DNA of 64,000 bases from an uncultured Christensenella sp. (GTDB lineage: Bacteria > Bacillota > Clostridia > Christensenellales > Borkfalkiaceae), in NCBI GenBank assembly GCA_910578065.1, contig CAJTPB010000009.1:17149-81148 (forward strand), given 5' to 3'. The notes below the pieces were generated by a model. That model was not told the origin of the DNA. It ran no database searches and saw only the letters and a program-made list of their open reading frames with translations. A program made the position numbers and the translations under genes. Positions 1 to 64,000 of the stretch are shown in pieces (within the stretch, counting starts at the first letter, position 1; each line of letters starts with the position of its first letter).

Positions 1-8
1 CGGGGCTT

Positions 9-1127
9 ATGGCGGTATTCGTAATTGCCCGCCTTGTGTTCGAACTGATCGGACATCCCGAACGGCGGAAACTTCCCCGCTTGGCATTCGGCTTTCTCGC
101 GCTCGGCGTTTCGTATGTGCTCGGCGGCGCGTTCAGCGGGTATTACGGAATCAAAACCGTTTTGTTCGGGTTAACGCAAATTCTTTCGCTTTCGTTTTTC
201 TACTTTTATTTCTTTTACGCGATCGATTGGCAAAAGGCGAAAAAAGAGCATTTTGCAAAGGTATTTACGGCGATCGGCTGTGGAATCGTACTCGAAATCG
301 TCGGGATGTACTTTCTTCCCGGCGTTGTGGGGGGAAACGGCGAAATCAACCGCGGCGAGCTTGTTACCGGTTGGGGAATGTACAATAACGTCGGCTGCAT
401 TATGGCAATGTGTTTGCCCGCGCCTTTCTATTTTGCCATTCGCGAAAAATGCGGATGGGCGTTCAATATTCTCGGCAACGTGTTTTTGCTTGCGGTTATG
501 CTTACGCAAAGCCGTAACTCCATATTATTCGGCGGGATCATCTACGTCGGATGCGCCGTTTTCGTTTTATGGAAAACAGAGGGGCGCGCGCGTTTACACC
601 ACATAATCGTGTATTCGGGGGTCGCCGTTGCGGGGATCGTTACCGCAATCGTCTTGCGGGAAGAAATCGGCGACTTGTTTGCTTCGTTGATTTACGTCGG
701 CACAAGCAATAACGGCAGATGGGAAATTTATAAAAAGGGAATCGAGCAGTTTTTAAAGTATCCTATTTTCGGAAACGGTTTTTACGAATGCCATGCCTTT
801 CAGTGGGGAAGTTTGCCGTCGGGCAGTTTTCTTCCGCCCCGTTATCACAATACATACGTGCAGTTGCTTGCCAGCGGCGGGGTTGCCGCACTTGCGGCTT
901 ATGCGTATCATAGAGTACAAACGGCTTTGCTGTTTTTCCGCAAGCTTAATCTCGAAAAAATATTTATCGGATTCAGCGTGCTTGTGTTAATTACAACCAG
1001 CTTTTTCGACTGCCATTTCTTCAATTTCGGACCGGGGCTTCTGTATGCCTGCCTGTTGGTTATGGCGGAAAAAATGGACGTTGAACAAGAAGAACGTCCT
1101 GCGCAATTACAAACGGAAAACGGCTGA
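9..1127 (+). CDS. O-antigen ligase/polymerase-like (Wzy_C-type) polytopic membrane protein. The frame is open to the window edge, so the start may lie upstream.
   Basis: 372-aa ORF with many hydrophobic segments. The loop motif NNGRWEIYKKGIEQFLKYPIFGNGF is typical of the O-antigen ligase family. Confidence 0.6.
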   Translation: MAVFVIARLVFELIGHPERRKLPRLAFGFLALGVSYVLGGAFSGYYGIKTVLFGLTQILSLSFFYFYFFYAIDWQKAKKEHFAKVFTAIGCGIVLEIVGMYFLPGVVGGNGEINRGELVTGWGMYNNVGCIMAMCLPAPFYFAIREKCGWAFNILGNVFLLAVMLTQSRNSILFGGIIYVGCAVFVLWKTEGRARLHHIIVYSGVAVAGIVTAIVLREEIGDLFASLIYVGTSNNGRWEIYKKGIEQFLKYPIFGNGFYECHAFQWGSLPSGSFLPPRYHNTYVQLLASGGVAALAAYAYHRVQTALLFFRKLNLEKIFIGFSVLVLITTSFFDCHFFNFGPGLLYACLLVMAEKMDVEQEERPAQLQTENG

Positions 1128-1216
1128 AAATTAACCTTTTATGTATATCCTTTTAATTAGTTGCGGCGAAAACGGAAGTTGAACAAGAGGAACGTCCTGC
1201 GCAATTACAAACGGAA

Positions 1217-1242
1217 AACGGCTGAAAATCAGCCGTTTTTTT
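1217..1242 (+). terminator. Rho-independent terminator after the O-antigen ligase-like gene
   Basis: CGGCTGA-AAA-TCAGCCG hairpin followed by T7. Confidence 0.7.
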
Positions 1243-1495
1243 ATGTATAGTAAAACCCCCCGAAACTCGCGTTCCAAGGGGTTCTACTATATGATAAGGG
1301 GGAAAATGATGAGTAATTTGAAGATCTTGCGAACGCTCCGTTCGTTTGATCGTGCTTTTATTATAATCGCCCGAGGCAAAAAAGTAAAATAATTTTCTAT
1401 CATTTTTTAGAAAATTTATAATCTTTTTCATTGTTACAAAACATGAAAAAAATTTTCATTTTAACAAAAAATTCGTTTTATTTTTAACAATTCCA

Positions 1496-2008
1496 CTAAA
1501 ACAGGCGGCATAAAAGGCAGCCTAAAATTACGGTTAAAAAGTTTACGATAAGCGCGATAAAAACGGGCTTAAACAATTTTTTTTGTTTGACACCCGCAAA
1601 GTATACGGCGGATATGTAAAACACCGTTTCGCTCGAACCGTAACACACGCAGGCGCATCTGCCGATATAGCTTTCCGCGCCGTAAGAAGAAAGTATTTCC
1701 GAAAGGAGCGCGGTAGAGCCGCTCCCCGAAAAGGGCTTCATTAAAACGAGTTTGGAAATTTCGGGCGGAATTCCGATCGCGCGGAAAAAGGGGGCAAGCG
1801 CGTTTGTTAAATATCCCGAAAGCCCGCTTTGCTCGAACAGATCCGAGAGCATTAAAATGGCGGCAAGGTAAGGGAACAGCGAAAGCACAAGGGGGATCGC
1901 TTCTTTTACGCCGTCGGTAAAGCAATCGTACAGCTTGACCCGTTTGATAAGAGCATAGGTAAACAGCGCCAAAAATAACAGGGGAATGATAAGGGGCAGA
2001 TATTTCAT
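1496..2008 (-). CDS. spmB: Spore maturation protein B (nucleoside-recognition/Gate domain membrane protein)
   Basis: Starts at MKYLPLIIPLL (ATG at 2008), inside the longer listed ORF. It overlaps the spmA stop by 4 nt. Sequence SGSGSTALLSEILSSYG. Confidence 0.8.
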   Translation of the reverse strand: MKYLPLIIPLLFLALFTYALIKRVKLYDCFTDGVKEAIPLVLSLFPYLAAILMLSDLFEQSGLSGYLTNALAPFFRAIGIPPEISKLVLMKPFSGSGSTALLSEILSSYGAESYIGRCACVCYGSSETVFYISAVYFAGVKQKKLFKPVFIALIVNFLTVILGCLLCRLF

Positions 2009-2550
2009 CGTCTTACAAAAAGGCGCACGGCTAGCGCGCCCAACAGGGTAGAAACCGCCGTTGCGATCAGCGTAGGCAGCAGAATGTCCGCGGGCGAACC
2101 TGCGCCGTATTCCGCGCGCAGGGCGATTACGGTAGTGGGCAAAAGCTGCAAACTTGTCGCATTCAAAACAAACAGCATGGCGCTCGCGTACGAATTTCCC
2201 TTTGCGCAAAAGCGTTCGGTCGCCTTTACGCCCAAAGGAGTGGGCGCGCCGGGAAGCCCCAACAGATTGGCGGAAAGGTTGCAGCTTGCAAGCATGACCG
2301 CCTCTTTATCGTTCGAGCGGAACAACCGCTTTGCCAACGGATAAACGGCGCGGGAAAGTTTTGCGGAAAGCCCGCTTTGTTCCATTACTTTAAAAAAGCC
2401 CAGCCATACGCAGTATACGGCGAGCAGAGAAAGGGAAAGCGTTGCGGCTTTCTGTCCGCCCGAAAGAAGCGCAGGCAAAAAGCCGTTCGGATCCATACAT
2501 AAAAACAATAGGGCGGAAATTAAAAATACAACCGCAAAAATACCGTTCAC
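2005..2550 (-). CDS. spmA: Spore maturation protein A
   Basis: 181-aa membrane ORF (MNGIFAVVFLISALLFL...) paired with spmB in the usual spmA-spmB order. Confidence 0.8.
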   Translation of the reverse strand: MNGIFAVVFLISALLFLCMDPNGFLPALLSGGQKAATLSLSLLAVYCVWLGFFKVMEQSGLSAKLSRAVYPLAKRLFRSNDKEAVMLASCNLSANLLGLPGAPTPLGVKATERFCAKGNSYASAMLFVLNATSLQLLPTTVIALRAEYGAGSPADILLPTLIATAVSTLLGALAVRLFVRR

Positions 2551-2653
2551 GGTTTATTGTATGTGCGCCGCGCCGCGAATATGAAGCCGCTTGTCCTTTA
2601 AAAGCAAGTTCGAACGCCTTGCGCACAAAAAGGTGCGGCGATTAAAAAAGGGC

Positions 2654-2905
2654 GCGGTGAATAAACTTGTATCGATTAAAAAATACAAAGGGAATGACTT
2701 GCTTGATGCCGTTGCATAAAAAAAATCGGCGCAAAGTGTGCTGCCGAGCGGGGGGATAATAAAAATAAATTTGATAAAAGCAGCGGTGAATAAACTTGTA
2801 TCGATTAAAAAATGCAGAGGGAATGACTTGCTTGATGCCGTTGCATAAATATCAACGCAAAATGGACTGCCGAGTAGGGGATAAAAACAAAAAAAATTTT
2901 TCATT
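2654..2905. repeat. Tandem duplication, 2 x ~129 bp, in the divergent intergenic region
   Basis: GCGGTGAATAAACTTGTATCGATTAAAAAAT.CA.AGGGAATGACTTGCTTGATGCCGTTGCATAAA occurs at 2654 and 2783, and the following ~60 bp are also similar. Confidence 0.8.
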
Positions 2906-2913
2906 CAAAAAAC

Positions 2914-2940
2914 TTGACGGGGGGGGGTAGGTGGTATACT
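2914..2940 (+). promoter_or_regulatory. Sigma-A-type promoter of the LRR lipoprotein gene, with a G9 tract in the spacer
   Basis: TTGACG (2914-2919), then a 15-nt spacer containing G9 (2919-2927), then the extended -10 TGgTATACT (2932-2940). Confidence 0.6.
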
Positions 2941-3036
2941 GAAATTGAAAAAATGGAATTTGCGAACAGATATAAAAAATACGGCGCGTAAATTTGTATT
3001 TACCGCCGTATGGAAAATAAAAGGAGGCTGTACGAT

Positions 3037-4815
3037 ATGAAAGGAAAATTAACGTTAATTTCCGCATTGTCGCTGTGCGCGTTCGCGGGCGCGCTTGCCG
3101 CATGCGGAGAAACCGCTTCGGAACGCGAAGGGTATACCCTTGCCGCGGCGTATGCGAAAGCGGCGGATTTGGGCTACAGCGGATCGGAAGAAGCGTTTTA
3201 TACGCGGCTTTCGGCGGCGGGGAGCGATACGATTGCATCGGTGGAATTAAACGGAGAAAACGAAGTGATCGTAACGCTTGCGGACGGCACCCGGTATTCG
3301 CTGGGTAAAATTGCATGCGAGCACGCATATTCCCGGTGGCAAACGGGCGCGGCTGCTACCTGTACCTCGCTGGGGTACGATTTTCGCGAGTGCCTTCTCT
3401 GCGGCGATAAAGATTATGACTTTAAAGAGGCGACCGGGCACATGGCGGACGAATACGTGTGCGATCAATCGAGCCATGCCTACGCCTGCGTTTATTGCGG
3501 CGCTTATATGTGGGAGGAACATGCTTTCGACGAGGAGAAAACGTGTACGGCGTGCGGATACGTTGCCGATTACAGTGTGGGGCTTACATACAAATATCTG
3601 CCCGAAACAAACTCGTACGCGGTTGCCGCAACAGGCGCTTGCAAAGACGACGTTATCATTGTGCCTTCGCAGTACAAAAATCGCTCTGTAACGGAAATCG
3701 CGGCGGGTGCGTTTAGCAACGCGCATTTTGTGACGGAGATTGTTTTGCCCGATACAATTACGGAAATAGGAGAGCGGGCGTTTGAAATGTGCGAACGTTT
3801 GCAGAAGATTGCAATTCCGGAAGGGGTTACGGTGATTCGCAGAAGAGTTTTTGCGATGGATCGCGCGCTCGAACACGTAACGCTTCCGCATACCGTTAAA
3901 ACGATCGAAATGCAAGCGTTTGTATTTTGCGCCTCGCTCACCGAATTTACTTTGCCCGATGCAATCACGGAAATAGGGAGCGGAGCGTTTGCAGGGTGCC
4001 GAAATCTAACAAAAATCAATTTGCCGCAATCGCTGCAAACGATTGAAACGCAAGCGTTTGTAGTGTGCGGTTTAACGGAACTCGAACTGCCCGCAGGACT
4101 AAAAACGATTGGAAGCAACGCTTTTCGGTCAAACAACTTTCGGCGCGTGGAAATTCCGCAAGGAATTACCGTAATAGAAGAAAATGTGTTCTATGGGTGC
4201 AATAACTTAGAAGAGGTCGTTTTACCTGCGAATATAACGGAAATAAAACAACGTGCGTTTAACAATTGCCGCGCTTTGCGGCAAATTACCTTCCCGCAAG
4301 GGCTGCGCACGATCGGCAGATATGCGTTTGCGTCAAGCGGACTTACAAGCGTCGCCTTTCCCGCAAGCGTGACTGAAATCGGCGAGGGCGCGTTCAGCCA
4401 TTGCAAATTAACGCAACTCGAACTTCCCGCAACGATAACGTCTGTTAAAAGCGATGCGTTTGCCAATAATCAATCGCTTACAAGGGTAACGGTCGGCTGT
4501 TCGGCGGCGGGCAGCGGAATATTTGCAAATTGCAAAAACCTTGCTTCGGTCGTGCTGGCGGAGGGGATAAGCGTGCTTTCCGCCGGAATGTTCTACGGGT
4601 GCGAATCGCTTACCGAGCTTGTAATACCGCAGTCGGTCGCAACCGTTCAAACGCACGCGCTGTTTGGCTGCCTGCAATTAAAACAAATTGTTTTTCGGGG
4701 AACGGCGGAAGAGTGGAAAACGATCGAAAAAGAAAGCGAGTGGATCCGTAAAGATAATATCATTTCCGATTTAAGCATCGTTTGTTCGGATAAAACGCTC
4801 GAATACATTTGGTAA
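3037..4815 (+). CDS. BspA-type leucine-rich-repeat (LRR_5) surface lipoprotein with an N-terminal Cys-rich region
   Basis: AGGAGG RBS before the ATG at 3037. Signal peptide plus lipobox LAAC. Many repeats of the form xIxIPxxVTxIGxxAFxxCxxL. Confidence 0.8.
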   Translation: MKGKLTLISALSLCAFAGALAACGETASEREGYTLAAAYAKAADLGYSGSEEAFYTRLSAAGSDTIASVELNGENEVIVTLADGTRYSLGKIACEHAYSRWQTGAAATCTSLGYDFRECLLCGDKDYDFKEATGHMADEYVCDQSSHAYACVYCGAYMWEEHAFDEEKTCTACGYVADYSVGLTYKYLPETNSYAVAATGACKDDVIIVPSQYKNRSVTEIAAGAFSNAHFVTEIVLPDTITEIGERAFEMCERLQKIAIPEGVTVIRRRVFAMDRALEHVTLPHTVKTIEMQAFVFCASLTEFTLPDAITEIGSGAFAGCRNLTKINLPQSLQTIETQAFVVCGLTELELPAGLKTIGSNAFRSNNFRRVEIPQGITVIEENVFYGCNNLEEVVLPANITEIKQRAFNNCRALRQITFPQGLRTIGRYAFASSGLTSVAFPASVTEIGEGAFSHCKLTQLELPATITSVKSDAFANNQSLTRVTVGCSAAGSGIFANCKNLASVVLAEGISVLSAGMFYGCESLTELVIPQSVATVQTHALFGCLQLKQIVFRGTAEEWKTIEKESEWIRKDNIISDLSIVCSDKTLEYIW

Positions 4816-4822
4816 CAAAAAT

Positions 4823-4849
4823 AGCGGCGGACCTAAAAAGTCCGCCGCT
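4823..4849. terminator. Bidirectional terminator shared by the convergent LRR genes
   Basis: AGCGGCGGAC-CTAAAAA-GTCCGCCGCT, a 10-bp stem flanked by A-rich and T-rich runs. Confidence 0.75.
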
Positions 4850-4860
4850 GATTTGTTTAA

Positions 4861-6549
4861 TCAATTTTCCATTTGATACCATTCGCAATGCAAATATTCG
4901 CTTTGCAAATTCGCTGCGTTGGTTTCGGGGTTTGTTACGTCGATCTGGTCTGCTTGTTGGGAGCCGTATTGAATATACCAATTTGCCGTATCGGCAAAGG
5001 TAATTTTTTCAAGTTGAAACCCTTTAAACGCATAGGCATGAATGGCGTAAGCGCTTCCGTTTACGGCTGCGGGAAGGGTAATTTGTTTTTCGCTTCCGAT
5101 ATACCGCATGAAACTGTAATTGCCGTCGGCATCTTTCCAGAACAAGAAATCGCCTACTTTTTCTACTGCGCTGCCGTCCGCTTCGGTTAAGATTTCCAAA
5201 TAATCGGAAAAATAGTATTTGCCGATTTTCTCGTTGATCTGCGCATTGGTGAAAGAGGTTTTGTTGATCACTCTTATAAGCGTGCGGTTTGCGTGAAAAA
5301 GGTAATTGCCCAGCGTTTCAATGCTTTGTGGCAAGGTAACTTCTACCAGCGCGTTTTGTTCGAACGCGTTGTCGCCGATTGTCTTTAATCCTTCCGAAAA
5401 AGCTGCCGAATAAATATTTCCGCCTTGGGCGAACGCGTATTCGCCGATTTCCGTTACGGAAGAGGGGATCTCTACTTCGGTAATCTTATCGTAGCGGAAA
5501 AATGCGTATTGACTGATTTTGCTTGTTCCTTCGGGAATCGTCAGCTTTCCTTCTACCAATTTTCCGTCGATGAAAAGTTCGCAGTTTTCGCTTTCGTTAA
5601 AGCTGTAAAGCGGGGTAGAACCGACGTTTTCCAACTCGATTTCGCACCAATTTTTTAACGTGCCCTCGAAAATCACTTTATTTAATTTCGGAAAGGCGAG
5701 CGCGCCTTTTTTGCTCCGTTTCAGCGTTGCGGGCAGCGTAATGCAGGTTACGTTGTACATTTGGGAATTGTAGTAAAAATTTTCGGGAATTTCTTCCGCG
5801 TGCAAAAGAGTAAGCGCTTTGGGCGATTCGCTAAAAATGCTATCCAACACGACGTTTACGGTTGCGGAATAGTGATCGAGTTTGCAATTGATAAAAACAC
5901 CTTCGTCTAACGTGGCGGAATCGGCGTTTATCGTAATGCTTTTTAAAGCGCTGCAATCGCCGAATGTCTGAACGCCCAGCGTTAAACGCTCTTCTCCCAT
6001 AAATTGTACCGATTCGAGCGCGATGCAATCGTCGAAAACCATATCGCCGAGTACGGCGTTTCCGTTTACCGTCGCCGTTTTTAAATACTTATTTTCCGCA
6101 AAGGCAGAACTTTCGATATCGGTAACGTGCGCGGGAAGGGCGATCGTTTCCAATCCGGTATTTCGAAAGGCGGAAGATTCGATTTTGGTAATGTTTTTTC
6201 CCCAATTCACCGTTTTCAAATTCTCGCAATCTTGAAACGCGCTCGAGGCAACGATTTTGATATTGTCGGAAAAAGTTACGCTTTTAATTCCCGTTTCTTC
6301 AAATGCTCCGGTGCTGATTTCGGTAACCGGTTTTCCCTTGTACTCTGCGGGAATGACAAGATCTGCGTTTTCCCACATATCTTTGTATTCCGAATCAACA
6401 GCGACGCAATAAGAAAGTCCGTCGTCCGATTTCCAGTAATAAAATCCTTTCCCTTCGTCCGAATCGTCGCCGCATGCGGCAAGCGTGCCCATCGCCGCAA
6501 ACAATGCGGAAGCGGTAAGCAGGGTAAAAATTACGTTATGCTTTTTCAT
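4861..6549 (-). CDS. BspA-type leucine-rich-repeat surface lipoprotein (second paralog)
   Basis: GGGAGG RBS and ATG at 6549 (MKKHNVIFTLLTASALFAAMGTLAACGDD, lipobox LAAC), followed by LRR_5-like repeats. Confidence 0.8.
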   Translation of the reverse strand: MKKHNVIFTLLTASALFAAMGTLAACGDDSDEGKGFYYWKSDDGLSYCVAVDSEYKDMWENADLVIPAEYKGKPVTEISTGAFEETGIKSVTFSDNIKIVASSAFQDCENLKTVNWGKNITKIESSAFRNTGLETIALPAHVTDIESSAFAENKYLKTATVNGNAVLGDMVFDDCIALESVQFMGEERLTLGVQTFGDCSALKSITINADSATLDEGVFINCKLDHYSATVNVVLDSIFSESPKALTLLHAEEIPENFYYNSQMYNVTCITLPATLKRSKKGALAFPKLNKVIFEGTLKNWCEIELENVGSTPLYSFNESENCELFIDGKLVEGKLTIPEGTSKISQYAFFRYDKITEVEIPSSVTEIGEYAFAQGGNIYSAAFSEGLKTIGDNAFEQNALVEVTLPQSIETLGNYLFHANRTLIRVINKTSFTNAQINEKIGKYYFSDYLEILTEADGSAVEKVGDFLFWKDADGNYSFMRYIGSEKQITLPAAVNGSAYAIHAYAFKGFQLEKITFADTANWYIQYGSQQADQIDVTNPETNAANLQSEYLHCEWYQMEN

Positions 6550-6618
6550 GTTTTCCTCCCGAAAAAATGGTTTTTCATGCCCTTGCATATGCAATGCAAC
6601 GGGCGTTTTACGTAACAT

Positions 6619-6645
6619 ATTTTATCACCCCCCCCCGGCTGTCAA
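6619..6645 (-). promoter_or_regulatory. Promoter of the second LRR lipoprotein gene, with a G9 tract in the spacer
   Basis: On the minus strand: TTGACA (6645-6640), a 15-nt spacer containing G9 (C9 on the + strand, 6628-6636), then the extended -10 TGaTAAAAT (6627-6619). Confidence 0.55.
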
Positions 6646-6700
6646 GCGATTGCGCGCGTTTTTTTAAGGTTTCAATGCGCGCGGCGGAATATTTTTACGC

Positions 6701-6747
6701 AAAAAAAATCCCCGTTCGAAAATATTCCCGAACGGGGATTTTTTTTT
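6701..6747. terminator. Bidirectional terminator
   Basis: A8-TCCCCGTTCG...CGAACGGGGA-T9. Confidence 0.7.
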
Positions 6748-6827
6748 GCGTGCCGGTCATGTGCGGCGCGGAATATCCGTTTGCGATCGCTTACGGGCGC
6801 GCCGTTAAGATCGCAAAATTACGGCGC

Positions 6828-7067
6828 TTACCCTTCGTAACGGTCGAGATTAGCGCGGATCGCTTCGATAAGCCGCTTTTCCGCCGCGACTTTCGTGTTT
6901 CTTGCAACCTTCGTGCAAACGCACGTGCCGTAAAGTTTTGCAAGGTCGTCTACAAGGTTTTTAAGGTGTACGGTGTCGAGAATGTTGGTCGAACCGCAAA
7001 TCTCTTCATCCGTAAGCGGTGCGGGCGCCGCCGCAGGCGTTGCTGTGTTCGTGTTGTTCTTTTCCAT
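6828..7067 (-). CDS. Small hypothetical protein (79 aa). N-terminus is Thr/Ala/Pro-rich; C-terminal half looks helical and contains CxC.
   Basis: ORF preceded by TAGGAG-N9-ATG and followed by the 6701-6747 terminator. No family recognised. Confidence 0.5.
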   Translation of the reverse strand: MEKNNTNTATPAAAPAPLTDEEICGSTNILDTVHLKNLVDDLAKLYGTCVCTKVARNTKVAAEKRLIEAIRANLDRYEG

Positions 7068-7317
7068 AACAAAATACTCCTATAAAATGATTTTTTTGTC
7101 CCTGTTTGCATAAGCCGTTTTTCGGACAAGGCGTTCTGCCCTGCGCGCAGCGGTTGCAGCTCGATCGAGCTTTTATCCTATCATACGTTCGAAGCGGCGT
7201 AAAAATACATATTCTTTCATAAAAAAGGAAGCGGGCGGTTTACGGATAGAATATGAAAAGCCGTACGCTATATCGTACGCGCGGCGGGGGAAAAGTGTTC
7301 GGCGGGGGAAAATTTGC

Positions 7318-7346
7318 TTGACATCCGATTGTGCGGCGCATATAAT
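7318..7346 (+). promoter_or_regulatory. Consensus sigma-A promoter driving the leader upstream of the GNAT gene
   Basis: TTGACA (7318-7323), 17 nt, TATAAT (7341-7346). Confidence 0.65.
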
Positions 7347-7450
7347 AAAAGCATGAAACGCGCAAACGCAACGTTAAACGAAATGATGCAAGTCGTATTC
7401 GATCGCATACGATAGGTGTTTCGCGCGGAAAGGACAAGGCAAAAAAACGG

Positions 7451-7480
7451 CGGTCTTCCTGCGGGAAGACCGTTTTTATT
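7451..7480 (+). terminator. Intrinsic terminator (candidate attenuator) immediately upstream of the GNAT RBS
   Basis: CGGTCTTCC-TGCG-GGAAGACCG followed by TTTTTATT. The GGAGG RBS starts 2 nt later. Confidence 0.7.
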
Positions 7481-7491
7481 TGGAGGAAATT

Positions 7492-8052
7492 ATGGAACAT
7501 ACAGGAAGCAGACCGCTGCAAACAAAAAGGCTTTTGCTGCGCCCCTTTTGCGAAGAGGACGCGCAGGCTATGTTCCGCAACTGGGCAAGCGACGGCGAAG
7601 TGACAAAATATCTTACTTGGACGCCGCACGAAAACGCGGAACAAACGCGCGCCATTTTAAAAATGTGGCAGGCGGAAGCAAAAAATGCCGACTGCTATCA
7701 TTGGGCGATCGTTTTCGGCGGCGAAGCGATAGGCGATATTTCCGTTGTATTTGCCGACGTACACAACGAACGCGGGGTAATCGGCTACTGCCTTTCCCGC
7801 AAGTTTTGGGGGCGCGGGTTAATGACGGAGGCGTTAAGCGAGGTAACGCGCTATTTGTTCGAAGAAGCGGGTTTTTTCCGTTTGGAAGCAATGTATTCCG
7901 CGCGCAATCCCGCTTCGGGTAGGGTAATGGAAAAGTGCGGTTATTTGTACGAAGGAACGTTCCGCAAACATTTCAAATTGCTTTCCACGGGGGAACGGAC
8001 GGATATCGTTCAGCGGGCGATCTTGCGCGAAGATTATTTTGCACGAAAATAA
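7492..8052 (+). CDS. GNAT family N-acetyltransferase (RimJ/RimL-like, Acetyltransf_3 type)
   Basis: GGAGG-N6-ATG at 7492. LQTKRLLLRPFCEEDAQAMFRNWASD... and GYCLSRKFWGRGLMTEA are typical of the family. Confidence 0.85.
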   Translation: MEHTGSRPLQTKRLLLRPFCEEDAQAMFRNWASDGEVTKYLTWTPHENAEQTRAILKMWQAEAKNADCYHWAIVFGGEAIGDISVVFADVHNERGVIGYCLSRKFWGRGLMTEALSEVTRYLFEEAGFFRLEAMYSARNPASGRVMEKCGYLYEGTFRKHFKLLSTGERTDIVQRAILREDYFARK

Positions 8053-8119
8053 TTTTACTTTTTTTGCGCTGTCTGTTATAATAGAACACGTATTACGCGA
8101 ACAAAAAAGAGGAACTCAT

Positions 8120-10072
8120 ATGGAACAAAAAAAATACTATATTACTACGCCCATTTACTATCCCAGCGGGAACTGGCATATCGGGCACTGCTATACTACG
8201 GTGATCTGCGATGCGCTCGCCCGTTTCCATAAAATGCTGGGCGAAGACGTATTTTTTTTAACGGGCACCGACGAGCACGGGCAGAAGATCGAAAAAGAAG
8301 CGGCAAAGCGGGGCGTAACGCCGTTGCAGTTTATCGATCCGCTCGTCGCGCAGTTAAAAGACATGTGGAAACTTTTGGATATTTCGTACGATCGCTTTAT
8401 CCGCACGACGGACGAAGACCACGTGCAATGCGTACAAAAAATCTATCAAAAGCTGTACGAAAGCGGGGATATTTACAAGGCGGAATATGCGGGTTGGTAC
8501 TGCACCCCGTGCGAAAGCATGTGGACGGAAGCGCAGCTGAAAGGGGGCAAGTGCCCCGACTGCGGCAGAGAGGTTAAGCTGCAAAAGGAAGAAAGCTATT
8601 TCTTCCGCCTTTCCAAATACGCGCCCAAAATTTTAAAGCTGTACGAGGAGAATCCCGAATTTTTACAGCCCAAATCGCGCGTGAATGAAATGGTAAACAA
8701 CTTTTTAAAAGCGGGCTTGCAAGATTTGTGCGTTTCGCGTACAACGGTAAAATGGGGGGTTCCCCTGCCGTTCGATCGCAACCATTATGCGTATGTGTGG
8801 ATCGACGCGCTTTCCAACTATATTTCCGCGTTGGGATACCTTTCCGAAGACGATTCGCTGTTCCGCAAGTATTGGGCGGCAGACTTGCACTTGGTAGGCA
8901 AAGAGATCGTGCGCTTCCACGCCATTATCTGGCCTGCTATTTTAATGGCGCTCGGCGTGCCCGTGCCCAAACAGGTATACGGTCACGGCTGGCTTTTGAT
9001 CGGCGGGGAAAAGCTGAGTAAGAGCAAATCCGATGCGGTTAAAACGGAACTCGCCGACCCGTACGAACTGGTAAAGCGGTACGGTGCGGACGCGGTGCGT
9101 TACTTTTTATTGCGCGAAATTCCTTTCGGCAGCGACGGCGAGTATACCAACGAAAAGCTGTTGGCGCGCATCAATTCCGATCTTGCCAACGATTTGGGCA
9201 ATTTGGTTTCGCGCACGACTGCGATGATCGGGCAGTACTTCGGCGGAGCGCTTCCCGCGCGCGGAAAGGAAGAAGGAACGGACGGCGAGTTGATTGCAAC
9301 GGCAAACGGGCTGTTTGCACGGGTAAGATCGGCGATGGATCGGTTGAACGCGCCCGAAGCGCTTTCCGAAATTTTCGCCGTCGTTTCCCGCGCGAATAAA
9401 TATATCGACGAAACGACGCCCTGGATCCTCGCCAAAGACGAGGGCAAGCGCGCGCGGCTGGGCGGGGTGCTTTACAACCTTGCGGAAACGGTGCGTATTT
9501 GCGCGGTAATGTTAAAGCCGTTCTTAACACAGGCGCCCGCGCAAATCTTGCGCAGCCTTTCTTACGACGAAAACGCGGGGTTGGAATCCGCCGTATTCGG
9601 CGGGCTGCAAGCGGGCGCGAAGATCGAAAAACTGCCCCCTATCTTCCCGCGGATCGACATAAAAAAAGAACTGAAAGAAGTGGAACAGCTTGTGCTGTCG
9701 TTAAAAAAAGCGCAAAAGCAAGAAGGGGAAAAAGAGCAAAAAATCGCGCAAATTTCCATCGAAGATTTTGCAAAAACGCAATTACAAATCGGCGAAATTA
9801 TTGCGTGCGAAAGGGTTGCAAAGTCGGAAAAATTACTGCACGAAACGGTAAAGGTAGGCGGGGAGATCCGCTCCGTCGTTTCGGGAATCGCAAAGTATTA
9901 CACGCCCGAAGAAATGGTGGGCAAAAAGGTAGTGCTCGTTACCAATTTAAAGCCTGTTAAGCTGTGCGGCGTTCTTTCCGAAGGAATGATCCTCTGCGCC
10001 GAAAACGCAGACGGAACGCTTTCCCTTCTCTCGCCCGAACGGGATACGGAAAGCGGCGCGAAGGTGCGTTGA
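8120..10072 (+). CDS. metG: Methionine--tRNA ligase with a C-terminal tRNA-binding (EMAP/Trbp111) domain
   Basis: MEQKKYYITTPIYYPSGNWHIGHCYTT (HIGH region), KLSKSK (KMSKS), zinc knuckle CTPC...CPDC, and C-terminal IEDFAKTQLQIGEI. Confidence 0.95.
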   Translation: MEQKKYYITTPIYYPSGNWHIGHCYTTVICDALARFHKMLGEDVFFLTGTDEHGQKIEKEAAKRGVTPLQFIDPLVAQLKDMWKLLDISYDRFIRTTDEDHVQCVQKIYQKLYESGDIYKAEYAGWYCTPCESMWTEAQLKGGKCPDCGREVKLQKEESYFFRLSKYAPKILKLYEENPEFLQPKSRVNEMVNNFLKAGLQDLCVSRTTVKWGVPLPFDRNHYAYVWIDALSNYISALGYLSEDDSLFRKYWAADLHLVGKEIVRFHAIIWPAILMALGVPVPKQVYGHGWLLIGGEKLSKSKSDAVKTELADPYELVKRYGADAVRYFLLREIPFGSDGEYTNEKLLARINSDLANDLGNLVSRTTAMIGQYFGGALPARGKEEGTDGELIATANGLFARVRSAMDRLNAPEALSEIFAVVSRANKYIDETTPWILAKDEGKRARLGGVLYNLAETVRICAVMLKPFLTQAPAQILRSLSYDENAGLESAVFGGLQAGAKIEKLPPIFPRIDIKKELKEVEQLVLSLKKAQKQEGEKEQKIAQISIEDFAKTQLQIGEIIACERVAKSEKLLHETVKVGGEIRSVVSGIAKYYTPEEMVGKKVVLVTNLKPVKLCGVLSEGMILCAENADGTLSLLSPERDTESGAKVR

Positions 10073-10836
10073 TGTATTTGGATATTCACGCGCACTTTGC
10101 GGAAGAGGGGTACGACGAACGGGAAGAACTTAATAAAATCGCGCGCGCGGGGGTGGAAAAAATCGTGCTCGCCTCGGACACGGTAGCCCATTCTTTTACC
10201 CATGCCCGCATTGCGGCGGTAAATTGCGGCGTATATTTTACGGCGGGCGTGCATCCTTCCGAATGCGCGGCATATTCCCAAGAGGCGCGGCAAACGCTGT
10301 TTGCGCTCTGCGCGGAAGAAAAATGCGTTGCCGTGGGGGAGATCGGGCTGGACTATCATTATCCCGGTTTCGATAAGCAAAAACAACGGGAAGCGTTCCT
10401 TTCGCAAATTCTTCTTGCCGAACAGGCGCGCCTTCCCGTGCAGATTCATTCGCGCGATTGCGCCGAAGATATGCTTTGCATTTTGCGCGAAATGAAGACG
10501 CATTTACGCTTTGGATTTCTGCTCCACTGCTATTCGCACGGGGCGCAGATGATGGACGATTTTTTATCGCTCGGCGCGTACTTTTCTTTCGGCGGCGTTA
10601 CCTGTTTTCACAATGCGAAAAAGGTGTGCGAAAGCGTAAAACGCTGCCCTGCCGAACGGCTGCTTTCCGAAACGGACAGCCCTTACCTTTCCCCCTTCCG
10701 CGGGGAGAAAAACACGCCCGCGAACATTCCCGTTATCGTAAAGCGCATTGCCCAACTGCGCGAGGAAGAGGAAGAAAGGATGAAAAATCAAATTGCGGAA
10801 AACGCGCTTAGGCTTTTTCCCAAACTCGGAGGATAA
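10072..10836 (+). CDS. tatD: TatD family metal-dependent hydrolase/DNase
   Basis: MYLDIHAHF..., GEIGLDYHY, PVQIHSRD, SETDSPYL. Its start overlaps the metG stop (TGATG). Confidence 0.9.
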   Translation: MYLDIHAHFAEEGYDEREELNKIARAGVEKIVLASDTVAHSFTHARIAAVNCGVYFTAGVHPSECAAYSQEARQTLFALCAEEKCVAVGEIGLDYHYPGFDKQKQREAFLSQILLAEQARLPVQIHSRDCAEDMLCILREMKTHLRFGFLLHCYSHGAQMMDDFLSLGAYFSFGGVTCFHNAKKVCESVKRCPAERLLSETDSPYLSPFRGEKNTPANIPVIVKRIAQLREEEEERMKNQIAENALRLFPKLGG

Positions 10837-11439
10837 ATGGATACCTACACTTACTCGATCGGAAACAATTTATACGTCAATCTTACCAATCGCTGTTCCA
10901 ACCGCTGCGCCTTTTGCGTACGCGATCAAAGCGCGCAGTACGAGGGGTATTCCCTTTGGCTGAAAGGGGAAGAGCCTTCCGCCGAACAGATTATCGAACA
11001 GATCGGCGATCCCGCCCGCTATGCGGAAATCGTATTCTGCGGATACGGCGAGCCGACTTATCGGTTGGAAGATATGCTTGCGGTTTGCAAAGCGGTGCAC
11101 GAAAAGGGGGGCAAAACGCGGCTGAATACCAACGGGCACGGAAGCGCGTTGAACGGGCGGGATATCGCGCCCGAACTGAAAGGGCATTTAGACGGCGTGA
11201 ATATCTCTTTAAACGCGCCTAACGAAAAAGATTATAATAAAATTTGCCGCCCGCAGATAGAAAACGCGTTCGGGGAAATGTTGGCGTTTGCAAAGTCGTG
11301 CAAAGAAAGCGGTGTAAACTGTTGGTTTTCCGCGGTGGACTGCATCGGCGAAGAAAAAATCGCCGACTGTTACGCGCTGGCGCAGTCGGTCGGCATTCCC
11401 TTGCACGTTAGGGAAATGATCGAAAATAAACGCAAATAA
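10837..11439 (+). CDS. Radical SAM protein of the TatD-associated type
   Basis: CSNRCAFC (CxxxCxxC) near the N-terminus, ~200 aa, directly downstream of tatD. Confidence 0.8.
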   Translation: MDTYTYSIGNNLYVNLTNRCSNRCAFCVRDQSAQYEGYSLWLKGEEPSAEQIIEQIGDPARYAEIVFCGYGEPTYRLEDMLAVCKAVHEKGGKTRLNTNGHGSALNGRDIAPELKGHLDGVNISLNAPNEKDYNKICRPQIENAFGEMLAFAKSCKESGVNCWFSAVDCIGEEKIADCYALAQSVGIPLHVREMIENKRK

Positions 11440-11560
11440 AAAGTCGGAGGGTCGGAAAAAGGCTGCTCGCCTTACCGACCCTCTTGTTCTTTTGATCGGG
11501 AACGTTCCGTCCCCGTAACAGCAGTATGTGCAGGGCGGCGCGGTTTATCAGAGGAAAATT

Positions 11561-12400
11561 ATGGCAGAGTTAAAAGAGGTTTTGGCAAAATACGGCTTTT
11601 CGTTTAAAAAGCAGTTCGGGCAAAATTTTATTGCGGACGGAAATTTGCTCCGCGCGATCGCGGCGGACGCCGGCGTAGACGAAAATACGACGGTGCTCGA
11701 AATCGGTCCGGGCGCGGGCACGCTTACGCGCGAACTTTCCGCCTGCGCGAAAAAGGTGGTCGCGTACGAAATCGATCGAACGTTACAGCCGATTTTAGAC
11801 GAAACGCTGGCAGACTGCCCCAATGTTCAAGTGATTTTCGGCGATTTTGCAAAGGCGAATTTGCCCGAACTCGAAAAGCAGTTGGGCGAATATATCGTAG
11901 TCGCCAATCTGCCCTATTACGTTACGACGCCCGTCGTTATGCGGTTTGCCGAAGAGGCAAAAAAGTGCAAGCGGCTTACCGTTATGGTACAGGAAGAGGT
12001 CGCGGAACGCTTTTGCGCGCAGGCAGGCAGTTCGCAGTACGGCGCAGTAACGGCGGCGCTCGCCCGCGTTGGGGAATGCCGCATTACGCGCAAGGTTTCG
12101 CGCAATCTGTTTACGCCCCGCCCGAACGTCGATTCGGCTGTGGTCAGATTGGATTTTATACCAAACAAGATTCCCGTATTAAGTGAAAAGGCTTATCGAT
12201 TTGCGGTGCGCTGCGCCTTTTTAAACCGCCGAAAAACGCTGGAAAACAACGTGATGCACGCATGCCGTATTTCGCGCGAACAGGCGAAAGAACTGCTCGC
12301 GCAAGCGAATATCGAAGGGCATGTCCGCGGTGAAACGCTTTCCCCGCACGATTTAGCGCGCCTTTCCGATTTGCTTTATCAACAGGGCTATATTAAATAA
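11561..12400 (+). CDS. rsmA: 16S rRNA (adenine1518/1519-N6)-dimethyltransferase
   Basis: KKQFGQNFIADGNLL, VLEIGPGAGTLT, ANLPYYVTTP. Confidence 0.9.
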   Translation: MAELKEVLAKYGFSFKKQFGQNFIADGNLLRAIAADAGVDENTTVLEIGPGAGTLTRELSACAKKVVAYEIDRTLQPILDETLADCPNVQVIFGDFAKANLPELEKQLGEYIVVANLPYYVTTPVVMRFAEEAKKCKRLTVMVQEEVAERFCAQAGSSQYGAVTAALARVGECRITRKVSRNLFTPRPNVDSAVVRLDFIPNKIPVLSEKAYRFAVRCAFLNRRKTLENNVMHACRISREQAKELLAQANIEGHVRGETLSPHDLARLSDLLYQQGYIK

Positions 12401-12458
12401 ATCGCTTTAAAAGCACGTAAAATGCGCCTATATGAGCAATGCCGAAATACAATCATCA

Positions 12459-12497
12459 AACGCGCCGCCCGAATATTCGGGCGGCGCGTGCCGTTTA
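12459..12497 (+). terminator. Rho-independent terminator after rsmA
   Basis: CGCGCCGCCCGAA-TAT-TTCGGGCGGCGCG, a 13-bp stem. Confidence 0.75.
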
Positions 12498-12770
12498 AAA
12501 TGGAATTTGTTTAGGTAACCTCAGTTGATTATAAGGCGGCGTTTTCTGCGCCTTGCGGCTGTAAAATATCGGCTGCTTATAGCGCAATATGTTTATTATG
12601 TAGTGGTAATTCCTGCGTCTTGCAGCCGTAACTTATCGGTCGCTTATAGCACAATTTGTTTATCATTTCAGTTACGGGAACGGGGAAACATCGTTGGTTA
12701 TAAGAAGGTGTTACACTATTTCGAAGCTGTAACTTATCGGTCGCTTATAACGGAATTTGTTTATAATCCC
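12498..12770. repeat. Decaying direct repeats derived from the 3' end of the PHP phosphatase gene
   Basis: GC.GTAA..TATCGG..GCTTATA.C..AAT.TGTTTAT.AT occurs at ~12557, ~12621 and ~12725 (the last overlaps the CDS end). A partial copy lies at ~12498. Confidence 0.6.
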
Positions 12771-13572
12771 CGCATACGGGAACGGTCAAATGCGTATAGC
12801 CTATTTGCTTTAAGGCGGTTATTACTTCTTCCCGTTTATCGCAGATGCGCGTCGTTTCGTGCGCGTCGGAACCGTAAGAAACGAGAGTTCCGCCCAACGA
12901 GCGGTAACGCCGTAAAATATCGCAATCGGGCAAAAAGACGCTTTGCGCGCCGCGCGGCGAAGTGTTTATTTCTAAAATTTTACCCTTTGCAATCAGCGTT
13001 TTTAAAATGTCGTCGTATTCGTTCGCGTAATCTTCGTACCGTATTTTCGGGTCTGCGTAAGGCGCTTTGCGCGAAACGTATCCGATATGCGCGACGATAT
13101 CGTATGGGTACGGCGCTTCTAAACTTTCCCGAATGCGGTTTAAGTAAGCGCGGTAAGCGTAATTTTTGCTCTTTCCCGTAAAATATTCGGGCGACATACA
13201 TTCCTCGCCGTCGCAGGTGTGCACGCTGTTGATCACATAGTCGGGGCGAAACCGTTCGACCAGTTCGCCGTATTCTTCGAAGCAGCGCGCAAGGGGGGCA
13301 AACCCGAACTCTCCGCCCGCAAGCAAACGGAAGTCCGCCGTCTGCGCGGTTTGCTGCAAACGACGGATTTCGTCAAAGTATTTTTCCGCATCCGTCATGG
13401 GAATGGTGCTTCCGCAATACGTAATGCTCTGTGCGCGGTAATCGTAATCGAAGTGTTCGTTTATGCCGTAATAGCGAATGCCGCGTTTTTGCGCCGCCGT
13501 CACCATATCGCAAAGCGGGCTTCTTCCGTCTGCCGAATAAGCGGAATGCGTGTGCATGTCTGTGAGTATCAT
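12745..13572 (-). CDS. PHP-domain histidinol-phosphatase family protein (HisJ/HisK type)
   Basis: MILTDMHTHSAYSADG..., INEHFDY, VAHIGY, SYGSDAHE metal-binding motifs. Confidence 0.8.
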   Translation of the reverse strand: MILTDMHTHSAYSADGRSPLCDMVTAAQKRGIRYYGINEHFDYDYRAQSITYCGSTIPMTDAEKYFDEIRRLQQTAQTADFRLLAGGEFGFAPLARCFEEYGELVERFRPDYVINSVHTCDGEECMSPEYFTGKSKNYAYRAYLNRIRESLEAPYPYDIVAHIGYVSRKAPYADPKIRYEDYANEYDDILKTLIAKGKILEINTSPRGAQSVFLPDCDILRRYRSLGGTLVSYGSDAHETTRICDKREEVITALKQIGYTHLTVPVCGDYKQIPL

Positions 13573-13628
13573 AGCCGCATTGTATCAGCTTTTCCGCCGA
13601 ATGTCAAGCGCGCGGAATTTTTCTTCCG

Positions 13629-14546
13629 TTACAATACTCTGCGCGAGGTGATATAGTAGCTCCAACGCGTTGCCGAAATCTGTTCGATCTTCGCATAGTC
13701 GGAAGCCGTGTGCAAAATATAGTTTTCGCCCAGATACAGCGCAACGTGTCCGATCCGTTCCACCCCCGTTTTGTTATAGCGGGAAGCGTTGGTAAAGAAC
13801 ATCAAGTCGCCCCGTTTCAGATTTTCCTTTTTTACGGGCTGCCCCTGCGAAACCTGCGTGCGGGTAGTGGTGTTCAGCAGCACGCCCGCGCCCTCGTAAA
13901 AGATATACTGCATTAAGGAAGAGCAGTCGAACTGTTTCACCGTAAAGCCCTTTAAAAAGTTGCCTTTTCCGTCGTGCAGGCGCACGGCGCCGTACACATA
14001 AGGAACGCCCAGTCTGCGCAGCCCTTCGTCGATCACGTTTTCTACGTCTTCTTCGCCTTTATCCAGAACGGTTACGGAAGTATACGCCGTGTTCGCGCTG
14101 ATATAAGCGGTTCTGCCTTTATAATACGTTTCGTACCAATCGCCTACCTTGCCCGTATATTTTAACAGTACGTCTTTTTCTACCGTGCCAAGCGAGGTGT
14201 GCGCGGTTCCCGCGCCTGCCCGCACGTTTACGCCGTTGTGGTGCACGTATACATATTGCGCTTTTACGGGTTTGGGCGGTTCGGGTTCGGGCTCCGGTTC
14301 CGGTTCGGGAAGGGGATCTTCCGCGGCGGGGGGATCGGTTTCTTCCGATTGATCGGGTTGTTCCGGCTCCGCAGGCGTTTCGCCTTCAACGGGCGGCGCC
14401 TCTTCGGGAATATCTTCGGGGAAAAGGGAGGGGATATCGATTTCCTCTTCCTTTTCGGGTACATACGAATCCGCGTTCTCGGAACACGCACCGAGCGGGA
14501 CGGATAAAAGCAGTGCGGCGAGCGCGACTGCGAACGTCTTTTTCAT
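13629..14546 (-). CDS. Secreted NlpC/P60 cell-wall endopeptidase lipoprotein with a Pro/Glu-rich linker and an SH3b domain
   Basis: AGGAGG RBS, ATG at 14546, lipobox LGAC, PEPEPEPEPEPP linker, then FDCSSLMQYIF ... GHVALYLG (Cys/His catalytic pair). Confidence 0.85.
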   Translation of the reverse strand: MKKTFAVALAALLLSVPLGACSENADSYVPEKEEEIDIPSLFPEDIPEEAPPVEGETPAEPEQPDQSEETDPPAAEDPLPEPEPEPEPEPPKPVKAQYVYVHHNGVNVRAGAGTAHTSLGTVEKDVLLKYTGKVGDWYETYYKGRTAYISANTAYTSVTVLDKGEEDVENVIDEGLRRLGVPYVYGAVRLHDGKGNFLKGFTVKQFDCSSLMQYIFYEGAGVLLNTTTRTQVSQGQPVKKENLKRGDLMFFTNASRYNKTGVERIGHVALYLGENYILHTASDYAKIEQISATRWSYYITSRRVL

Positions 14547-14727
14547 ACTTAAATCCTCCTGTTTGGCTGTTTTTCGGCGGGGATATGTGAAGTTCCTTCG
14601 CCGTGGAACTATCGTATCAGAAAATATACGCAAATACAAGTATTTCGGGCTGGTGAGTTACAGGAAAAAGCGGCAAAATTTGGAAGTTGAGTTTGCCCAA
14701 TTTCAAGCAATGTGATATACTGCTATC

Positions 14728-15026
14728 GGGCAAAAACTTTTATATATTCGGTTGCGTTCCGGCGCAGGTTCTGCCAACGCTCATTCGCATTACTTAACGG
14801 CTTCGGGTGACGATAACGGTATGTTGGCGCTAACGCCAAATTGTCTGCGGCCGCGCGCTTCGTCCCGACCGTTCAAAAACGGAACCTTGAGAACTCGCAT
14901 TGTAGCATACATGCGGGCAGTGAGATGGGGCAAGAAGGGGTTTTTGTCCTGCGCTCGAAAAGAGCCGAATTTGCGTTCAACCGAACTTGCGGCGAAATCT
15001 GCGGGAAAAACGGTTGAACTTTTTTT
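14728..15026 (+). ncRNA. Array unit A (candidate structured RNA / non-canonical sORF transcript); cassette 14764-14841
   Basis: TGaTATACT at 14713-14721. Stem CTCGCAT/ATGCGGG at 14894-14900/14911-14917. Type-1 terminator ending in T7 at 15020-15026. 5' end predicted, not mapped. Confidence 0.5.
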
Positions 15027-15049
15027 GTGCGGCATGGTATCATAAAAAC

Positions 15050-15346
15050 GGGCAAAATCTTTTAGATTCCTGGTTGCGTTCCGGTCACGACGGTACGAAT
15101 TCTCGAGGATTATATCTGACTGCATCCGAAGACCGTGATAGCATTTCGGTAGTAACGCCGTATTGTCTGCGGCCCGCGCTTCGCTCTGACCGTTCAAAAC
15201 GGGAACTTGTGAACTTGCATTGTGGCGTACATGCAGGCAGTGAGATGGGGCAAGAAGGGATTTTTGTCCTGTGCTCGAAAAGAGCCGAATTTGCGTTCAA
15301 CCGAACTTGCGGCGAAATCTGCGGGAAAAACGGTTGAACTTTTTTT
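15050..15346 (+). ncRNA. Array unit B; cassette 15086-15163
   Basis: TGgTATCAT at 15035-15043. Stem CTTGCAT/ATGCAGG at 15214-15220/15231-15237. Type-1 terminator with T7. Confidence 0.5.
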
Positions 15347-15369
15347 GTGCGGTATGGTATCATAAAAAC

Positions 15370-15667
15370 GGGCAAAATCTTTTAAATTCCTGGTTGCGTT
15401 CCGGCCTTATTGCTTACACGAGGGATTCCCATTGTTTGACCGCTACCGGTGATCTTAACTTTGCTACCGTGGGTACGCCGAATTGTCTGCGGCCCGCGCT
15501 TCGCTCCGACCGTTCGAAAACGGGAACTCGTGCACCTGCATTGTGGCGTACATGCAGGCAGTGAGATGGGGCAAGAAGGGATTTTTGTCCTGTGCTCGAA
15601 AAGAGCCGAACCCGATCCGACCGAATCCGCGGCGTAAAATTCTGCGGAAAAAAGCGGTCGGATTTTT
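15370..15667 (+). ncRNA. Array unit C; cassette 15406-15483
   Basis: TGgTATCAT at 15355-15363. Stem CCTGCAT/ATGCAGG at 15535-15541/15552-15558. Type-2 terminator GATCCGACCG...CGGTCGGAT with T5. Confidence 0.5.
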
Positions 15668-15690
15668 CGAATTGTGATATAATCATTTAC

Positions 15691-15986
15691 GGGCAAAAAC
15701 TTTTATGTATTCGGTTGCGTTCCGGCTATGAATTTAATACAAACACTGCGTTTCACACGACTGCATCGGGTTTTTATGACAGTGTTTCAGTTCTTACGCC
15801 GAATTGTCTGCGGCCGCGCTTCGCTCCGACCGTTCAAAACGGGAATTTGTGAACTTGTATTGTAAGATACGTGCAGGCAGTAAGATGGGGCAAGAAGGGG
15901 TTTTTGTCCTGCGCTCGAAAAGAGCCGAATTTGCGTTCAACCGAACTTGCGGCGAAATCTGCGGGGAAAACGGTTGAACTTTTTTT
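15691..15986 (+). ncRNA. Array unit D; cassette 15727-15804
   Basis: TGaTATAAT at 15675-15683. Stem CTTGTAT/GTGCAGG at 15854-15860/15871-15877. Type-1 terminator with T7. Confidence 0.5.
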
Positions 15987-16009
15987 GTGCGGTATGGTAT
16001 CATAAAAAC

Positions 16010-16308
16010 GGGCAAAATCTTTTAAATTCCTGGTTGCGTTCCGGCAATCCTCATAACGCGACGGTTTCCTATTATGTGACCGCCGTAGGTGACTATAATG
16101 ATAGTACGGTAGTAACGGCAAATTGTCTGCGGCCCACGCTTCGCCCGACTGTTCAAAAACGGAAACTCGTGCACCTGCATTGTAGCATACGTGCAGGCAG
16201 TGAGATGGGGCAAGAAGGGGTTTTGTCCTGCGCTCGTAAAAGGGCCGAAACCGATCCGACCGTTTCCGCGGCGTAAAAAATTTGCGGAAAAGTACGGTCG
16301 GATCTTTC
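16010..16308 (+). ncRNA. Array unit E; cassette 16046-16123
   Basis: TGgTATCAT at 15995-16003. Stem CCTGCAT/GTGCAGG at 16174-16180/16191-16197. Type-2 terminator with a weak T-run. Confidence 0.5.
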
Positions 16309-16329
16309 GAATTGTGATATAATAAAGGC

Positions 16330-16628
16330 GGGCAAAAACGTTTATATTCCTGGTTGCGTACCGGTAATTTTGGTTACCAGAAGTATTCGATCTGCATGAC
16401 CGTTGTTGATGATTACATTGCTGCTAACGTTGACACGCCGTATTGTCTGCGGCCGCGCTTCGCCCCGATCGTTTTAAAACGGACTCGCGTACCTGTACTG
16501 TGATTTACATACAGGCAGTAAGATGGGGCGGGAAGGGGTTTTTGTCCTGCGCTCGCAAAAGAGCCGAACCCGATCCGACCGTTTCCGCGGCGTAAAAAAT
16601 TTGCGGAAAAGTACGGTCGGATCTTTCG
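16330..16628 (+). ncRNA. Array unit F; cassette 16366-16443
   Basis: TGaTATAAT at 16315-16323. Stem CCTGTA/TACAGG at 16492-16497/16510-16515. Type-2 terminator with a weak T-run. Confidence 0.5.
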
Positions 16629-16707
16629 TATATCTGATTGGGAGCGGAATCGCTTTACAATTATTTGCGGGTTTGCTATAATACGCCCGATACAAAAGGA
16701 AACGGTT

Positions 16708-19089
16708 ATGGAAAAAGTAGTTATCGAAGAAACGAAAGCGCAAAAGCGTTCTTTCTATAAAACGGTATGGGCATTACTCATTCCCATAGCGTTGCAAAAT
16801 TTGATTACCGTAGGCGTAAGCGCGGCGGACGTTTTAATGCTTGGCGCAATCGGCGACGAAGCGGCGGCGGAAGTGGCGCTTTCCGCGGCGTCGCTTGCAG
16901 GGCAGGTTACGTTTATTTTTTCGCTGATCCTATTCGGGCTGAGTTCGGGCGCGGCGGTGCTTACCGCGCAGTACTGGGGCAAGGGCGATCGCGTTTCGGT
17001 GGAAAAAGTGCTTGCGCTTACCGTGCGGTTTGCCTATTGTTTCGGCATTCCCTTTTTTCTTGCCGCGCTGTGTTTGCCCGAACCGCTCGTGCGTGTGTTC
17101 GCGGGCGACGAAGCCGTTATCGCGGAAGGGGTAAAGTATCTGCGCATTGTATCCGCTTCGTACCTGTTCATGTCGTTCAGCGTGGTGTTTTTAAACGTAA
17201 TGCGCAGTGTGGAACGGGTGATTGTTTCTTCCGTCGTATACTTTGTTTCGCTGGTCGTAAACGTAATTTTAAACGCGGTGTTTATCTTCGGCGCGGGGGC
17301 GCTTCCCGCAATGGGCGTTTCGGGCGCGGCGATCGCAACGCTGTGCGCGCGGGTATTTGAATTTTGCATTGTCGTTGTGTATGCATGCGCGGCAAAACTT
17401 CCCGTGCGATTCCGCATTCGCTATTTGTTCCGTTCGGAGAAACAGTTGGTAAAAGATTATTTCCGTTATGCGGGTCCCGTGCTGCTGAACGAACTTTTTT
17501 GGGGAAGCGGCACCTCGGCGGTAACGGCGGTGATCGGTCATTTGGGCAACGCCGCTTCGGGGGCGAACGCCGTCGTGCAGGTGGTGCGTCAGCTCGGCGT
17601 CGTGTTTACGATGGGCGTTTCCAACGCCGCGGCGATCGTGATCGGCAAGACCATCGGCGAGGGCAGGGAAAAAGAAGCGCGCGTATATTCGGGGCGTTTG
17701 GTGTGCATGTCTGCGATCACGGGGGTGGCGAGCGCGGCGGTCGTGCTTTGCTGTATTCCCGTTTTAACGCGGCTGCTCGATTTAAGCGAAGAAGCGAAAA
17801 GCAATCTTATTATGATGCTTTGCGTGCTTGCGGTGTATATTTTATTTCAATCGGTCGCCTGCGTGATCGTAGTAGGACTGTTGCGGGCGGGCGGCGATAC
17901 GCGGTTCGGGCTGATCACCGACGTAGGGTTTTTATGGCTGTTTTCCGTGCCTGCGGGTGCGATTGCGGCGTTTGCTTTGCACGCGCCCTTGTGGGTAACG
18001 TACATTCTGCTTTCTTCCGACGAGGTGTTAAAGGCGGTTCCCGTGTTCTTGCGGTACCGTTCGGGGAAGTGGCTGAAAAACGTTACGCGCGATCGTCTCG
18101 AACAAAACGATTGCGTTTCCGCGGTTGAAACTGCGGCGGAATGTGGTATAATAGAAGAAGAGCAAGAAATAACGAAAGGGGAAGGCGGTATGGTTTTGGA
18201 AAGTTTCGACGGAAAAAAGATTTGCGTTTACGAATGGCTGAACGCGGAAGATCCCAAGGGGATCGTACAGATCGTGCACGGCATGACGGAGCATGCAACG
18301 CGGTACGAAGCGTTTGCGCGCTTTTTGAACGAACACGGTTTTTTGGTCGTTGCCGACGATCACCGCGGACATGGGGCAACCGATCCCGATACATTGGGCT
18401 ACTGCAAGGGGAATATGTTCCGCGATACGGTGACGGACGAGGGCATGATCACCGATCATTATAAGGCGAAGTTCCCCTATCTTCCCTACTTTGTGTTCGG
18501 ATTTTCGTACGGCTCGTTTTTAACGCAAAGTTACATCGGGCGGTTCGGCGATAAGATCGACGGCGCCGTGATCGGCGGAAGCAATTATAAAAAGGACGGC
18601 GAAGTTTACGCGGGTTCATTTGTAACGGCGGTTTGCAACTTTTTCGGCGGAGAGAAAAAGCCTGCGAAGCTGATCGAAAAACTTTCGTTCGGCGCGTACG
18701 AAAAGCAGTTCGAAGACGGGGAATGGTTAAGCAACGATCAAGAAAACAACGCCCGTTACCATGCCGACCGCCTATGCGGATTCACATGCTCTAACCGTTT
18801 TTATGCCGACTTTTTTAAGGGGCTGAAAAGTTTGTACACAAAAAAATATATCAAATCGCTGAATAAAGATTTGCCGCTGCTCCTTGTTGCGGGCGCGAAA
18901 GATCCCGTAGGCGATCAAGGCAAAGGCATGCAAAAACTGCGCGATTTTTATGCGGAAGAAGCGGGGGTAAAAGACGTGCGGCTTGTTCTGTTCGAAAATT
19001 CCCGTCACGAATTTTTAAACGAAAAAGAGAACGCGGAAGAAAAGCGGAATACCCTGTTGCAATTCTTCCAAGAGTTCGGCGCAAAATAA
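16708..19089 (+). CDS. MATE family efflux transporter (about the first 450 aa) fused in frame to an alpha/beta hydrolase (lysophospholipase/monoacylglycerol-lipase-like, about the last 310 aa)
   Basis: 12-TM MATE-like N-terminal part. The C-terminal part has HGMTEHATRYEAFARFL, DHRGHG and a GFSYGS nucleophile elbow. There is no stop between the two parts. Confidence 0.8.
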   Translation: MEKVVIEETKAQKRSFYKTVWALLIPIALQNLITVGVSAADVLMLGAIGDEAAAEVALSAASLAGQVTFIFSLILFGLSSGAAVLTAQYWGKGDRVSVEKVLALTVRFAYCFGIPFFLAALCLPEPLVRVFAGDEAVIAEGVKYLRIVSASYLFMSFSVVFLNVMRSVERVIVSSVVYFVSLVVNVILNAVFIFGAGALPAMGVSGAAIATLCARVFEFCIVVVYACAAKLPVRFRIRYLFRSEKQLVKDYFRYAGPVLLNELFWGSGTSAVTAVIGHLGNAASGANAVVQVVRQLGVVFTMGVSNAAAIVIGKTIGEGREKEARVYSGRLVCMSAITGVASAAVVLCCIPVLTRLLDLSEEAKSNLIMMLCVLAVYILFQSVACVIVVGLLRAGGDTRFGLITDVGFLWLFSVPAGAIAAFALHAPLWVTYILLSSDEVLKAVPVFLRYRSGKWLKNVTRDRLEQNDCVSAVETAAECGIIEEEQEITKGEGGMVLESFDGKKICVYEWLNAEDPKGIVQIVHGMTEHATRYEAFARFLNEHGFLVVADDHRGHGATDPDTLGYCKGNMFRDTVTDEGMITDHYKAKFPYLPYFVFGFSYGSFLTQSYIGRFGDKIDGAVIGGSNYKKDGEVYAGSFVTAVCNFFGGEKKPAKLIEKLSFGAYEKQFEDGEWLSNDQENNARYHADRLCGFTCSNRFYADFFKGLKSLYTKKYIKSLNKDLPLLLVAGAKDPVGDQGKGMQKLRDFYAEEAGVKDVRLVLFENSRHEFLNEKENAEEKRNTLLQFFQEFGAK

Positions 19090-19230
19090 TTAACGTACTA
19101 TCCCGCCTGAAAAGGGCGGGATTTATTCTATGCAATGTCATAAAAAGTCGTGATTGCGTTTTCATGATTTTTTAACAATTCTATGGTATAATGATATTGA
19201 AAAGATTGAAATAGAAAAGGGGGCGTTGCA

Positions 19231-19926
19231 ATGGAAGGAATCAAAGTTACCGATTTAAGAAAGAGTTACGGCACCGAACAAAATCCGATCCGCGCGCTCG
19301 ACGGTGCGAGTTTCGAGATCCGCGAAGGGGAATTCACCGTAGTCCTCGGTCCGAGCGGTTCGGGCAAAAGCACCCTTTTGAATATTTTAGGCGGAATGGA
19401 TACCGCCGATTCGGGCAGCGTTTCGGTATTCGGAAAAGACATTACCAAATACAGCGCAAAGCAGCTTGTAAACTATCGCCGCAAAGAGATCGGGTTCGTC
19501 TTTCAGTTTTACAACTTAATGCCCAACTTAACCGCGCTCGAAAACGTGGGCATCGCCCGTTTGGAAGGGGGCATGGACGAAAGCACCGCCTTAAACCGCG
19601 TGGGGCTTACCGAGCGCAAGGGCAACTTCCCCGCGCAGCTTTCGGGCGGGGAACAGCAGCGCGTCGCCATTGCGCGGGCGATCGTAAAAAAGCCGCGTCT
19701 GCTGTTGTGCGACGAACCGACGGGCGCGCTTGATTCCAAAACGGGGCAAAAGATCTTACTGCTTTTGCAAAGCCTGAAAGAGGAAGAGGGAACGACGGTC
19801 GTTATCGTAACCCACAACGCCAAACTCGCCGCCGTCGCCGACAGGGTGATCCGCATATCGGATGGAAAGGTACAGGAAAACACGGTGAACGAATCGCCGT
19901 TGCGGGCAGGTGAAGTAGAGTGGTAA
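19231..19926 (+). CDS. ABC transporter ATP-binding protein (MacB/FtsE/LolD-like)
   Basis: Walker A GPSGSGKST, signature LSGGEQQRVAIARA, Walker B LLLCDEPTGALD. Confidence 0.9.
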   Translation: MEGIKVTDLRKSYGTEQNPIRALDGASFEIREGEFTVVLGPSGSGKSTLLNILGGMDTADSGSVSVFGKDITKYSAKQLVNYRRKEIGFVFQFYNLMPNLTALENVGIARLEGGMDESTALNRVGLTERKGNFPAQLSGGEQQRVAIARAIVKKPRLLLCDEPTGALDSKTGQKILLLLQSLKEEEGTTVVIVTHNAKLAAVADRVIRISDGKVQENTVNESPLRAGEVEW

Positions 19927-22241
19927 ACGGACTTTTGATTAAGCTGATGCTGCGCGAGCTGAAAAAGAACTGGTTTCAGTACCTTTCCATGTTCGTTATC
20001 ACCGTGCTCGCGGTAACGCTGTTTTTGGGGTTTATCTCCAACACGCTCACCCTGCGCAGACGCGCCGATCTGTATTTGAAAGAAAGCAATCTTGCCGATC
20101 TCGTATTGCAGACAAGCGGCATGGAACAGGAGGATAGGGATTACCTCGAAGGACTGTCTTCCTTAAAGGCGCCCGTCGAATACCGCATGTATTCAGACGG
20201 CGAATTCGGTAAAACGGACGGCGATCACGCTTCCCGCAATACGGCGAAGATTTACGTTTTCGACGGGCAGATCAACAAGCCGTATTTGACCGAAGGGGAA
20301 GCGGGCGTGTTGATCGACCGCACGGTAGCCGAACTGTACGGCTACCGTATCGGCGACGAAATCGAAATAGAGTTCACCGCTTATTCGCTTAGTTTAACCT
20401 TTTCGATCAGCGGTTTTATGCATTCTGTGGAAGGGGTAAACATATACGCGAATTCCCCCGTGTTCATTACGGAAGAAACCTTTCAAACGGCTTTTTTCGG
20501 CACGTTCGAATACCCCGTGTCCGAACCTATGAAACGCGCGATTTTGCAAACCATGCGCAATCAAGCGCTGATCTTGTGCGAAAACGTTGCGCAGACGAAA
20601 GAGGAAATACAAGATACATTTGCGCAAAAGCCTGTGGATAATCTGTTGTTTGTATTCGACAGAAACAGCATGGAATCGGTCGTGATTTTAGATAACGAGG
20701 TAAAGCAGTCGCTGAACATGCTGTATATCTTCCCCGTGATCTTCTTCCTCGTTTCCGTTCTGGTGATCATGTCTACCATCAGTCGTTTGATCTTGCGCGA
20801 GCGCATCACCATCGGCACGATGAAAGCGCTTGGCATTTCCAACGGCAGAATCATTTTTCACTACGCGTTTATGAGCGCGGCAATCACCTTTTTCGGGTGC
20901 GTCGCGGGCGCGATCATCGGTCCGCTGATCGTGCCCGCCGTTATGACGATCAAATACGGCTTGATTTTTTCTCTGCCGCAAATGACGGGTACGGTGTTCA
21001 GCGCGGCGTGGACGTTCGGCACGGCGTTCGCGGTGTGCTTGCTGTCGCTATTGATCGGCGTATGGGCTTCCCGTTCGGTGATGAAAGAAAATCCCGCCGA
21101 GTGCATGCGCCCCAAGCAGGCGCATTACCGCCCCCGCACAAAAAAGCAATCGTCGAAAAACGCGGGGCAGTCGCTGCTCGCGCTGCGCATGGCGGCGCGC
21201 AATATCCGTATCAACCGCGGGCGTTCGCTTATGACGGTGGTCGGCATACTCGGTTGCAGCGCGCTGCTCGTAACCAGTTTCGGCATCGGCGATACAATGG
21301 CGGCTTCCGTTCAAAACGACTACGGCACGCTGTTTTATTACGACGTTTCCAGCCCTTACGTTTCCGCGCGGCAATCGGAATTTTTCGGCGCGCTGGAAGA
21401 AATGAAAGGGAACGGAACGGTCCAAACGTACGAGCGCACCAAGCAATATGTTGCTACCGCCTCTTCCGCGGGCGTGAATAAAGACGTTTCCGTTTACATT
21501 ATTCCGAAAGATTCCGCCATGACGCAGATGGCACAAACGGGTAATATCCTGTCCGAGATCACCGCTTCGATTTTAGGCGTAAAAGAGGGGGATACCCTAA
21601 CCTTTTCCCTGGGCGGGTGCGTAACGGAATATGCGATCGACGGCATTGTGACAACTTCTACTTGGAACGGATTTTTTACGACGGAAGATAAGTTTACGGG
21701 ATGTTTCGGATCGGAGAGCGTTTGGGTAAAAACGCAGTCGCCCGACGAAGTGCGCGACGCGCTCGATTTGGCAAACGGCAGTCAGATAGCCAAAACGATG
21801 GCGGATAAAATTGCAGAGATCGAAAACATGATCTCTTCCACCAACGCCATGAAGTATACGCTTATGGTGTTTGCGATTATGCTTTCGGTGGTGGTGCTTT
21901 ACAACCTTTCGCTGTTGAACGTGAAAGAGCGCACGCGCGACATGGCAACGTTAAAAGTGCTCGGCTTTACCGATTTCAGAATCGCCGGTTCGCTGATCGC
22001 GGAAATTATGATTTTAACTTTGATCGGTACGGCGATCGGCTGTCTGTTCGGGTACCCGCTTATGTATCTTGTAATGAAGTTGAACGAAATGGCGACGATG
22101 GCGTTCGTCTATTCCGTTTCCTTCGCTTCGTACGTGTGGTCGGCGGCGGTATCGCTGGGTACGAGCATGGCGATCAATTTAATGTTCGGCGCGCTGATTT
22201 CCAAAATCGGTATGACCGAATCGCTGAAAAGCGTAGAGTAG
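19920..22241 (+). CDS. ABC transporter permease with two FtsX/MacB-type domains
   Basis: 773 aa with a GTG start overlapping the ATPase stop. It contains two 4-TM FtsX modules separated by large extracytoplasmic regions. Confidence 0.85.
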   Translation: MVNGLLIKLMLRELKKNWFQYLSMFVITVLAVTLFLGFISNTLTLRRRADLYLKESNLADLVLQTSGMEQEDRDYLEGLSSLKAPVEYRMYSDGEFGKTDGDHASRNTAKIYVFDGQINKPYLTEGEAGVLIDRTVAELYGYRIGDEIEIEFTAYSLSLTFSISGFMHSVEGVNIYANSPVFITEETFQTAFFGTFEYPVSEPMKRAILQTMRNQALILCENVAQTKEEIQDTFAQKPVDNLLFVFDRNSMESVVILDNEVKQSLNMLYIFPVIFFLVSVLVIMSTISRLILRERITIGTMKALGISNGRIIFHYAFMSAAITFFGCVAGAIIGPLIVPAVMTIKYGLIFSLPQMTGTVFSAAWTFGTAFAVCLLSLLIGVWASRSVMKENPAECMRPKQAHYRPRTKKQSSKNAGQSLLALRMAARNIRINRGRSLMTVVGILGCSALLVTSFGIGDTMAASVQNDYGTLFYYDVSSPYVSARQSEFFGALEEMKGNGTVQTYERTKQYVATASSAGVNKDVSVYIIPKDSAMTQMAQTGNILSEITASILGVKEGDTLTFSLGGCVTEYAIDGIVTTSTWNGFFTTEDKFTGCFGSESVWVKTQSPDEVRDALDLANGSQIAKTMADKIAEIENMISSTNAMKYTLMVFAIMLSVVVLYNLSLLNVKERTRDMATLKVLGFTDFRIAGSLIAEIMILTLIGTAIGCLFGYPLMYLVMKLNEMATMAFVYSVSFASYVWSAAVSLGTSMAINLMFGALISKIGMTESLKSVE

Positions 22242-22245
22242 GATT

Positions 22246-23394
22246 ATGAAAGAGATTTATGCGTTATTAACGGAAAACCGAACGGGCATGTCTAAGGCAA
22301 CCTTTTCTTCCCCCGTAGAAGGGGCGGAATTTACGCGCGTCGTTCTGCGCCCCGTCCTTTTGGGGGGCGAAGAAAAATGGCAGGCGGAACGGTTTGCGGG
22401 CACAAAGGTTTTTCACCTTAATTTATCCGATACACAGCTGTTTGATTGGCTGGAAAAAACGGGGAAGGCGTATCGTCAGATCTGCGCAATGTTTGCGGGA
22501 AAAACGGTTACGTTTACCGCGCGCGCAAACGGGTATCGGCGTACGGAAACGGGCAACGCGCTTTCCGTGCCCGCCCCGCGCGGCAACAACCGCGAAAAGA
22601 ATTATCTTTTAAAAGAGGGGGAGCGTATTCCCGCCCTCGTCGATTTGGGGGTGTTTACCGAGGACTATAAAATCAAGTCGGATAAATACGATAAGTTCAA
22701 GCAGATCAACCGCTTTACCGAACTTGTAGACGACGCGCTGGGCAACGGAAAAAAAGAGGAGCTCACCATTGTCGATTTCGGGTGCGGGAAGTCTTATCTT
22801 ACGTTTATTTTATATTACTACTTGGTTATAAAAAAGGGAAAACGCGCGCGAATCATCGGGTACGATTTAAAGGCGGACGTCGTAAAGCGCTGCAACGAGA
22901 TCGCAAAGCGGTACGGTTACGAGGGGCTTTCTTTCTGCGTGAACGACGTAACGAAAGGGGGGCTTTACGAAGGCAAGGTAGACGCAGTGATCACGCTGCA
23001 CGCGTGCGATATTGCAACCGACTACGCGCTGCACTATGCGATCGAAAAAAACGCGGAAGATATTTTTTCCGTTCCCTGCTGCCAGCACGAGGTAAACGGA
23101 AGTATCCGCGCAGGCGGGGATTTCGATCTGCTTCTCGGACACGGGTTATTGAAAGAGCGGTTTTCCGCCCTTTTAACGGATGCGATCCGCGCGGAATTAT
23201 TAAAGCAATGCGGGTATTCGGTAGACGTTTTAGAGTTTGTCGATTTTTCCCATTCCCCCAAAAACATTATGTTGCGCGCGCATAAAAAGGCGGTTGCGGG
23301 CAAGCGCGATTTTTCCGCGGCGGAACGGTTGATAAAGACGTACCGCTTCCGTCAAACGCTGTACCGATTATTAAGCGAGGAGGGCGCAAAATGA
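22246..23394 (+). CDS. Class I SAM-dependent methyltransferase, substrate unknown
   Basis: Motif I IVDFGCGKSYLTF, followed by GYDL and VITLHACD. Confidence 0.7.
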   Translation: MKEIYALLTENRTGMSKATFSSPVEGAEFTRVVLRPVLLGGEEKWQAERFAGTKVFHLNLSDTQLFDWLEKTGKAYRQICAMFAGKTVTFTARANGYRRTETGNALSVPAPRGNNREKNYLLKEGERIPALVDLGVFTEDYKIKSDKYDKFKQINRFTELVDDALGNGKKEELTIVDFGCGKSYLTFILYYYLVIKKGKRARIIGYDLKADVVKRCNEIAKRYGYEGLSFCVNDVTKGGLYEGKVDAVITLHACDIATDYALHYAIEKNAEDIFSVPCCQHEVNGSIRAGGDFDLLLGHGLLKERFSALLTDAIRAELLKQCGYSVDVLEFVDFSHSPKNIMLRAHKKAVAGKRDFSAAERLIKTYRFRQTLYRLLSEEGAK

Positions 23395-24122
23395 AAAAAC
23401 GAATCGTTATGCCGTTGATCGCGGCGCTGCTGTCGCTTATTGCGCTTTGCTGTTTTTTCGGCTGCGGCGAAGAAGAAAACGTTGCGGGCGTTTACCGCAT
23501 GACCCGTTTGCAATACGTAAAAGACGGCGAGATTGTAACCGTAAACACGGGCGATTTATTAGACGGCGAAGTGATGACGGAAGATTTCGTCGTGCTGCAT
23601 TTAAACGAAGACGGCACGGCGAAACTTTCTATTACGGGGCAGGGTATTTCGGATGTGCGCGAGGGAAACTGGACGCGCGGCATGGGTAACAAAACGGAGA
23701 TTACGGTAGGCGATTTAAAACAAACGGTCGAAATGGAATGGGATCGGTTTACCTTCCGCATGGATAAATGGACGGTCACGTTTACGCGGCAGGGCAGCTT
23801 TGCGGGGCTTTATCGGCTTTCCTGTTTGCAGTATGCGGCGAACGGATTCGTCGTAACGGTAAACGCGGGCGAAACGTTTATGGATAAAGAACTGAAAGAG
23901 GACTTTATCACCATTGTACTGAACGAAGACGGCTCGCTGGTGCTTACCATAACGGACGGCGTAACGGACGTGACACAAGGAAGCTGGGCGGTAAATATGC
24001 AAGACAGCGAGCGCGCCGACCTTTCGTTTGCGGGAACCACGCAAACGGTAAAAATGGATCGTTACGGGTTTGTATTAAAAATAGACGAATGGACGATCAC
24101 CTTTTCGCGCGATAAAGTGTAG
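23391..24122 (+). CDS. Hypothetical lipoprotein built from two homologous ~100-aa halves
   Basis: Signal peptide with FFGCG lipobox. The pattern YR(M/L)..LQY...G..VTVN.G..... repeats twice. Confidence 0.6.
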   Translation: MKKRIVMPLIAALLSLIALCCFFGCGEEENVAGVYRMTRLQYVKDGEIVTVNTGDLLDGEVMTEDFVVLHLNEDGTAKLSITGQGISDVREGNWTRGMGNKTEITVGDLKQTVEMEWDRFTFRMDKWTVTFTRQGSFAGLYRLSCLQYAANGFVVTVNAGETFMDKELKEDFITIVLNEDGSLVLTITDGVTDVTQGSWAVNMQDSERADLSFAGTTQTVKMDRYGFVLKIDEWTITFSRDKV

Positions 24123-24218
24123 CCTTTTAACGGCGTTTTCGGAAAATTTTTCCAAAGGGTATTGATTTTTCCCCGATTCGCGGTATAATGGTGATATCAC
24201 GAATAAGGGGATTTTTTT

Positions 24219-26258
24219 ATGAGTATTTCGGCAAAAGACATTCGAAACATTGCGATCATCGGGCACAGCGGCGAGGGGAAAACCACTCTGTGCGAGGCGA
24301 TTTTGTTCAACGGCGGTTCGATCGAGCGCATGGGAAGAACGGATGCGGGCAGCACCGTTTCCGACTTCGACGAACAGGAGATCGCGCGGAAGATGTCCGT
24401 TTCCCTTTCCGTATCGTACACGGTGTGGAAGGAAACGAAATTAAACTTGTTAGACGTACCGGGGTTTTACGATTTCGAAGGGGAGTACAATCAGGCGATG
24501 CGCGCGTGCGGCGCGGCGCTGATCGTTACGGGCGCAAACGGCGCCGTTACGGTGGGGGCGGATAAGGCGATCACGGGCTGCATCCGCGCGAAGAAACCCG
24601 CGATCGTATTCATCAACGGCATGGATAAAGAAAACGCCGACTATCACGGCACCGTTGCCGCCCTCCGCGAACGGTATCACGGAAAGATCGCGCCCATTCA
24701 GATCCCCGTAATGGAGGGGAATAAAATGACGGGCGTCGTAAACGCGCTTACCGATAAGGCGTACCGCTTTACCAGCGTAGGCCCGGAAGAGGTGCCCGTT
24801 CCCCAATCGCTGAAAGAAGAGTTAGAGGCAATGCAATTTTCGCTGATGGAAACGGCGGCGGAAAACGACGACGTATTGTTGGAAAAATATTTCGAAACGG
24901 GCGCGCTTTCGCGCGAGGAAACCATTCACGGCATTCGCAAAGGGATCTTCGCCATGAACGTGATCCCCGTTATGGCGGGCAGCGCGCTGCAAAACCGCGG
25001 CGTTATCAACTTGATGAACGAAATCGTAAAGTACGTTCCGCAGGCGGCGGAACGCAGGGAACTTCCCGCAACCGATCTTTTAAAAGACGAAGTTGTGGGC
25101 ATTGCGTGCAAAGAGGGCAAACCGCTTGCGGCGCAGGTGTTCAAAACGGCGGTAGACCCGTTTGTGGGCAAGCTGAATTATCTGCGCGTCTGCCGCGGCG
25201 TGTTAAAAACGGGCGCTACGGTGCTTAATCCCAATACGGGCACGCAAGAACGCATCGGCGCGCTTTATCTTGTAAAGGGAAAAAAGCAGGAAGCGGTAAG
25301 CGAGCTGTGCGCGGGGGATATCGGCGCGGTCGCAAAGCTTGTGAATACGGGCACGGGCGATACGCTGTGCGACGAAAGCGCGCCCGTCAAATTCGACCCC
25401 ATTCTGTTCCCTAAACCCGTTTTATACATGGCGGTTTCCGCAAAAGTGCGCGGCACGGAAGACAAAGTGTTTACAGGGCTTGCGCGCCTTGCCGAAGAGG
25501 ATAAAAGTTTTACCGTAAGCAAATCGGATACGGGCGAAACGCTTATCGGCGGGCAGGGGGAAGTACACCTCGATATTATTTGCAAAAAGCTGAAAAGTAA
25601 ATTCGGCGCGGATGCCGACTTGCATAAGCCCCGCATTGCGTATAAAGAAACGATCCGCTCCGTCGCTTCGGCAGAAGGAAAGTATAAAAAACAGACGGGC
25701 GGGCACGGGCAGTACGGGCACTGCAAAATGCGCTTCGAACCGTGCGAAAACGACTTCGAGTTTGCGGAAGAGGTCGTCGGCGGATCGGTGCCCAAGCAGT
25801 ATATTCCCGCGGTGGAAAAGGGGATCGTCGAATGCCTGCCGCACGGCGTTTTGGCGGGGTATCCCGTCATCCGTATCAAGGCGGTGCTCTGCGACGGCAG
25901 TTATCACGAGGTAGACTCTTCCGAGGCGGCGTTTAAAGCGGCGGCGGAACTCGCCTTCCGCGAGGGCATGAAAAACGCTTCTCCCGTGCTGTTAGAACCT
26001 ATTTGCAAATTGCGTATCGCCGTACCCGAACAGTACCTCGGCGACGTGCTGGGCGATTTGAATAAGCGCAGGGGCAGGATCGTGGGTATGGACGCGCAAG
26101 ACGATTTGCAGGTGGTCACGGCAGAGGCGCCGCAATCGGAAATTTTAACGTATGCAACGGCACTCCGTTCCATGACGCAGGGCAGAGGAAAATTTTCCGA
26201 AGCGTTCGTCCGTTACGAACAGGCGCCCGAATCGGTATTGCAAAACTTGCAAAAATAA
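24219..26258 (+). CDS. Elongation factor G family translational GTPase (EF-G paralog)
   Basis: NIAIIGHSGEGKTTL (G1), DVPGFYDF (G3), INGMDK (G4), with domains II-V alignable to EF-G. Confidence 0.85.
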   Translation: MSISAKDIRNIAIIGHSGEGKTTLCEAILFNGGSIERMGRTDAGSTVSDFDEQEIARKMSVSLSVSYTVWKETKLNLLDVPGFYDFEGEYNQAMRACGAALIVTGANGAVTVGADKAITGCIRAKKPAIVFINGMDKENADYHGTVAALRERYHGKIAPIQIPVMEGNKMTGVVNALTDKAYRFTSVGPEEVPVPQSLKEELEAMQFSLMETAAENDDVLLEKYFETGALSREETIHGIRKGIFAMNVIPVMAGSALQNRGVINLMNEIVKYVPQAAERRELPATDLLKDEVVGIACKEGKPLAAQVFKTAVDPFVGKLNYLRVCRGVLKTGATVLNPNTGTQERIGALYLVKGKKQEAVSELCAGDIGAVAKLVNTGTGDTLCDESAPVKFDPILFPKPVLYMAVSAKVRGTEDKVFTGLARLAEEDKSFTVSKSDTGETLIGGQGEVHLDIICKKLKSKFGADADLHKPRIAYKETIRSVASAEGKYKKQTGGHGQYGHCKMRFEPCENDFEFAEEVVGGSVPKQYIPAVEKGIVECLPHGVLAGYPVIRIKAVLCDGSYHEVDSSEAAFKAAAELAFREGMKNASPVLLEPICKLRIAVPEQYLGDVLGDLNKRRGRIVGMDAQDDLQVVTAEAPQSEILTYATALRSMTQGRGKFSEAFVRYEQAPESVLQNLQK

Positions 26259-26270
26259 CGCGTTCGTCGA

Positions 26271-26303
26271 ACGGCGGAAGGGATTTTCCCTTCCGTCGTT
26301 TTA
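26271..26303 (+). terminator. Rho-independent terminator after the EF-G paralog
   Basis: ACGGCGGAAGGG-ATTTT-CCCTTCCGTCGT followed by TTT. Confidence 0.75.
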
Positions 26304-26361
26304 CAACGGACAGTCGAGTTTTATATATTAAATTGCCGTAATAAAATAAGCAGGTGTATCT

Positions 26362-26397
26362 ACAAAAAACCGCGCCCCGCAAAAGCAGGGCGCAGGG
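26362..26397. repeat. Left copy of a ~35-bp direct repeat flanking the AT-rich island (degenerate hairpin)
   Basis: ACAAAAAACCGCGCCCCGCAAAAGCAGGGCGCAGGGA, compared with the copy at 27855-27890. Confidence 0.6.
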
Positions 26398-26491
26398 ATC
26401 AACTTTTCAAGGTGTGATACCCGAATCGGTATTGTAAAATTTATAAAAGCATAACGGACGGGATTTCCCGTCCGTTATGTTTTTATTTCCG

Positions 26492-26635
26492 TTACTCTTC
26501 TTCGTTTTTATCGTTCTTTTGTTTGTTTTTTATCTTCGCCGAAATTTTTTGCGTTAATTTATCCCAAAGCTGTTCCATTAACTTATCCGGCCACAACAAA
26601 CCGAGAACAGCAAATGTCGGTGCAAGCCACTTCAT
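26492..26635 (-). CDS. Possible 47-aa small protein in the AT-rich island. Upstream TM-like frames look frameshifted.
   Basis: MKWLAPTFAVLGLLWPDKLMEQLWDKLTQKISAKIKNKQKNDKNEEE, followed by the hairpin ATAACGGACGGG-ATTTC-CCGTCCGTTAT. Confidence 0.3.
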   Translation of the reverse strand: MKWLAPTFAVLGLLWPDKLMEQLWDKLTQKISAKIKNKQKNDKNEEE

Positions 26636-26761
26636 GGTATCTCTGAGACGTATTAAATGAATAACAGGTTCACTGTTCCAAAAGAAGAATAAAGTTAATA
26701 GGCATAGTAAAGAAACAAAAAGTAATTTTAATCCAAAATTTTCATGCTTGATATTCCTTAT

Positions 26762-27685
26762 TTAGTTTTTATAACGAAATGCGACAGGTTTATCCGTACT
26801 TTTTTGATAATATTGTTTAATATTAGGATCAACGTTGATATCTACACTGGGTGGAAGGCTAAAGTTAAAGGAGAAGTCATAGGATGTTTCTGTTGTCCAA
26901 TGGAAGTAATTCGCTACTGCGGAATTGTAACCGTTATAATCGGGATTGGAATTTGCTTTTACAATTATAATCGAATATGTACCCGTATAATTGCCGATAT
27001 CGAATTTGTAAACGCCGTAACTTCCGCTTGCATAATTCATTCGTATGGTTTTTTCGTCGGAAATGCGGAAACGCGCAGCAATTCCTATGTTCGGATTATA
27101 ATTTGTAATTGCCTCTAAGCCGCGATATACATAAAAACTTGCGGAAACCAAATTTTTCGGTACGGTAATGCTGGGGTGCGTCGTTTTATATTCGGTGCGG
27201 ATACCGTCGCTGCAAAATTGTAACCAAGCCGTATCGGGCAGGGCGGTAAAAGAATCTCCCCAATAAATTGAAGCCGCATCTTGGAAAACGGGCATTTCTT
27301 TATTCCATGCCCAATTAAAGGATAATTGCTTTTCGGAAACGTTATCTTTATAAGAGATATGGCTAACCGTCAGCTTTCCCGTAAAGCCTTCCCAATCGTG
27401 CCCTAAATCGATCATAGGCATAATGCCGTCTTCCGTAACTGCCATGTCGCTTTCGAATACCGCTTTGTAATCGTAAAGCTGCCGTTTCGAACATTCACCC
27501 GTCATTTGTATAAATTCTTCCGAATAGCCGTTTTCGCGCAAATTTTAGTCGACTATTACGATGGGGGCTTCCCCTGCGGGTAGTTCTTCCGCGCGGGAAG
27601 TTACCTTAAAACAAAGAATGCTTCCGATCGCGATTGCGGAAAGCAAGGTGGCGGACAAACAAGTTACAGTGATACTTTTGTTCAT
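26762..27685 (-). pseudogene. Secreted or membrane-anchored beta-rich protein of unknown family, interrupted by one in-frame TAA
   Basis: GGGAGG RBS plus ATG at 27685 encodes the signal-anchor MNKSITVTCLSATLLSAIAIGSILCF... An in-frame TAA (complement of 27545-27547) follows, and the same frame then continues as the 259-aa ORF 26762-27541. Confidence 0.6.
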
Positions 27686-27854
27686 AAGATTTCCTCCCTA
27701 ACAGTTTATTTGCGAAAAAGCATTTTTGTGTTTTCGCAATTACATAGTAACATATTTTACCAATTTTTCAATAGCTTTCTGAAAAAAATTTCATATATAA
27801 ACGATTATGAATAACAATTAAATGTCAATAAATGACACACATTGGCGAATTTCG

Positions 27855-27890
27855 ACAAAAACCGCGCCTCGCAAAAGCGGGGCGCGGGAA
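27855..27890. repeat. Right copy of the direct repeat. It also serves as the minus-strand terminator of the 27903-28430 gene.
   Basis: ACAAAAACCGCGCCTCGCAAAAGCGGGGCGCGGGAA. It forms an 11-bp perfect hairpin followed by a T-run on the minus strand. Confidence 0.65.
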
Positions 27891-27902
27891 AAAGGTTGCC
27901 GC

Positions 27903-28430
27903 TTATCGAAGCGTTGGTAAAAGTTCCGCAATTATTTTTGCGCTTGCGCACAGTTCCGCGTCCGAAAGCGGTTCGCCGTATTCTTTCAGCGTTTCCCGCA
28001 CGAATCGGGCAAGTTCTTCCCCCTGCTTTTCGCAGGAAAGCAAGGCATTTAACACCTGTTCTCTTTTCTCCTGAGGAACGATTCCGTCTAACAGGGAAGA
28101 AAGCGCGGGCTGTTTCTTTTTTGCGCGGAAAAACTGCTCGTACGTCAAATAATACAGCGTTGCCGCGCACCCGCAGGCAAATCCGTTTTCGAGTACGGTC
28201 GCCGCGTTTTGCACAAGATAAACCGCGCTTCGTTCCCTTATTGCCGCATATGCCGCATAAAAGAGGAGTCCCAAAAGAAAGGGCGCAAACAAATAAACTT
28301 TTTTAGGGCAGCGTTCGGGCAGTATCTTTTTCAGCAAGGATACGCACAGCGTAACGCCGAACGCAAGTAAAAGCACCTCCCACCGATATAAGCGGAAAGC
28401 GCCGAAAATTTGCATTACCGTCATATTCAC
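27903..28430 (-). CDS. Hypothetical membrane protein (about 4 TM segments plus a soluble C-terminal tail)
   Basis: 175-aa ORF with its own terminator. No family recognised. Confidence 0.55.
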   Translation of the reverse strand: MNMTVMQIFGAFRLYRWEVLLLAFGVTLCVSLLKKILPERCPKKVYLFAPFLLGLLFYAAYAAIRERSAVYLVQNAATVLENGFACGCAATLYYLTYEQFFRAKKKQPALSSLLDGIVPQEKREQVLNALLSCEKQGEELARFVRETLKEYGEPLSDAELCASAKIIAELLPTLR

Positions 28431-28500
28431 CTCTGCATTTCCCGCCGCAACGGTATTGTATCACGAAAAAAGAAATCGTTGGGTTTTATATGACGGAATT

Positions 28501-29289
28501 TTAATTTTTTCCGCCTTTGGGCGGCGTGTTTAAATATTTTTTGTATTGGCGGTAAAATGTGGAATAGTTTTCAAAGGCGCATTTTGCCGCGGCTTCGGTG
28601 GGCGGCGTGCCGCCTGCGATCAGCTGCTGCGCGTATAATATGCGTTTTCGGTTAATGTATTGCATGGCGCTGATTTGCAGGTGATTGCGAAAGGCGTGCG
28701 TGATCCACGATTCGCTTACAAAAAACGTCTTTGCAAGCGAAGAAATATCGAGCGGTTTTTCCAAATTCTCGTCTACGTAGCGCAGAATTTCTCCGAGCAG
28801 CGGATGCACGACGGTCGCGCCGCCGCTTTGCGGCTGCGCTTCGTATTTCAGCGCAAGCAGAATAAAGTGTAGAATGCCTTGCAGCGCGATATAACGGTCT
28901 TCTTCCGAAGAATATTGTTCGATCGCGCAGACGGCGTTTTTGTACGCCCGCGCGATCGCGCTTTCGGCGGGCACGTTGTAATACGTCTGCATTTCGTCGA
29001 GGGCGGGCAAAAGAGGGTCGGGAAGCTCTTCTTTGGGAAAATTGATCACGATCCTGTGATAGGGCGCATCCGAATTCAGCTTTGCAAAGTGGTATACGGA
29101 AGGGCGTATCAAAAGCAGATCGTTTTTGCGCAGGCGGTACACCGAATCCCCCACAAGATAGTCGGAATTGCCCTCTAAAAAATAATACAATTCGTATTCG
29201 TTGTGCAAGTGGCGGCGAAAATCTTCCTTTACGGGATTGCGCGACTGCTTGTTTGCAAAATAAAATTTATCTTTGCGAAATTCTGCCAT
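28501..29289 (-). CDS. AraC family transcriptional regulator (cupin sensor plus HTH_18)
   Basis: N-terminal cupin-like HNEYELYYFLEGNSDY. C-terminal AraC HTH ISSLAKTFFVSESWITHAFRNH ... FENYSTFYRQYKKY. Confidence 0.85.
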   Translation of the reverse strand: MAEFRKDKFYFANKQSRNPVKEDFRRHLHNEYELYYFLEGNSDYLVGDSVYRLRKNDLLLIRPSVYHFAKLNSDAPYHRIVINFPKEELPDPLLPALDEMQTYYNVPAESAIARAYKNAVCAIEQYSSEEDRYIALQGILHFILLALKYEAQPQSGGATVVHPLLGEILRYVDENLEKPLDISSLAKTFFVSESWITHAFRNHLQISAMQYINRKRILYAQQLIAGGTPPTEAAAKCAFENYSTFYRQYKKYLNTPPKGGKN

Positions 29290-29346
29290 GTCGGCATTAT
29301 AGCATGCGCGTGCCGAAATTGCAATCTATTTTGCTAAATTCGTTAT

Positions 29347-29374
29347 TGATATTCTTTTTCGGCACGGGTATAAT
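29347..29374 (+). promoter_or_regulatory. Promoter of the sugar-acid operon, with a 9-bp inverted repeat reaching into the spacer
   Basis: TTGATA, 16 nt, TATAAT (29369-29374). The inverted repeat is GTGCCGAAA (29310-29318) / TTTCGGCAC (29357-29365). Confidence 0.55.
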
Positions 29375-29400
29375 GTTAAAAAAAAGAAGGAGGAAGCCGC

Positions 29401-30249
29401 ATGATTCGTTTGTGCGCGTTTTCGGACGAAGCGGACGCAAGTTTAAGCGGGCAGATCGACGCGCTGCACCGCAACGCGATCGCTCTTACCGAACTGAGAA
29501 GCGTAGGGGGCAAAAACGTTTCCAAATTGACGGAGGGGGAAGCGAAAGAAATTTACAACACGTTAAAGCAAGAGGGGATCGCCGTATGGGCGTTGGGCTC
29601 CCCCTTGGGCAAGGCGGAAATCGACGTCGATTTTACGCAGTATCTCGAAGAGGTAAAGCACGTTTGCGCGCTTGCCTGCGCGCTCGGCACCGATAAAATT
29701 CGGGCGTTCAGCTTTTTTCATGCGGAAGGGCAGCGGCAAAAGGTGCTCGATCGTTTGAACCGAATGGCAGAAACGGCGAAAGCGTTCGGCGTAACGCTGT
29801 ATCACGAAAACGAAAAGGAAATATACGGGGATATTGCTTCGCGCGTTTTCGATTTAATGGAAAATCTGCACGGGTGGGAATTTGTTTACGATCCCGCAAA
29901 CTTTATTCAGGTAGGGGAGCCCTCGCAAAAAACGTTGCCGCTGTTTGCGCATAGGTGCGCGTACTATCATATCAAAGACGTAATTGCGGAAACGGGCGAA
30001 CTCGTTCCCGCGGGCTGCGGCGATGGGGATCTGCGCGGGCTGATCGCGGGGATTACGAAGGATACCGTGCTTACAATAGAGCCTCACCTTGCGGTGTTCG
30101 AAGGGTATGCGCAGATAGACGGCAGCCAAATGAAGCATAAATTCCGTTTCGAAAGCAAGGGGCAGGCGTTCGATCGTGCTGCCGCAGTGTTAAAAGAACT
30201 GCTTGCGCAAACGGGCTATCGCGAAGCGGACGGAGGGTATATCAAGTGA
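29401..30249 (+). CDS. Sugar phosphate isomerase/epimerase (xylose-isomerase-like TIM barrel)
   Basis: 282 aa with TLYHENEKE and TIEPHL metal-site-like motifs. Confidence 0.8.
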   Translation: MIRLCAFSDEADASLSGQIDALHRNAIALTELRSVGGKNVSKLTEGEAKEIYNTLKQEGIAVWALGSPLGKAEIDVDFTQYLEEVKHVCALACALGTDKIRAFSFFHAEGQRQKVLDRLNRMAETAKAFGVTLYHENEKEIYGDIASRVFDLMENLHGWEFVYDPANFIQVGEPSQKTLPLFAHRCAYYHIKDVIAETGELVPAGCGDGDLRGLIAGITKDTVLTIEPHLAVFEGYAQIDGSQMKHKFRFESKGQAFDRAAAVLKELLAQTGYREADGGYIK

Positions 30250-31019
30250 ACGCGGGCATCAATTTATTTTCTTTGCGCAAGCTGCTCGGCAGCGAAGAAG
30301 GCTTTTTATCTACGCTGCGCGCCTTAGCAAACATGGGGTATTCGTATCTGCAAATATCGGGCGCGCCCTGGAACGCCGCCCTCTTTGCAAAAGGCAGCAA
30401 AGAATACGGGCTGCCCGTGTATTTGACGCACGCGCCGATGGATCGCATTTTAAACGATACCGACGCTTTGATGAAAGAGCACGAACTGTTCGGGTGCGGC
30501 AATATCGGGCTGGGCATGATGCCCGTAGAAACGGTGATAGACGAAAGCGCGTGCAAAGCGTGCATTGAACGGTTGAACGGCGCGGCGGAGCGGATGAAGC
30601 GCAACGGGTTTACCTTTTTCTATCATCATCACCACTTCGAATTTTTCCGCCATAACGGAGAAACGGTGTTCGAATATATGTTGAAAAACGCGCCCTCGAT
30701 CAACTTTACGGCAGATTCTTATTGGCTGCAATACGGCGGCGTTACCCCCGAATCGTACTTTAAAAAACTGCGCGGGCGCACGGCGTGCGTGCATTTAAAA
30801 GATTACCGCATCGTCTGCGAACAGAGCGATACGGGCGCGCGGTTAAAACCCGCGTTTGCGCCCGTCGGCTGCGGCTCGCTCGACTTTGCGGCGATCGTTA
30901 AGGCGGCGAAAAAAGCGGGCGCAAAGTATTTCTTCGTCGAACAAGACGACGCGTGCGATTATCCAGACCCGCTTGCCCAAGCGGAAAAAAGCATTCGGTA
31001 TATTAAGGAGAATTTGTAA
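30246..31019 (+). CDS. Sugar phosphate isomerase/epimerase (second TIM-barrel paralog)
   Basis: 257 aa with FFYHHHHFEF, VHLKDY and FFVEQD motifs. Its start overlaps the upstream stop. Confidence 0.8.
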   Translation: MNAGINLFSLRKLLGSEEGFLSTLRALANMGYSYLQISGAPWNAALFAKGSKEYGLPVYLTHAPMDRILNDTDALMKEHELFGCGNIGLGMMPVETVIDESACKACIERLNGAAERMKRNGFTFFYHHHHFEFFRHNGETVFEYMLKNAPSINFTADSYWLQYGGVTPESYFKKLRGRTACVHLKDYRIVCEQSDTGARLKPAFAPVGCGSLDFAAIVKAAKKAGAKYFFVEQDDACDYPDPLAQAEKSIRYIKENL

Positions 31020-32203
31020 TGAAAGAAAAAATCAGATTCGGCGTGATCGGTTTGGGCAATCAAGGCTCTACCTACGTGTTAAAGTTATTCGACGAAGGAA
31101 AAATCGAAAACGGCGTCGTTACCGCCATGTGCGATTGTAACCCCGCCAAGATCGAAGCGATCAAACAGAAAACGAAAAACAACGCGGCGCAGTATTTTAC
31201 CGATTATAAGCAAATGCTTGCAAGCGGACTGTGCGACGCGGCGCTCATCGAAACGCCCCACTATCTGCACCCCGAAATGGCGATCGAATGCTTTCGGAAC
31301 GGGATCGCCGCGATTTCGGAAAAGCCCGCGGGCGTGTATGCCGAACAGGTAAAAGAGATGAACGAAGCGGCGAAAAAGAGCGGCGTGCCCTTTGCGATGA
31401 TGTTCAACCAGCGCACTAACTGCGTATACCGCAAAATGCGCGAATTGTATCTTTCGGGCGAGATCGGAACGTTGCAGCGCGTCAGCTGGACGATCACCGA
31501 TTGGTTTCGCACGCAACATTATTACGATACGGGAAGCTGGCGTGCGACTTGGGCGGGCGAAGGGGGCGGCGTGCTCATCAATCAATGCCCCCACCAACTC
31601 GATTTGATCGGTTGGATCTTGGGCGAACTGCCCGCAACCGTGCGCGGATTCTGCGAATACGGCAAGTGGCACGATATCGAAGTAGAAGACGAAGTTACCG
31701 CGTTTTTCACCTATCGAAACGGCGCGACGGGGGTGTTCATTACCACCACGGGCGAAACGCCGGGGGCGAACAGATTGGAAATTTCGGGCACGAAGGGCAA
31801 GCTGCTGTGCGAAGGGGATAAACTGTATTTATACCGCAACGCGCAAGACGGCAAAGAATTTTGCCTTACTTCGCAAGAGTCGTTCGCAAAACCCAAGTGC
31901 GTGCGGGAAGAGGTGCAAACGGACGGAAAAAATCCGCAGCATGCGGGCATAATAAATAATTTCGCAAACGCTCTTTTGGGCAAAGAAGAACTGTTCGTCG
32001 CGGGCACGGAAGGCATTCACGGGGTAGAGTTGATGAACGCGATCGAACTTTCGGGCTGGCTGGGCGGCGAAGCGGTTTCCCTTCCCGTAGACGGAAAAGA
32101 GTATCTGCGCGAGCTGAACGTGCGCCGCGCGCATTCCCGTCTAAAAGAGCAGTGCGACGGCGTTGCGGAAAGTACCGAAAACACGTACGGAGGAAGCAAG
32201 TGA
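31019..32203 (+). CDS. Gfo/Idh/MocA family oxidoreductase
   Basis: N-terminal Rossmann IRFGVIGLGNQG and EKP motif ISEKPAG. Confidence 0.85.
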   Translation: MKEKIRFGVIGLGNQGSTYVLKLFDEGKIENGVVTAMCDCNPAKIEAIKQKTKNNAAQYFTDYKQMLASGLCDAALIETPHYLHPEMAIECFRNGIAAISEKPAGVYAEQVKEMNEAAKKSGVPFAMMFNQRTNCVYRKMRELYLSGEIGTLQRVSWTITDWFRTQHYYDTGSWRATWAGEGGGVLINQCPHQLDLIGWILGELPATVRGFCEYGKWHDIEVEDEVTAFFTYRNGATGVFITTTGETPGANRLEISGTKGKLLCEGDKLYLYRNAQDGKEFCLTSQESFAKPKCVREEVQTDGKNPQHAGIINNFANALLGKEELFVAGTEGIHGVELMNAIELSGWLGGEAVSLPVDGKEYLRELNVRRAHSRLKEQCDGVAESTENTYGGSK

Positions 32204-33156
32204 AATCGGCTGTGATCGGTTTGGGCGTAATCGGAAAGGTGCACGCCGAACTGTTAAAACAAAACGGAACGCTCGCCGCCGTGTGCGATTGCGACGGGGA
32301 AAAGCTGCGCCTGTATCAAGGCGTGCGCGGGTATAACGACTGGCGGGAACTGCTCGAAAAAGAGCGCCCCGACGCGGTGCATATCTGCACGCCCCACTGT
32401 TTGCATGCGGAAATGACGATTGCCGCGCTCGAACAAAACATCAACGTGTTGTGCGAAAAGCCGCTGTACATGCGTAGGGAAGAAATCGAAAAAATCCTTT
32501 CCGCCGAACGAAATTCCCGCGCGCAGCTGGGGGTATGCTTTCAAAACAGATACAATCCATCGTCGCTGTACGCGAAAAATTTTTTGCGCGGAAAAACCGT
32601 TTCGGGCGGCGCGGGCATGCTTGTTTGGCGGCGGGATAAGCAATATTACGCTTCCGCTCAATGGCGGGGAACGCGCGCGGGCGAAGGGGGCGGGGTGCTT
32701 ATCAATCAGGCATTGCACACCGTCGATCTGCTGTGTTGGTTTTTAGGAGTTCCCGATTTCGTTACGGCAACCGTTTGCAATCTTTCGCTGCAAAACGTTA
32801 TCGAAGTAGAGGATACGGCGGTCGTGCGCTGTACGGGAAAAAGCGGATTTTCGCTGTTTGCGACTAACGGCGGCGCGCGGGATTTTCCGCCCGAAATCGT
32901 ATTGCAGGCGGAAGGCGGCGAACTGCGCGTTTTGCCGAACGGCGTGTTTGTAAACGGCGAAAAGGTGCCCGTGGCGCGCATGCGCGAAGGGCTGGCAAAG
33001 CCCTGTTACGGCGGCGGGCACGGCGCGCTCGTCGAAGATTTTTACGACTGTTTGCGTACGGGCAGAAAGTTTGAAATCGACGGAAAAGAGGGCGCAAAGG
33101 CGGTAAAAATCGTGCTTGCGGCATACGAAAGCGCGGGAAAGGAAGTAAAGGTATGA
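32200..33156 (+). CDS. Gfo/Idh/MocA family oxidoreductase (second paralog)
   Basis: GGAGG-N6-GTG at 32200 (VKSAVIGLGVIGKVH) and CEKP motif. The listed ORF extends upstream, but that part overlaps the previous gene. Confidence 0.8.
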   Translation: MKSAVIGLGVIGKVHAELLKQNGTLAAVCDCDGEKLRLYQGVRGYNDWRELLEKERPDAVHICTPHCLHAEMTIAALEQNINVLCEKPLYMRREEIEKILSAERNSRAQLGVCFQNRYNPSSLYAKNFLRGKTVSGGAGMLVWRRDKQYYASAQWRGTRAGEGGGVLINQALHTVDLLCWFLGVPDFVTATVCNLSLQNVIEVEDTAVVRCTGKSGFSLFATNGGARDFPPEIVLQAEGGELRVLPNGVFVNGEKVPVARMREGLAKPCYGGGHGALVEDFYDCLRTGRKFEIDGKEGAKAVKIVLAAYESAGKEVKV

Positions 33157-34481
33157 AAGAATTTTACGGCGAAGAATATTTGTTAAACGGCGAAAGCGCG
33201 AAAAAAATTTTTTCCGCGGTGAAAGATTTGCCGATCATAGACTATCACTGTCATTTAAACGAAAAGCTGATCGCTCAAAACGCGGGCTTTCAAACGATCG
33301 GCGAACTTTGGCTTGCGGGCGATCACTATAAATGGCGCGCCATGCGCCTGTGCGGCGTAGACGAGGAATATATCACGGGCAAAAAAAGCGATCGCGAAAA
33401 GTTTTTCGCCTACGCGAAAATATTGCCCATGCTCGCGGGCAATCCGCTTTACGCTTGGTCGCATCGGGAACTGCGCGAACTGTTTGCGATTAAAGAACCT
33501 TTAAACGGCGACAGCGCTCAACGCATATGGGATGAAGCAAACGAACGGTTAAAGGGGTTGCGCCCGCGCGATTTGTTGAAAAAATTCGGCGTGGAATATG
33601 TCGCCACAACGGACGATCCCGTAAGCGATTTAAGCGCGCACGGCGTGTACGGCGGCACGAAAGTCGCGCCCACCTTCCGTCCCGATCGGCTGTATTCGCT
33701 CGAAGAAGATTACATAAAACGGCTGGGCGCAAGCGCGGGCGAAGAGATATCGACGCTCGATAACCTGCTTTCCGCAATCGAAAAGCGATTAAATTATTTT
33801 GTTGTAAAAGGGTGTAAAATTTCCGATCACGGATTCGAAAAATTTCCGCACGGTTACGCTTCTTACGAAGAGGCGAAGAGGCTGTTTGAACGCCGCGCGG
33901 CGTTGCGCGCGGAAGAAAAAGACGCCTTTTTCGGCTTCCTTTTGGTATGGCTTTCAAAGCAGTATCAAAAAAGGGGCATGATCATGCAGCTGCATTTTTC
34001 CGTCGTGCGCAACAACAATGCGCAAATGTTTCGATCGTGCGGGGCAGACAGCGGATTCGATTTGATGAGCGGGGAACAAAACGTAACCGATTTGATCGCC
34101 TTCCTCAATCAAATGCAGGAAGAAGAACGCCCGCAAACTATTTTGTATCCGCTAAACGACAACAACCTTTCCGCGATTGCGGCGGTAACGGGCGCCTTCC
34201 GCAATGTAAAAATGGGCGCGGCGTGGTGGTTTAACGACAGCGTGCAAGGCATCAAAAAAAATCTTTCCGTCGTTGCGGAATATTCCGCATTGGGAAGCAG
34301 TTTGGGCATGCTTACAGACAGCCGTTCCTTTTCCTCTTACGTGCGGTTCGGCTTTTTCCGCAGGATCCTTTCCGATTATCTGGGCGGGCTTGTCGAAGGC
34401 GGCGAATACCCGTTGGATCAAGCGATCGAAACGGCGAAAAACATCTGCTATTTTAACGTTAAGGAGGCGCTCGGGCTATGA
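33153..34481 (+). CDS. uxaC: Glucuronate (uronate) isomerase
   Basis: LPIIDYHCHL, GDHYKWRAMR, MQLHFSVVRNNN. Confidence 0.9.
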   Translation: MKEFYGEEYLLNGESAKKIFSAVKDLPIIDYHCHLNEKLIAQNAGFQTIGELWLAGDHYKWRAMRLCGVDEEYITGKKSDREKFFAYAKILPMLAGNPLYAWSHRELRELFAIKEPLNGDSAQRIWDEANERLKGLRPRDLLKKFGVEYVATTDDPVSDLSAHGVYGGTKVAPTFRPDRLYSLEEDYIKRLGASAGEEISTLDNLLSAIEKRLNYFVVKGCKISDHGFEKFPHGYASYEEAKRLFERRAALRAEEKDAFFGFLLVWLSKQYQKRGMIMQLHFSVVRNNNAQMFRSCGADSGFDLMSGEQNVTDLIAFLNQMQEEERPQTILYPLNDNNLSAIAAVTGAFRNVKMGAAWWFNDSVQGIKKNLSVVAEYSALGSSLGMLTDSRSFSSYVRFGFFRRILSDYLGGLVEGGEYPLDQAIETAKNICYFNVKEALGL

Positions 34482-35551
34482 AAATGACCTTTCGCTGGTA
34501 CGGCGAGCAGGATAGTATACCCCTGCGATTTATCAAACAAATTCCCAACGTGAGCGGCGTTGTTACGGCGGTGTACGATACCCCCGTGGGCGAAGTCTGG
34601 CAGGAAGAAAAAATCGCGCGGCTCATGCGCCTGTGCGGCGAAGCGGGGCTGGAAGCGGAAGTGATCGAATCGGTTCCCGTGCACGAAGATATCAAACTCG
34701 GCAAGCCCTCACGCGATCGGCTTATCGCAAATTACGCGCAGACCATTCGCAATTTGGGCAAGTTCGGGGTAAAGTGCGTTTGCTATAACTTTATGCCCGT
34801 GTTCGATTGGCTGCGCACCGATTTAAAAACGCCCGCAAGCGACGGAAGCACTTCCCTTTCTTACAGCCACGAAGCGCTGTTAAAGCTCGATCCGAAAAAT
34901 TTGCATCTTCCCGGGTGGGACGAAAGTTACACTTCGGAAGAGTTGAACGGGTTGCTTGCGGAATACAAGCGGATCACGCACGAAAAACTGTTTGAAAATT
35001 TGGTATATTTTTTAAACGGGATCATGCCCGCCTGCGACGAAGCGGGCATAAATATGGCGATCCATCCCGACGATCCCCCTTGGGATATGTTCGGTCTGCC
35101 GCGCATTGTTACGGGCGAACAAAGTTATGATAAAATGATAAACGCCGTGCCGAATAAGCACAACGGATTTACTTTTTGCACGGGCAGTTTGGGCGCGGGG
35201 CGGGGAAACGATTTGCTCGCCATGGCAAAAAAATACGCACGGCGCATTTACTTTGCGCATATCCGCCAGCTGAAGTACTGCGGCGAAAAGGACTTTATCG
35301 AAGCGGGGCACTTAACGGATGCGGGCGATTTGGATATTTACGCGGTCGTAAAGGCGCTGATCGAGGGCGGATTTTGCGGCTACGTGCGCCCCGACCACGG
35401 CAGAAACATTTGGGGAGAGAACGGCAAAGCGGGCTACGGCTTATACGACAGAGCACTTGGCGCGTGCTATTTGAACGGTCTGTTCGAGGCGATCGAAAAA
35501 ACCGTTCGTAACGCAGGCGTTGAAAAAAAATTAACGGAGAAAACAAGATGA
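34478..35551 (+). CDS. uxuA: Mannonate dehydratase
   Basis: MKMTFRWYGEQDSIPLRFIKQIP, CYNFMPVFDWLRTD, HPDDPPW. Confidence 0.9.
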   Translation: MKMTFRWYGEQDSIPLRFIKQIPNVSGVVTAVYDTPVGEVWQEEKIARLMRLCGEAGLEAEVIESVPVHEDIKLGKPSRDRLIANYAQTIRNLGKFGVKCVCYNFMPVFDWLRTDLKTPASDGSTSLSYSHEALLKLDPKNLHLPGWDESYTSEELNGLLAEYKRITHEKLFENLVYFLNGIMPACDEAGINMAIHPDDPPWDMFGLPRIVTGEQSYDKMINAVPNKHNGFTFCTGSLGAGRGNDLLAMAKKYARRIYFAHIRQLKYCGEKDFIEAGHLTDAGDLDIYAVVKALIEGGFCGYVRPDHGRNIWGENGKAGYGLYDRALGACYLNGLFEAIEKTVRNAGVEKKLTEKTR

Positions 35552-36378
35552 AATTACCCTTTCAAATCGATTTAAAAGGCAAAACGGCGGTTATCACGGG
35601 CGCGGGCGGCGTGTTGATGAGCGAGTTTGCAAAAGCGCTCGGCGCGTGCGGAGCAAACGTCGCGCTGCTCGATATCGATTACGAGGCGGCGGAAAAAGCC
35701 GCAAAAAAGATAGGCGAAAACGCCGTTGCGGTGCGGTGCAACTGTTTGGATAAGGCGAGCGTGGAAGAGGCGAAAAACGCCGTTAACGAAGCGTTCGGGC
35801 GGGTGGATATTTTGATCAACGGCGCGGGCGGAAACAACCCCAAAGCCACTTGCGATAACGAAACGATGTCGCCCGATTTAAGCGGGGTGAAAGACTTTTT
35901 CGCCCTCGACGAAAGCGGGTTGAAATTCGTATTCGATTTAAATATCACGTCGGCATTTCTCGTAACGCAGGCGTTTGCAAAAGATATGGTTATCTCGGGG
36001 GGGAATATCATTAACGTTTCGTCGATGAACGCATTCCGTCCGCTGACGAAAATCCCCGCGTATTCTGCGGCAAAGGCGGGAATTTCTAACTTTACGCAAT
36101 GGCTTGCCGTGCACTTTGCGCCCTGCAACATTCGCTGCAACGCGATCGCGCCGGGGTTTTTCGTAACCAATCAAAACAGGTCGCTTTTATACGACGAAGC
36201 GGGCGCGCCCACGGCGCGTACGGGCAAAATTTTAAACGCCACGCCCATGAAAAAATTCGGCGAAACGTCCGATCTGATCGGTACGTTGTTATGGCTTTCC
36301 AGCGACGAAGCGAGCGGATTTGTTACGGGCACGGTGATTCCCGTAGACGGCGGTTTTTCGGCGTACAGCGGGGTTTAA
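35548..36378 (+). CDS. SDR family oxidoreductase (likely the short-chain type mannonate/fructuronate reductase)
   Basis: TGAGGVLM glycine motif and YSAAK catalytic motif. It sits between uxuA and eda. Confidence 0.75.
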   Translation: MKLPFQIDLKGKTAVITGAGGVLMSEFAKALGACGANVALLDIDYEAAEKAAKKIGENAVAVRCNCLDKASVEEAKNAVNEAFGRVDILINGAGGNNPKATCDNETMSPDLSGVKDFFALDESGLKFVFDLNITSAFLVTQAFAKDMVISGGNIINVSSMNAFRPLTKIPAYSAAKAGISNFTQWLAVHFAPCNIRCNAIAPGFFVTNQNRSLLYDEAGAPTARTGKILNATPMKKFGETSDLIGTLLWLSSDEASGFVTGTVIPVDGGFSAYSGV

Positions 36379-36500
36379 CCGCAGATTTGCGCGCGGTGGA
36401 ATTGCGGTATGACGCGCGCCTTTGCGGCAGCTCTTCGCACAGAAAAATAAAACGGCGTTGCATCGTGCAAAAGCGCCGTAAAAAACAAAAGGAAACGTTT

Positions 36501-37052
36501 ATGGAACAGTTAATACCCGTCGTCGTTATCAAACAGATCGGCGATACGGAACGATACATGCAGGCATTGCTGCACAGCGGCGTAAACTGTGCGGAAATCA
36601 CCTTTCGCACCGATTGCGCCGAGCAGGCGATCGAACTTGCCGCGCGGCAGTTTCCGCAAATGGAAATCGGCGCGGGAACGGTAATCAACGGCGATCAGGC
36701 GCGGCGCGCCCTTGCGGCGGGGGCGAAATTTATTGTTTCGCCCGGGCTTTCGGAAGAAGTCGCTTTCATCTGCGCGCAGAAAAATATTCCCTATTATCCC
36801 GGTTGCGTAACACCGACGGAAATTATGAAAGCGATCTCGCTTGGGATTCATACGGTAAAATTTTTCCCCGCCAACGTATACGGGGGGCTTGCGGCGATGA
36901 AGGCGTTAAGCGCGCCCTTTCCGCAAATCAAGTTTATTCCCACGGGCGGGGTAAACCGCGAAAATTTAAACGAATTTTTAAGTTGGGAAAAAGTCGCCGC
37001 AGTGGGCGGTAGTTTTATTATGGAGGAAGCGTTAAAATCATGGCAAAAGTAA
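36501..37052 (+). CDS. eda: 2-dehydro-3-deoxyphosphogluconate (KDPG/KHG) aldolase
   Basis: ATG at 36501 (MEQLIPVVVIK), CAEITFRT, GAGTV, VKFFPA, TGGV. The listed upstream ORF extension overlaps the SDR gene. Confidence 0.8.
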   Translation: MEQLIPVVVIKQIGDTERYMQALLHSGVNCAEITFRTDCAEQAIELAARQFPQMEIGAGTVINGDQARRALAAGAKFIVSPGLSEEVAFICAQKNIPYYPGCVTPTEIMKAISLGIHTVKFFPANVYGGLAAMKALSAPFPQIKFIPTGGVNRENLNEFLSWEKVAAVGGSFIMEEALKSWQK

Positions 37053-38062
37053 TTACATTCGGCGAGTTGATGCTAAGGCTCGCGCCCGAAAACTACATGC
37101 GGTTTGTACAAAGCGAACGGTACGAAGCGACGTTCGGCGGCGCGGAAGCGAACGTTGCGGTATCGCTTGCAAATTACGGGGCGGAAGCGGCGTTCGTTAC
37201 CAAACTGCCCGCGCACGAAATCGGGCAGGCGGCGGTCAATTCTCTGCGCAAGTTCGGCGTGGATACAAGCAAGATCGTACGCGGCGGCGATCGGGTGGGT
37301 ATTTACTATTGCGAAAAGGGCGCCTCGCAGCGTCCGAGCAAAGTGATATACGATAGGGCGTACTCTGCCATTTCGCTTGCCGAGCGGGGCGACTTCGATT
37401 GGGAAACAATTTTAAACGGCGCGAAGTGGTTTCACTTTACCGGCATTACGCCCGCCCTTAGCGACAACGCAGCCCAAATCTGTTTGGATGCGTGCAAAAA
37501 AGCGAAAGAAAAAAAGATAACGGTATCTTGCGATCTTAACTTCCGCAAAAAGCTGTGGAGCAAGCAAAAGGCGGGCGAGGTAATGGGCAAGCTTTGTAAG
37601 TACGTCGATTACTGTATCGCGAACGAAGAAGACGCGAAAGACGTGTTCGGAATACAGGCGGAAAACAGCGATATCGAGGGGGGAACGCTCGATAAAAACG
37701 GGTATGTTTCGGTTGCGAAAAAGCTGACGGAAGCGTTCGGCTTTAAGGGGGTTGCGATCACCCTGCGCGAAAGCAAAAGCGCAAACGATAACGATTGGTC
37801 GGGCATGCTGTATACGGGCGGCGCGGGGTATTTTTCTAAAAAATATCCCATTCATATCGTCGACAGAGTGGGCGGCGGCGACAGCTTCGGCGGGGGGCTG
37901 ATTTACGCCCTTTTAAACGGATATCAACCGCAGCGCGCAATCGAATTTGCGGTTGCCGCGAGCTGCTTAAAACACACCGTAGAGGGGGATTATAATTTGG
38001 TTTCCCTTGCCGAAGCGGAAGCCTTGGCGAACGGAAACGCAAGCGGCAGGGTACAGCGATAA
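37040..38062 (+). CDS. kdgK: 2-dehydro-3-deoxygluconokinase (PfkB family)
   Basis: FGELMLRL, FGGAEANVAVSLA, and C-terminal VDRVGGGDSFGGGLIY. Confidence 0.85.
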   Translation: MAKVITFGELMLRLAPENYMRFVQSERYEATFGGAEANVAVSLANYGAEAAFVTKLPAHEIGQAAVNSLRKFGVDTSKIVRGGDRVGIYYCEKGASQRPSKVIYDRAYSAISLAERGDFDWETILNGAKWFHFTGITPALSDNAAQICLDACKKAKEKKITVSCDLNFRKKLWSKQKAGEVMGKLCKYVDYCIANEEDAKDVFGIQAENSDIEGGTLDKNGYVSVAKKLTEAFGFKGVAITLRESKSANDNDWSGMLYTGGAGYFSKKYPIHIVDRVGGGDSFGGGLIYALLNGYQPQRAIEFAVAASCLKHTVEGDYNLVSLAEAEALANGNASGRVQR

Positions 38063-38110
38063 ATTAAAACAGCCGTTCATTTGTGCCGAAAGGGATTTGC
38101 CCAATCGCAT

Positions 38111-38131
38111 ATAGGTGCACTATTTGCGCAC
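38111..38131 (+). promoter_or_regulatory. 21-bp motif ATAGGTGCACTATTTGCGCAC (left copy); candidate AraC operator
   Basis: Its perfect reverse complement recurs at 40083-40103. This copy lies ~40-60 bp upstream of the TATAAT at 38171-38176. Confidence 0.45.
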
Positions 38132-38139
38132 AAACAAAA

Positions 38140-38167
38140 AACGCCATTTACAAAATGGCGTTTTTCT
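38140..38167 (+). terminator. Rho-independent terminator after kdgK
   Basis: AACGCCATT-TACAA-AATGGCGTT followed by TTTCTC. Confidence 0.8.
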
Positions 38168-38224
38168 CTTATAATCAGGTCAAAATTTACGCAAGCGGGT
38201 TTCCGCTGAACGGGAAGGAACATT

Positions 38225-39121
38225 ATGTTATTTACAGAAAAGAACGGTTCGCGCGCGGCGTATTCCAAAGATCCCGCCGTGGTAAAGGTAGGAAAAAAGT
38301 ACTTTTTGTATTTTTCTTCCTATTACGAAGACGGTGGAAGGGAAAAGCTGGGCATTGGAATTGCAACGTCGAACGACGGCGAACGTTGGTCGTCGGCGGG
38401 AAAGATCCCGCTTACGCAGGAATGCGAAAAAAACGGAATCGGCGCGCCTGCGGCGATCGTATTGCAAGGGAAAGTGCATTTATTTTACCAAAGCTACGGA
38501 AACTGGAAGAGGGATGCGATTTTGCACGCCGTATCCGACGACGGACTGCATTTTGAAAAAGACGAAAGTAACCCCGTATTCCGCCCTACGGAAGATTGGT
38601 GCGCGGGGCGCGCGATCGACGCGGACGTAGTGCCCTTTCAAGGAAAGCTGTACCTCTATTTCGCCACGCGCGATTTTGACATGCAGGTGCAAATGGTGGG
38701 CGTTGCGGTTGCCGATTTAAACGGCGATTTTTCGCGCGGGTGCTGGCAGCAAGGCGTTGCCGCCCCCGTATTGAAACCCGAATACGCGTGGGAGGGGGAA
38801 TGTATCGAAGCGCCTGCGACCGTCGTGCACGATAATAAAATTTATCTGTTTTACGGCGGATCGTACAACTGTACGCCCCAGCAAATCGGTGCGGCGGTTT
38901 CGGAAGACGGCGTTCATTTTAAAAAGCTGTTTCAAGAACCCTTTCTGCGCGCAGGGGAAGCGGGCAGCTGGAACAGCAGCGAATCGGGGCACCCTTACGT
39001 GTTTCGCGACGACGACGGAAAGGTATGGCTGTACTATCAGGGATCGGGCGATCAAGGGGAAAGCTGGTACCTTTCCAAATGCGAAATCGGCTTTTGCGAA
39101 GGGCTTCCCCGCATTCTTTAA
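38225..39121 (+). CDS. Five-bladed beta-propeller glycoside hydrolase (GH43/GH130-like), cytoplasmic
   Basis: Five repeats of a hydrophobic strand followed by LYF/LFY (YFLYFSS, VHLFYQS, LYLYFAT, IYLFYGG, VWLYYQG). No signal peptide. Confidence 0.6.
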   Translation: MLFTEKNGSRAAYSKDPAVVKVGKKYFLYFSSYYEDGGREKLGIGIATSNDGERWSSAGKIPLTQECEKNGIGAPAAIVLQGKVHLFYQSYGNWKRDAILHAVSDDGLHFEKDESNPVFRPTEDWCAGRAIDADVVPFQGKLYLYFATRDFDMQVQMVGVAVADLNGDFSRGCWQQGVAAPVLKPEYAWEGECIEAPATVVHDNKIYLFYGGSYNCTPQQIGAAVSEDGVHFKKLFQEPFLRAGEAGSWNSSESGHPYVFRDDDGKVWLYYQGSGDQGESWYLSKCEIGFCEGLPRIL

Positions 39122-39996
39122 TCGCGGCTCCTTTGCGGAAAAGGGTGATCTGCCTGCGCCTTCATGTAAGAAGAGGGCGATTGCCCGAACGCCGCTTTAA
39201 ATTGGCGGGAAAAGTATTTTACGTTGGTAAACGAAAGCCGTTCCGCCACCTCGCTCACGTTTAAAAAGGTGGTCATAAACAGGTGTTTTGCAACGTTCAG
39301 CTTTTTATCGAGCGCGTACCGCATGGGCGGAACGCCGTACATTGCGCGGAACACCCGTTCCGTCTGCGATACGGAAAGATGCACGGCGGAAGCGATTTCG
39401 GAAAGGTCGATCCGCTCGTAAACGTTATAATCGATAAAATTTTTTGCGACGACGGCGGGATTTTCTTTCCGCTCCCGCTCGTTAAATTGGGGCGGTGCGA
39501 TCAGCTGCGCCAAGCGCAGAATACAGCAAGAAAGTTCGGTGTATGATTCCGCATCGAAAAATTCGCCCGCATGCTTGTTTGCAAGCGCAAACGCCTGTTC
39601 GAAGATGGCGCGCGCGTCTGCATGCACCACCGCCGCGCTTTCGGTAATGCCGTGCGCGGAAAGAATGCTGTCTACAAGCGAGCCTTCCACCACAAGAAAA
39701 AGTTTTTCGAACGGGTCGTCGCGGTCGGCGTAATAGGTGTGCTGTTGCAGTTTGTTTAAAAAATACAAATCGCCAGCGCGCACGGGTATGGTTTTTTCTT
39801 TCGTTTCGATATACCCTTTGCCCGAAACGACGTACTCGAAGTTATACCGCTCCCACACCGTGCCCGCCTTGCTCGAATGAACGATCAGGTAATTGGGGTT
39901 GGGCAGCGTTTTTCCCGCCATGGCGAGGTGCAGAAAGTCGTTCCCGCGGGAACGCTCGTCAAAATAGATGATCTCGTTTTTGCGATTGTTGTGCAT
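39118..39996 (-). CDS. AraC family transcriptional regulator (cupin plus HTH), probably translated from a leaderless mRNA
   Basis: ATG at 39996 (MHNNRKNEIIYFDE). C-terminal HTH LSEIASAVHLSVSQTERVFRAMYG ... FTNVKYFSRQFKAAFGQSP. Confidence 0.8.
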   Translation of the reverse strand: MHNNRKNEIIYFDERSRGNDFLHLAMAGKTLPNPNYLIVHSSKAGTVWERYNFEYVVSGKGYIETKEKTIPVRAGDLYFLNKLQQHTYYADRDDPFEKLFLVVEGSLVDSILSAHGITESAAVVHADARAIFEQAFALANKHAGEFFDAESYTELSCCILRLAQLIAPPQFNERERKENPAVVAKNFIDYNVYERIDLSEIASAVHLSVSQTERVFRAMYGVPPMRYALDKKLNVAKHLFMTTFLNVSEVAERLSFTNVKYFSRQFKAAFGQSPSSYMKAQADHPFPQRSRD

Positions 39997-40002
39997 AACG
40001 CC

Positions 40003-40031
40003 ATTATACCACCGCAGAAAAAATCTGTCAA
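40003..40031 (-). promoter_or_regulatory. Consensus promoter placed 6 nt upstream of the AraC ATG
   Basis: On the minus strand: TTGACA (40031-40026), 17 nt, TGgTATAAT (-10 at 40008-40003), GGCGTT, then ATG (39996). Confidence 0.6.
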
Positions 40032-40082
40032 TGCGAAAAAACTGCGAAAATAGTTCCATAAAACGGTAATTTATGTATTTCG

Positions 40083-40103
40083 GTGCGCAAATAGTGCACC
40101 TAT
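40083..40103 (-). promoter_or_regulatory. 21-bp motif (right, inverted copy) in the AraC/ABC divergent intergenic region
   Basis: GTGCGCAAATAGTGCACCTAT is the exact reverse complement of 38111-38131. Confidence 0.45.
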
Positions 40104-40179
40104 AAGATAAAATCGTGCGTTTACAAAGCGCGCGCGAAGTGTTACGATTAAATCGGAAAACCCGATAGGAGGAAATTTT

Positions 40180-41943
40180 ATGAAAAAACGGTTCATGGGA
40201 ATGGCGGCAACGGCGCTTTCCGCACTGATGATAGCGCCTTTATTTGCCGCTTGCGGGCAAGGCGGCGACGATATCGACTTCGACGAAAACGGAAACGTTA
40301 TCCCTTCCGATAAAACGACGATCATCAATTTTTGGGGCTGGGCGGATAAGTACGAAGAAGCGGTGTTCAACAAACTCGTTTCCAACTTTAACGAAAAGTA
40401 CAGCGGCGTGATCAAGGTAAATTACACGCCCAAGAGTTCGAGCGGATACAGCGATAATTTCGTCGTAAACATGATCGGCGGGCCGGATATCGCGTATGCG
40501 GACGAACGGTATTTTAAGTCGTACGCCGATCAAGGGGTGTTGTACGACGTTTCGGAATTTTATAAAGAAAGCGTAAAAAACTACTTTACTTCGGAAGGGA
40601 AAAACGGCTTAGACGAAGCGGACATGCTTCCCTATACGACGGACAGATACCGGTACGATCCCGTTACCACCACTTCCGAACAGACGGATCCGTTGTACGG
40701 GCTTGCAAAAGATTTGGCGCCTACGGCAATTTACTTTAATACCAAATTCTTTCAAAACGCGGGCATTACGGTGATATCCGAAACGGAAGAAAGCATTCGC
40801 GACTATAACGAGGCGCACCCGACCGCGAAGAAAAAAATAAAAGCGTATTACGAAGAAAACGGTTCGTATTACTTTAACAAATCCATCGCCATGAGCTGGC
40901 AGGAATGCGTCGATCTTTCCCGAAAACTGCAAACGGAAGGGGGCGCCGATTACGGATTCTTTTCCGAATGGTGGTTCAACTACGGCTTTACGGTGGGCGG
41001 CGACTGCATCGAATACGTTCCGACGAACGATCCCGCGTTCAACGGCGGCTATTGGGAATTTACTCTTGCGGACGAAGAAAAAAATTATATCGTAAAAGAC
41101 GGCGGTCAGCCGATCGCGGTGGGAGGCAATACCTATTCGGCGGGGCAGATCGTGGAATATAACGATAAAAAGCTGCTTACGGCGGAACAAAAGGAGCAAT
41201 GTAACGTATTGCCCTCTCAGCGGGAAGCGTTTACCGAATTCGTGCGCCTTTCGCAGGGCACCGATCAGCTGGTCGATACCGTAAGCATCGAAAACTTTTA
41301 CGGCGCGGGCGAAGGGGGCAAGCTGTACGGCTACGGCATTACGCCCGATCCCAACTCGATGAGCGAGAACAAGAACGCATACTTTTCTTCGGGCAAGGTG
41401 GCGATGCTCGTTTCCACCGCTTCCGTGCAAAGACAGTTTACCGAGAACATGCGCGGCGAAAACAAGTTTGACGTATGCCCCATGCTCGTTTACAAAGAAT
41501 ACAGCGCCGACGGCACCGAAGTGCTTGTGCACGGGGTGGAAGGGGCGCACAGCGGCTCGGTGGGGATCGTTATGAACGCGAACACCAAAAACCCCAACGC
41601 GGCGTGGCTGTTTATGGAATATATCGCAAGCAAAGAGGGGCAGGAAATTCAGGCTTCGGGCGGGTTTGCGGTTCCCTACTATAAATCGCTTGCCTACGCG
41701 CAAGACGGCGTATTTTTAAAAAGCGATTACGCCGCGGAAAACGCGATCGTCTTTGCAAAGGCGACGGCGTACGAAACGCCCGGCGACTGGTGGTATTTGA
41801 AAGATAAAAAGTGGATCGACGACTGGGCGCGCGTATTAAACAGCGACGTGCGCAACGGCAAAAAGAGTTTGACCCAATTTTACGAAAGCGCGGAATATAA
41901 AAACACGCAAAAGCTGCTCAACGCGTACACCGCGAAGAAATAA
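40180..41943 (+). CDS. Extracellular solute-binding lipoprotein of a carbohydrate ABC importer
   Basis: AGGAGG RBS, lipobox FAAC, 587 aa with family-1 SBP-like sequence, followed by two permease genes. Confidence 0.85.
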   Translation: MKKRFMGMAATALSALMIAPLFAACGQGGDDIDFDENGNVIPSDKTTIINFWGWADKYEEAVFNKLVSNFNEKYSGVIKVNYTPKSSSGYSDNFVVNMIGGPDIAYADERYFKSYADQGVLYDVSEFYKESVKNYFTSEGKNGLDEADMLPYTTDRYRYDPVTTTSEQTDPLYGLAKDLAPTAIYFNTKFFQNAGITVISETEESIRDYNEAHPTAKKKIKAYYEENGSYYFNKSIAMSWQECVDLSRKLQTEGGADYGFFSEWWFNYGFTVGGDCIEYVPTNDPAFNGGYWEFTLADEEKNYIVKDGGQPIAVGGNTYSAGQIVEYNDKKLLTAEQKEQCNVLPSQREAFTEFVRLSQGTDQLVDTVSIENFYGAGEGGKLYGYGITPDPNSMSENKNAYFSSGKVAMLVSTASVQRQFTENMRGENKFDVCPMLVYKEYSADGTEVLVHGVEGAHSGSVGIVMNANTKNPNAAWLFMEYIASKEGQEIQASGGFAVPYYKSLAYAQDGVFLKSDYAAENAIVFAKATAYETPGDWWYLKDKKWIDDWARVLNSDVRNGKKSLTQFYESAEYKNTQKLLNAYTAKK

Positions 41944-41952
41944 GGAGAAAGT

Positions 41953-42870
41953 ATGAACATACCCGAAAAACGTACGCCCCGCGCAAAGCGCGCCAAGCGT
42001 GCGCGGAACGAGGAGATCTGCGGCACGATCATGGCGTTTCTGCCCGTGCTGCGCTGTATTCTGTTCAGCCTCGTTCCCATGGCGCTCGCCTTTATCATGG
42101 CGTTTTATAAAATGAAAACGCCCGTGTCGTTTGCGGGCGCAGAGTTCGTTTTGTTCGACAATTTCAAGGCGATTTTTTCCGATCCCAACTTCGGCACGGC
42201 GCTTTTAAACACGCTGATTTACGCGGTTACGTTACCCGTTTCCGTGGTGTTCGCGCTGCTGCTCGCTTCCGCGCTGAATGCGGACATTAAAGGGAAAGGC
42301 GCTTTTCGCGTGATTTTGTTTTTGCCCTTCATCTGTTCTACGGTTGCCATCGTGTTTATTTTCAAGTGGCTGTACAACACCAATTACGGTATTTTAAACG
42401 TATTGTTCGGGCAGCAGATCGGCTGGCTCGATTCCCCCGCCATGTTCCGCTTTTCGCTGATCATGATGATCGTATGGTCTACGACGGGCTATAAAATGCT
42501 GCTGCTTTCGGCAAGCCTTACTTCGGTAAACACTGCCTATTACGAGGCGGCGGAAATCGACGGGGCGAACGCCTTTCAAAAATTTATTCACATTACCGTG
42601 CCCGCCGTCAGCCCCACCATCTTTTTCCTGCTCGTAACGGGGCTTGTGAACGTGCTGCAAATGTTCAGCGAAACGCAGGTAATGGATGCGACGGGCGGGC
42701 AGTCGGTAGACTACGCGGGGCTTACCGTGGTGTTTTACCTTTACCGCGAAGGGTTTAACTACAACGCCATGGGCATCGCTTCCGCCGCTTCTTGGGTGCT
42801 GTCGCTGTTGATTTTGCTGTTGACGGTGTTCAACTTTAAAATTTCCAAACTGTGGGTGCGCTATGACTGA
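41953..42870 (+). CDS. Carbohydrate ABC transporter permease (MalF/UgpA-like)
   Basis: 6 TM segments and EAA-loop region YEAAEIDGANAFQKFIHITVP. Confidence 0.85.
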   Translation: MNIPEKRTPRAKRAKRARNEEICGTIMAFLPVLRCILFSLVPMALAFIMAFYKMKTPVSFAGAEFVLFDNFKAIFSDPNFGTALLNTLIYAVTLPVSVVFALLLASALNADIKGKGAFRVILFLPFICSTVAIVFIFKWLYNTNYGILNVLFGQQIGWLDSPAMFRFSLIMMIVWSTTGYKMLLLSASLTSVNTAYYEAAEIDGANAFQKFIHITVPAVSPTIFFLLVTGLVNVLQMFSETQVMDATGGQSVDYAGLTVVFYLYREGFNYNAMGIASAASWVLSLLILLLTVFNFKISKLWVRYD

Positions 42871-43759
42871 TACGAAAATCGCAGCAAAAAGCAACAAATT
42901 GGCAAGGGGAAAAAAGATCGCAAAAAAAGGGGGCTGTTACTTCTTTTTGGCGGCGTGCGCGTTTATCGTGCTGTTTCCCTTTTATGTAGCGGTGGTCACT
43001 TCGTTCAAGTTCCCCGCCGAAGCAAACAATCTCGATTTTACTTGGTGGCCGACGGAATTTACCTTTAACGGCTATAAAGACGTGTTCACCTATCGCGGCG
43101 GAAACACGGTGGAAGGTCCGCTGATCTTGCTCGGATTTTTAAATACGGTTTGGATGATTTTGCCCCGTTCGCTGATAAGCACCGTGCTTGCAGGCATGGC
43201 GGGCTATGCGTATGCGAAACTGCGCTTCCGCGCGAAGAACGGCATGTTCGGCTTTTTAATGGCGACGATGATGGTGCCGGGGGTGATTACGCTGATTCCT
43301 TCGTATTTGCTCTTTTATCATCTCGGTTGGCTGAATACGCCGCTACCCGTAATCTTGCCCCCGCTTTTGGGCGGCACGGCAAGCGTGTTCTTTTTGCGGC
43401 AGTACTATATGGGCGTGCCTTCCGACATGATGGACGCCGCTTCGGTAGACGGGTTGGGGTATTTCGGAATTTACTTCCGCATTATGTTTCCCATCGCCAT
43501 GCCCGCGTTTTGGGCGCAGTTCGTGCTTGCGTTCGTGGGCGGTTATAACGAGTATTTGGGACCCATGCTGTACTTGAAAAACGCTTCGCTGCTCACCTTG
43601 CAGCTTGCGTTGCAGCAGTTTTCCAGTTCGCGGCAATATACCGATCCGAGTGCGGTAATGGCGGCGGCTTTGTGTGCCCTCGTGCCTACGGTCGCGCTGT
43701 TTATCGCGGCGCAAAAACAATTTATTTCGGGCATCGTTACGTCGGGCTTAAAACTTTGA
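42863..43759 (+). CDS. Carbohydrate ABC transporter permease (MalG/UgpE-like)
   Basis: 6 TM segments and EAA loop MDAASVDGLGYFGIYFRIMFP. Confidence 0.85.
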   Translation: MTDTKIAAKSNKLARGKKIAKKGGCYFFLAACAFIVLFPFYVAVVTSFKFPAEANNLDFTWWPTEFTFNGYKDVFTYRGGNTVEGPLILLGFLNTVWMILPRSLISTVLAGMAGYAYAKLRFRAKNGMFGFLMATMMVPGVITLIPSYLLFYHLGWLNTPLPVILPPLLGGTASVFFLRQYYMGVPSDMMDAASVDGLGYFGIYFRIMFPIAMPAFWAQFVLAFVGGYNEYLGPMLYLKNASLLTLQLALQQFSSSRQYTDPSAVMAAALCALVPTVALFIAAQKQFISGIVTSGLKL

Positions 43760-43785
43760 CGGTACGCAGAATAAAGGAGGAAATT

Positions 43786-45582
43786 ATGAGATTTTTAAAA
43801 AAGTGTGCGCCCGTGTTTGCGCTTGCGTGCGCGTTTGCGCTCGTCGGGTGCGGGGAAGATCCTACGTTTGAACAATCGTTGGGCTTTTCCGACGGCACCG
43901 TTGCGCAGGAAGACGCGCCCCTTTTGGGAAGAGAATACGATACGTCGCTGTTTTACCGCAACGATTTAACGCTGCGCGAAGTCGCCGATCCCGGAGTGAT
44001 CTACGTAAGCGAGGGGGAAGAGGCGGGCAAGCTGTTTTTATACGGCACGAGCAATTCCCTTTCCGTGCGCGGGATCGGGGTTTGGCAGTCGTCCGATTTG
44101 GTGCATTGGGATAGGTGCTCGGTCGCGTTCGACCCTTCGCCGCAGAGTTGGAGCTATTCCAACATTTGGGCGCCCGAAGTGGTTTACGACGCTCCTTCGC
44201 AAACGTATTACATGACTTATTCCGCGCGCAATTCCAACACGATCGCAAACGGCGGAAAATATTATGCAAACACGTATATCGGGCTTGCCACGGCAAGCAG
44301 TCCGCTCGGTCCTTTTCGGCAGTACACGGGAACGAACGCAAACGGCGACGAAATCGGTTTGGGCGATCCCGTTTTCGATCCCGCAAAGATCACTGCGGTA
44401 AACGGCGAACCGTGCGAAGAGGGAACGTACGCGCGCTATCGCTTTTTGGATTCTTCTTACTTTGTAGACGAAGACGGGCAGATATACCTTTATCTTTCGC
44501 GCGGGCAGGATAGATATCACATTTTGCAGGATACCGATATCGATTACGAAGCAATCAACGGCACTTCCGAACTGTGGGTCGTAAAGATGAAAGATTTCGC
44601 TTCGCCCGACTATGCTTCGTGCAAGCAGATTACCAAGGCGGGTTACAACACGGTAGAGGGGGAAACGGAAAACGATATCGAAGCGGAACGCGCCGCTACC
44701 GAGCGCATCAACGAAGCGCCGCAAATGACGCGGCGGGGCAGTTCGTACTATTTGACCTATTCGGTGGGCGGTACCTCTTCCAACCTCTATTCGGTTGCGC
44801 AGGCGGTGGGCGAAAGCCCGACGGGGCCTTTCCGCAAACTTTCCAAAGAGGAAGGCGGTCTGGTACTGGGCACCGAGATGAACTGGATCCAAACGGCGGG
44901 CACGGGGCATCACTGCGTAACGAAGATCGGGAACGAATTGTTCTTGTTTCACCACGAGGGGGCGGATCGGTACACCATCGATACCAACAACCGCGCGATC
45001 GGGTACGACAGAGCGGGCTTTTTAAAGAACGCCGCAGGTCAGGAAGTAATGGTTGCAAACGGACCGACTTCGTACAGCTTGCAGGCTTTACCGCAGGCGT
45101 TCAGCGGATATCGCAATATCGCGCCCGAAGCGGAAGTTTCCGCAAGCGGATTAAAAGAGGGAAGCGATAAAGCACATTTGACGGACGGATTTTTCGCTTC
45201 GCACGCGTACGGGGCAATCGGCGAAACGGAGTTCAACGCGGGGGAAACGGCTACGGTAACCCTTACCTTCGAAGATTACCGCAAGATCCGCGCGATCATG
45301 CTGTATAACAGTATCGACTATAATAAAATTTTCTATCAGATCGCGCGCATTACCCTGCGCGTGCGCACCGAAGGGGGCGCGTACGGCACGGTGACGGTGA
45401 ACAACGTCACCTTCCCGTTAGACGAGCGCACTTCGTACAGCTCGCAAGAGCTGATGTTTGCGGGAAGCAACCTCGTGCTCGACTTTAACGAGATCGCGGT
45501 AAAGTCCATCGAAATCACCTTCCGCGCGCCCCGCAGCGAAGGGGTTGTCGCGATCGGGGATATTTGGGTTCTCGGAAAATAA
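43786..45582 (+). CDS. Secreted GH43-family glycoside hydrolase lipoprotein with a C-terminal beta-sandwich (CBM-like) domain
   Basis: AGGAGG RBS, lipobox LVGC, ADPGVIY, SSDLVHWD, NIWAPEVVY, and the YYLTYS blade pattern. Confidence 0.8.
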   Translation: MRFLKKCAPVFALACAFALVGCGEDPTFEQSLGFSDGTVAQEDAPLLGREYDTSLFYRNDLTLREVADPGVIYVSEGEEAGKLFLYGTSNSLSVRGIGVWQSSDLVHWDRCSVAFDPSPQSWSYSNIWAPEVVYDAPSQTYYMTYSARNSNTIANGGKYYANTYIGLATASSPLGPFRQYTGTNANGDEIGLGDPVFDPAKITAVNGEPCEEGTYARYRFLDSSYFVDEDGQIYLYLSRGQDRYHILQDTDIDYEAINGTSELWVVKMKDFASPDYASCKQITKAGYNTVEGETENDIEAERAATERINEAPQMTRRGSSYYLTYSVGGTSSNLYSVAQAVGESPTGPFRKLSKEEGGLVLGTEMNWIQTAGTGHHCVTKIGNELFLFHHEGADRYTIDTNNRAIGYDRAGFLKNAAGQEVMVANGPTSYSLQALPQAFSGYRNIAPEAEVSASGLKEGSDKAHLTDGFFASHAYGAIGETEFNAGETATVTLTFEDYRKIRAIMLYNSIDYNKIFYQIARITLRVRTEGGAYGTVTVNNVTFPLDERTSYSSQELMFAGSNLVLDFNEIAVKSIEITFRAPRSEGVVAIGDIWVLGK

Positions 45583-45594
45583 GGAGGAAGAAAG

Positions 45595-48500
45595 ATGAAA
45601 AGAAAACTGTTAGTATCCCTCTTTTCGGCTGCGGCGCTTTGCGCGTGCATCGGCGCGGGCTGCGCCGTCGAGCCGACGGAAAGCGAACTGAACGGCATAA
45701 AAAATTTCGGGTTCGAAAATCCCGCGCACGAGAACGAATATCTTTCCCGCTATGCAACGGACGAAGGGTTTGAGATCGACGGCGTGCTAAGCGAAAACGT
45801 TTGGCAGGAAAACGGCACGGCGTTCACCTTCGAACACGAATCGAGCACGGCGGAAAACCCCGTTACGATGACGAGCAAAAGCTACCTCGGCGAAAAGGGG
45901 GTATACCTCGCGCTTTCGGTAAAAGATACGGCGGTGTACTACTCGCCTGATCGAAAGGCTTCGGGCAATACCTCTGTAGAAGTGTACCTCGGCGCGTTCG
46001 GCAAAACGGAATGGGACGGCAACAGTTTCCGCATTTCCGTCGTGCCCACGGGGAACGAAAGTTGCACCACCGAAATGCGCACCTACCGCACCAAAAAGGC
46101 GGCTTTTACGGGGGATACCGACACGCTGAAAGCGGAATGGAGCCTTTGGTACAAAGCGCATAAAGCGGCATGCCGTGTAAACGGCGCGGGCATCAACACG
46201 GGCTTTAACGAGGGGTACGACGTAGAATTGTTCGTGCCGTACGAAAGTTTGGGGATCGAACAAAAGCCGGAAGCGGTGCAGTACATGACGGCGTTTTACC
46301 ACGTAGAATCGGAAGCGACGAATGCAGACAGCGTTTGGACGAAGTGCGATCAAAACGTGGCGACAACCTCGCTCGGCGGCTGGCTGGTCGCAACGAACGA
46401 CGCGATCGGATATTATTCGGAAATGGCTGATCAAATCTTTGCCGAGAAAGACGGCTACATGACCATTGACGGCAAGCTGATCGAATCCGTTTGGCATGCG
46501 GAAAACGCGCTTACCTACCGCCCGAAGAACGCAGCTTACGGCACGGATGCTTCCGTTTCGACGATCGCTCACCTTTCCGATTTGGGCGTGTACGTCGGCA
46601 TGACGGTAAAAGACAGCAAGGTTTACGCAACGGGCGCGCGCAACGTAAAGTTCAACAGCGGCGTAGAACTGTGGGTACAGAGCGCGGACGCGGAAGCGGT
46701 AAACGAAAAATCGGTGCAGCTTCGCGTCGACGCGCTGGGCAACGTAAGCAAATGGCAGGGCACGGGCGCGACGGACGGCGGCGCCTTTGCCGAAAAATAC
46801 TTCCCTTCCATTTCGGCGGTAACGCTGCTCGGGTGCGAAAAGGTGAACGGCGCCGTGGCAAGCGATACGGCGGAAGGGTTCTGCGTAGAGGTGTTTATTC
46901 CTTGGTCTTCCCTCGGCATGAACGAAAAACCGAACTCGGTTGCGGTGTATCCTTCTTACGTGCACGCGGGCAACAATACCAATACGAACAACACCACCAA
47001 CGAATATTGGCAGTATTTCCAGCTCGCTTCGCAGACGGCGGCAAGAACGCAGTCGAAATCGGCGTTCCTGCGCCTTACGGACGGCGGCTTCGAAGGGGTT
47101 TTGATTACGGAAAGTTTTGCGTTCAACGCGGATGATTTACAGCAAGACGGCAGCTATAAAACCCGCTTCGATCTGATCAAAGAATACCGCCCCGCGCCCG
47201 CTTCGCAAAAGCTCGACTCTATCGCCGTGACCGATGCGGTTTGCGAAGAAGAGGGGATATCGATCACCCATTTGGGCGAAGGGGAATACGAAATCGTCTT
47301 CTCGCCGCAGGCGGTGCTCGCTTGCACGAACGGCAAAGAATTTACCCTGCGTTCGGGCGCGTTAAGCGCAACGGCTACGGCGCAATATCTGCCCGTTTTC
47401 TTCGACGGCGAGGTGAACGATTCGGAAGGCTACGCGCCCCCGTACAGCTTCGTCACGCAAGACAGCGGCGGAAAATACAACGAAATTACCGTAAATGCAA
47501 AACCCGTGTCCGCGGGCATGGTGCTTGCAATTACAATGCGATCTTCGTATATCAACTATCAAACAACGGAATTAGGAAACGGAAACAACGGCGGCGGCAT
47601 CGAGATTATGATGGCAAGCACCCCTTCGGCAACCGATACGAACGGCATTTGGTGGCGTCTGTTCGCAGACGGCAGCGCGCGCTGCGTGCGCGATCTAACC
47701 AAGGGCGCGCCGCTGAACGAGCGCACGAAAACGCCGCTCGGAAGCAGTTCGTACGCGGTGGGGTTAACGCCCGTCGATGCGGAAAATCCCGCAGAGGGCT
47801 ACTCTCGCATGACGGCGGAATTCTTTATTCCGTATGCGGCGGTCGGCGCAGCGGGCGCGGAAGATTTCTATTTCGTCGTCGGCGCGGTCGGCACAAAGGT
47901 TTCCGATAATTCTTCGCTTGCGATCCGCTGGGCAGACGGTTCCGCCGTTGCAAAACCTGCCGACGCACTGTGGACGAGCGCGGCTTCGGCGGGTGCGAAC
48001 CGCTTGCAAGATCAAACGGTAACGGTAACGTCAGAAGAGGGCGGCTGCTCGTTTAAAGTAAAAACGTCCGTCGGCGAATACACTTACGCGAAAGGTTTAA
48101 ATTTCGTGGGGGGGGGTACGGTAGCGGAAGGCGTGTTCGGCACGTATACTTGTACCCTTACGCAGCCGGCAACGCTAACCGCAACGCGTGGCGGACAAAC
48201 GGTAACCGTTACGGTCGTATACAACGCCGCGCTGTCATTGGACGGCACTGTAAACGACGGCGAATATACGGGGCATTTTACCTATCGCATCGGCGGCACG
48301 GGTATCGGGAAAGACGCAAACGATTACGCGGATATCAAAGTTTCTTACTACCTTTCTTCGTCCGCCCTATACCTCGCGTTCGAAGCGACGGAAAACACCG
48401 CGAAAACGCTTACGAATACGGGCGCGAACACAAACCAAGGATCGGCGGGAATGGACTTTGTGGTTGCTTCTGCCGAAAACAAGGCGAGTTATTACCGCGC

Positions 48501-48855
48501 GTATGCTTCGGGATTGATGCGCAAAAAATCGGTTGCGACGATCGCGACGGGTAGTTTCGGCGCGCCCGCGGCGCCTGCGGCGGAAAACTTTATGCGGGGC
48601 AGCCACACGGTAGAAGCGGGGCAGACGCAAAGCGGGATCACGCAATGGGCGATGGAATGGAAAATCGAATTTTCCGCGCACGGCGTTTCTTCCGCAGACG
48701 ATTTGCGCTTCCTGTTCGGGTGGATCAACGCGAACAACGCCGACCGTTTTTACGGTAAACTTACGGGGCAGACGAACGCGATTACCTCTTATGGCGAATA
48801 TTTCTCGCTTGCCGACATTATCGCGCTTGCCGAAGAAGAACAGGCGGGAGCGTGA
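45595..48855 (+). CDS. Large (1086 aa) surface lipoprotein with repeated carbohydrate-binding (CBM9/DOMON-like) modules
   Basis: Signal peptide with a Cys-containing lipobox-like site (LCACIGAGC). Modules recur of the form IDG.L.E.VW...... V(K/T)D..VY .... E(V/L)(Y/W). The family call comes from sequence pattern only. Confidence 0.6.
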   Translation: MKRKLLVSLFSAAALCACIGAGCAVEPTESELNGIKNFGFENPAHENEYLSRYATDEGFEIDGVLSENVWQENGTAFTFEHESSTAENPVTMTSKSYLGEKGVYLALSVKDTAVYYSPDRKASGNTSVEVYLGAFGKTEWDGNSFRISVVPTGNESCTTEMRTYRTKKAAFTGDTDTLKAEWSLWYKAHKAACRVNGAGINTGFNEGYDVELFVPYESLGIEQKPEAVQYMTAFYHVESEATNADSVWTKCDQNVATTSLGGWLVATNDAIGYYSEMADQIFAEKDGYMTIDGKLIESVWHAENALTYRPKNAAYGTDASVSTIAHLSDLGVYVGMTVKDSKVYATGARNVKFNSGVELWVQSADAEAVNEKSVQLRVDALGNVSKWQGTGATDGGAFAEKYFPSISAVTLLGCEKVNGAVASDTAEGFCVEVFIPWSSLGMNEKPNSVAVYPSYVHAGNNTNTNNTTNEYWQYFQLASQTAARTQSKSAFLRLTDGGFEGVLITESFAFNADDLQQDGSYKTRFDLIKEYRPAPASQKLDSIAVTDAVCEEEGISITHLGEGEYEIVFSPQAVLACTNGKEFTLRSGALSATATAQYLPVFFDGEVNDSEGYAPPYSFVTQDSGGKYNEITVNAKPVSAGMVLAITMRSSYINYQTTELGNGNNGGGIEIMMASTPSATDTNGIWWRLFADGSARCVRDLTKGAPLNERTKTPLGSSSYAVGLTPVDAENPAEGYSRMTAEFFIPYAAVGAAGAEDFYFVVGAVGTKVSDNSSLAIRWADGSAVAKPADALWTSAASAGANRLQDQTVTVTSEEGGCSFKVKTSVGEYTYAKGLNFVGGGTVAEGVFGTYTCTLTQPATLTATRGGQTVTVTVVYNAALSLDGTVNDGEYTGHFTYRIGGTGIGKDANDYADIKVSYYLSSSALYLAFEATENTAKTLTNTGANTNQGSAGMDFVVASAENKASYYRAYASGLMRKKSVATIATGSFGAPAAPAAENFMRGSHTVEAGQTQSGITQWAMEWKIEFSAHGVSSADDLRFLFGWINANNADRFYGKLTGQTNAITSYGEYFSLADIIALAEEEQAGA

Positions 48856-48860
48856 AGCGT

Positions 48861-50450
48861 ATGAAGTTAAAATCGATCGCCGCCCTTGCGCTTTGCGCGG
48901 CGGTGGCAGGCGGGATCGCGTGCGGCGCGCTTCCCGCAATCAAAGCGGAAGCCGCAGGTACGCCCATCGACGTATGGCTGATCGGCGGGCAGTCGAACGC
49001 GGTCGGGTACGCGCAGGATTCCCCTTCCGATCCCGACCCGCGTTACACGCAGGGGTTCGACAACGTGCTCTATTACGGCGCGTACGAAACGGATACAAAT
49101 TCCTGCCCGACCGACTTTGTCCCCGTCAAGTTGGGGCAAGGTAAAAATTGGAGCGGCGGCACAAAGGGCTCGGGCGCGGAAATCGGAATCGCTTCCGCTT
49201 TGGGCGATTCGCAGGGCAAAAACGCAATCATCAAATGCGCGTGGGGGGCAACCTTTCTGTATCCAGACCGCAGCGCAAGCGTTTCGCAAAGCCAAGGCAC
49301 GTGGACTTCGCCAAGCTATCAACAATCGTCGGGGCAGACGGGCGGTATGATCGGCAACCTGTATCGCCGCTTTCTGCAAACGGTGCAAACGGGATTGGGT
49401 AAGCTGAAAGCGCAGGGATACCTTCCTACCGTTCGCGGCATGTGGTGGATGCAGGGGGAAGCGGAATCGGGCACGTCGGCTTACGCCAACGCGTATGAAG
49501 CGTGTTTGACCGATTTTATTTCCGATATCAGAGGGGATCTTTCCGACGTCGCGGAAAGCGACCTTTCCGAAATGCCCTTCGTGCTGGGTAAAATATACCG
49601 CAACCCCGCGTATCCCGCGCAGGCGCATATCGATACGGTGCGCAGGGCGCAGCAACAGGTTGCCGATACGCTTGCGGGCGTGTTTGCGGTAGACTGCACG
49701 GGGCTTGCTCAGCAAGACGGCTGGCACTTTAAAGCGGACGCGCAAAAGTATTTGGGCGAACAGTTCGTTTCCGCCGTGCTCGCTTCGGAAGGCTTGCGCA
49801 AAGTTACGGTAAATGCCGAAAACGTTTCCGTTTCGGGCGCGGGCATTAAAGAAGCGGGGCAAACGGTTCGCCTGCGCGTTACGCCCAAACGCGGCTATCG
49901 GGTTACGGGCGTTTCGTACCGTCAAGCGGGCGGCGAAGAGATTTCTCTTTCGCAAACGGACGGCGTTTATAATTTTGTTATGCCCGATGCGAACGTAACC
50001 GTTACGGTAAAAACGCAAGCGCTCCCTTTGTACCGCGTAACGGAAATTACCGTGAACAGTGCGGACATGGGGTCTGTATTTCCCTCTGCCGAAGCAAAAA
50101 ACGGCTGGTACGAAGGGGAAAGCGTGCAGATTGCCGTACAGCCGAAAAGCGGATATCGAATTGCACGCGTTACGGTAAACGGGCAGGAAACCGCATGCGA
50201 TTCGGAGCGCAACGGATTGTATCTTTACACCGTTTCCTGTCTTGCGGACGTCGTGTTCCGCGCCGAGTTTACAAAGGCGGATACGCCGCCCGCCGCGGAA
50301 GAGCCGCCTGTGCCGACTCAGCCTTCGGAAGAAGAAAAGGCGGATAAAAATTACACGGGGCTTATCGTCGGTTGCAGCGTGGGCGGAGCCGCGCTATTGG
50401 GCGGGGGAGCCGCCGCGGCAGTAATCGTGTTAAAAAAGAAAAAGAAATAA
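48861..50450 (+). CDS. Sialate-O-acetylesterase-like (SASA/DUF303 SGNH-type) carbohydrate esterase with two Ig-like repeats, a Pro-rich stalk and a C-terminal TM anchor
   Basis: IDVWLIGGQSNAVGY (GQSN block) and MWWMQGEAE. The C-terminus is GLIVGCSVGGAALLGGGAAAAVIVLKKKKK. Confidence 0.75.
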   Translation: MKLKSIAALALCAAVAGGIACGALPAIKAEAAGTPIDVWLIGGQSNAVGYAQDSPSDPDPRYTQGFDNVLYYGAYETDTNSCPTDFVPVKLGQGKNWSGGTKGSGAEIGIASALGDSQGKNAIIKCAWGATFLYPDRSASVSQSQGTWTSPSYQQSSGQTGGMIGNLYRRFLQTVQTGLGKLKAQGYLPTVRGMWWMQGEAESGTSAYANAYEACLTDFISDIRGDLSDVAESDLSEMPFVLGKIYRNPAYPAQAHIDTVRRAQQQVADTLAGVFAVDCTGLAQQDGWHFKADAQKYLGEQFVSAVLASEGLRKVTVNAENVSVSGAGIKEAGQTVRLRVTPKRGYRVTGVSYRQAGGEEISLSQTDGVYNFVMPDANVTVTVKTQALPLYRVTEITVNSADMGSVFPSAEAKNGWYEGESVQIAVQPKSGYRIARVTVNGQETACDSERNGLYLYTVSCLADVVFRAEFTKADTPPAAEEPPVPTQPSEEEKADKNYTGLIVGCSVGGAALLGGGAAAAVIVLKKKKK

Positions 50451-50482
50451 AAGTATGCGCCCCGAACAAAAAAATTCGGGGT

Positions 50483-50738
50483 GCATTTTGTTTGTCGGAA
50501 CCGTTTGTATTGCTCTATAAAAAGGCTACATATATAGCCAAAGACGCACTTTTTTTGTTGAAAACCCTAATTGTTTTGTTCTGTGAAAAGGCTACATATG
50601 TAGCCAAGGGCGCATTTTTTGTCGGAATCGTTTGCTTTGTTCCGTGAAAAGGCTACATGTGTAGCCAAGGACCATTTTTTTCGGAATCGTAAGTATTGCT
50701 CCATAAAAGGCTACATGTGTAGCCAAGGGCGCACTTTG
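50483..50738. repeat. Four tandem ~58-66-bp repeats, each centred on the 16-bp palindrome GGCTACAT(A/G)T(A/G)TAGCC
   Basis: Palindrome cores at 50524-50539, 50590-50605, 50651-50666 and 50709-50724. They lie between convergent 3' ends. Confidence 0.8.
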
Positions 50739-50932
50739 CGCGGGGAAAATGAACGGAATCATGATATTTTTATTTGTTTTGTATCGATCACCCGCCGTAA
50801 AAAAATACGGGCAAAGCAAATCATGTTAATATAACTGTAAAAAATTCCGCCCGTGTGATACAAAAGCAAAACACGGGCGGGTTTCGTAAAAGCATTTTTA
50901 TTTTACGGGAACGGAAAGCGAAACGGTTATTT

Positions 50933-51568
50933 TCAGCGCGTTATAATTTTGCTGTACCCGTACGAATTGACGACTGCGTCCGTCTTAACGCCCGACTTGC
51001 AAAGGGGGCAACTTACGGGCGCGTACGAAGCGTAATTTAAAAGATCATCCGCCGAAAAAAGTTTTACCACAGGCACGTCTACTCCTTTAAACGCCGCGCC
51101 GAACACCGTCGCCGCGCCCACCGCTTCGCCGCCGTAATAGCGTATCCCTTCCACCGCCGCATTCACCGTCATACCGGTGGAGGCGGAAGCGGTTAAAAGC
51201 AGCACCCGCTGGTCTTTTATATAAGGCAAAAAGTTATCGCGCAAAATCATTTTATCGTCGGTAATTTCGGGCGAGATCACCGCGATATCTTGATGCAGGT
51301 TAATGCCCGAATGGGAAAGTTCGCTTGCGAGGAACGCGCCTACCATCTTCATACGCTCCAACGAAATAATCGTATCGATGGGGGTATTGCAGTAATGTTC
51401 CGCAAACATGCGCGCCGTCGTTTTCGCCATGCGCATTTGCGATTTTATTTTGGTCATGTCCACGCAGTAATTTACATGCGAGTGTTTTGTTGCAAAGTGA
51501 CCGGGTATTACCGTAACGGTAACCGCTCCGTTGCTGTTCGCCTTTAATTCGAACGCCCTTTTTTCCAT
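50933..51568 (-). CDS. Phosphoribosyltransferase-domain protein (orotate PRTase-like)
   Basis: PRPP-loop-like VLLLTASASTGMT; 211 aa. Confidence 0.65.
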   Translation of the reverse strand: MEKRAFELKANSNGAVTVTVIPGHFATKHSHVNYCVDMTKIKSQMRMAKTTARMFAEHYCNTPIDTIISLERMKMVGAFLASELSHSGINLHQDIAVISPEITDDKMILRDNFLPYIKDQRVLLLTASASTGMTVNAAVEGIRYYGGEAVGAATVFGAAFKGVDVPVVKLFSADDLLNYASYAPVSCPLCKSGVKTDAVVNSYGYSKIITR

Positions 51569-51683
51569 AATTCGTTAAACCCCTTTTCTTTTATTTTAAT
51601 ATAAAATCGCGCGAATGTAAAGAGCGAACGGAAAATTTTTTGCGCGAATGTGCGATTTTTTTGCCCCTCGGCGTTTAATCGGT

Positions 51684-51712
51684 TTGACTTTGTATTATAT
51701 TAGTAGTAGAAT
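51684..51712 (+). promoter_or_regulatory. Promoter of the hrcA-grpE-dnaK-dnaJ operon
   Basis: TTGACT, 17 nt, TAGAAT, immediately upstream of CIRCE. Confidence 0.6.
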
Positions 51713-51715
51713 GAT

Positions 51716-51742
51716 TTAGCACTTTCGGGCAGAGAGTGCCAA
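51716..51742 (+). promoter_or_regulatory. CIRCE operator (HrcA binding site)
   Basis: TTAGCACTT-N9-GAGTGCCAA, compared with the consensus TTAGCACTC-N9-GAGTGCTAA. Confidence 0.85.
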
Positions 51743-51754
51743 CGGGGAACAAAG

Positions 51755-52759
51755 ATGGACGAAACCATTTCCGAACGGAAAAAGAAAATTCTGCAAAGCG
51801 TGGTAAACGAGTACGTCGAATCGGCGATACCCGTATCCTCTAAGGCGATCACGCAAAAGCACATGACGGACGTTTCTTCCGCCACGGTGCGCAGCGAACT
51901 TGCCGCGCTCGAAGAAATGGGGTATTTGACGCAGTTCCATACTTCGGGCGGAAGGATCCCTTCCCCCAAGGCGTACAAGCTGTACATCGAAGAGTTGATG
52001 GAGCGCAGCGAACTTACATCCGAACAGGTAAATTTTATTCGCGAAAGTTTTGCGCGGCGCGCCTCGCATGCCGAAAGCATTGTAAAGAGCGTAGCCGATC
52101 TCATATCCGAACTGACCGACTATACTTCGGTCGCCCTCAGCGATCCTTCGGCGGAACGGGTAAAAAACGTAGGGCTGTTTCCGTGCGGAGATAAGGCGCT
52201 GCTGCTGCTCGTTACCGATCTGCGCATTTTAAAAGATTCGTTTATCGCCCTTCCCGAAGAGATGGAAGAGGAAGAACTCGCCCGCATTTCCGCGACTTTG
52301 CAGGCGGTGTTCGGGGGCAGAAGGTTAGACAGCGTGCGCGAAGCGGAAGCGGAGGCGATGAACGCGTTTACCTCTTACCGGCAGGTATGCAGAGAAATTT
52401 TAGACGCGCTGTTCGCTTATACAAGCCGCAAAGACGTGATCCTTTCGGGCGAGAGCAAGAGTTTGCAAAAGCCCGAATACGACGACGCGGAAAAGGTAAA
52501 AGAATTTCTTTCCCTTGTGGAAAGCAAAGAAAAGATACAAGGGCTTCTCGCCGAAGAAGATCCCGAAATTCGCATTCAGGTAAAGATCGGCGGGGAAGGA
52601 GTGCCCGAAGACTGTTCGCTCGTTTCGGCGAACTATTCGGTAGGGGGCAGACAGCTGGGCACGTACGGAGTGGTAGGTCCCGTGCGAATGGATTATGCGA
52701 AAGTGGTATCCGTTTTGGAAAACGTAGGGGAAATTCTTCAAAAACTGGTGAAAAATTAA
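51755..52759 (+). CDS. hrcA: Heat-inducible transcription repressor HrcA
   Basis: ERKKKILQSVVNEYVESAIPVSSKAI at the N-terminus, in an operon with grpE-dnaK-dnaJ. Confidence 0.9.
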   Translation: MDETISERKKKILQSVVNEYVESAIPVSSKAITQKHMTDVSSATVRSELAALEEMGYLTQFHTSGGRIPSPKAYKLYIEELMERSELTSEQVNFIRESFARRASHAESIVKSVADLISELTDYTSVALSDPSAERVKNVGLFPCGDKALLLLVTDLRILKDSFIALPEEMEEEELARISATLQAVFGGRRLDSVREAEAEAMNAFTSYRQVCREILDALFAYTSRKDVILSGESKSLQKPEYDDAEKVKEFLSLVESKEKIQGLLAEEDPEIRIQVKIGGEGVPEDCSLVSANYSVGGRQLGTYGVVGPVRMDYAKVVSVLENVGEILQKLVKN

Positions 52760-52777
52760 AAAACGGTGGTATAAATA

Positions 52778-53311
52778 ATGGCAGAGAAAAACAAGCGGGA
52801 AGAAAACGAAGAAGAAATTTCCGAAGTTCAGCCCGAAACGCAGCAATGCGAATCGCCCGAACAGGCGGAAGACGGCGCGCTTATTTCGGCAAAGGCGGAA
52901 GCGGAAGATTTTAAACGCAAATGGTATTCGGTAACCGCCGAATACGAAAACTACCGCAAGCGCACGGCTTCCTCCCGCGCGCAGGCATATGCGGACGGCA
53001 GGGCGGACGTTGTAAGCAAACTCTTTCCCATAGCGGATAACCTCGACAGGGCGCTTTTAAGCTGTGCCGACGAGGCGACGAAAAAGGGCATTGAAATGGT
53101 GGTAAAGAGTTTCGAAAAACTGCTTTCCGACGAAAAGATCACCGCAATCGATCCCGTAGGCGAAGATTTCAGCGCGGAAAAGTGCGAAGCGATCATGGCG
53201 GTCGAAGCGGAAGAGGGCGAAAAGAGCGGAACGGTAAAACAAGTTTATTTAAAAGGGTACGAACAAAACGGCAAGGTGCTGCGGTTTGCGCAGGTTGTCG
53301 TCGTAAAATAA
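52778..53311 (+). CDS. grpE: Nucleotide exchange factor GrpE
   Basis: Acidic N-terminus, then YENYRKRT ... ADNLDRAL ... GYEQNGKVLRFAQVVV. Confidence 0.9.
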   Translation: MAEKNKREENEEEISEVQPETQQCESPEQAEDGALISAKAEAEDFKRKWYSVTAEYENYRKRTASSRAQAYADGRADVVSKLFPIADNLDRALLSCADEATKKGIEMVVKSFEKLLSDEKITAIDPVGEDFSAEKCEAIMAVEAEEGEKSGTVKQVYLKGYEQNGKVLRFAQVVVVK

Positions 53312-53336
53312 AAATCAAGTTTAAGGAGTATATCAT

Positions 53337-55130
53337 ATGTCTAAGGTAATCGGTATCGATTTGGGAACAACAAATTCGTGCGTGGCGGTAATGGAAGGGG
53401 GCGAACCCGTCGTTATCGCCAATGCGGAGGGCGCGCGTACGACCCCTTCGGTCGTCGCGTTCCAAAAGGACGGCTCGCGCGTGGTCGGGCAGGTCGCAAA
53501 GCGTCAGGCAGTCGCGAATCCCGATAAAACGGTCATTTCCATCAAACGGCACATGGGGTCGGATTATAAAGTGAAGATCGACGATAAGTCGTATTCCCCG
53601 CAGGAAATTTCCGCAATGACGCTCGCAAAGCTGAAAGCGGACGCAGAAGCGTATTTGGGCGGAAAGGTGACGGACGCAGTTATCACCTGCCCCGCATACT
53701 TTACCGATGCGCAGCGTCAGGCAACCAAGGACGCGGGTAAGATCGCGGGCTTAAACGTATTGCGCATTATCAACGAGCCTACGGCGGCCGCGCTTTCTTA
53801 CGGGTTGGATAAAGACAAAGAAAACAGCAAAGTCATGATCTACGACTTGGGCGGCGGCACGTTCGACGTTTCCGTGTTGGAAATTTCGGACGGCGTATTC
53901 GAAGTGCTTGCGACCAACGGCAACAATATGCTCGGCGGCGACGACTTCGATAAAAAGCTGATGGACTACATGGCGGAAGAATTTAAAAAGAGCCACGGCG
54001 TAGACCTCACCAAAGATAAAATGGCGATGCAGCGTTTAAAAGAGGCGGCGGAAAAGGCGAAGATCGAGCTTTCGGGCATGACGACGACTTCCGTTTCCCT
54101 TCCTTTCATTTCCATGACGGAAGCGGGACCCGCGCACCTCGAAATGGATATCACCCGCCAAAAGTTCGAAGCGCTTACTTCCGACCTTGTGGAAAAGACG
54201 GCGGAGCCCATGAAGCTGGCTATGAAAGACGCGGGGCTTTCGTATAAAGACCTCGATAAAGTGATCCTCGTGGGCGGGTCCACCCGTATTCCCGCGGTGG
54301 TTGCAAAGGTAAAGCAGATCACGGGCAAAGAGCCGTTCAAGGGCATCAACCCCGACGAATGCGTTGCGATAGGCGCGGCGATCCAAGGCGGCGTTTTAAC
54401 GGGCGAAGTGAAAGACGTGCTTTTGCTTGACGTAATGCCTTTGTCGCTGGGGATCGAAACGCTGGGAGGCGTGTTCACCCGCTTGATCGACCGCAACACG
54501 ACCATTCCCGTAAAGAAGAGCCAAGTGTTCTCTACCGCGGCGGATAACCAAACGAGCGTAGAAATTCATATTTTGCAAGGGGAGCGCGAATTCTGCCGCG
54601 ACAACAAAACGATGGGCAGATTCATGCTTACGGGCATCGCGCCCGCGCCCCGCGGCATTCCGCAGATCGAAGTTACCTTCGACGTAGACGCAAACGGCAT
54701 CGTGCACGTAGAAGCGAAAGATCTGGGCACGGGCAAGAGTACGGATATTACCATTACTTCCTCTACCAACCTTTCCGAAGACGAAATCAACCAAGCGGTA
54801 AAGGATGCGGAACAGTACGCGGAAGAAGACAAACTCAGAAAGAAAAAGGTCGAAAACAAAAACAAGTTAGACGGCATGATCTTCTCCGTCGAGCAGACGA
54901 TGAAAGAGGGCGGCGACAAACTTTCCGAAGAGGATAAAGCCGCGTTGCAGTCGGCTGTGGACGAAGCGAAAAAAGAACTGGAATCGGACGACGACGAAAA
55001 GATCACGGCGGCATACGAAACGCTTACGAACGCCGTTCAGCCCGTCTTTGCAAAGCTGTATTCGCAGGCAGGCGGCGCGGGCGCGCCCGGCGCGGAAACG
55101 CCCGACGACGACACCGAATTTCACCAGTAA
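53337..55130 (+). CDS. dnaK: Molecular chaperone DnaK (Hsp70)
   Basis: [35 protein letters not shown]. Confidence 0.97.
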
Positions 55131-55264
55131 TAGGGGCGTGTAAGCGGCTGTTTCGCGCAAACGGTCGTATCTAATGTAATTTGCGCCGCCCGTATCGGGC
55201 GGGAACGACAACTTCTCTCTTTTAAGAGGGAAGTTGCGCCATAAAAGAAAAAGGTTTATAACGA

Positions 55265-56404
55265 ATGGCAGATAAAAAGAATTACTACGAAGTTTTGGGC
55301 GTAGGGAAAAACGCGACGGAAGAGGAGATCAAGGCGGCTTATAAAAAGCTGGTCAAACAGTATCACCCCGACTTGCACCCCGGCGACAAACTCGCGGCGG
55401 AAAAATTCAAAGAGATCAACGAGGCGAACGAAGTGCTTTCGGATAAGCAGAAGCGCGCCGCATACGATTACGAACAGGCGCACCCCGGCATGGGGGGCAT
55501 GGGCGGCGGGTTCGGCGGAGGCGGCTTCGGCGGGTTCGGCGGTTTTGGGGATATTTTCGACAGTATCTTCCAAGGCTTCGGCGGAAACGCTTCCGTTCAG
55601 CGCGACACCACGGGCGAAGATATCCAGCGCGAAATGACGCTTTCGTTTATGGACGCGGCGAAAGGGTGCGTAAAGGAAATTTCTTATTTGCGCAACGAGC
55701 CGTGCACCTTCTGTAACGGTACGGGCGCGAAGAACGGCTCCGCCTATAAAACGTGCGGCAAGTGCGGGGGCAAAGGTCAGGTGCGCTTTACGCAAGACAC
55801 CATGTTCGGCAGAACGGTGCGCGTGGGCGCGTGCCCCGACTGTAACGGCACGGGCAAAATCGTTACCGATAAATGCCCCGATTGCAGAGGAAAGGGATAT
55901 CAGCGCAAAGAAACGAAAGTTACGTTAAATATTCCCGCGGGCGTAGATACCAATTCTTATATCAAAAAACGCGGATACGGGCAGGCGAGCACCGAAGGGG
56001 GCGCGCCGGGCGATTTGATCGTAGTTTTCCGCGTAGAACCGCATAAGCTGTTCCAGCGCAAGAATATGGATCTGTACGTCGATCTGCCCATTCCGTTTAT
56101 CACGGCGGCGTTGGGCGGCACGGTAAAGGTGCCCGATATCGACGATGCGTTCGATTATCAGATTCCCGAAGGCACGCAGTCGGGCACGACGTTTACGGTG
56201 CGCGGCAAGGGATTAAAAACGCGCAACGGCACGGGCAATTTGTATTTGCGCGTATTTGTGGAAGTGCCCACAAAACTCTCGCGCGAGCAAAAGCAAACGC
56301 TTTCCGCCGCGGGCGATTCGTTCGAGATCAAGCAGTTCGACAAGGCGAAAAAATACGCCGACAACATGGGCGCGCTGTACGGCAAAGACCCTTATAAAAA
56401 ATAA
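55265..56404 (+). CDS. dnaJ: Molecular chaperone DnaJ
   Basis: J domain with HPD, a Gly/Phe-rich region, and four CxxCxGxG zinc motifs. Confidence 0.95.
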
Positions 56405-56408
56405 TTTT

Positions 56409-56445
56409 CTGCCGCAAGCGTTTGTTTGCGGCAGAACTGTTTTTT
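56409..56445 (+). terminator. Terminator after dnaJ
   Basis: CTGCCGCAA...TTGCGGCAG followed by AACTGTTTTTT. Confidence 0.65.
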
Positions 56446-56469
56446 CCGTAAATACAAATTTATGCAACT

Positions 56470-56790
56470 TGCGGCAGGGCGGCTTGCCCTGCAATGCGGA
56501 ATCGAAACAGGCAGAAAAATGCACGGTCGGTCGAGTGAGCGAACGGACAAATTTGTGCAAACGGCGACAGGACAGTGCGCCCTGCAATGCGGAATCGAAA
56601 CAGGCAGAAAAATGCACGGTCGGTCGAGTGAGCGAACGGACAAATTTGTGCAAACGGCGACAGGACAGTGCGCCCTGCAATGCGGAATCGAAACAGGCGG
56701 AAAATGCATGGTCGGTCGAGTGAGCGAACGGACAAATTTGTGCAAGCGGCGACAGGACAGGGCGCCCTGCAATATGGTATCATAACAAAA
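56470..56790. repeat. Tandem repeat, ~3.3 copies of a 93-bp unit
   Basis: CCCTGCAATGCGGAATCGAAACAGGCAGAAAAATGCACGGTCGGTCGAGTGAGCGAACGGACAAATTTGTGCAAACGGCGACAGGACAGTGCG starts at 56487, 56580 and 56673, with a partial copy at 56765. Confidence 0.85.
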
Positions 56791-56812
56791 AAGAGGAAAA
56801 GGAAAAAGCGCA

Positions 56813-57703
56813 ATGTCGGTATTGCTCATTCAACAGGCGATCGAATATATCGAACGGCATCTTTACGAAAAAATCGATTATACAGACGTCGCAAAAAGCG
56901 TATATATGTCTGCGTACAATTTTCACCGTACCTTTGGTTTTTTGGTTGGCATGAGTCCGAACGAGTACGTAAAGAGTAGGCGGCTTTCGTTGGCGGCGCA
57001 AGCGTTGCAGTCGTCCGAAATTTCGGTGATCGACGCGGCGTACCGTTTCGGATACGAAACGCCGGAAAGTTTTTCAAAAGCCTTTTCGCGCTTTCACGGC
57101 TGTTCCCCCGTGCAGGCAAAGCGCGGGGGCGTAAAACTGCGCCTTTTCAACCCTCTTGCCATTAAAATCACTTTTGAAGGAGGCAGTGTTATGGATTATG
57201 CGATAAAGCGTAAACAAGGGCAGCGTTTTTTGGCGGTGAAGCGGGCGTTTCCCAACGAAATCAGCACGGACGACAACGATCGCAGCATTCCCGATTTTTG
57301 GACGGAATGTCAAGAGGGCGATGTTATCGGGCGCATGCTGCGGCTGCGCGCCGAGGGCAAGCGGGATCTGTACGGGCTGTGCAGACCTGTCCGCGCGAAC
57401 GAAACGCACTTCGATTACGGCATCGGCGTTTTGTTAGACGAAGATACGCATACGGCGGAGGCGGAAAAGCTGTTGGCGCAAGGGTATTGCGTATGGGAAA
57501 CGGAAGAGAACGATTACGCAGTCTTTCGTTGTATGGGAGAAAACGGCGACTGCATCGGGGAAACGTGGAGCAAGTTTTTTCAACAGTTTTCTCCGCAAAC
57601 GGGGTACGTGCAAACGGACGATACCGATTACGAAGTTTACTTCGAACGCGGGGAAGAGGGGGTGTTTTGCGAATTGTGGATCCCCGTCGTCAAACAAAAA
57701 TAA
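56813..57703 (+). CDS. AraC-family (HTH_18) regulator with a GyrI-like effector-binding domain (Rob/SoxS-like architecture)
   Basis: N-terminal dual HTH (VAKSVYMSAYNFHRTFGFLVGMSPNEY ... GYETPESFSKAFSRFHG) plus a ~160-aa C-terminal GyrI-like domain. Confidence 0.8.
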   Translation: MSVLLIQQAIEYIERHLYEKIDYTDVAKSVYMSAYNFHRTFGFLVGMSPNEYVKSRRLSLAAQALQSSEISVIDAAYRFGYETPESFSKAFSRFHGCSPVQAKRGGVKLRLFNPLAIKITFEGGSVMDYAIKRKQGQRFLAVKRAFPNEISTDDNDRSIPDFWTECQEGDVIGRMLRLRAEGKRDLYGLCRPVRANETHFDYGIGVLLDEDTHTAEAEKLLAQGYCVWETEENDYAVFRCMGENGDCIGETWSKFFQQFSPQTGYVQTDDTDYEVYFERGEEGVFCELWIPVVKQK

Positions 57704-57797
57704 TCGCGGTTTCAAAGAAAGAAGGGCGGGAAGATCTGCCCTTCTTTCTTTGGTAAAATAACTTGTAATTTCCGCTTTTCCGTGTTATAATGCGGGT

Positions 57798-58748
57798 ATG
57801 AAATACATCGAACTTACCGTAAGAACGACGACGGAAGGCAGCGAACTCGTTGCCGACGTAATGTGGAATTACACCACGCACGGGGTAACCGTGTGCGACG
57901 TAAACGATATTATCGCCTTGCAGCGCGACAGCACCGTTTATTGGGATTATATGGAAGAAGATCTGGCGCGCTCCGTACAGACGGACGTGCTTGTAAAGTG
58001 CTTTCTCTCCCTCGAAAAAGCGGAAGAAACCGCTTCGGCGATCATGCGCGATATCTTCGCGCGCAAGGAAATGAGCGGCGGAGCCATCGACTTCGGCACG
58101 TTGGAAGAGGGCAAGCGGGAAATCGACGGCGACGATTGGATCGACGTATGGAAAAAGCATTTCCGCCCCTTGCATATCGGTTCGAAAGTGGTGATCGTGC
58201 CCGAATGGATCGCATACGAAAAGAAAGAGCACGAAATAACGGTAACGCTCGATTCGAATATGGCGTTCGGCACGGGAGAGCACGAAACCACCTCTATGTG
58301 TTTGGAACTGTTGCAGGAATGCGTAAAGCAGGGGGATACCTGTATCGACGTAGGTTGCGGAAGCGGCATTTTGGGCATTGCGGCGGCGAAGCTGGGCGCG
58401 GGCAAGTGCTATCTTACCGATATCGACACCATCGCCGTGCAGAGCGCCACGCACAACTGTGAAAAGAACGGCGTTTCGCAAAAAGTTACCGTCGCGCATG
58501 CCAATCTGTTAGACGACGCGCAGGTAAAAGGGAACGTGGTGTTTGCCAATATCACGGCGGAAGTGCTTGCCATGCTCGCGCCCTCCATTCCGAAAAATTT
58601 AAAAGAAGACGGCATTTTGATTTTAAGCGGAATTATCCAAAGCCGTTTAACGCTTGTAAAAGAAGCGTATGCGGCGGTCGGGCTGTCCGTCGTCGAAGAG
58701 CGGCGCAAAGGGGAATGGTACGCGTTGAAACTGCGCTTTTTACGCTAA
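57798..58748 (+). CDS. prmA: Ribosomal protein L11 methyltransferase
   Basis: DDWIDVWKKHFRP, FGTGEHETT, IDVGCGSGILGIAA. Confidence 0.9.
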   Translation: MKYIELTVRTTTEGSELVADVMWNYTTHGVTVCDVNDIIALQRDSTVYWDYMEEDLARSVQTDVLVKCFLSLEKAEETASAIMRDIFARKEMSGGAIDFGTLEEGKREIDGDDWIDVWKKHFRPLHIGSKVVIVPEWIAYEKKEHEITVTLDSNMAFGTGEHETTSMCLELLQECVKQGDTCIDVGCGSGILGIAAAKLGAGKCYLTDIDTIAVQSATHNCEKNGVSQKVTVAHANLLDDAQVKGNVVFANITAEVLAMLAPSIPKNLKEDGILILSGIIQSRLTLVKEAYAAVGLSVVEERRKGEWYALKLRFLR

Positions 58749-58759
58749 GGAGAAAGGAT

Positions 58760-59476
58760 ATGTCCGCACCCAAACGGTTTTTTGTAAACGATATCGGGGA
58801 AGAAACTGAACTTACGGGGGAAGAATTCCGCCACGCAAAAAGCGTGCTGCGCCTTGCGGAAGGGGCGGAAATCACCCTGCTCGACGGAAGCGGAACGGAG
58901 TATTCCGCAATTATCGCGCGCGTTGAAAAAGCGCGCATGATCGCCCACGTAGTGGGCAAACGATTGTCCGATAAAGAGCCGAAAGCGGATACCTATCTGC
59001 TGCTCGGCGCGCTGAAAGGGGATAAAACGGAACTCGTCGTGCAAAAGGCGACGGAATTGGGGGCAACGAAAATCGGCGTGTTTTGCTCCCGATACTGTTC
59101 GGCTTATATCAACGAAAACAAATTGGAACGATTGCAAAAGGTCGCGCGCGAAGCGGCAAAGCAGTGCCTGCGCGCAAGCGTGCCCCAAGTGCTGTATTTC
59201 GAAACGTTCAAGGAGGCGCTTTCCTCCGCGCAGGGGTATGCAAACAAACTGTTCGCCTGCGAGTTTTTAACGCAAAGCGAACGGCCGATCGATCGTTTAT
59301 CCGGCTCTACCGCGCTGATCGTGGGCAGCGAAGGGGGCTTTACCGAAGAAGAGTTTGCGGCGGGAACAAAGGCCGGCTTTGCGGGGATATCCCTCGGCAA
59401 GCGCATACTGCGCGCCGAAACGGCGGCGATCGCGCTGCTTTCCGTTGTGCAATACGCGGCGGGGGAACTGCAATGA
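58760..59476 (+). CDS. rsmE: 16S rRNA (uracil1498-N3)-methyltransferase
   Basis: MSAPKRFFV... PUA-like N-terminus and C-terminal SPOUT motifs IVGSEGGFTEEE and SLGKRILRAETAA. Confidence 0.85.
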   Translation: MSAPKRFFVNDIGEETELTGEEFRHAKSVLRLAEGAEITLLDGSGTEYSAIIARVEKARMIAHVVGKRLSDKEPKADTYLLLGALKGDKTELVVQKATELGATKIGVFCSRYCSAYINENKLERLQKVAREAAKQCLRASVPQVLYFETFKEALSSAQGYANKLFACEFLTQSERPIDRLSGSTALIVGSEGGFTEEEFAAGTKAGFAGISLGKRILRAETAAIALLSVVQYAAGELQ

Positions 59477-60699
59477 AAGCGTGCGTGTTTACCCTCGGCT
59501 GTAAGATGAACGAGGTGGAAAGCGCTTCGCTCATGCAGGGGTTGGAAGAACTCGGCTACGAGGTAACGGATACCCTTTCTTATGCCGACGTATATGTATT
59601 GAACACCTGCGCGGTCACGGCGGAAGCGGAAAAAAAGAGCCGTCAGGCAGTGGCGCGCGTGCGCAAGTGCAATCCTTCGGCGCGCATCGTCGTATGCGGT
59701 TGCGCCTCGCACAATCACCCGCAGGCGTTTGCGCAAAAGGCGGGGGTAACGCTTGTTACGGGGGCGCGCAGAAAAGATAAGGTGCTTTCTCTGTTGCGGG
59801 AAGAAGGCGTTTTCCCCGACGGGGAAGAGGGCGGCTTTTGCGAACTGCCCGCGCCCAAGCGCACCAAAACGCGCGCGTTTTTGCGCATTCAAGACGGCTG
59901 CAACAACTTTTGTTCTTATTGTTTGATTCCTTACCTGCGCGGGCGCACCCGCTCGCGTTCGAAAGAGGCGATCGTAAACGAGGCGGCGCTCTGCGGGGCG
60001 AAAGAAATCGTTTTAACGGGCATCGATATCTCTTCCTATCGCGACGGCGAAACGGATTTGAGCGGGCTTTTAACGGTGCTTTCCGCTTTGCCCGCACGCG
60101 TGCGTTTGGGCTCGCTAGAAGCGGGCGTTATAACCGAAGAATTTCTTGCGCAGATGAAAGAGGCGAAAAACGTCGTGCCGCACTTTCATTTATCCTTGCA
60201 AAGCGGCTCTTCCGCGGTGTTAAAAAAGATGAACCGCCATTACACGCGGGAAGAATATCTGAATAAGTGCCGTATGATCTATAACGCGTTTCCTTCCGCC
60301 GCAATCACGACGGATATCATCGCGGGCTTTCCCACCGAAACGGAAGAAGACTTTTTGCAGTCGGTTTCCATTATCGCAGAAGCGGGATTCGCGCGCGTGC
60401 ACTGTTTTGCGTATTCCCCGCGCGAGGGCACCCTTTCGGCGAAGATGAAAGATCTGCCCGCCGAAGTTAAGCGGCAGCGTACGGAACGGCTGATCCGCGC
60501 GGCGGAAGCCGCCGAACAAAATTATCTTGCGCGCTTTATGGGAAGCGAACAAACGGTGCTCTTCGAAGAAGAGGGCGGCTATACCGAAAATTATATCCGC
60601 GTATACGCGCAGGGCGCGCGCGAGGGCAGTTTGTGCCGCGTAATTTTAAAAGAAAGGTATCAAGACGGCGTACGCGCCGAAATTTTAAAGGAGTTATAA
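59473..60699 (+). CDS. mtaB: tRNA methylthiotransferase of the MiaB-like MtaB type (radical SAM)
   Basis: MKACVFTLGCKMNEVES (UPF0004 domain), CNNFCSYC radical-SAM motif, TRAM-like C-terminus. Its start overlaps the rsmE stop. Confidence 0.85.
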   Translation: MKACVFTLGCKMNEVESASLMQGLEELGYEVTDTLSYADVYVLNTCAVTAEAEKKSRQAVARVRKCNPSARIVVCGCASHNHPQAFAQKAGVTLVTGARRKDKVLSLLREEGVFPDGEEGGFCELPAPKRTKTRAFLRIQDGCNNFCSYCLIPYLRGRTRSRSKEAIVNEAALCGAKEIVLTGIDISSYRDGETDLSGLLTVLSALPARVRLGSLEAGVITEEFLAQMKEAKNVVPHFHLSLQSGSSAVLKKMNRHYTREEYLNKCRMIYNAFPSAAITTDIIAGFPTETEEDFLQSVSIIAEAGFARVHCFAYSPREGTLSAKMKDLPAEVKRQRTERLIRAAEAAEQNYLARFMGSEQTVLFEEEGGYTENYIRVYAQGAREGSLCRVILKERYQDGVRAEILKEL

Positions 60700-60700
60700 C

Positions 60701-61039
60701 ATGACGGACAACTGTATTTTCTGTAAAATCGCAGCGGGGGAAATTCCTTCGCAAAAGGTGTACGAAGATGAAGAAACGGTGGTTTTTCGCGATATCGAGC
60801 CGAAGGCGAAGATCCACTTGCTGTGCGTGCCCAAAGATCATTTTGCGTATCTTTCCGAATTGACCGAAGTCCGCGCCCGCCTGTTGGGCAGGCTGATGCA
60901 AAAGATCGCGGAACATAAAGACGAATGGGGGCTTTCGCAGGGATACCGCCTTGTGATCAACCAAGGGGAAAACGCGGGGCAAACGGTAAACCATTTGCAT
61001 ATTCACGTTCTCGGCGGCGAAACGCTCGAATGGGAATAA
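60701..61039 (+). CDS. HIT family (histidine triad) nucleotide-binding protein
   Basis: CIFCKIAAGEIPS and HLHIHVLGG. Confidence 0.85.
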   Translation: MTDNCIFCKIAAGEIPSQKVYEDEETVVFRDIEPKAKIHLLCVPKDHFAYLSELTEVRARLLGRLMQKIAEHKDEWGLSQGYRLVINQGENAGQTVNHLHIHVLGGETLEWE

Positions 61040-61041
61040 CT

Positions 61042-61671
61042 ATGAAAACGGTATATATTTATCTGTTCGATACCTTTTCCGATTGGGAGATCAGTTACGT
61101 ATTAGAGTTGTTTTCTTGGCAGAATAAATTGCCCGCTCCTTCCTTTCAAGTGCGTACGGTCGGGGCGGAAAAGCGGGCTTATCGCTCCCTTTGCGGCGTA
61201 ACGGTATTGCCCGACTGCGCGCTGAACGAAATAGACGAATGTCAGATGGCGGCGCTGCTGCTTCCCGGCGGTTACCGCTGGGGGGAAGCGGAAAACGCGC
61301 CCGTGCTCGATTTGGCGCAATCGTGTTTGCAAAAAGGCGTTGTCGTCGGCGCGATCTGCGGGGCGACGCTCGCCCTTGCCGAACGCGGCTGTTTAAACGA
61401 TCGCGCGCATACGAGCAACATGCCCGAATACCTGCTTTCCGCAAAGGCATATACGGGGCAGGCGCGGTACGTTGCACAAAAAGCGGCGCGCGATAAAAAC
61501 CTTGTTACCGCGGGCGCGGCGGGCAGTTTGGAATGGGCAAAGCTGATCGCGCAGGCGCTAAGCGCGTACCCGCAAGAAGCGCTTGAAAACTGGTACCGCT
61601 ATTACGCAAGCGCGAATGCGGAATACTTTTTAAAATTCGTTTCTTATATCCAATCGCAGGCAAAAAATTAA
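61042..61671 (+). CDS. DJ-1/PfpI-like (class I glutamine amidotransferase-fold) protein
   Basis: MKTVYIYLFDTFSDWE ... LLLPGG ... GAICGATLALA (nucleophile-elbow Cys). Confidence 0.7.
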   Translation: MKTVYIYLFDTFSDWEISYVLELFSWQNKLPAPSFQVRTVGAEKRAYRSLCGVTVLPDCALNEIDECQMAALLLPGGYRWGEAENAPVLDLAQSCLQKGVVVGAICGATLALAERGCLNDRAHTSNMPEYLLSAKAYTGQARYVAQKAARDKNLVTAGAAGSLEWAKLIAQALSAYPQEALENWYRYYASANAEYFLKFVSYIQSQAKN

Positions 61672-61734
61672 CGCGTATAAATTACGCGTAACCTGTCAAC
61701 AATCTTCCCGTCGTATTCGGCGGGAGGTTTTTTT

Positions 61735-62166
61735 ATGCGCGCAAAGTTGATTCATACGGCGATCGGAATCGCCGCTCTGCTGTGTTCGTTCGCATGCGTA
61801 CTGTTTGCGTGCGTGATAGGCGCTGCTCCCGTGTTCGAAGGGGGAAAGGGTTACGAATTTTACATGGGGGCGAATTCCTCTTCCCTCGTCGTGCCTTCGA
61901 ACAATCCTGCGCTCGATAAATTGCTGTTGGGCAAAGTCGCGGGGGAAAAGGCGGAATACGAAAATATTGATATCAAACTGCTGGAAGCGCGCTTTCATGC
62001 CCGTTTACAGTTTATAGAAGAAGCCTGCGGCGTGACCAATTATTATTACCGCTCGCCCGATTTGGGCGATTGCGTGTACGTAAACGGCTATGCGGTGAAT
62101 CTTCACATCGCGGTAAGCGGAAGCCGTGCGGCGGCGGGCACTCCGCTCATTTTCGGGGGAATATAA
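61735..62166 (+). CDS. Hypothetical membrane-anchored protein
   Basis: 143-aa ORF with an N-terminal TM segment. No family recognised. It precedes the M23 peptidase gene. Confidence 0.5.
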   Translation: MRAKLIHTAIGIAALLCSFACVLFACVIGAAPVFEGGKGYEFYMGANSSSLVVPSNNPALDKLLLGKVAGEKAEYENIDIKLLEARFHARLQFIEEACGVTNYYYRSPDLGDCVYVNGYAVNLHIAVSGSRAAAGTPLIFGGI

Positions 62167-62248
62167 CTTTAAAAAAATTTTTTCCGATCGCATGTATAAA
62201 AAAAGAGCGGCAGGGAAATCATCTACATAGAAAAATTTGGAGGACATT

Positions 62249-62896
62249 ATGAAAGAAAAAACGACTGCAAAACGTAAAGTGATTTATTACGTAATTCTGG
62301 CGGCAAGCGTATTGCTTTTAACCGTCGCTACCGTGCTCACCGTTTATTTCGTTGCGGGCGGGAAGGATGTATTGGAAGTACCCGATCCCCCTCAGCAGGA
62401 ACAACCGGATAAGCCTACGGGACCTTCCGAACCGGACAAGCCCACGGGACCTTCCGAACCGGATAACCCTACCGGCGGCGACGGCGTGAAGTTTGTAAAT
62501 CCCGTTGCGGCGCTGCAAGTGACGAACGGTTACGACTTTTACCACAACCAAACGTTAAATTGGTTCTACGAACATCAGGGCGTCGATATCGCCGCGGCGG
62601 AAGGTACGGAAGTATTTTCCATGGCAGACGGCACTGTGGAAAGCGTTTCGTTCGACGAGTTGAACTGTACGGAAATCGTCATCAGCCACGTTGACGGCGT
62701 AAAAACGGTTTACCGTTTTGTAACGGCGGCGGACGGCATTACCAAGGGCGCGAAAGTCACCAAAGGGCAGATGATCGCAACCGTTGCCGAAGCAAAGGGC
62801 GAAGAGTATAAAGAGGGCGCGCATCTGCATTTGGAAGTGCTCGTAAACGGCAAAAACGTCGATCCGACGGAATATCTTACCATGGAAGAAAAGTAA
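62249..62896 (+). CDS. M23 (LytM-type) metallopeptidase with an N-terminal TM anchor and a Pro-rich repeat
   Basis: GGAGG-N7-ATG at 62249, repeats DKPTGPSEP x2, then HQGVDIAA ... GAHLHLEV zinc ligand motifs. Confidence 0.8.
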   Translation: MKEKTTAKRKVIYYVILAASVLLLTVATVLTVYFVAGGKDVLEVPDPPQQEQPDKPTGPSEPDKPTGPSEPDNPTGGDGVKFVNPVAALQVTNGYDFYHNQTLNWFYEHQGVDIAAAEGTEVFSMADGTVESVSFDELNCTEIVISHVDGVKTVYRFVTAADGITKGAKVTKGQMIATVAEAKGEEYKEGAHLHLEVLVNGKNVDPTEYLTMEEK

Positions 62897-62964
62897 AATT
62901 TTCCCCTTAAATAAAAAAAGCGCGCAAATGCGCACTTTCCATAGGGATCAGACATGCGATTATA

Positions 62965-62998
62965 AAAAGCTCTCGAACGATATGTTCGAGAGCTTTTT
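62965..62998. terminator. Bidirectional terminator at the edge of the AT-rich island
   Basis: AAAAGCTCTCGAAC-GATAT-GTTCGAGAGCTTTT, a 14-bp stem. Confidence 0.8.
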
Positions 62999-63089
62999 AC
63001 TACAAACTATTTAGAAAGACAAATTGAAATTTAACTTTGAATATGTGTTTTTATGCTTTATTTTCAATAGTTTTCGATTTGCTTTTACG

Positions 63090-63596
63090 TTAATAAACTA
63101 AATATCTTATATTTAATATAAGAATAACGACAAATGGAATTAATGCACAAATAAATAATGAACACACTAATGCGTAAAGTAATACATCTCTTGATATATC
63201 ACTCATCTTTGTTTCTTCTCTTAAACAATTACCTTTCCCGTCAATGCGAATTTTAATTGTTTTACCTTTTAACGCACCAACATCCGTACTCTGATTAGCT
63301 TTTACCATTATATAATAATCAAACCCATTTTCATCTTTATATCTAAATTCTAAAATGTAATTCCAAGTTTCATGCCCTGTCCCATTTTTATGTGCTGCAT
63401 CAAATTGTGCATTTACAATTTTACCGATCTCAATGATATTTTTATTTATGTAATATTGCTCAATCTTATTAGGTAAAAAGCAAATAAGGACTGTGGAAAT
63501 AATACCAAGAAAAACAACAAAGAAAATACATAATGGAGTAGGCACCGATGTACCTTTTGGCTCTTTTGGTTTCATACAGCACTTCTTTTTAGTCAT
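63090..63596 (-). CDS. Hypothetical membrane protein: TM segment, beta-rich domain, TM segment (DUF3592-like layout). AT-rich codon usage.
   Basis: 168-aa ORF in a clearly AT-rich segment. Hydrophobic segments near both ends. Confidence 0.55.
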   Translation of the reverse strand: MTKKKCCMKPKEPKGTSVPTPLCIFFVVFLGIISTVLICFLPNKIEQYYINKNIIEIGKIVNAQFDAAHKNGTGHETWNYILEFRYKDENGFDYYIMVKANQSTDVGALKGKTIKIRIDGKGNCLREETKMSDISRDVLLYALVCSLFICALIPFVVILILNIRYLVY

Positions 63597-63910
63597 ATTG
63601 TTTCTCTGCTAAATTACTGTTTATCGTGCACTCATTATATCACGAAAAATGAAAGAACGCAACCGATTGAATTTTGCGTGCTATATAAAACATATCTATA
63701 TCTCACTAGGCTACGAGTAGCCCAGTTCGTCCACGAAAAAGTACAGAAAAGGCACAGCTTAACGCTATGCCTAAATCTTTTTATTTGCATTTTATTAAAT
63801 TCCCTATGGGAATTACCGTAATTCGGCGCGCTTTTTTTATGCGGAGGGATTGATTTTTTTATTCCGATATCGTATAATAGAAAAAAACAAAAAAGAGGGT
63901 TTTAAAATTA

Positions 63911-64000
63911 TGGATTGGTTAAACGAACATGCGGGATTGCTGGTGCTCATCACCGCGGTCATTATTATTGCGATGGTTGCGCTTGCGATCGTCATTCTTT
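63911..64000 (+). CDS. 5' end of a membrane-anchored protein, truncated by the window edge
   Basis: CGTATAAT -10 and AGAGGG RBS, then ATG at 63911 (MDWLNEHAGLLVLITAVIIIAMVALAIVIL). Confidence 0.4.

Follow-up and report, generated by a model that had tools for sequence, protein, structure and literature searches.

A Tandem Array of Six DGR-Template-RNA-Like Transcription Units in an Uncultured Christensenella sp.

Array Organization and Genomic Setting

In the window analyzed here (a 64-kb stretch of DNA from an uncultured Christensenella sp.), six head-to-tail units, A to F, of 319-322 bp each occupy positions 14693-16628 of the + strand. The array lies in a housekeeping region, with a divergent NlpC/P60 gene to its left (13629-14546, - strand) and a MATE/hydrolase gene to its right (16708-19089, + strand). 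A first-pass annotation of this DNA had described a six-unit array with a 319-322 bp period and a conserved TTG at 14752, 15074, 15394, 15715, 16034 and 16354; the TTG positions are correct, and the array is borne out by Tandem Repeats Finder (period 320 bp, 5.5 copies, 14831-16592) and by two anchors that each occur six times, GGTTGCGTNCCGG at 14750, 15072, 15392, 15713, 16032 and 16352, and TTGTCTGCGGC at 14841, 15163, 15483, 15804, 16123 and 16443. The gap between GGTTGCGTNCCGG and TTGTCTGCGGC is exactly 78 nt in all six units.

In the same order, every unit has an extended -10 promoter and a leader ahead of the 78-nt variable segment, and a conserved folded domain and terminator behind it, which supports the earlier proposal that these are six self-contained promoter-to-terminator units encoding a folded RNA. 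Unit A (14713-15026, +) has the -10 element TGATATACT, a predicted RNA start at ~14728, a cassette at 14763-14840, a 3' domain at 14841-14969 and a terminator hairpin at 14975-15019 with a T7 run. In unit B (15035-15346), the -10 element is TGGTATCAT, the -35 element TTGAAC lies within the arm of the preceding terminator, and the RNA is predicted to start at ~15050; the 3' arm of its own terminator likewise provides the -35 of the next unit. Units C (15355-15668), D (15675-15986), E (15995-16308) and F (16315-16628) follow on the same strand. A promoter in each unit had been proposed from the outset, and a consensus scan of the + strand recovers TTGNNN-17/18-TATNNT with an upstream TG in units A, B, C and E, while units D and F, as read from the sequence, have TGATATAAT and no good -35. 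The terminators come in two sequence versions of the same shape, as had been noted, with three to four fully compensated pairs between them; the second version, GATCCGACCG...CGGTCGGAT, is that of unit C. The hairpin is followed by T7 in A, B and D and by T5 in C, with weak T-runs in E and F. In unit B, the nested terminator hairpin GTTCAACCG...CGGTTGAAC, with the inner arms CTTGCGG/CTGCGGG and the T7 run, spans 15295-15346 (helices 7 and 8).

No array was found beside P60 at 80 P60-homologue loci from Christensenellales-like MAGs, and the array is therefore not a conserved neighbor of this gene. Among strains with an identical P60 protein, the cassettes are nearly invariant, and between strains units have been lost, duplicated or reordered, giving 4-6 units per array; this combination of invariant cassettes and shuffled units is donor-like behavior. 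At least two more species have stand-alone arrays, again in a housekeeping setting.

A Conserved and Covarying RNA Scaffold

Near the start of the predicted RNA of unit B lies GGGCAAAA (15050-15057), the 5' strand of a closing duplex (helix 1). This element is found in every unit. It corresponds to the upstream strand of the DGR 'cPRT Stop', in which sequences on either side of the template form a duplex that has a stem-loop next to it and then adenosines (bioRxiv 10.1101/2023.10.23.563531). The 5' flank of the cassette, TGGTTGCGTTCCGG (15071-15084; codons W-L-R-S-G), is also the 5' border of DUF6273-type target variable regions and of RT-Avd-adjacent templates, and the G+C-rich 3' flank, TTGTCTGCGGCCCGCGCTTCGCTCT (15163-15187; codons C-L-R-P-A-L-R-S), is homologous to the VRPAL end of the targets. 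Directly after the template lies a short hairpin, CCGTT-CAA-AACGG (15190-15202), with GC-to-CG swaps in the related locus L099, and then a long hairpin of ~10 bp with a small loop, CTTGCAT...ATGCAGG (15214-15237; helix 6), in which seven of ten pairs have double changes. Both of these hairpins covary and either may bind Avd; the long one is a candidate Avd-binding stem-loop. Further downstream, GGGGCAAGAAG (15247-15257) pairs with CTTCGCTC, the 3' part of the 3' flank and thus the segment immediately 3' of the template (helix 4; four pairs with double changes). Its distance of 3 nt from the closing-duplex strand would place it where the Bordetella phage DGR RNA has its template:primer duplex. 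The 3' strand of the closing duplex, TTTTTGTCC (15261-15269), is followed by a stem-loop, GCTC-GAAAA-GAGC, and CGAA (15273-15289), and this layout of a stem-loop and adenosines beside the stop duplex also occurs in L099, L100, L103, L118, L119 and L127.

Fold statistics were computed on 14 units, namely those of the window and of three other contig groups (presumed different species). In this alignment 94.5% of cells are paired, as opposed to 37-52% when the partners are slid, and both-side changes affect 20 pairs, as opposed to 5-8; none of 500 shuffles reaches the observed values. Pairing in helix 1 is complete (100%), and 6 of the 14 units have an AU/GC swap there. Across seven lineages the closing duplex changes in sequence and keeps its pairing: GGGCAAAAA/UUUUUGUCC in the window, GGGCAAAAAUU/AAUUUUUGUCC in L099, GGACAAAGAU/AUCUUUGUCC in L103, GGGCGAAAGC/GCUUUCGUCC in L100, GGAUAAAAUUU/AAAUUUUAUCC in L118 and GGGCGGCGGACU/AGUCCGUCGUCC in L127, the pairing in L119 being imperfect. 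The strands of L100, L118, L119 and L127 are thus complementary but quite different, and the stem-loop and A-rich tail are present in all lineages. Overall, the predicted layout of the window RNA matches the published arrangement of a cPRT Stop and stem-loops downstream of the template (bioRxiv 10.1101/2023.10.23.563531).

Several details of the first-pass annotation fit this fold. The compensatory changes that it listed within the 3' domain stems are real, as are the frame-shifting one-nucleotide indels from which it concluded that this domain is non-coding. It had also offered a 5'-3' closing helix and a local GGGCAA hairpin as alternatives; the former is conserved and covaries across species, and the latter is not conserved.

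In-Frame Cassettes With the Composition of Diversified Sequences

The template-repeat-like cassette A (14763-14840, +) reads AGSANAHSHYLTASGDDNGMLALTPN in the frame of the TTG at 14752, and cassettes B (15085-15162), C (15405-15482), D (15726-15803), E (16045-16122) and F (16365-16442) translate as HDGTNSRGLYLTASEDRDSISVVTPY, LIAYTRDSHCLTATGDLNFATVGTPN, YEFNTNTAFHTTASGFYDSVSVLTPN, NPHNATVSYYVTAVGDYNDSTVVTAN and NFGYQKYSICMTVVDDYIAANVDTPY, respectively. Initially this segment appeared hypervariable and featureless with a fixed length of 78 nt; the length holds in the window, but one frame is open and the translations align as protein. The six cassettes are stop-free throughout only in the frame phased with the conserved TTG (one of six frames), and after shuffling, the probability of a stop-free frame of any phase across six cassettes is 0.0008. 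Among 34 distinct cassettes from the arrays of several species, there are 2 in-frame stops, compared with 15-80 in the other five frames, and the lengths (72, 75, 78 and 84 nt) are all multiples of three. Three-base periodicity of conservation across the six cassettes is not significant (p = 0.36), so the coding signal comes from stops, indel lengths and homology (see below) rather than from periodicity. A common fold within the variable segment was looked for and none was found.

AAY codons make up 10% of the window cassettes, 9% of variable regions and 40-57% of RT-adjacent templates, and the corresponding adenine contents are 25%, 17% and 33-40%. The window cassettes therefore lack the AAY richness of templates; in composition they are unlike working templates and resemble already-diversified sequences. 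In the cassette C family, which is present in several species, members from different strains and species share invariant codons and differ at eight codons that vary at positions 1 and 2 and always have T or C at position 3, an NNY pattern as expected of AAY codons mutagenized at their adenines. An origin by adenine mutagenesis could have left both the stop-free frame and the NNY codons, and these features alone are no proof of present-day selection.

Homology to DGR Targets and to RT-bAvd-Linked Template Units

In DGRs, an RNA template is copied into cDNA with errors at adenines, and the cDNA overwrites a portion of the gene for a protein. When the six window cassettes are combined into a profile, hhalign matches it end to end to the variable region at the C-terminus of a prophage protein family (members of ~205 aa; probability 93.2%, E = 2.9e-7), and related cassettes (P0011) match positions 128-170 of the 172 positions of Pfam DUF6273 (28.3 bits, cut-off 23.5). 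DUF6273 is a C-type-lectin-like DGR target domain with a C-terminal variable region, which has WLRSG...VRPAL borders and corresponds to the C-terminal beta-hairpin of the domain (PMC10743442; PMC11792537). The template is thus homologous to a known DGR target variable region, in frame and nearly free of stops.

Relatives of the units are linked to DGR proteins. In L127, an RVT_1 RT gene is followed by bAvd and by one Asn-rich template unit with an identical TGGTTGCGTTCCGGC flank; L118 likewise has RT, bAvd and a template unit; L119 and L120 have RT, bAvd, one template unit, the target and two more template units; and in L100 bAvd is followed by a template array. Some family members thus lie directly downstream of RT-bAvd (L127, L118 and L119) or of bAvd (L100). 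A nucleotide profile of 14 stand-alone units matches the RT/bAvd-linked templates with E values of 5e-16 to 1e-4, the 3' domain included.

These sister systems also show how such templates are used. The variable region of a prophage target (L115) is composed of L100 cassette 5 (codons 1-6) and cassette 6 (codons 7-24), and all differences between the target and these templates fall at template adenines, as in a template/variable repeat pair. Between the strains L119 and L120 the three templates are identical and the variable regions differ, each being a mosaic of two templates. Several template units therefore serve one variable region in the sister systems, giving adenine-mutated mosaics. Only prophage genes were found as targets of the sister system. 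No RT lies within 8-10 kb of the sister-system prophage target, and dispersed components are normal in the DGR family to which the window array belongs.

Searches for DGR Proteins, Targets and Related Elements

None of the components of a complete DGR, that is, a DGR-clade RT, an accessory protein and a template/variable repeat pair, was found in the 64-kb window. Pfam searches of all large ORFs, a YxDD scan and tblastn with DGR proteins detected no reverse transcriptase, cas, recombinase or Avd gene, confirming what had first been stated for the first three; tblastn with the L118 and L119 RTs gave nothing at E<=1, tblastn with four bAvd proteins gave no Avd match, and neither Pfam nor tblastn with target proteins revealed a DUF6273-type target gene. 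Two BspA-type LRR genes in the window were considered as targets and rejected, as they do not have the WLRSG...RPAL end. Likewise, no RT, Avd or DUF6273-type gene lies within 10 kb of the arrays at L103 and L121-124.

A search of the window and 80 related loci for a second copy of, or a target for, any cassette returned chance-level matches only. No protein with a variable region matching window-type cassettes was found in 5.8 billion proteins or in 1.84 billion cluster representatives, and no such variable region in phage records or viral contigs; sister-type targets were readily found in the protein search, and the profile search missed the sister target family, so its sensitivity is limited for short variable regions. 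An exact-pattern scan for the 3' domain core gave nothing in species-representative genomes and viral contigs, and the 10 matches to a two-block pattern in JGI metagenome contigs were all judged by nhmmer to be due to chance. Phage and plasmid records had no blastn match to either of two units. A six-frame composite protein query returned nothing, being swamped by unrelated candidates. In viral contigs, the constant block of cassette family C, a bAvd fragment and the L100-type and window-type borders retrieved no related element, and a degenerate border pattern retrieved one ordinary phage DUF6273 gene (L107).

As for established RNA families, Rfam gave no match over the whole window at gathering thresholds and nothing relevant over 14500-16800 at E<=10, in keeping with the initial failure to recognize a known RNA class in the array, and ARAGORN reported no tRNA or tmRNA genes. 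CRISPR-like/TIGR arrays, omega/bridge RNAs, retron msr-msd, tmRNA, type I toxin-antitoxin repeats, RiPP precursor arrays and a decayed repeat-protein gene were rejected, either because the required proteins are absent or because the anatomy does not fit.

A Probable Trans-Acting Template Library

The first-pass annotation had not recognized the kind of RNA encoded here. Variable-region homology, RT-bAvd-linked units and the published RNA elements point instead to DGR template RNA, and since the unit maps onto it, the RNA type has a match to a known family in the literature. We consider it probable, with considerable room for doubt, that the units are DGR template RNA genes and that the array is a trans-acting template library for an RT-Avd encoded elsewhere. 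Such a tandem, RT-remote arrangement of templates is unusual, and no description of six tandem templates remote from any RT was found in the literature.

Each RNA would consist of the leader, driven by the promoter, with its first 8-10 nt serving as the upstream strand of the closing duplex; the W-L-R-S-G codons, the 26-codon template-repeat-like cassette and the G+C-rich (C/V)-L/V-R-P-A-L codons; two stem-loops and the pairing partner of the template's 3' border; and, lastly, the downstream closing-duplex strand, a short stem-loop with adenosines and the terminator. The six RNAs would be made separately. An RT-Avd complex, with its genes elsewhere in the genome or in a prophage, would bind them in trans; reverse transcription would then proceed from the 3' border of the cassette up to the closing duplex, and the cDNA would replace the variable region of a DUF6273-type gene, wholly or in part. 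Given the mutual divergence and low adenine content of its cassettes, the array would serve as a library of alternative, largely pre-set templates and not as one hypermutable template. A bolder version, which we put forward as speculation with the odds clearly against it, is that the array is a heritable archive, in which once-diversified variable regions were written back into template-RNA scaffolds, so that proven variants or mosaics could be reinstalled in a DUF6273-type gene by largely faithful retro-conversion. If so, a DGR would be a cassette-switching system with memory rather than a random mutator, with templates kept in the core chromosome apart from the RT.

Alternatively, the array could be a stranded remnant, i.e., DGR template RNA genes that persist without function after the lineage lost RT, Avd and target. 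The absence of DGR proteins from the 64 kb and of a matching variable region from the protein databases searched would be expected in that case, as would the adenine-poor, variable-region-like composition of the cassettes and the truncated units of relatives (unit 2 of L099 and units 2 and 3 of L101 do not have the 3' domain, and one has an in-frame stop). However, compensatory changes preserve the closing duplex and all helices in several species, which also retain promoters and leader, arrays occupy different chromosomal sites in at least three species, and the 34 cassettes combine indels in multiples of three with a near absence of in-frame stops. Additionally, 6 of 11 between-strain differences within one cassette type are synonymous, and even the sister DGR, which is demonstrably active, has dispersed components. 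Loss of function is thus unlikely in our view.

It is also conceivable that the units are recipients with the same flanks as an Asn-rich master template located elsewhere, whose mutagenized cDNA homed into them, making the cassettes non-coding 'variable repeats' or spoiled templates. The NNY pattern at eight codons of the cassette C family, the equality in composition with true variable regions and the presence in L100 of two variable-region-like cassettes beside four Asn-rich ones are consistent with such homing. Yet the cassettes are near-identical among strains of the window species, whereas true variable regions differ between L119 and L120, and eight adenines are invariant in the C family. 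Moreover, the differences of cassettes A, B, D, E and F from this family extend to non-adenine positions, and a single master template therefore cannot explain them. Taken together, we regard homing into these units as quite improbable.

A new stand-alone structured regulatory or dual-function RNA unrelated to retroelements, with a translated small ORF (TTG, M-R-S-G, 26 variable residues, C-L-R-P...), would agree with the missing Rfam match, the conserved TTG and the frame that is open through the cassette. It becomes very hard to maintain given that the TTG has no Shine-Dalgarno sequence, which neighboring genes do have, that the ORF tails vary in frame and length from unit to unit (products of 45-97 aa), that the cassette is homologous only to the last ~35 residues of a lectin-like domain of ~170 residues, and that the whole scaffold is homologous to RT-Avd-linked template units. 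Equally far-fetched is a host decoy whose template-like RNAs capture the RT-Avd of an invading or resident phage DGR and misdirect or block the diversification of phage proteins: the arrays are chromosomal, lie in housekeeping regions and carry a full predicted protein-binding scaffold, and the only sister-system targets found belong to prophages, but the same scaffold is the system's own template in L127 and L118, and a decoy has no need of in-frame, stop-free, diverse cassettes.

DGRs are usually described, and searched for, as a compact cassette with a single template beside the RT. If the array is an active trans-acting template library, a DGR can use and combine templates that are transcribed independently of one another from a tandem library remote from its enzyme, and pipelines that scan only the vicinity of RT genes miss such templates and part of the reachable sequence space; the adenine-poor templates would further point to a switch-like mode alongside hypermutation. 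A conserved scaffold of ~300 nt with a freely replaceable insert of 72-84 nt would also suit engineered multi-template DGR mutagenesis in trans.

Comparison With Known Systems

Neisseria pilS (which donates to pilE) and Borrelia vls are tandem, in-frame, non-expressed cassettes with conserved borders, whose unit number and order vary between strains; they are promoterless DNA donors for recombination. The window array is a similar tandem cassette library with conserved borders and strain-variable order. Unlike pilS and vls, its cassettes sit inside a retroelement RNA scaffold that is predicted to be transcribed, and transfer would therefore run via cDNA.

Among DGRs, the avd-TR-Sp RNA of BPP-1 (Handa et al., PMC6182149; bioRxiv 10.1101/2023.10.23.563531) likewise encloses a coding-like template in a duplex of upstream and downstream sequences and has, within a few nucleotides of it, a second duplex in which the template's 3' border takes part. 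In both cases the template is homologous to the variable region at the C-terminus of a target with a lectin fold. The two RNAs have no primary-sequence similarity, and their elements were matched by position and covariation. Whereas the BPP-1 template lies between avd and the RT, the window has six tandem RNA genes, each with its own promoter and terminator, no RT or Avd in 64 kb and no variable repeat found, and its cassettes are adenine-poor and mutually divergent.

DUF6273-targeting DGRs of gut Bacillota and their phages (tentaclins, PMC10743442; Faecalibacterium prophages, PMC11792537) share the target-domain family and the WLRSG...VRPAL borders; those DGRs are compact, with one template by the RT, whereas the window has templates only, and six of them. 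More than one template per element is also known from the two-template DGR of Stenotrophomonas sp. SKA14 (PMC6642488), in which both templates lie in a conventional cassette and not in an array of independent units, and for which mosaic use was not reported, in contrast to the mosaics seen in the sister systems of the window array.

Architecture and surroundings of the array

Six head-to-tail units occupy positions 14693-16628 of the window on the + strand, with a period of 319-322 bp by TRF and alignment. Two anchors, GGTTGCGTNCCGG and TTGTCTGCGGC, occur six times each, and the spacing between them is exactly 78 nt in all six units. Units A, B, C and E have a + strand sigma-70-type promoter with an upstream TG, and units D and F carry TGATATAAT; the -35 elements of units B, C and E fall within the 3' arm of the terminator before them. 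The terminator is a nested hairpin and exists as two sequence variants, between which pairs are compensated. TRF, alignment, anchors, promoters and terminators agree with the first-pass annotation, which had described the array accurately. It had recognised no known RNA family, and an Rfam scan returned no match; no tRNA or tmRNA genes were found.

The array is flanked by housekeeping genes, with metG, tatD, a small radical-SAM gene, ksgA, a PHP-domain gene and NlpC/P60 on one side and MATE/hydrolase, ABC/FtsX and fusA genes on the other. Elsewhere the window holds genes for sugar-acid metabolism, glycoside hydrolases and an ABC sugar transporter, along with hrcA-grpE-dnaK-dnaJ and others of this kind. 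As noted at first pass, the 64-kb window contains no cas, reverse transcriptase (RT), recombinase or transposase gene; Avd and a diversity-generating retroelement (DGR) target are absent as well. The MATE/hydrolase gene (16708-19089) is a single 793-aa ORF, called identically in all strains, in which a MatE transporter domain is fused to an alpha/beta hydrolase domain (Hydrolase_4 / S33) at the C-terminus. A 1086-aa ORF at 45595-48855, flanked by genes for a GH43 enzyme and a SASA esterase, matches no Pfam family.

Coding information in the variable segment

The 78-nt segment holds coding information. Only one of the six frames, that in phase with the conserved TTG, is stop-free in all six window cassettes (P = 0.0008 for any open frame in six shuffled cassettes), and in translation the cassettes align with one another as a beta-hairpin-like peptide, x7-S-x-Y-L-T-A-x-G-D-x-N-x3-V-x-T-P-N, bordered by W-L-R-S-G and C-L-R-P. 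The arrays of several species yielded 34 distinct cassettes, which contain 2 in-frame stops vs 15-80 in other frames; their lengths are 72, 75, 78 and 84 nt, so that every indel consists of whole codons. No common RNA fold exists within the cassette. A Shine-Dalgarno sequence is absent before the TTG and present at neighbouring genes, and the 3' domain has 1-nt indels, the ORF tails being unlike in every unit. The open frame and codon-sized indels, together with the missing Shine-Dalgarno and the frame-shifting 3' domain, therefore indicate a coding sequence for which translation in situ is unlikely.

The same unit accompanies RT and bAvd genes

Related units are found beside DGR enzymes on other contigs. 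L127 encodes an RVT_1 RT, bAvd and one Asn-rich template unit, and L118 an RT, bAvd and a template unit. In the two strains L119 and L120, the RT and bAvd genes are followed at about 600 bp by a template unit that has a separate -10 box and terminator; the locus also encodes a 760-aa target, and some 5 kb away the opposite strand carries two further complete template units. These RT-linked units and the window units have the same order of parts: -10 box, leader, W-L-R-S-G codons, template, (V/L)-R-P-A-L codons, hairpins, GAAGG and after it a leader-complementary strand, a stem-loop and after it an A-rich stretch, and terminator. A nucleotide profile built from 14 stand-alone units matches the bAvd-like contig L100 (E 5e-16), L119 (3e-13), L127 (2e-12) and L118 (1e-4), in each case through the 3' domain. 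The window units are very probably homologous to DGR template RNAs.

The called bAvd ORF of L118 (4315-5043) crosses a TGA (AAT TGA GGT, called as N-W-G), and under table 11 the locus fails to give the called protein; TGA is probably recoded in this organism. Just past the L118 template unit, on the opposite strand (~5255-5335), lies a candidate tRNA-like gene, seen by eye. The AT-rich L119 locus is dense with short interspersed repeats between template units (6760-9430 and 11700-14060), of the forms GTCATCCCGAGC... and CCCCACAAAA.AGC.ATTTTGTGGGG.

DUF6273-type targets in the sister systems

Profile searching also recovered P0011, a protein on L100. This contig begins with a bAvd-like ORF (PF22296, E 2.6e-7). 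Next comes an array of short units, of which six have delimitable cassettes; leader and W-L-R-S-G flank are as in the window. Four cassettes are Asn(AAY)-rich, like classical template repeats, and the array ends with a single 3' domain copy and terminator. Within L100:292-1250, the Asn-rich cassettes are mixed with two that are adenine-poor and resemble variable regions (positions 325 and 486), and each unit has its own -10 box and shares the terminal 3' domain and terminator. The match of P0011 to Pfam DUF6273 spans positions 128-170 of 172 and exceeds the curated cut-off; DUF6273 is a C-type-lectin-like domain whose C-terminus is diversified by DGRs (PMC10743442, PMC11792537). A protein search yielded a family of 201-209-aa proteins ending in W-L-R-S-G, 24-25 hypervariable residues and W-L-S-V-R-P-A-L, with genes in a prophage early region. 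The window cassette profile aligns with the variable region of this family over all 35 columns (hhalign probability 93.2%, E 2.9e-7). The variable region of an ordinary phage DUF6273 gene (L107) carries CCTGGTTGCGTTCCGGC at its start, a sequence shared with the window units.

The sister-system target (L115:8001-8609, also in L116 and L117; L125:10001-10627; L126) has ~205 aa and no signal peptide. Its gene, neither a tail nor a surface gene, lies in the prophage early/replication region, after ERF, SSB, DNA methylase and Lin1244_N genes and before VRR_NUC. It is unusual for an early, intracellular phage protein to be diversified by a remote DGR. This prophage target has no RT within 8-10 kb, showing that components of this DGR lineage can lie far apart.

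In these sister systems several templates serve one target. The L115 variable region combines L100 cassette 5 (codons 1-6) with L100 cassette 6 (codons 7-24), all differences being at template adenines. Similarly, the three templates of L119 and L120 are identical between strains and their variable regions differ, each combining stretches of two templates. Given these mosaic variable regions, template arrays are a working feature of this DGR lineage.

A conserved RNA fold

For 14 aligned units, presumably from four species, RNAalifold predicted a helix closing the leader on the 3' domain and seven further helices. Paired cells amount to 94.5% vs 37-52% with slid partners, and pairs changed on both sides to 20 vs 5-8; none of 500 shuffles reached the observed pairing values. 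The closing helix is wholly re-coded in other lineages, its 5' and 3' strands being GGGCAAAAA / UUUUUGUCC in the window, GGGCAAAAAUU / AAUUUUUGUCC in L099, GGACAAAGAU / AUCUUUGUCC in L103, GGGCGAAAGC / GCUUUCGUCC in L100, GGAUAAAAUUU / AAAUUUUAUCC in L118 and GGGCGGCGGACU / AGUCCGUCGUCC in L127; in L119 pairing is imperfect. The first-pass annotation had raised this helix, or a switch against a local GGGCAA hairpin, as a possibility; the hairpin is missing outside the window species, so that the long-range helix is the conserved one.

This anatomy corresponds to that of published DGR RNAs, in which cryo-EM and comparative analysis identified an upstream/downstream duplex around the template as the cPRT Stop, a template:primer duplex lying on the downstream strand just two nucleotides off, a short stem-loop with adenosines after it, and Avd-binding stem-loops right after the template (bioRxiv 10.1101/2023.10.23.563531). 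In helix 4 of the window units, the template 3' border CUUCGCUC pairs with GGGGCAAGAAG, three nucleotides ahead of the closing strand, and GCUC-GAAAA-GAGC-CGAA comes after that strand. From their positions, these elements would have the corresponding individual roles.

Arrays in strains and other species

The window species is frequent in gut metagenomes. On contigs with an identical P60 protein, arrays have 4, 5 or 6 units, with cassettes lost, duplicated or reordered and one additional cassette type; each type is otherwise near-invariant. P60-based synteny revealed no array beside P60 in 80 Christensenellales-like MAGs. In a different species, a 109-bp tandem repeat of 2.1 copies directly upstream of the P60 homologue (L010:5650-5880) occupies the array's position and is unrelated to it in sequence. 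Many MAG contigs (L008-L087) stop within a few kb of the P60 homologue, with no explanatory repeat seen in the stretches of sequence covered.

Divergent arrays in other species were located through ORFs that gene callers chanced to place over them. One is on L099, others, of 2-4 units by strain, are flanked by a metallophosphoesterase gene and pyrR (L101, L102, L121-124), and another adjoins a response-regulator gene (L103, MAG GCA_022791285.1). Some units (L099:402-592, L101:532-1040) are cut short right after the CLRPA codons, the next promoter immediately following, and the short-unit cassette at L101:873 is diverged, with an in-frame stop. The ENA contig of L099 terminates in the Illumina adapter AGATCGGAAGAGCAC (1026-1040), so the cut of its fourth unit is an assembly artefact, not a real end.

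Standing of the window array

The finding is real and beyond chance. The array, which the first-pass annotation took for an unrecognised RNA, does not represent a new class of RNA. It constitutes the RNA part of a DGR lineage that targets DUF6273, in the form of six independent tandem genes remote from the enzyme.

The window cassettes are adenine-poor (10% AAY codons, 25% A), resembling true variable regions (9% AAY, 17% A) and not RT-linked templates (40-57% AAY, 33-40% A). Members of the cassette C family from several species share their invariant codons, synonymous sites included, and differ at eight codons in which positions 1 and 2 vary and position 3 stays T or C, the NNY pattern that adenine mutagenesis leaves at AAY codons. 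With this composition and pattern, stability between strains and no partners in view, the cassettes resemble sequences that were once diversified and have since become fixed within template scaffolds.

The main rival reading is that the array is a stranded remnant. Other-species stand-alone arrays (L103, L121-124) have no RT within 10 kb, and no database protein was found with a variable region resembling any window-type cassette; the same profile search missed the sister target family, which makes this weak evidence of absence. The stability of window-type cassettes between strains is donor-like, and we favour, with moderate confidence, the reading that the units now act in trans as donors and form a library of alternative templates of low mutability.

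The searchable literature yielded no account of such template arrays. DGR template RNA is known and DGRs with two templates have been reported (PMC6642488); the unusual feature here is a set of six tandem stand-alone templates remote from the RT.

What the first reader, a model, noticed from the sequence alone, without database searches (positions are those of the whole stretch)
14752..16455. The 78-nt variable cassette evolves like protein-coding sequence but has no canonical start, SD or stop
Read from the conserved UUG, all six cassettes are open in one shared frame. In units A and B, which I checked by hand, both other + frames contain stops. Every cassette is exactly 26 codons long, and they align as peptides:
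A AGSANAHSHYLTASGDDNGMLALTPN
B HDGTNSRGLYLTASEDRDSISVVTPY
C LIAYTRDSHCLTATGDLNFATVGTPN
D YEFNTNTAFHTTASGFYDSVSVLTPN
E NPHNATVSYYVTAVGDYNDSTVVTAN
F NFGYQKYSICMTVVDDYIAANVDTPY
They are flanked by the invariant sequences (L/M)R(S/T)G and CLRP.

Conserved residues are written with different synonymous codons:
- Thr at position 12: ACG/ACU/ACC/ACU/ACC/ACC.
- Ala at position 13: GCU/GCA/GCU/GCA/GCC.
- Val at position 22: GUA/GUG/GUU/GUA/GUU.
- Asp at position 16: GAC/GAC/GAU/GAC/GAU.
- Leu at position 11: UUA/CUG/UUG.
- The flanking Gly: GGC/GGU.
This is the third-position signature of selection on a peptide. The first ~9 residues, by contrast, are hypervariable. By my own rough estimate, the chance that six unrelated 26-codon windows are all stop-free in one shared frame is (61/64)^156, about 5e-4.

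Against ordinary translation:
- There is no AUG.
- There is no GGAGG-like SD, although ordinary genes here have strong ones.
- The only conserved candidate start is UUG.
- There is no conserved stop. Immediately after CLRP, the 1-nt indels put the units into three different frames, giving tails of 11 to 63 residues.

This is either a non-canonically translated family of hypervariable peptides riding on a conserved structured RNA, or an untranslated copy of coding sequence used as a template or donor.
- The first reading resembles RiPP-precursor or conotoxin architecture, with invariant flanks and a hypervariable core.
- The second has formal analogies in three systems: DGR template repeat plus spacer RNA, the stop-less ORF inside the DRT2 reverse-transcriptase ncRNA, and silent antigenic-variation cassettes.

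The pattern Y-(L/V)-T-A-x-G-D ... (S/T)-V-x-T-P-N suggests a strand-turn-strand. From memory, it loosely resembles one blade of YVTN-type beta-propeller repeats.
Basis: partly seen in the sequence, partly recalled or inferred. Interest (0 to 1): 0.9.

Follow-up and report, generated by a model that had tools for sequence, protein, structure and literature searches.

The report
Structured RNA array with codon-like cassettes
Six tandem, separately transcribed copies of a previously undescribed structured RNA each carry a hypervariable 78-base insert that evolves in codon register like protein-coding sequence, yet it has no ordinary start, ribosome-binding site or stop and no matching gene anywhere, so it may be a new way of storing or expressing variable peptide information.

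Summary
Window 14728-16626 (+) holds six ~300-nt units. Each has its own extended -10 promoter and terminator, a covariation-supported RNA fold, and exactly 78 variable bases between invariant flanks (GGTTGCGTWCCGG / TGTCTGCGGC).

I found homologous arrays of 2-6 units in about 30 assemblies from at least four related uncultured Clostridia, in three different housekeeping neighbourhoods.
- All 32 distinct cassettes are 72, 75, 78 or 84 nt long.
- Indels are multiples of three only in the leader and cassette.
- Seven hypervariable codons are of NNT type; elsewhere the third position varies most.
- pN/pS is lowest in the sense frame.

Searches that found nothing:
- Rfam, tRNA and tmRNA.
- Phage, plasmid and viral DNA.
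- Reverse transcriptase, Cas or recombinase in the 64 kb.
- A profile search of 1.84 billion proteins, which found no real protein with this segment. That argues against a silent-donor role.
- Pfam repeat families, so YVTN membership is unsupported.

Best guess (about 0.3): the cassette is decoded directly from the RNA, starting at the conserved UUG without a Shine-Dalgarno sequence. Rivals are an RT-copied template, or a purely RNA role with triplet phasing. The mechanism is unresolved and the family appears new.

The parts
14713..16626 (+). Whole array: six tandem stand-alone RNA genes (units A-F). It lies between the divergently oriented NlpC/P60 gene (13629-14546, -) and the MatE-hydrolase gene (16708-19089, +).
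14728..15026 (+). Unit A RNA, from the first base of P1 to the terminator T-run. Extended -10 TGATATACT at 14713-14721.
15050..15346 (+). Unit B RNA. Promoter TTGAAC-18-TATCAT at 15014-15043.
15370..15667 (+). Unit C RNA. Promoter at 15334-15363.
15691..15986 (+). Unit D RNA. Extended -10 TGATATAAT at 15675-15683.
16010..16307 (+). Unit E RNA. Promoter at 15974-16003.
16330..16626 (+). Unit F RNA. Extended -10 TGATATAAT at 16315-16323.
14764..14841 (+). Cassette A, 78 nt, AGSANAHSHYLTASGDDNGMLALTPN.
15086..15163 (+). Cassette B, 78 nt, HDGTNSRGLYLTASEDRDSISVVTPY.
15406..15483 (+). Cassette C, 78 nt, LIAYTRDSHCLTATGDLNFATVGTPN.
15727..15804 (+). Cassette D, 78 nt, YEFNTNTAFHTTASGFYDSVSVLTPN.
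16046..16123 (+). Cassette E, 78 nt, NPHNATVSYYVTAVGDYNDSTVVTAN.
16366..16443 (+). Cassette F, 78 nt, NFGYQKYSICMTVVDDYIAANVDTPY.
15072..15084 (+). Invariant 5' flank GGTTGCGTTCCGG, containing the conserved UUG. The same element is at 14750-14762, 15392-15404, 15713-15725, 16032-16044 and 16352-16364 (the last has T>A). It is predicted to form a small hairpin YGG-UUGCGUU-CCG. Alternatively, GGUUGCG could pair with UGCGGCC of the 3' flank.
   Evidence: the flank-to-flank pairing is my inference from the sequence and cannot be tested, because both sides are invariant
15164..15173 (+). Invariant 3' flank TGTCTGCGGC. The same element is at 14842-14851, 15484-15493, 15805-15814, 16124-16133 and 16444-16453. 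Indels that break the reading frame start immediately after it.
15050..15057 (+). P1 5' strand GGGCAAAA at the predicted transcription start, 6-8 nt after the -10 element. Also at 14728, 15370, 15691, 16010 and 16330.
15262..15269 (+). P1 3' strand TTTTGTCC. Also at 14942-14949, 15583-15590, 15902-15909, 16221-16228 and 16540-16547. All P1 cells are paired, with an AU/GC exchange at the eighth pair.
15174..15261 (+). Structured 3' domain of unit B. It comprises closing helix Pa (CUUCGCYCC / GGGGC..GAAG), short hairpin H1 (15190-15202), helix Pb and long hairpin H2 (15215-15236). The equivalent domain is present in all six units.
15271..15346 (+). 3' tail of unit B. It holds a GAAA-loop hairpin (15271-15285) and a two-tier intrinsic terminator with compensatory changes (outer stem GUUCAACCG/CGGUUGAAC, inner stem YYUGCGG/CYGCGGR, then a T-run ending at 15346). 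The inner stem resembles the two cassette flanks without an insert.

Best explanation
**What it is**
The locus is a tandem array of six stand-alone genes for a previously undescribed structured RNA. The family has been found so far only in a few related uncultured Clostridia.

**Shown**
- Each unit has its own extended -10 promoter, placed so that transcription starts at GGGC, and its own intrinsic terminator.
- The 5' end pairs with a segment about 215 nt downstream (P1).
- Inside that closure, in order, lie:
  - an AU-rich 14-nt linker;
  - a 13-nt flank that is invariant at the nucleotide level;
  - an unstructured cassette of 72-84 nt;
  - a 10-nt invariant flank;
  - a three-helix 3' domain.
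- The cassette evolves in codon register in the sense frame.
- It specifies a 24-28-residue strand-turn-strand-like module of the form xxxYTRxSxYLTATGDxNxATVxTPN. Hypervariable residues sit at positions 1-3, 7, 9, 17, 19 and 23 and alternate with conserved ones.
- No conventional gene carrying this segment exists in public data.

**Inferred**
- The information is read from the RNA itself. The most likely route is direct, SD-independent translation that starts at the conserved UUG in the 5' flank.
- The AU-rich, unstructured, U-ending-codon context favours this start.
- The product would be M-R-S-G, then the cassette, then C-L-R-P, followed by an unselected tail.
- That tail would be removed, or would end in ribosome stalling and rescue at the folded 3' domain.
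- The scaffold and flanks would stabilise the RNA and gate access to the UUG.
- The several differently loaded units per genome would give a repertoire of variable peptides under diversifying or balancing selection.
For: **Stand-alone RNA genes with a real fold**
- Promoters and terminators.
- Structure: 56 pairs, 93.4% paired, 23 compensatory pairs, 0 of 500 shuffles, and slid controls at 37-52%.

**Real in nature**
- Homologous arrays occur in about 30 independent assemblies.

**Codon register**
- All 32 distinct cassettes are 72, 75, 78 or 84 nt long.
- Gap runs are multiples of three in the leader and cassette (5 of 5). Only 4 of 25 are in the 3' domain and terminator.
- Stops per frame over 26 cassettes: +0 has 2; +1 has 46; +2 has 54; -0 has 11; -1 has 49; -2 has 30.
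- Entropy by codon position is 1.82/1.67/0.82 in hypervariable codons and 0.74/0.80/1.10 elsewhere.
- pN/pS for codons 10-25 is 0.67 in frame 0, against 1.12 and 0.83.
- Leu11 is written TTG, TTA and CTG.
- Near-identical alleles differ by five single third-position synonymous changes against about five non-synonymous ones.

**Orientation and accessibility**
- The ORF is in the sense of the transcript.
- The cassettes are no more folded than shuffles: z is +0.3 to +0.8 in five of six.
- Third positions are 45% T, against 18% in host genes. Weakly folded, A/U-ending codons are typical of translation-initiation regions (established knowledge).

**No other way of being expressed was found**
- No acceptor protein among 1.84 billion representatives.
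- No RT, Cas or recombinase in the 64 kb or within 10 kb in other species.
Against: - No Shine-Dalgarno sequence, in an organism whose neighbouring genes have one (GGAGGA before the NlpC/P60 ATG).
- UUG is the only conserved start, and it sits in a predicted hairpin or stem.
- No conserved stop. Tails run 9 to over 76 codons through the conserved RNA fold. Unit A has no in-frame stop before its terminator T-run.
- Translation would have to unfold a structure that covariation shows is under selection.
- The flanks, and some fourfold-degenerate third positions (codon 24 ACG, 15 of 15), are fixed at the nucleotide level. That points to an RNA- or DNA-level role.
- Codon usage is unlike that of host genes.
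- The lack of stops alone is not significant once column composition is kept (P=0.15).
- The excess of synonymous changes among recent variants rests on about 10 events.
- There are no expression or peptide data.
Confidence: 0.3

Rival explanations
1. **Template for a polymerase encoded elsewhere (Neo-like or DGR-like).** A reverse transcriptase encoded away from the array copies the cassette, which is held loosely between a rigid 5' and a rigid 3' scaffold. A template jump between the UGCG shared by the two flanks would give a 93-nt (31-codon) stop-less repeat reading ...CL-RSG-x26-CL-RSG.... That repeat could fold as a beta-solenoid-like protein. Alternatively, the cDNA is used as a donor.
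For: - The architecture resembles the DRT2 ncRNA: a 120-nt template between structured 5' and 3' parts, and a 3' domain with one long and one short hairpin (PMC12039810).
- There is no start, SD or stop, and the coding constraint ends sharply at the 3' flank.
- The flanks are invariant at the nucleotide level and can pair with each other. Both read (T/C)TGCG(T/G) in the same codon phase (inference).
- The peptide pattern looks like three short strands separated by S, GDxN and PN turns, which needs neighbours to fold (table; AlphaFold on one copy reaches only pLDDT 53).
- The products would be absent from protein databases, as observed.
Against: - No RT was found in the 64-kb window. None is within 10 kb of the arrays in the two other species with flanking sequence. 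There is no defence-island context.
- In all described RT-ncRNA systems the RT is adjacent to the RNA.
- Neo is antisense to its ncRNA and every repeat carries a promoter, RBS and start (PMC12039810, PMC11100668). Here the ORF is sense and no conserved promoter, RBS or start lies inside the putative repeat.
- Arrays of several hypervariable templates are unknown.
- Some units lack the 3' domain yet keep intact cassettes.
Confidence: 0.2
2. **Purely RNA-level function.** The cassette would be a recognition, decoy or guide segment displayed by the scaffold. In this reading the three-base periodicity reflects a protein or RNP that binds the segment in triplet register from one flank to the other. 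Alternatively, it is inherited from a coding ancestor. It would not reflect present decoding.
For: - The layout (scaffold, variable segment, own promoter and terminator) resembles single-guide RNAs.
- Array content turns over between strains: 4-6 units in varying order, with loss, duplication and eight recurring alleles.
- Cassette halves are identical between species whose scaffolds differ (window E against L009 unit 1; allele G against L010 unit 2).
- Several cassette motifs are fixed at the nucleotide level and can pair with the flanks (CCGC with GCGG, helix 3).
- Length rules from RNP packaging are known elsewhere, for example the paramyxovirus rule of six (established knowledge).
Against: - It does not explain why conserved codons vary most at the third position while hypervariable ones vary at positions 1-2.
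- It does not explain Leu written from two codon families, or the alternation of conserved and variable residues typical of beta-strands.
- The cassettes are homologous to each other, unlike spacers.
- Nothing matched in phages, plasmids or viral contigs.
- No effector gene is nearby.
Confidence: 0.2
3. **Silent donor cassettes for DNA-level gene conversion.** The cassettes would be copied into an expression gene, giving antigenic or phase variation as with pilS/pilE, vls or tprK.
For: - The cassettes are variable, have invariant flanks and lack a start or stop.
- Alleles are mosaic and the last two codons are swapped repeatedly.
- Cassettes move between scaffolds.
Against: - No protein with this segment exists among 1.84 billion representatives, although the species is present in dozens of assemblies.
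- There is no second copy of the flanks in the 64 kb or in any fetched locus.
- Each cassette sits in a promoter-driven, structured RNA gene, which silent cassettes do not need.
Confidence: 0.05
4. **tmRNA-like trans-translation module.** The paired ends would mimic an alanine acceptor stem and the cassette would be a start-less tag reading frame.
For: - This is the only known bacterial mechanism that decodes an internal ORF without a start or SD.
- P1 begins G-C, G-C, G.U at the exact 5' end in 11 of 14 units.
- The ORF lies in a single-stranded stretch between structured parts.
Against: - ARAGORN finds no tmRNA or tRNA-like gene.
- There is no T-arm next to the P1 3' strand and no CCA or discriminator A.
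- The third pair is A-U or G-C in three units of one array.
- There is no stop codon at the end of the frame.
Confidence: 0.03

Closest known systems
DRT2 ncRNA / neo (de novo gene synthesis by a defence reverse transcriptase; PMC11100668, PMC12039810)
   Same: - A ncRNA of about 280-300 nt.
- A loosely structured central segment that keeps an open reading frame without a stop.
- That segment is bracketed by a basal stem and rigid 5' and 3' scaffolds, including one long and one short hairpin.
- Insertions are tolerated only in multiples of three.
- The product is absent from genome-derived protein databases.
   Different: - No RT next to the RNA, or anywhere in the 64 kb.
- The ORF is sense rather than antisense.
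- No conserved promoter, RBS or start inside the putative repeat.
- Two to six hypervariable copies in tandem, each with its own promoter and terminator.
- Housekeeping rather than defence-island context.
- No sequence or Rfam similarity.
DGR template repeat plus spacer RNA
   Same: - An untranslated-looking copy of coding sequence, followed by a structured RNA.
- Hypervariable codons with a fixed pyrimidine at the third position (NNT here, from AAY in DGRs), which cannot mutate to stops.
- A GC-rich invariant 3' boundary.
   Different: - No RT or Avd.
- No variable-repeat gene.
- Several different templates instead of one.
- Many conserved adenines (codons 4, 5, 12, 24 and 26) do not vary, and non-adenine columns do vary.
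- Alleles are stable across samples rather than actively mutating.
Dual-function sRNAs and small-ORF genes (e.g. RNAIII/hld, SgrS/SgrT, SR1/SR1P)
   Same: - A short, promoter-to-terminator transcript with a conserved RNA fold and an embedded short coding segment.
- Tandem paralogue arrays are common for sRNAs.
   Different: - Those ORFs have an SD, a start and a stop.
- None has a hypervariable, length-phased cassette between nucleotide-invariant flanks.
Hypervariable precursor-peptide families (cyanobactin PatE-type cassettes, prochlorosins, conotoxins)
   Same: - Hypervariable cores lie between flanks that are conserved even at the nucleotide level.
- Many variants occur per genome or population.
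   Different: - Those are ordinary ORFs with leaders and stops, next to maturation enzymes.
- Here there is no leader, stop or maturase, and the conserved sequence downstream is an RNA structure with frame-breaking indels.
tmRNA
   Same: - A structured RNA whose ends pair.
- An internal start-less, SD-less reading frame in a single-stranded stretch.
   Different: - No tRNA-like domain.
- No stop.
- ARAGORN-negative.
- Multiple hypervariable copies.

Membership tests
Any Rfam 15 family | Match to a curated covariance model | tested here: not met
   No hit at gathering score in the 64 kb. At E<=10 in 14600-16700 the only hit is a chance miRNA model.
DGR (diversity-generating retroelement) | Reverse transcriptase (and usually Avd) encoded next to the template repeat | tested here: not met
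   Pfam scans of essentially all ORFs of 90 aa or more in the window found no RT. The called genes within 10 kb in L009 and L011-L016 include none.
DGR (diversity-generating retroelement) | A variable repeat inside a protein gene that matches the template except at adenines | tested here: not met
   No protein with this segment among 1.84 billion representatives. Conserved adenines do not vary and non-adenine columns do vary.
DRT2 / neo | UG/Abi-type RT adjacent to the ncRNA | tested here: not met
   No RT in the window or the related loci. PADLOC models gave no relevant hit.
DRT2 / neo | A stop-less ORF that closes on itself across the repeat junction, antisense to the ncRNA, with a promoter, RBS and start in each repeat | tested here: not met
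   A sense-frame ORF would close in phase (93 nt between the two UGCG; inference). However, the antisense frames carry stops, and no conserved promoter, RBS or ATG lies within the unit.
DRT2 / neo | Template held between structured 5' and 3' scaffolds, with only 3n indels tolerated | tested here: met
   This is a resemblance in architecture only.
Silent-cassette antigenic variation (pilS, vls, tprK donors) | An expression locus that shares the conserved flanks or segment | tested here: not met
RiPP precursor arrays | A complete ORF (SD, start, leader, stop) and neighbouring maturation or export genes | tested here: not met
   No SD, AUG or stop. The neighbours are housekeeping genes and differ between species.
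tmRNA | A tRNA-like domain (acceptor stem with G3.U70, T-arm, CCA) and a tag ORF that ends in a stop | tested here: not met
   ARAGORN is negative. P1 has a G.U at pair 3 in 11 of 14 units, but A-U or G-C in three. There is no T-arm, CCA or stop.
CRISPR-like or guide-RNA arrays | Unrelated spacers that match foreign DNA, with effector genes nearby | tested here: not met
   The cassettes are mutually homologous. Nothing matched in phages, plasmids or viral contigs. There are no cas or other effector genes.
YVTN / beta-propeller or other Pfam repeat | Significant match to the repeat profile | tested here: not met
   No family passes on single cassettes or on 6- to 12-copy concatemers. The profile search touched RCC1-like and propeller-like repeats only weakly, by summing many stretches.
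Small-ORF-bearing (dual-function) sRNA | An independent transcript with an embedded segment under coding-type selection | tested here: met
Small-ORF-bearing (dual-function) sRNA | Demonstrated translation with a defined start and stop | not testable with these tools
   Only a conserved UUG is present, with no SD and no stop. This needs Ribo-seq or peptidomics.

The most novel reading that the evidence does not exclude
The cassette RNAs could be a gene-less coding system. In this reading, a repertoire of hypervariable beta-hairpin modules is stored in structured RNA genes and expressed without a conventional ORF.

Two routes would fit:
- The scaffold recruits ribosomes to a start-less frame, which would be a natural bacterial IRES-like or display-like RNA.
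- A polymerase encoded elsewhere jumps between the UGCG of the two flanks and builds stop-less 31-codon repeat genes. This would be a second, sense-strand, multi-template form of de novo gene synthesis.

Either way, the products would be variable binding proteins used in recognition or immunity.
Probability: 0.2. Interest if true: 0.95.

Novelty: categorically new. Interest (0 to 1): 0.8.

Why it matters
If the cassettes are decoded, these bacteria keep a strain-variable repertoire of peptide modules outside anything a gene caller or protein database can see. That would extend the "genomic dark matter" argument raised by DRT2/neo to housekeeping chromosomal loci and to hypervariable information.

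If they are not decoded, a strict triplet-phased length and variation rule in a non-coding RNA would itself need a new kind of RNP to explain it.

Either way, this is a well-supported new structured RNA family. It has a modular scaffold-plus-cassette design, clear boundaries and natural allelic series. That makes the question directly testable by Ribo-seq, cDNA sequencing and recoding experiments. The scaffold could also be of biotechnological interest.

Tried and rejected
- **Rfam, at gathering score and at E<=10.** Nothing.
- **tRNA or tmRNA.** None.
- **3'-domain pattern CAGTRAGATGGGGYN{8,16}TTGTCCTG.** It gave 0 hits in viral contigs and 0 in GTDB representative genomes. The single metagenome hit (L001) is a chance match in an unrelated coding region.
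- **Flank-gap-flank pattern.** It gave 0 hits in GTDB representatives and in viral contigs. Many assemblies break inside the array, which probably explains why it is missing from MAG representatives.
- **Cassette-core pattern in viral contigs.** 0 hits.
- **blastn of two units against phages and plasmids, and tblastn of ten cassettes against phages.** Nothing.
- **Peptide HMM against the six-frame translation of the window, and nhmmer with the unit profile against the window and all loci.** No extra copies.
- **Word-indexed protein searches with a spurious array ORF and with an 18-peptide profile.** These returned only array-derived ORFs.
- **A hairpin in the cassette (retron msd-like).** Rejected. 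The cassettes fold no better than shuffles and share no fold.
- **An SD in the previous unit's 3' domain (GAAGGGG, then UUG UCC...) feeding an ORF into the next cassette.** Rejected. The phase between that UUG and the next cassette differs between units (130 nt from A to B). The inter-unit frame is also not conserved.
- **A leader that is coding from the first base.** There are no frame-0 stops in about nine distinct leaders, and the one indel is 3 nt. However, stops are rare in the other frames too. This is not significant (my count).
- **Adenine-specific (DGR-type) mutagenesis.** Rejected.
- **Link to BceAB-like ABC/FtsX and two-component genes, or to LRR_5 proteins.** Both recur within 10 kb in three contexts. 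They are common in these genomes and not adjacent to the array, so I treated this as unproven.
- **Literature searches.** No description of such an RNA was found.

Full report
**1. Observation**

Window 14713-16626 (+) contains six head-to-tail units of about 320 nt (TRF period 320; alignment). In every unit exactly 78 variable bases lie between GGTTGCGT(T/A)CCGG+N and TGTCTGCGGC.

Each of the other five frames has stops in at least one unit. The listed synonymous codons are correct.

There is no conserved AUG, SD or stop. One- and two-base indels directly after TGTCTGCGGC throw the units into different frames. Its statistics needed correction (section 4).

**2. Anatomy of one unit**

- Each unit has a sigma-70-type promoter with an extended -10 (TGnTAnnnT). 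It ends 6-8 nt before GGGC in every unit and in all relatives.
- Each unit ends in a two-tier hairpin followed by a T-run. The units are therefore separate transcription units on the + strand.
- I aligned 14 units from four species. The consensus fold has 56 pairs, 93.4% of cells paired, 23 pairs with compensatory changes and 0 of 500 column shuffles as good. Sliding the 3' partners by 1-3 columns drops pairing to 37-52%.
- The helices are:
  - P1, joining the first eight bases of the RNA (GGGCAAAR) to YUUUGYCC about 215 nt downstream. All cells are paired, with an AU/GC exchange at pair 8.
  - A 4-bp hairpin in the 5' flank.
  - A 3' domain made of a closing helix, a short hairpin and a long hairpin (8 of 10 pairs covary).
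  - A small hairpin, then the terminator, whose outer and inner stems both covary.
- The cassette itself is not structured. Five of six fold worse than their dinucleotide shuffles, and they share no fold.
- From the sequence, GGUUGCG of the 5' flank could pair with UGCGGCC of the 3' flank. The covarying inner stem of the terminator (YYUGCGG/CYGCGGR) looks like the same stem without an insert. Because both flanks are invariant, this cannot be tested by covariation (inference).

**3. Relatives**

DNA-pattern scans of GTDB representative genomes, JGI metagenome contigs and IMG/VR found nothing real.

Looking up the exact downstream MatE-hydrolase protein, and variants of it, recovered the same species ("Clostridia bacterium" MAGs) in many assemblies. 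A profile of the six peptides, run against 1.84 billion protein representatives, returned spurious ORFs that gene callers had placed across homologous arrays in other organisms. Their contigs gave three further lineages:
- L009, NCBI GCA_022791285.1, four units.
- L010, three units.
- L007, L008 and L011-L016, two to four units.

The arrays sit in three different housekeeping neighbourhoods:
- NlpC/P60 | array | MatE.
- Metallophosphoesterase | array | pyrR operon.
- DUF4130-radical SAM | array | response regulator and kinase.

No shared neighbouring gene is adjacent. Many contigs end inside the array.

Within the window species there is a pool of eight recurring cassette alleles (A-H) plus minor variants. 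Arrays hold 4-6 units and differ in order, loss and duplication. Cassettes occur on different scaffold variants. Cassette halves are identical, or nearly so, between species whose scaffolds are only about 70% alike (E against L009 unit 1; G against L010 unit 2). In one lineage some units lack most of the 3' domain but keep intact cassettes.

**4. How the cassette evolves**

- All 32 distinct cassette sequences are 72, 75, 78 or 84 nt long.
- In the 14-unit alignment the five internal gap runs in the leader and cassette are 3, 6, 6, 9 and 9 columns. In the 3' domain and terminator only 4 of 25 gap runs are multiples of three. My hypergeometric estimate is about 1e-3, although the gap runs are not fully independent.
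- Stops summed over 26 cassettes: frame +0 has 2, +1 has 46, +2 has 54, -0 has 11, -1 has 49 and -2 has 30. Both frame-0 stops are single-strain point variants.
- Shuffling bases within columns gives 3.1 expected frame-0 stops against 1 observed (P=0.15). The lack of stops follows from the periodic composition.
- The periodicity itself is striking. The consensus is NNT NNT NNT (T/A)AC ACG ANN NNT TCC NAT TAT TTG ACC GCT ACC GGT GAT NNT RAC NNT GCT ACC GTR GNN ACG CCG AAT.
- In the seven hypervariable codons, entropy is 1.82, 1.67 and 0.82 bits at positions 1, 2 and 3. In the other codons it is 0.74, 0.80 and 1.10.
- pN/pS for codons 10-25 is 0.67 in frame 0, against 1.12 and 0.83 in the other frames. 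For codons 1-9 it is 1.15.
- Leu11 is written TTG, TTA and CTG.
- Conserved and variable residues alternate as in beta-strands.
- Near-identical alleles differ by five single synonymous third-position changes and about five non-synonymous ones. In addition, the last two codons are swapped recurrently.
- Third positions are 45% T against 18% in host genes: GGT 69% against 8%, GCT 53% against 8%, AAT 78% against 30%.
- There are also nucleotide-level constraints. The flanks show no synonymous change in any species. ACG at codon 24 is invariant. CCGC in the cassette can pair with GCGG of the 3' flank.

**5. What it is not**

- Any Rfam family, or a tRNA or tmRNA.
- Related to anything in phage or plasmid records or in viral contigs.
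- A donor for an annotated gene. No real protein carries the segment, and there is no other copy in the window or loci.
- Next to an RT, Cas, recombinase or known defence gene. The whole window is core chromosome: MetRS, TatD, KsgA, EF-G, hrcA-grpE-dnaK-dnaJ, prmA and sugar catabolism.
- A member of a Pfam repeat family. AlphaFold gives only a low-confidence hairpin.
- The product of adenine-specific mutagenesis.

**6. Mechanism**

Shown: these are stand-alone structured RNA genes. Each presents an unstructured, codon-phased, hypervariable segment between invariant flanks, and no conventional gene carries that information. Everything beyond this is inference.

I rank direct decoding of the RNA first (about 0.3).
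- For it:
  - The ORF is in the sense of an abundant-looking transcript.
  - It is preceded by an AU-rich single-stranded linker and a conserved UUG.
  - It is kept unstructured, with U-ending codons, as translation-start regions are.
- Against it:
  - There is no SD or stop.
  - The tails are unselected, and unit A has no stop before its terminator.
  - Ribosomes would have to invade a conserved fold.

Second (about 0.2) is copying by a polymerase encoded elsewhere.
- For it:
  - The architecture parallels the DRT2 ncRNA (PMC12039810).
  - Both flanks contain UGCG in the same codon phase, so a jump between them would give a 93-nt, 31-codon endless ORF.
  - The coding constraint stops exactly at the flank.
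- Against it:
  - No RT is nearby in any lineage.
  - Neo is antisense and carries its own promoter, RBS and start (PMC11100668, PMC12039810). None of that is seen here.

Third (about 0.2) is an RNA-only role with triplet-phased binding. DNA-level silent donors (0.05) and a tmRNA-like module (0.03) are unlikely.

**7. Comparison, novelty and verdict**

The system works somewhat like a template or display RNA (DRT2 ncRNA, DGR TR-Sp RNA) and somewhat like a small-ORF sRNA. It fails defining features of each family tested (see the membership table).

I found no description of it in Rfam or in the literature searches. I therefore rate it as a real feature, categorically new in kind, with the mechanism unresolved and high interest.

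Noticed in passing
window 15290-15346 (and the equivalent stretch in every unit): The inner stem of each unit's terminator (CUUGCGG-CGAAAU-CUGCGGG) repeats the UUGCG / CUGCGG motifs of the two cassette flanks with only a 6-nt loop between them. It looks like an empty cassette site. TGCGGCG here is invariant across species.
   Followed up: partly
L007 559-1061; L011 10300-10806; L012, L014 and L016 equivalents: In one lineage some units are shortened (about 293 or about 214 nt). They lack most of the 3' domain and the P1 3' strand, yet carry intact, strain-conserved cassettes (GERN..., PHRY..., SLDN...). One of these cassettes has TAG, TCG or ACG at codon 17 in different strains.
   Followed up: partly
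L020-L022, L024-L027, L029-L033 (contig ends): Many metagenome contigs of this species start or end inside the array, and one scaffold has an N-gap in it (L019 2684-2782). The repeat breaks assemblies. This probably explains why the pattern is absent from GTDB representative genomes.
   Followed up: partly
window 16708-19089 (+): The gene downstream of the array encodes a 793-aa fusion of a MatE efflux transporter with a C-terminal S33/alpha-beta hydrolase domain. It has its own strong promoter at 16654-16682.
   Followed up: no
window 45595-48855 (+): A 1086-aa ORF with no Pfam or PADLOC match sits between a GH43 gene and a SASA esterase gene in a carbohydrate-utilisation cluster.
   Followed up: no
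window 3010-6618; L011 6146-8392; L009 16771-18636: BspA-type LRR_5 surface proteins lie within about 10 kb of the array in all three genomic contexts. BceAB-like ABC/FtsX or two-component genes do too (window 19231-22241; L011 802-5993; L009 11189-13329). Both families are common in such genomes, so this may be coincidence.
   Followed up: partly
L011-L016, about 9-10 kb upstream of the array (locus positions 1-800): The segment beyond the FtsX gene differs between strains: a large serine recombinase, SIR2_2+STALD, RelE, or an integrase/Rep insertion. This suggests a variable island or defence hot spot near the array, but not adjacent to it.
   Followed up: no
L007 951-1400 (protein P0005): The database ORF across this array does not translate with table 11. 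The caller had read TGA as Trp, an artefact of alternative-code gene calling on a short contig.
   Followed up: no
window 14250-14440 (-), within the NlpC/P60 gene: A low-complexity, Pro/Glu/Gly-rich linker encoded by short GGTTCGGG-type repeats lies in the N-terminal part of the NlpC/P60-SH3 protein. Its length differs between strains (299 against 305 aa).
   Followed up: no
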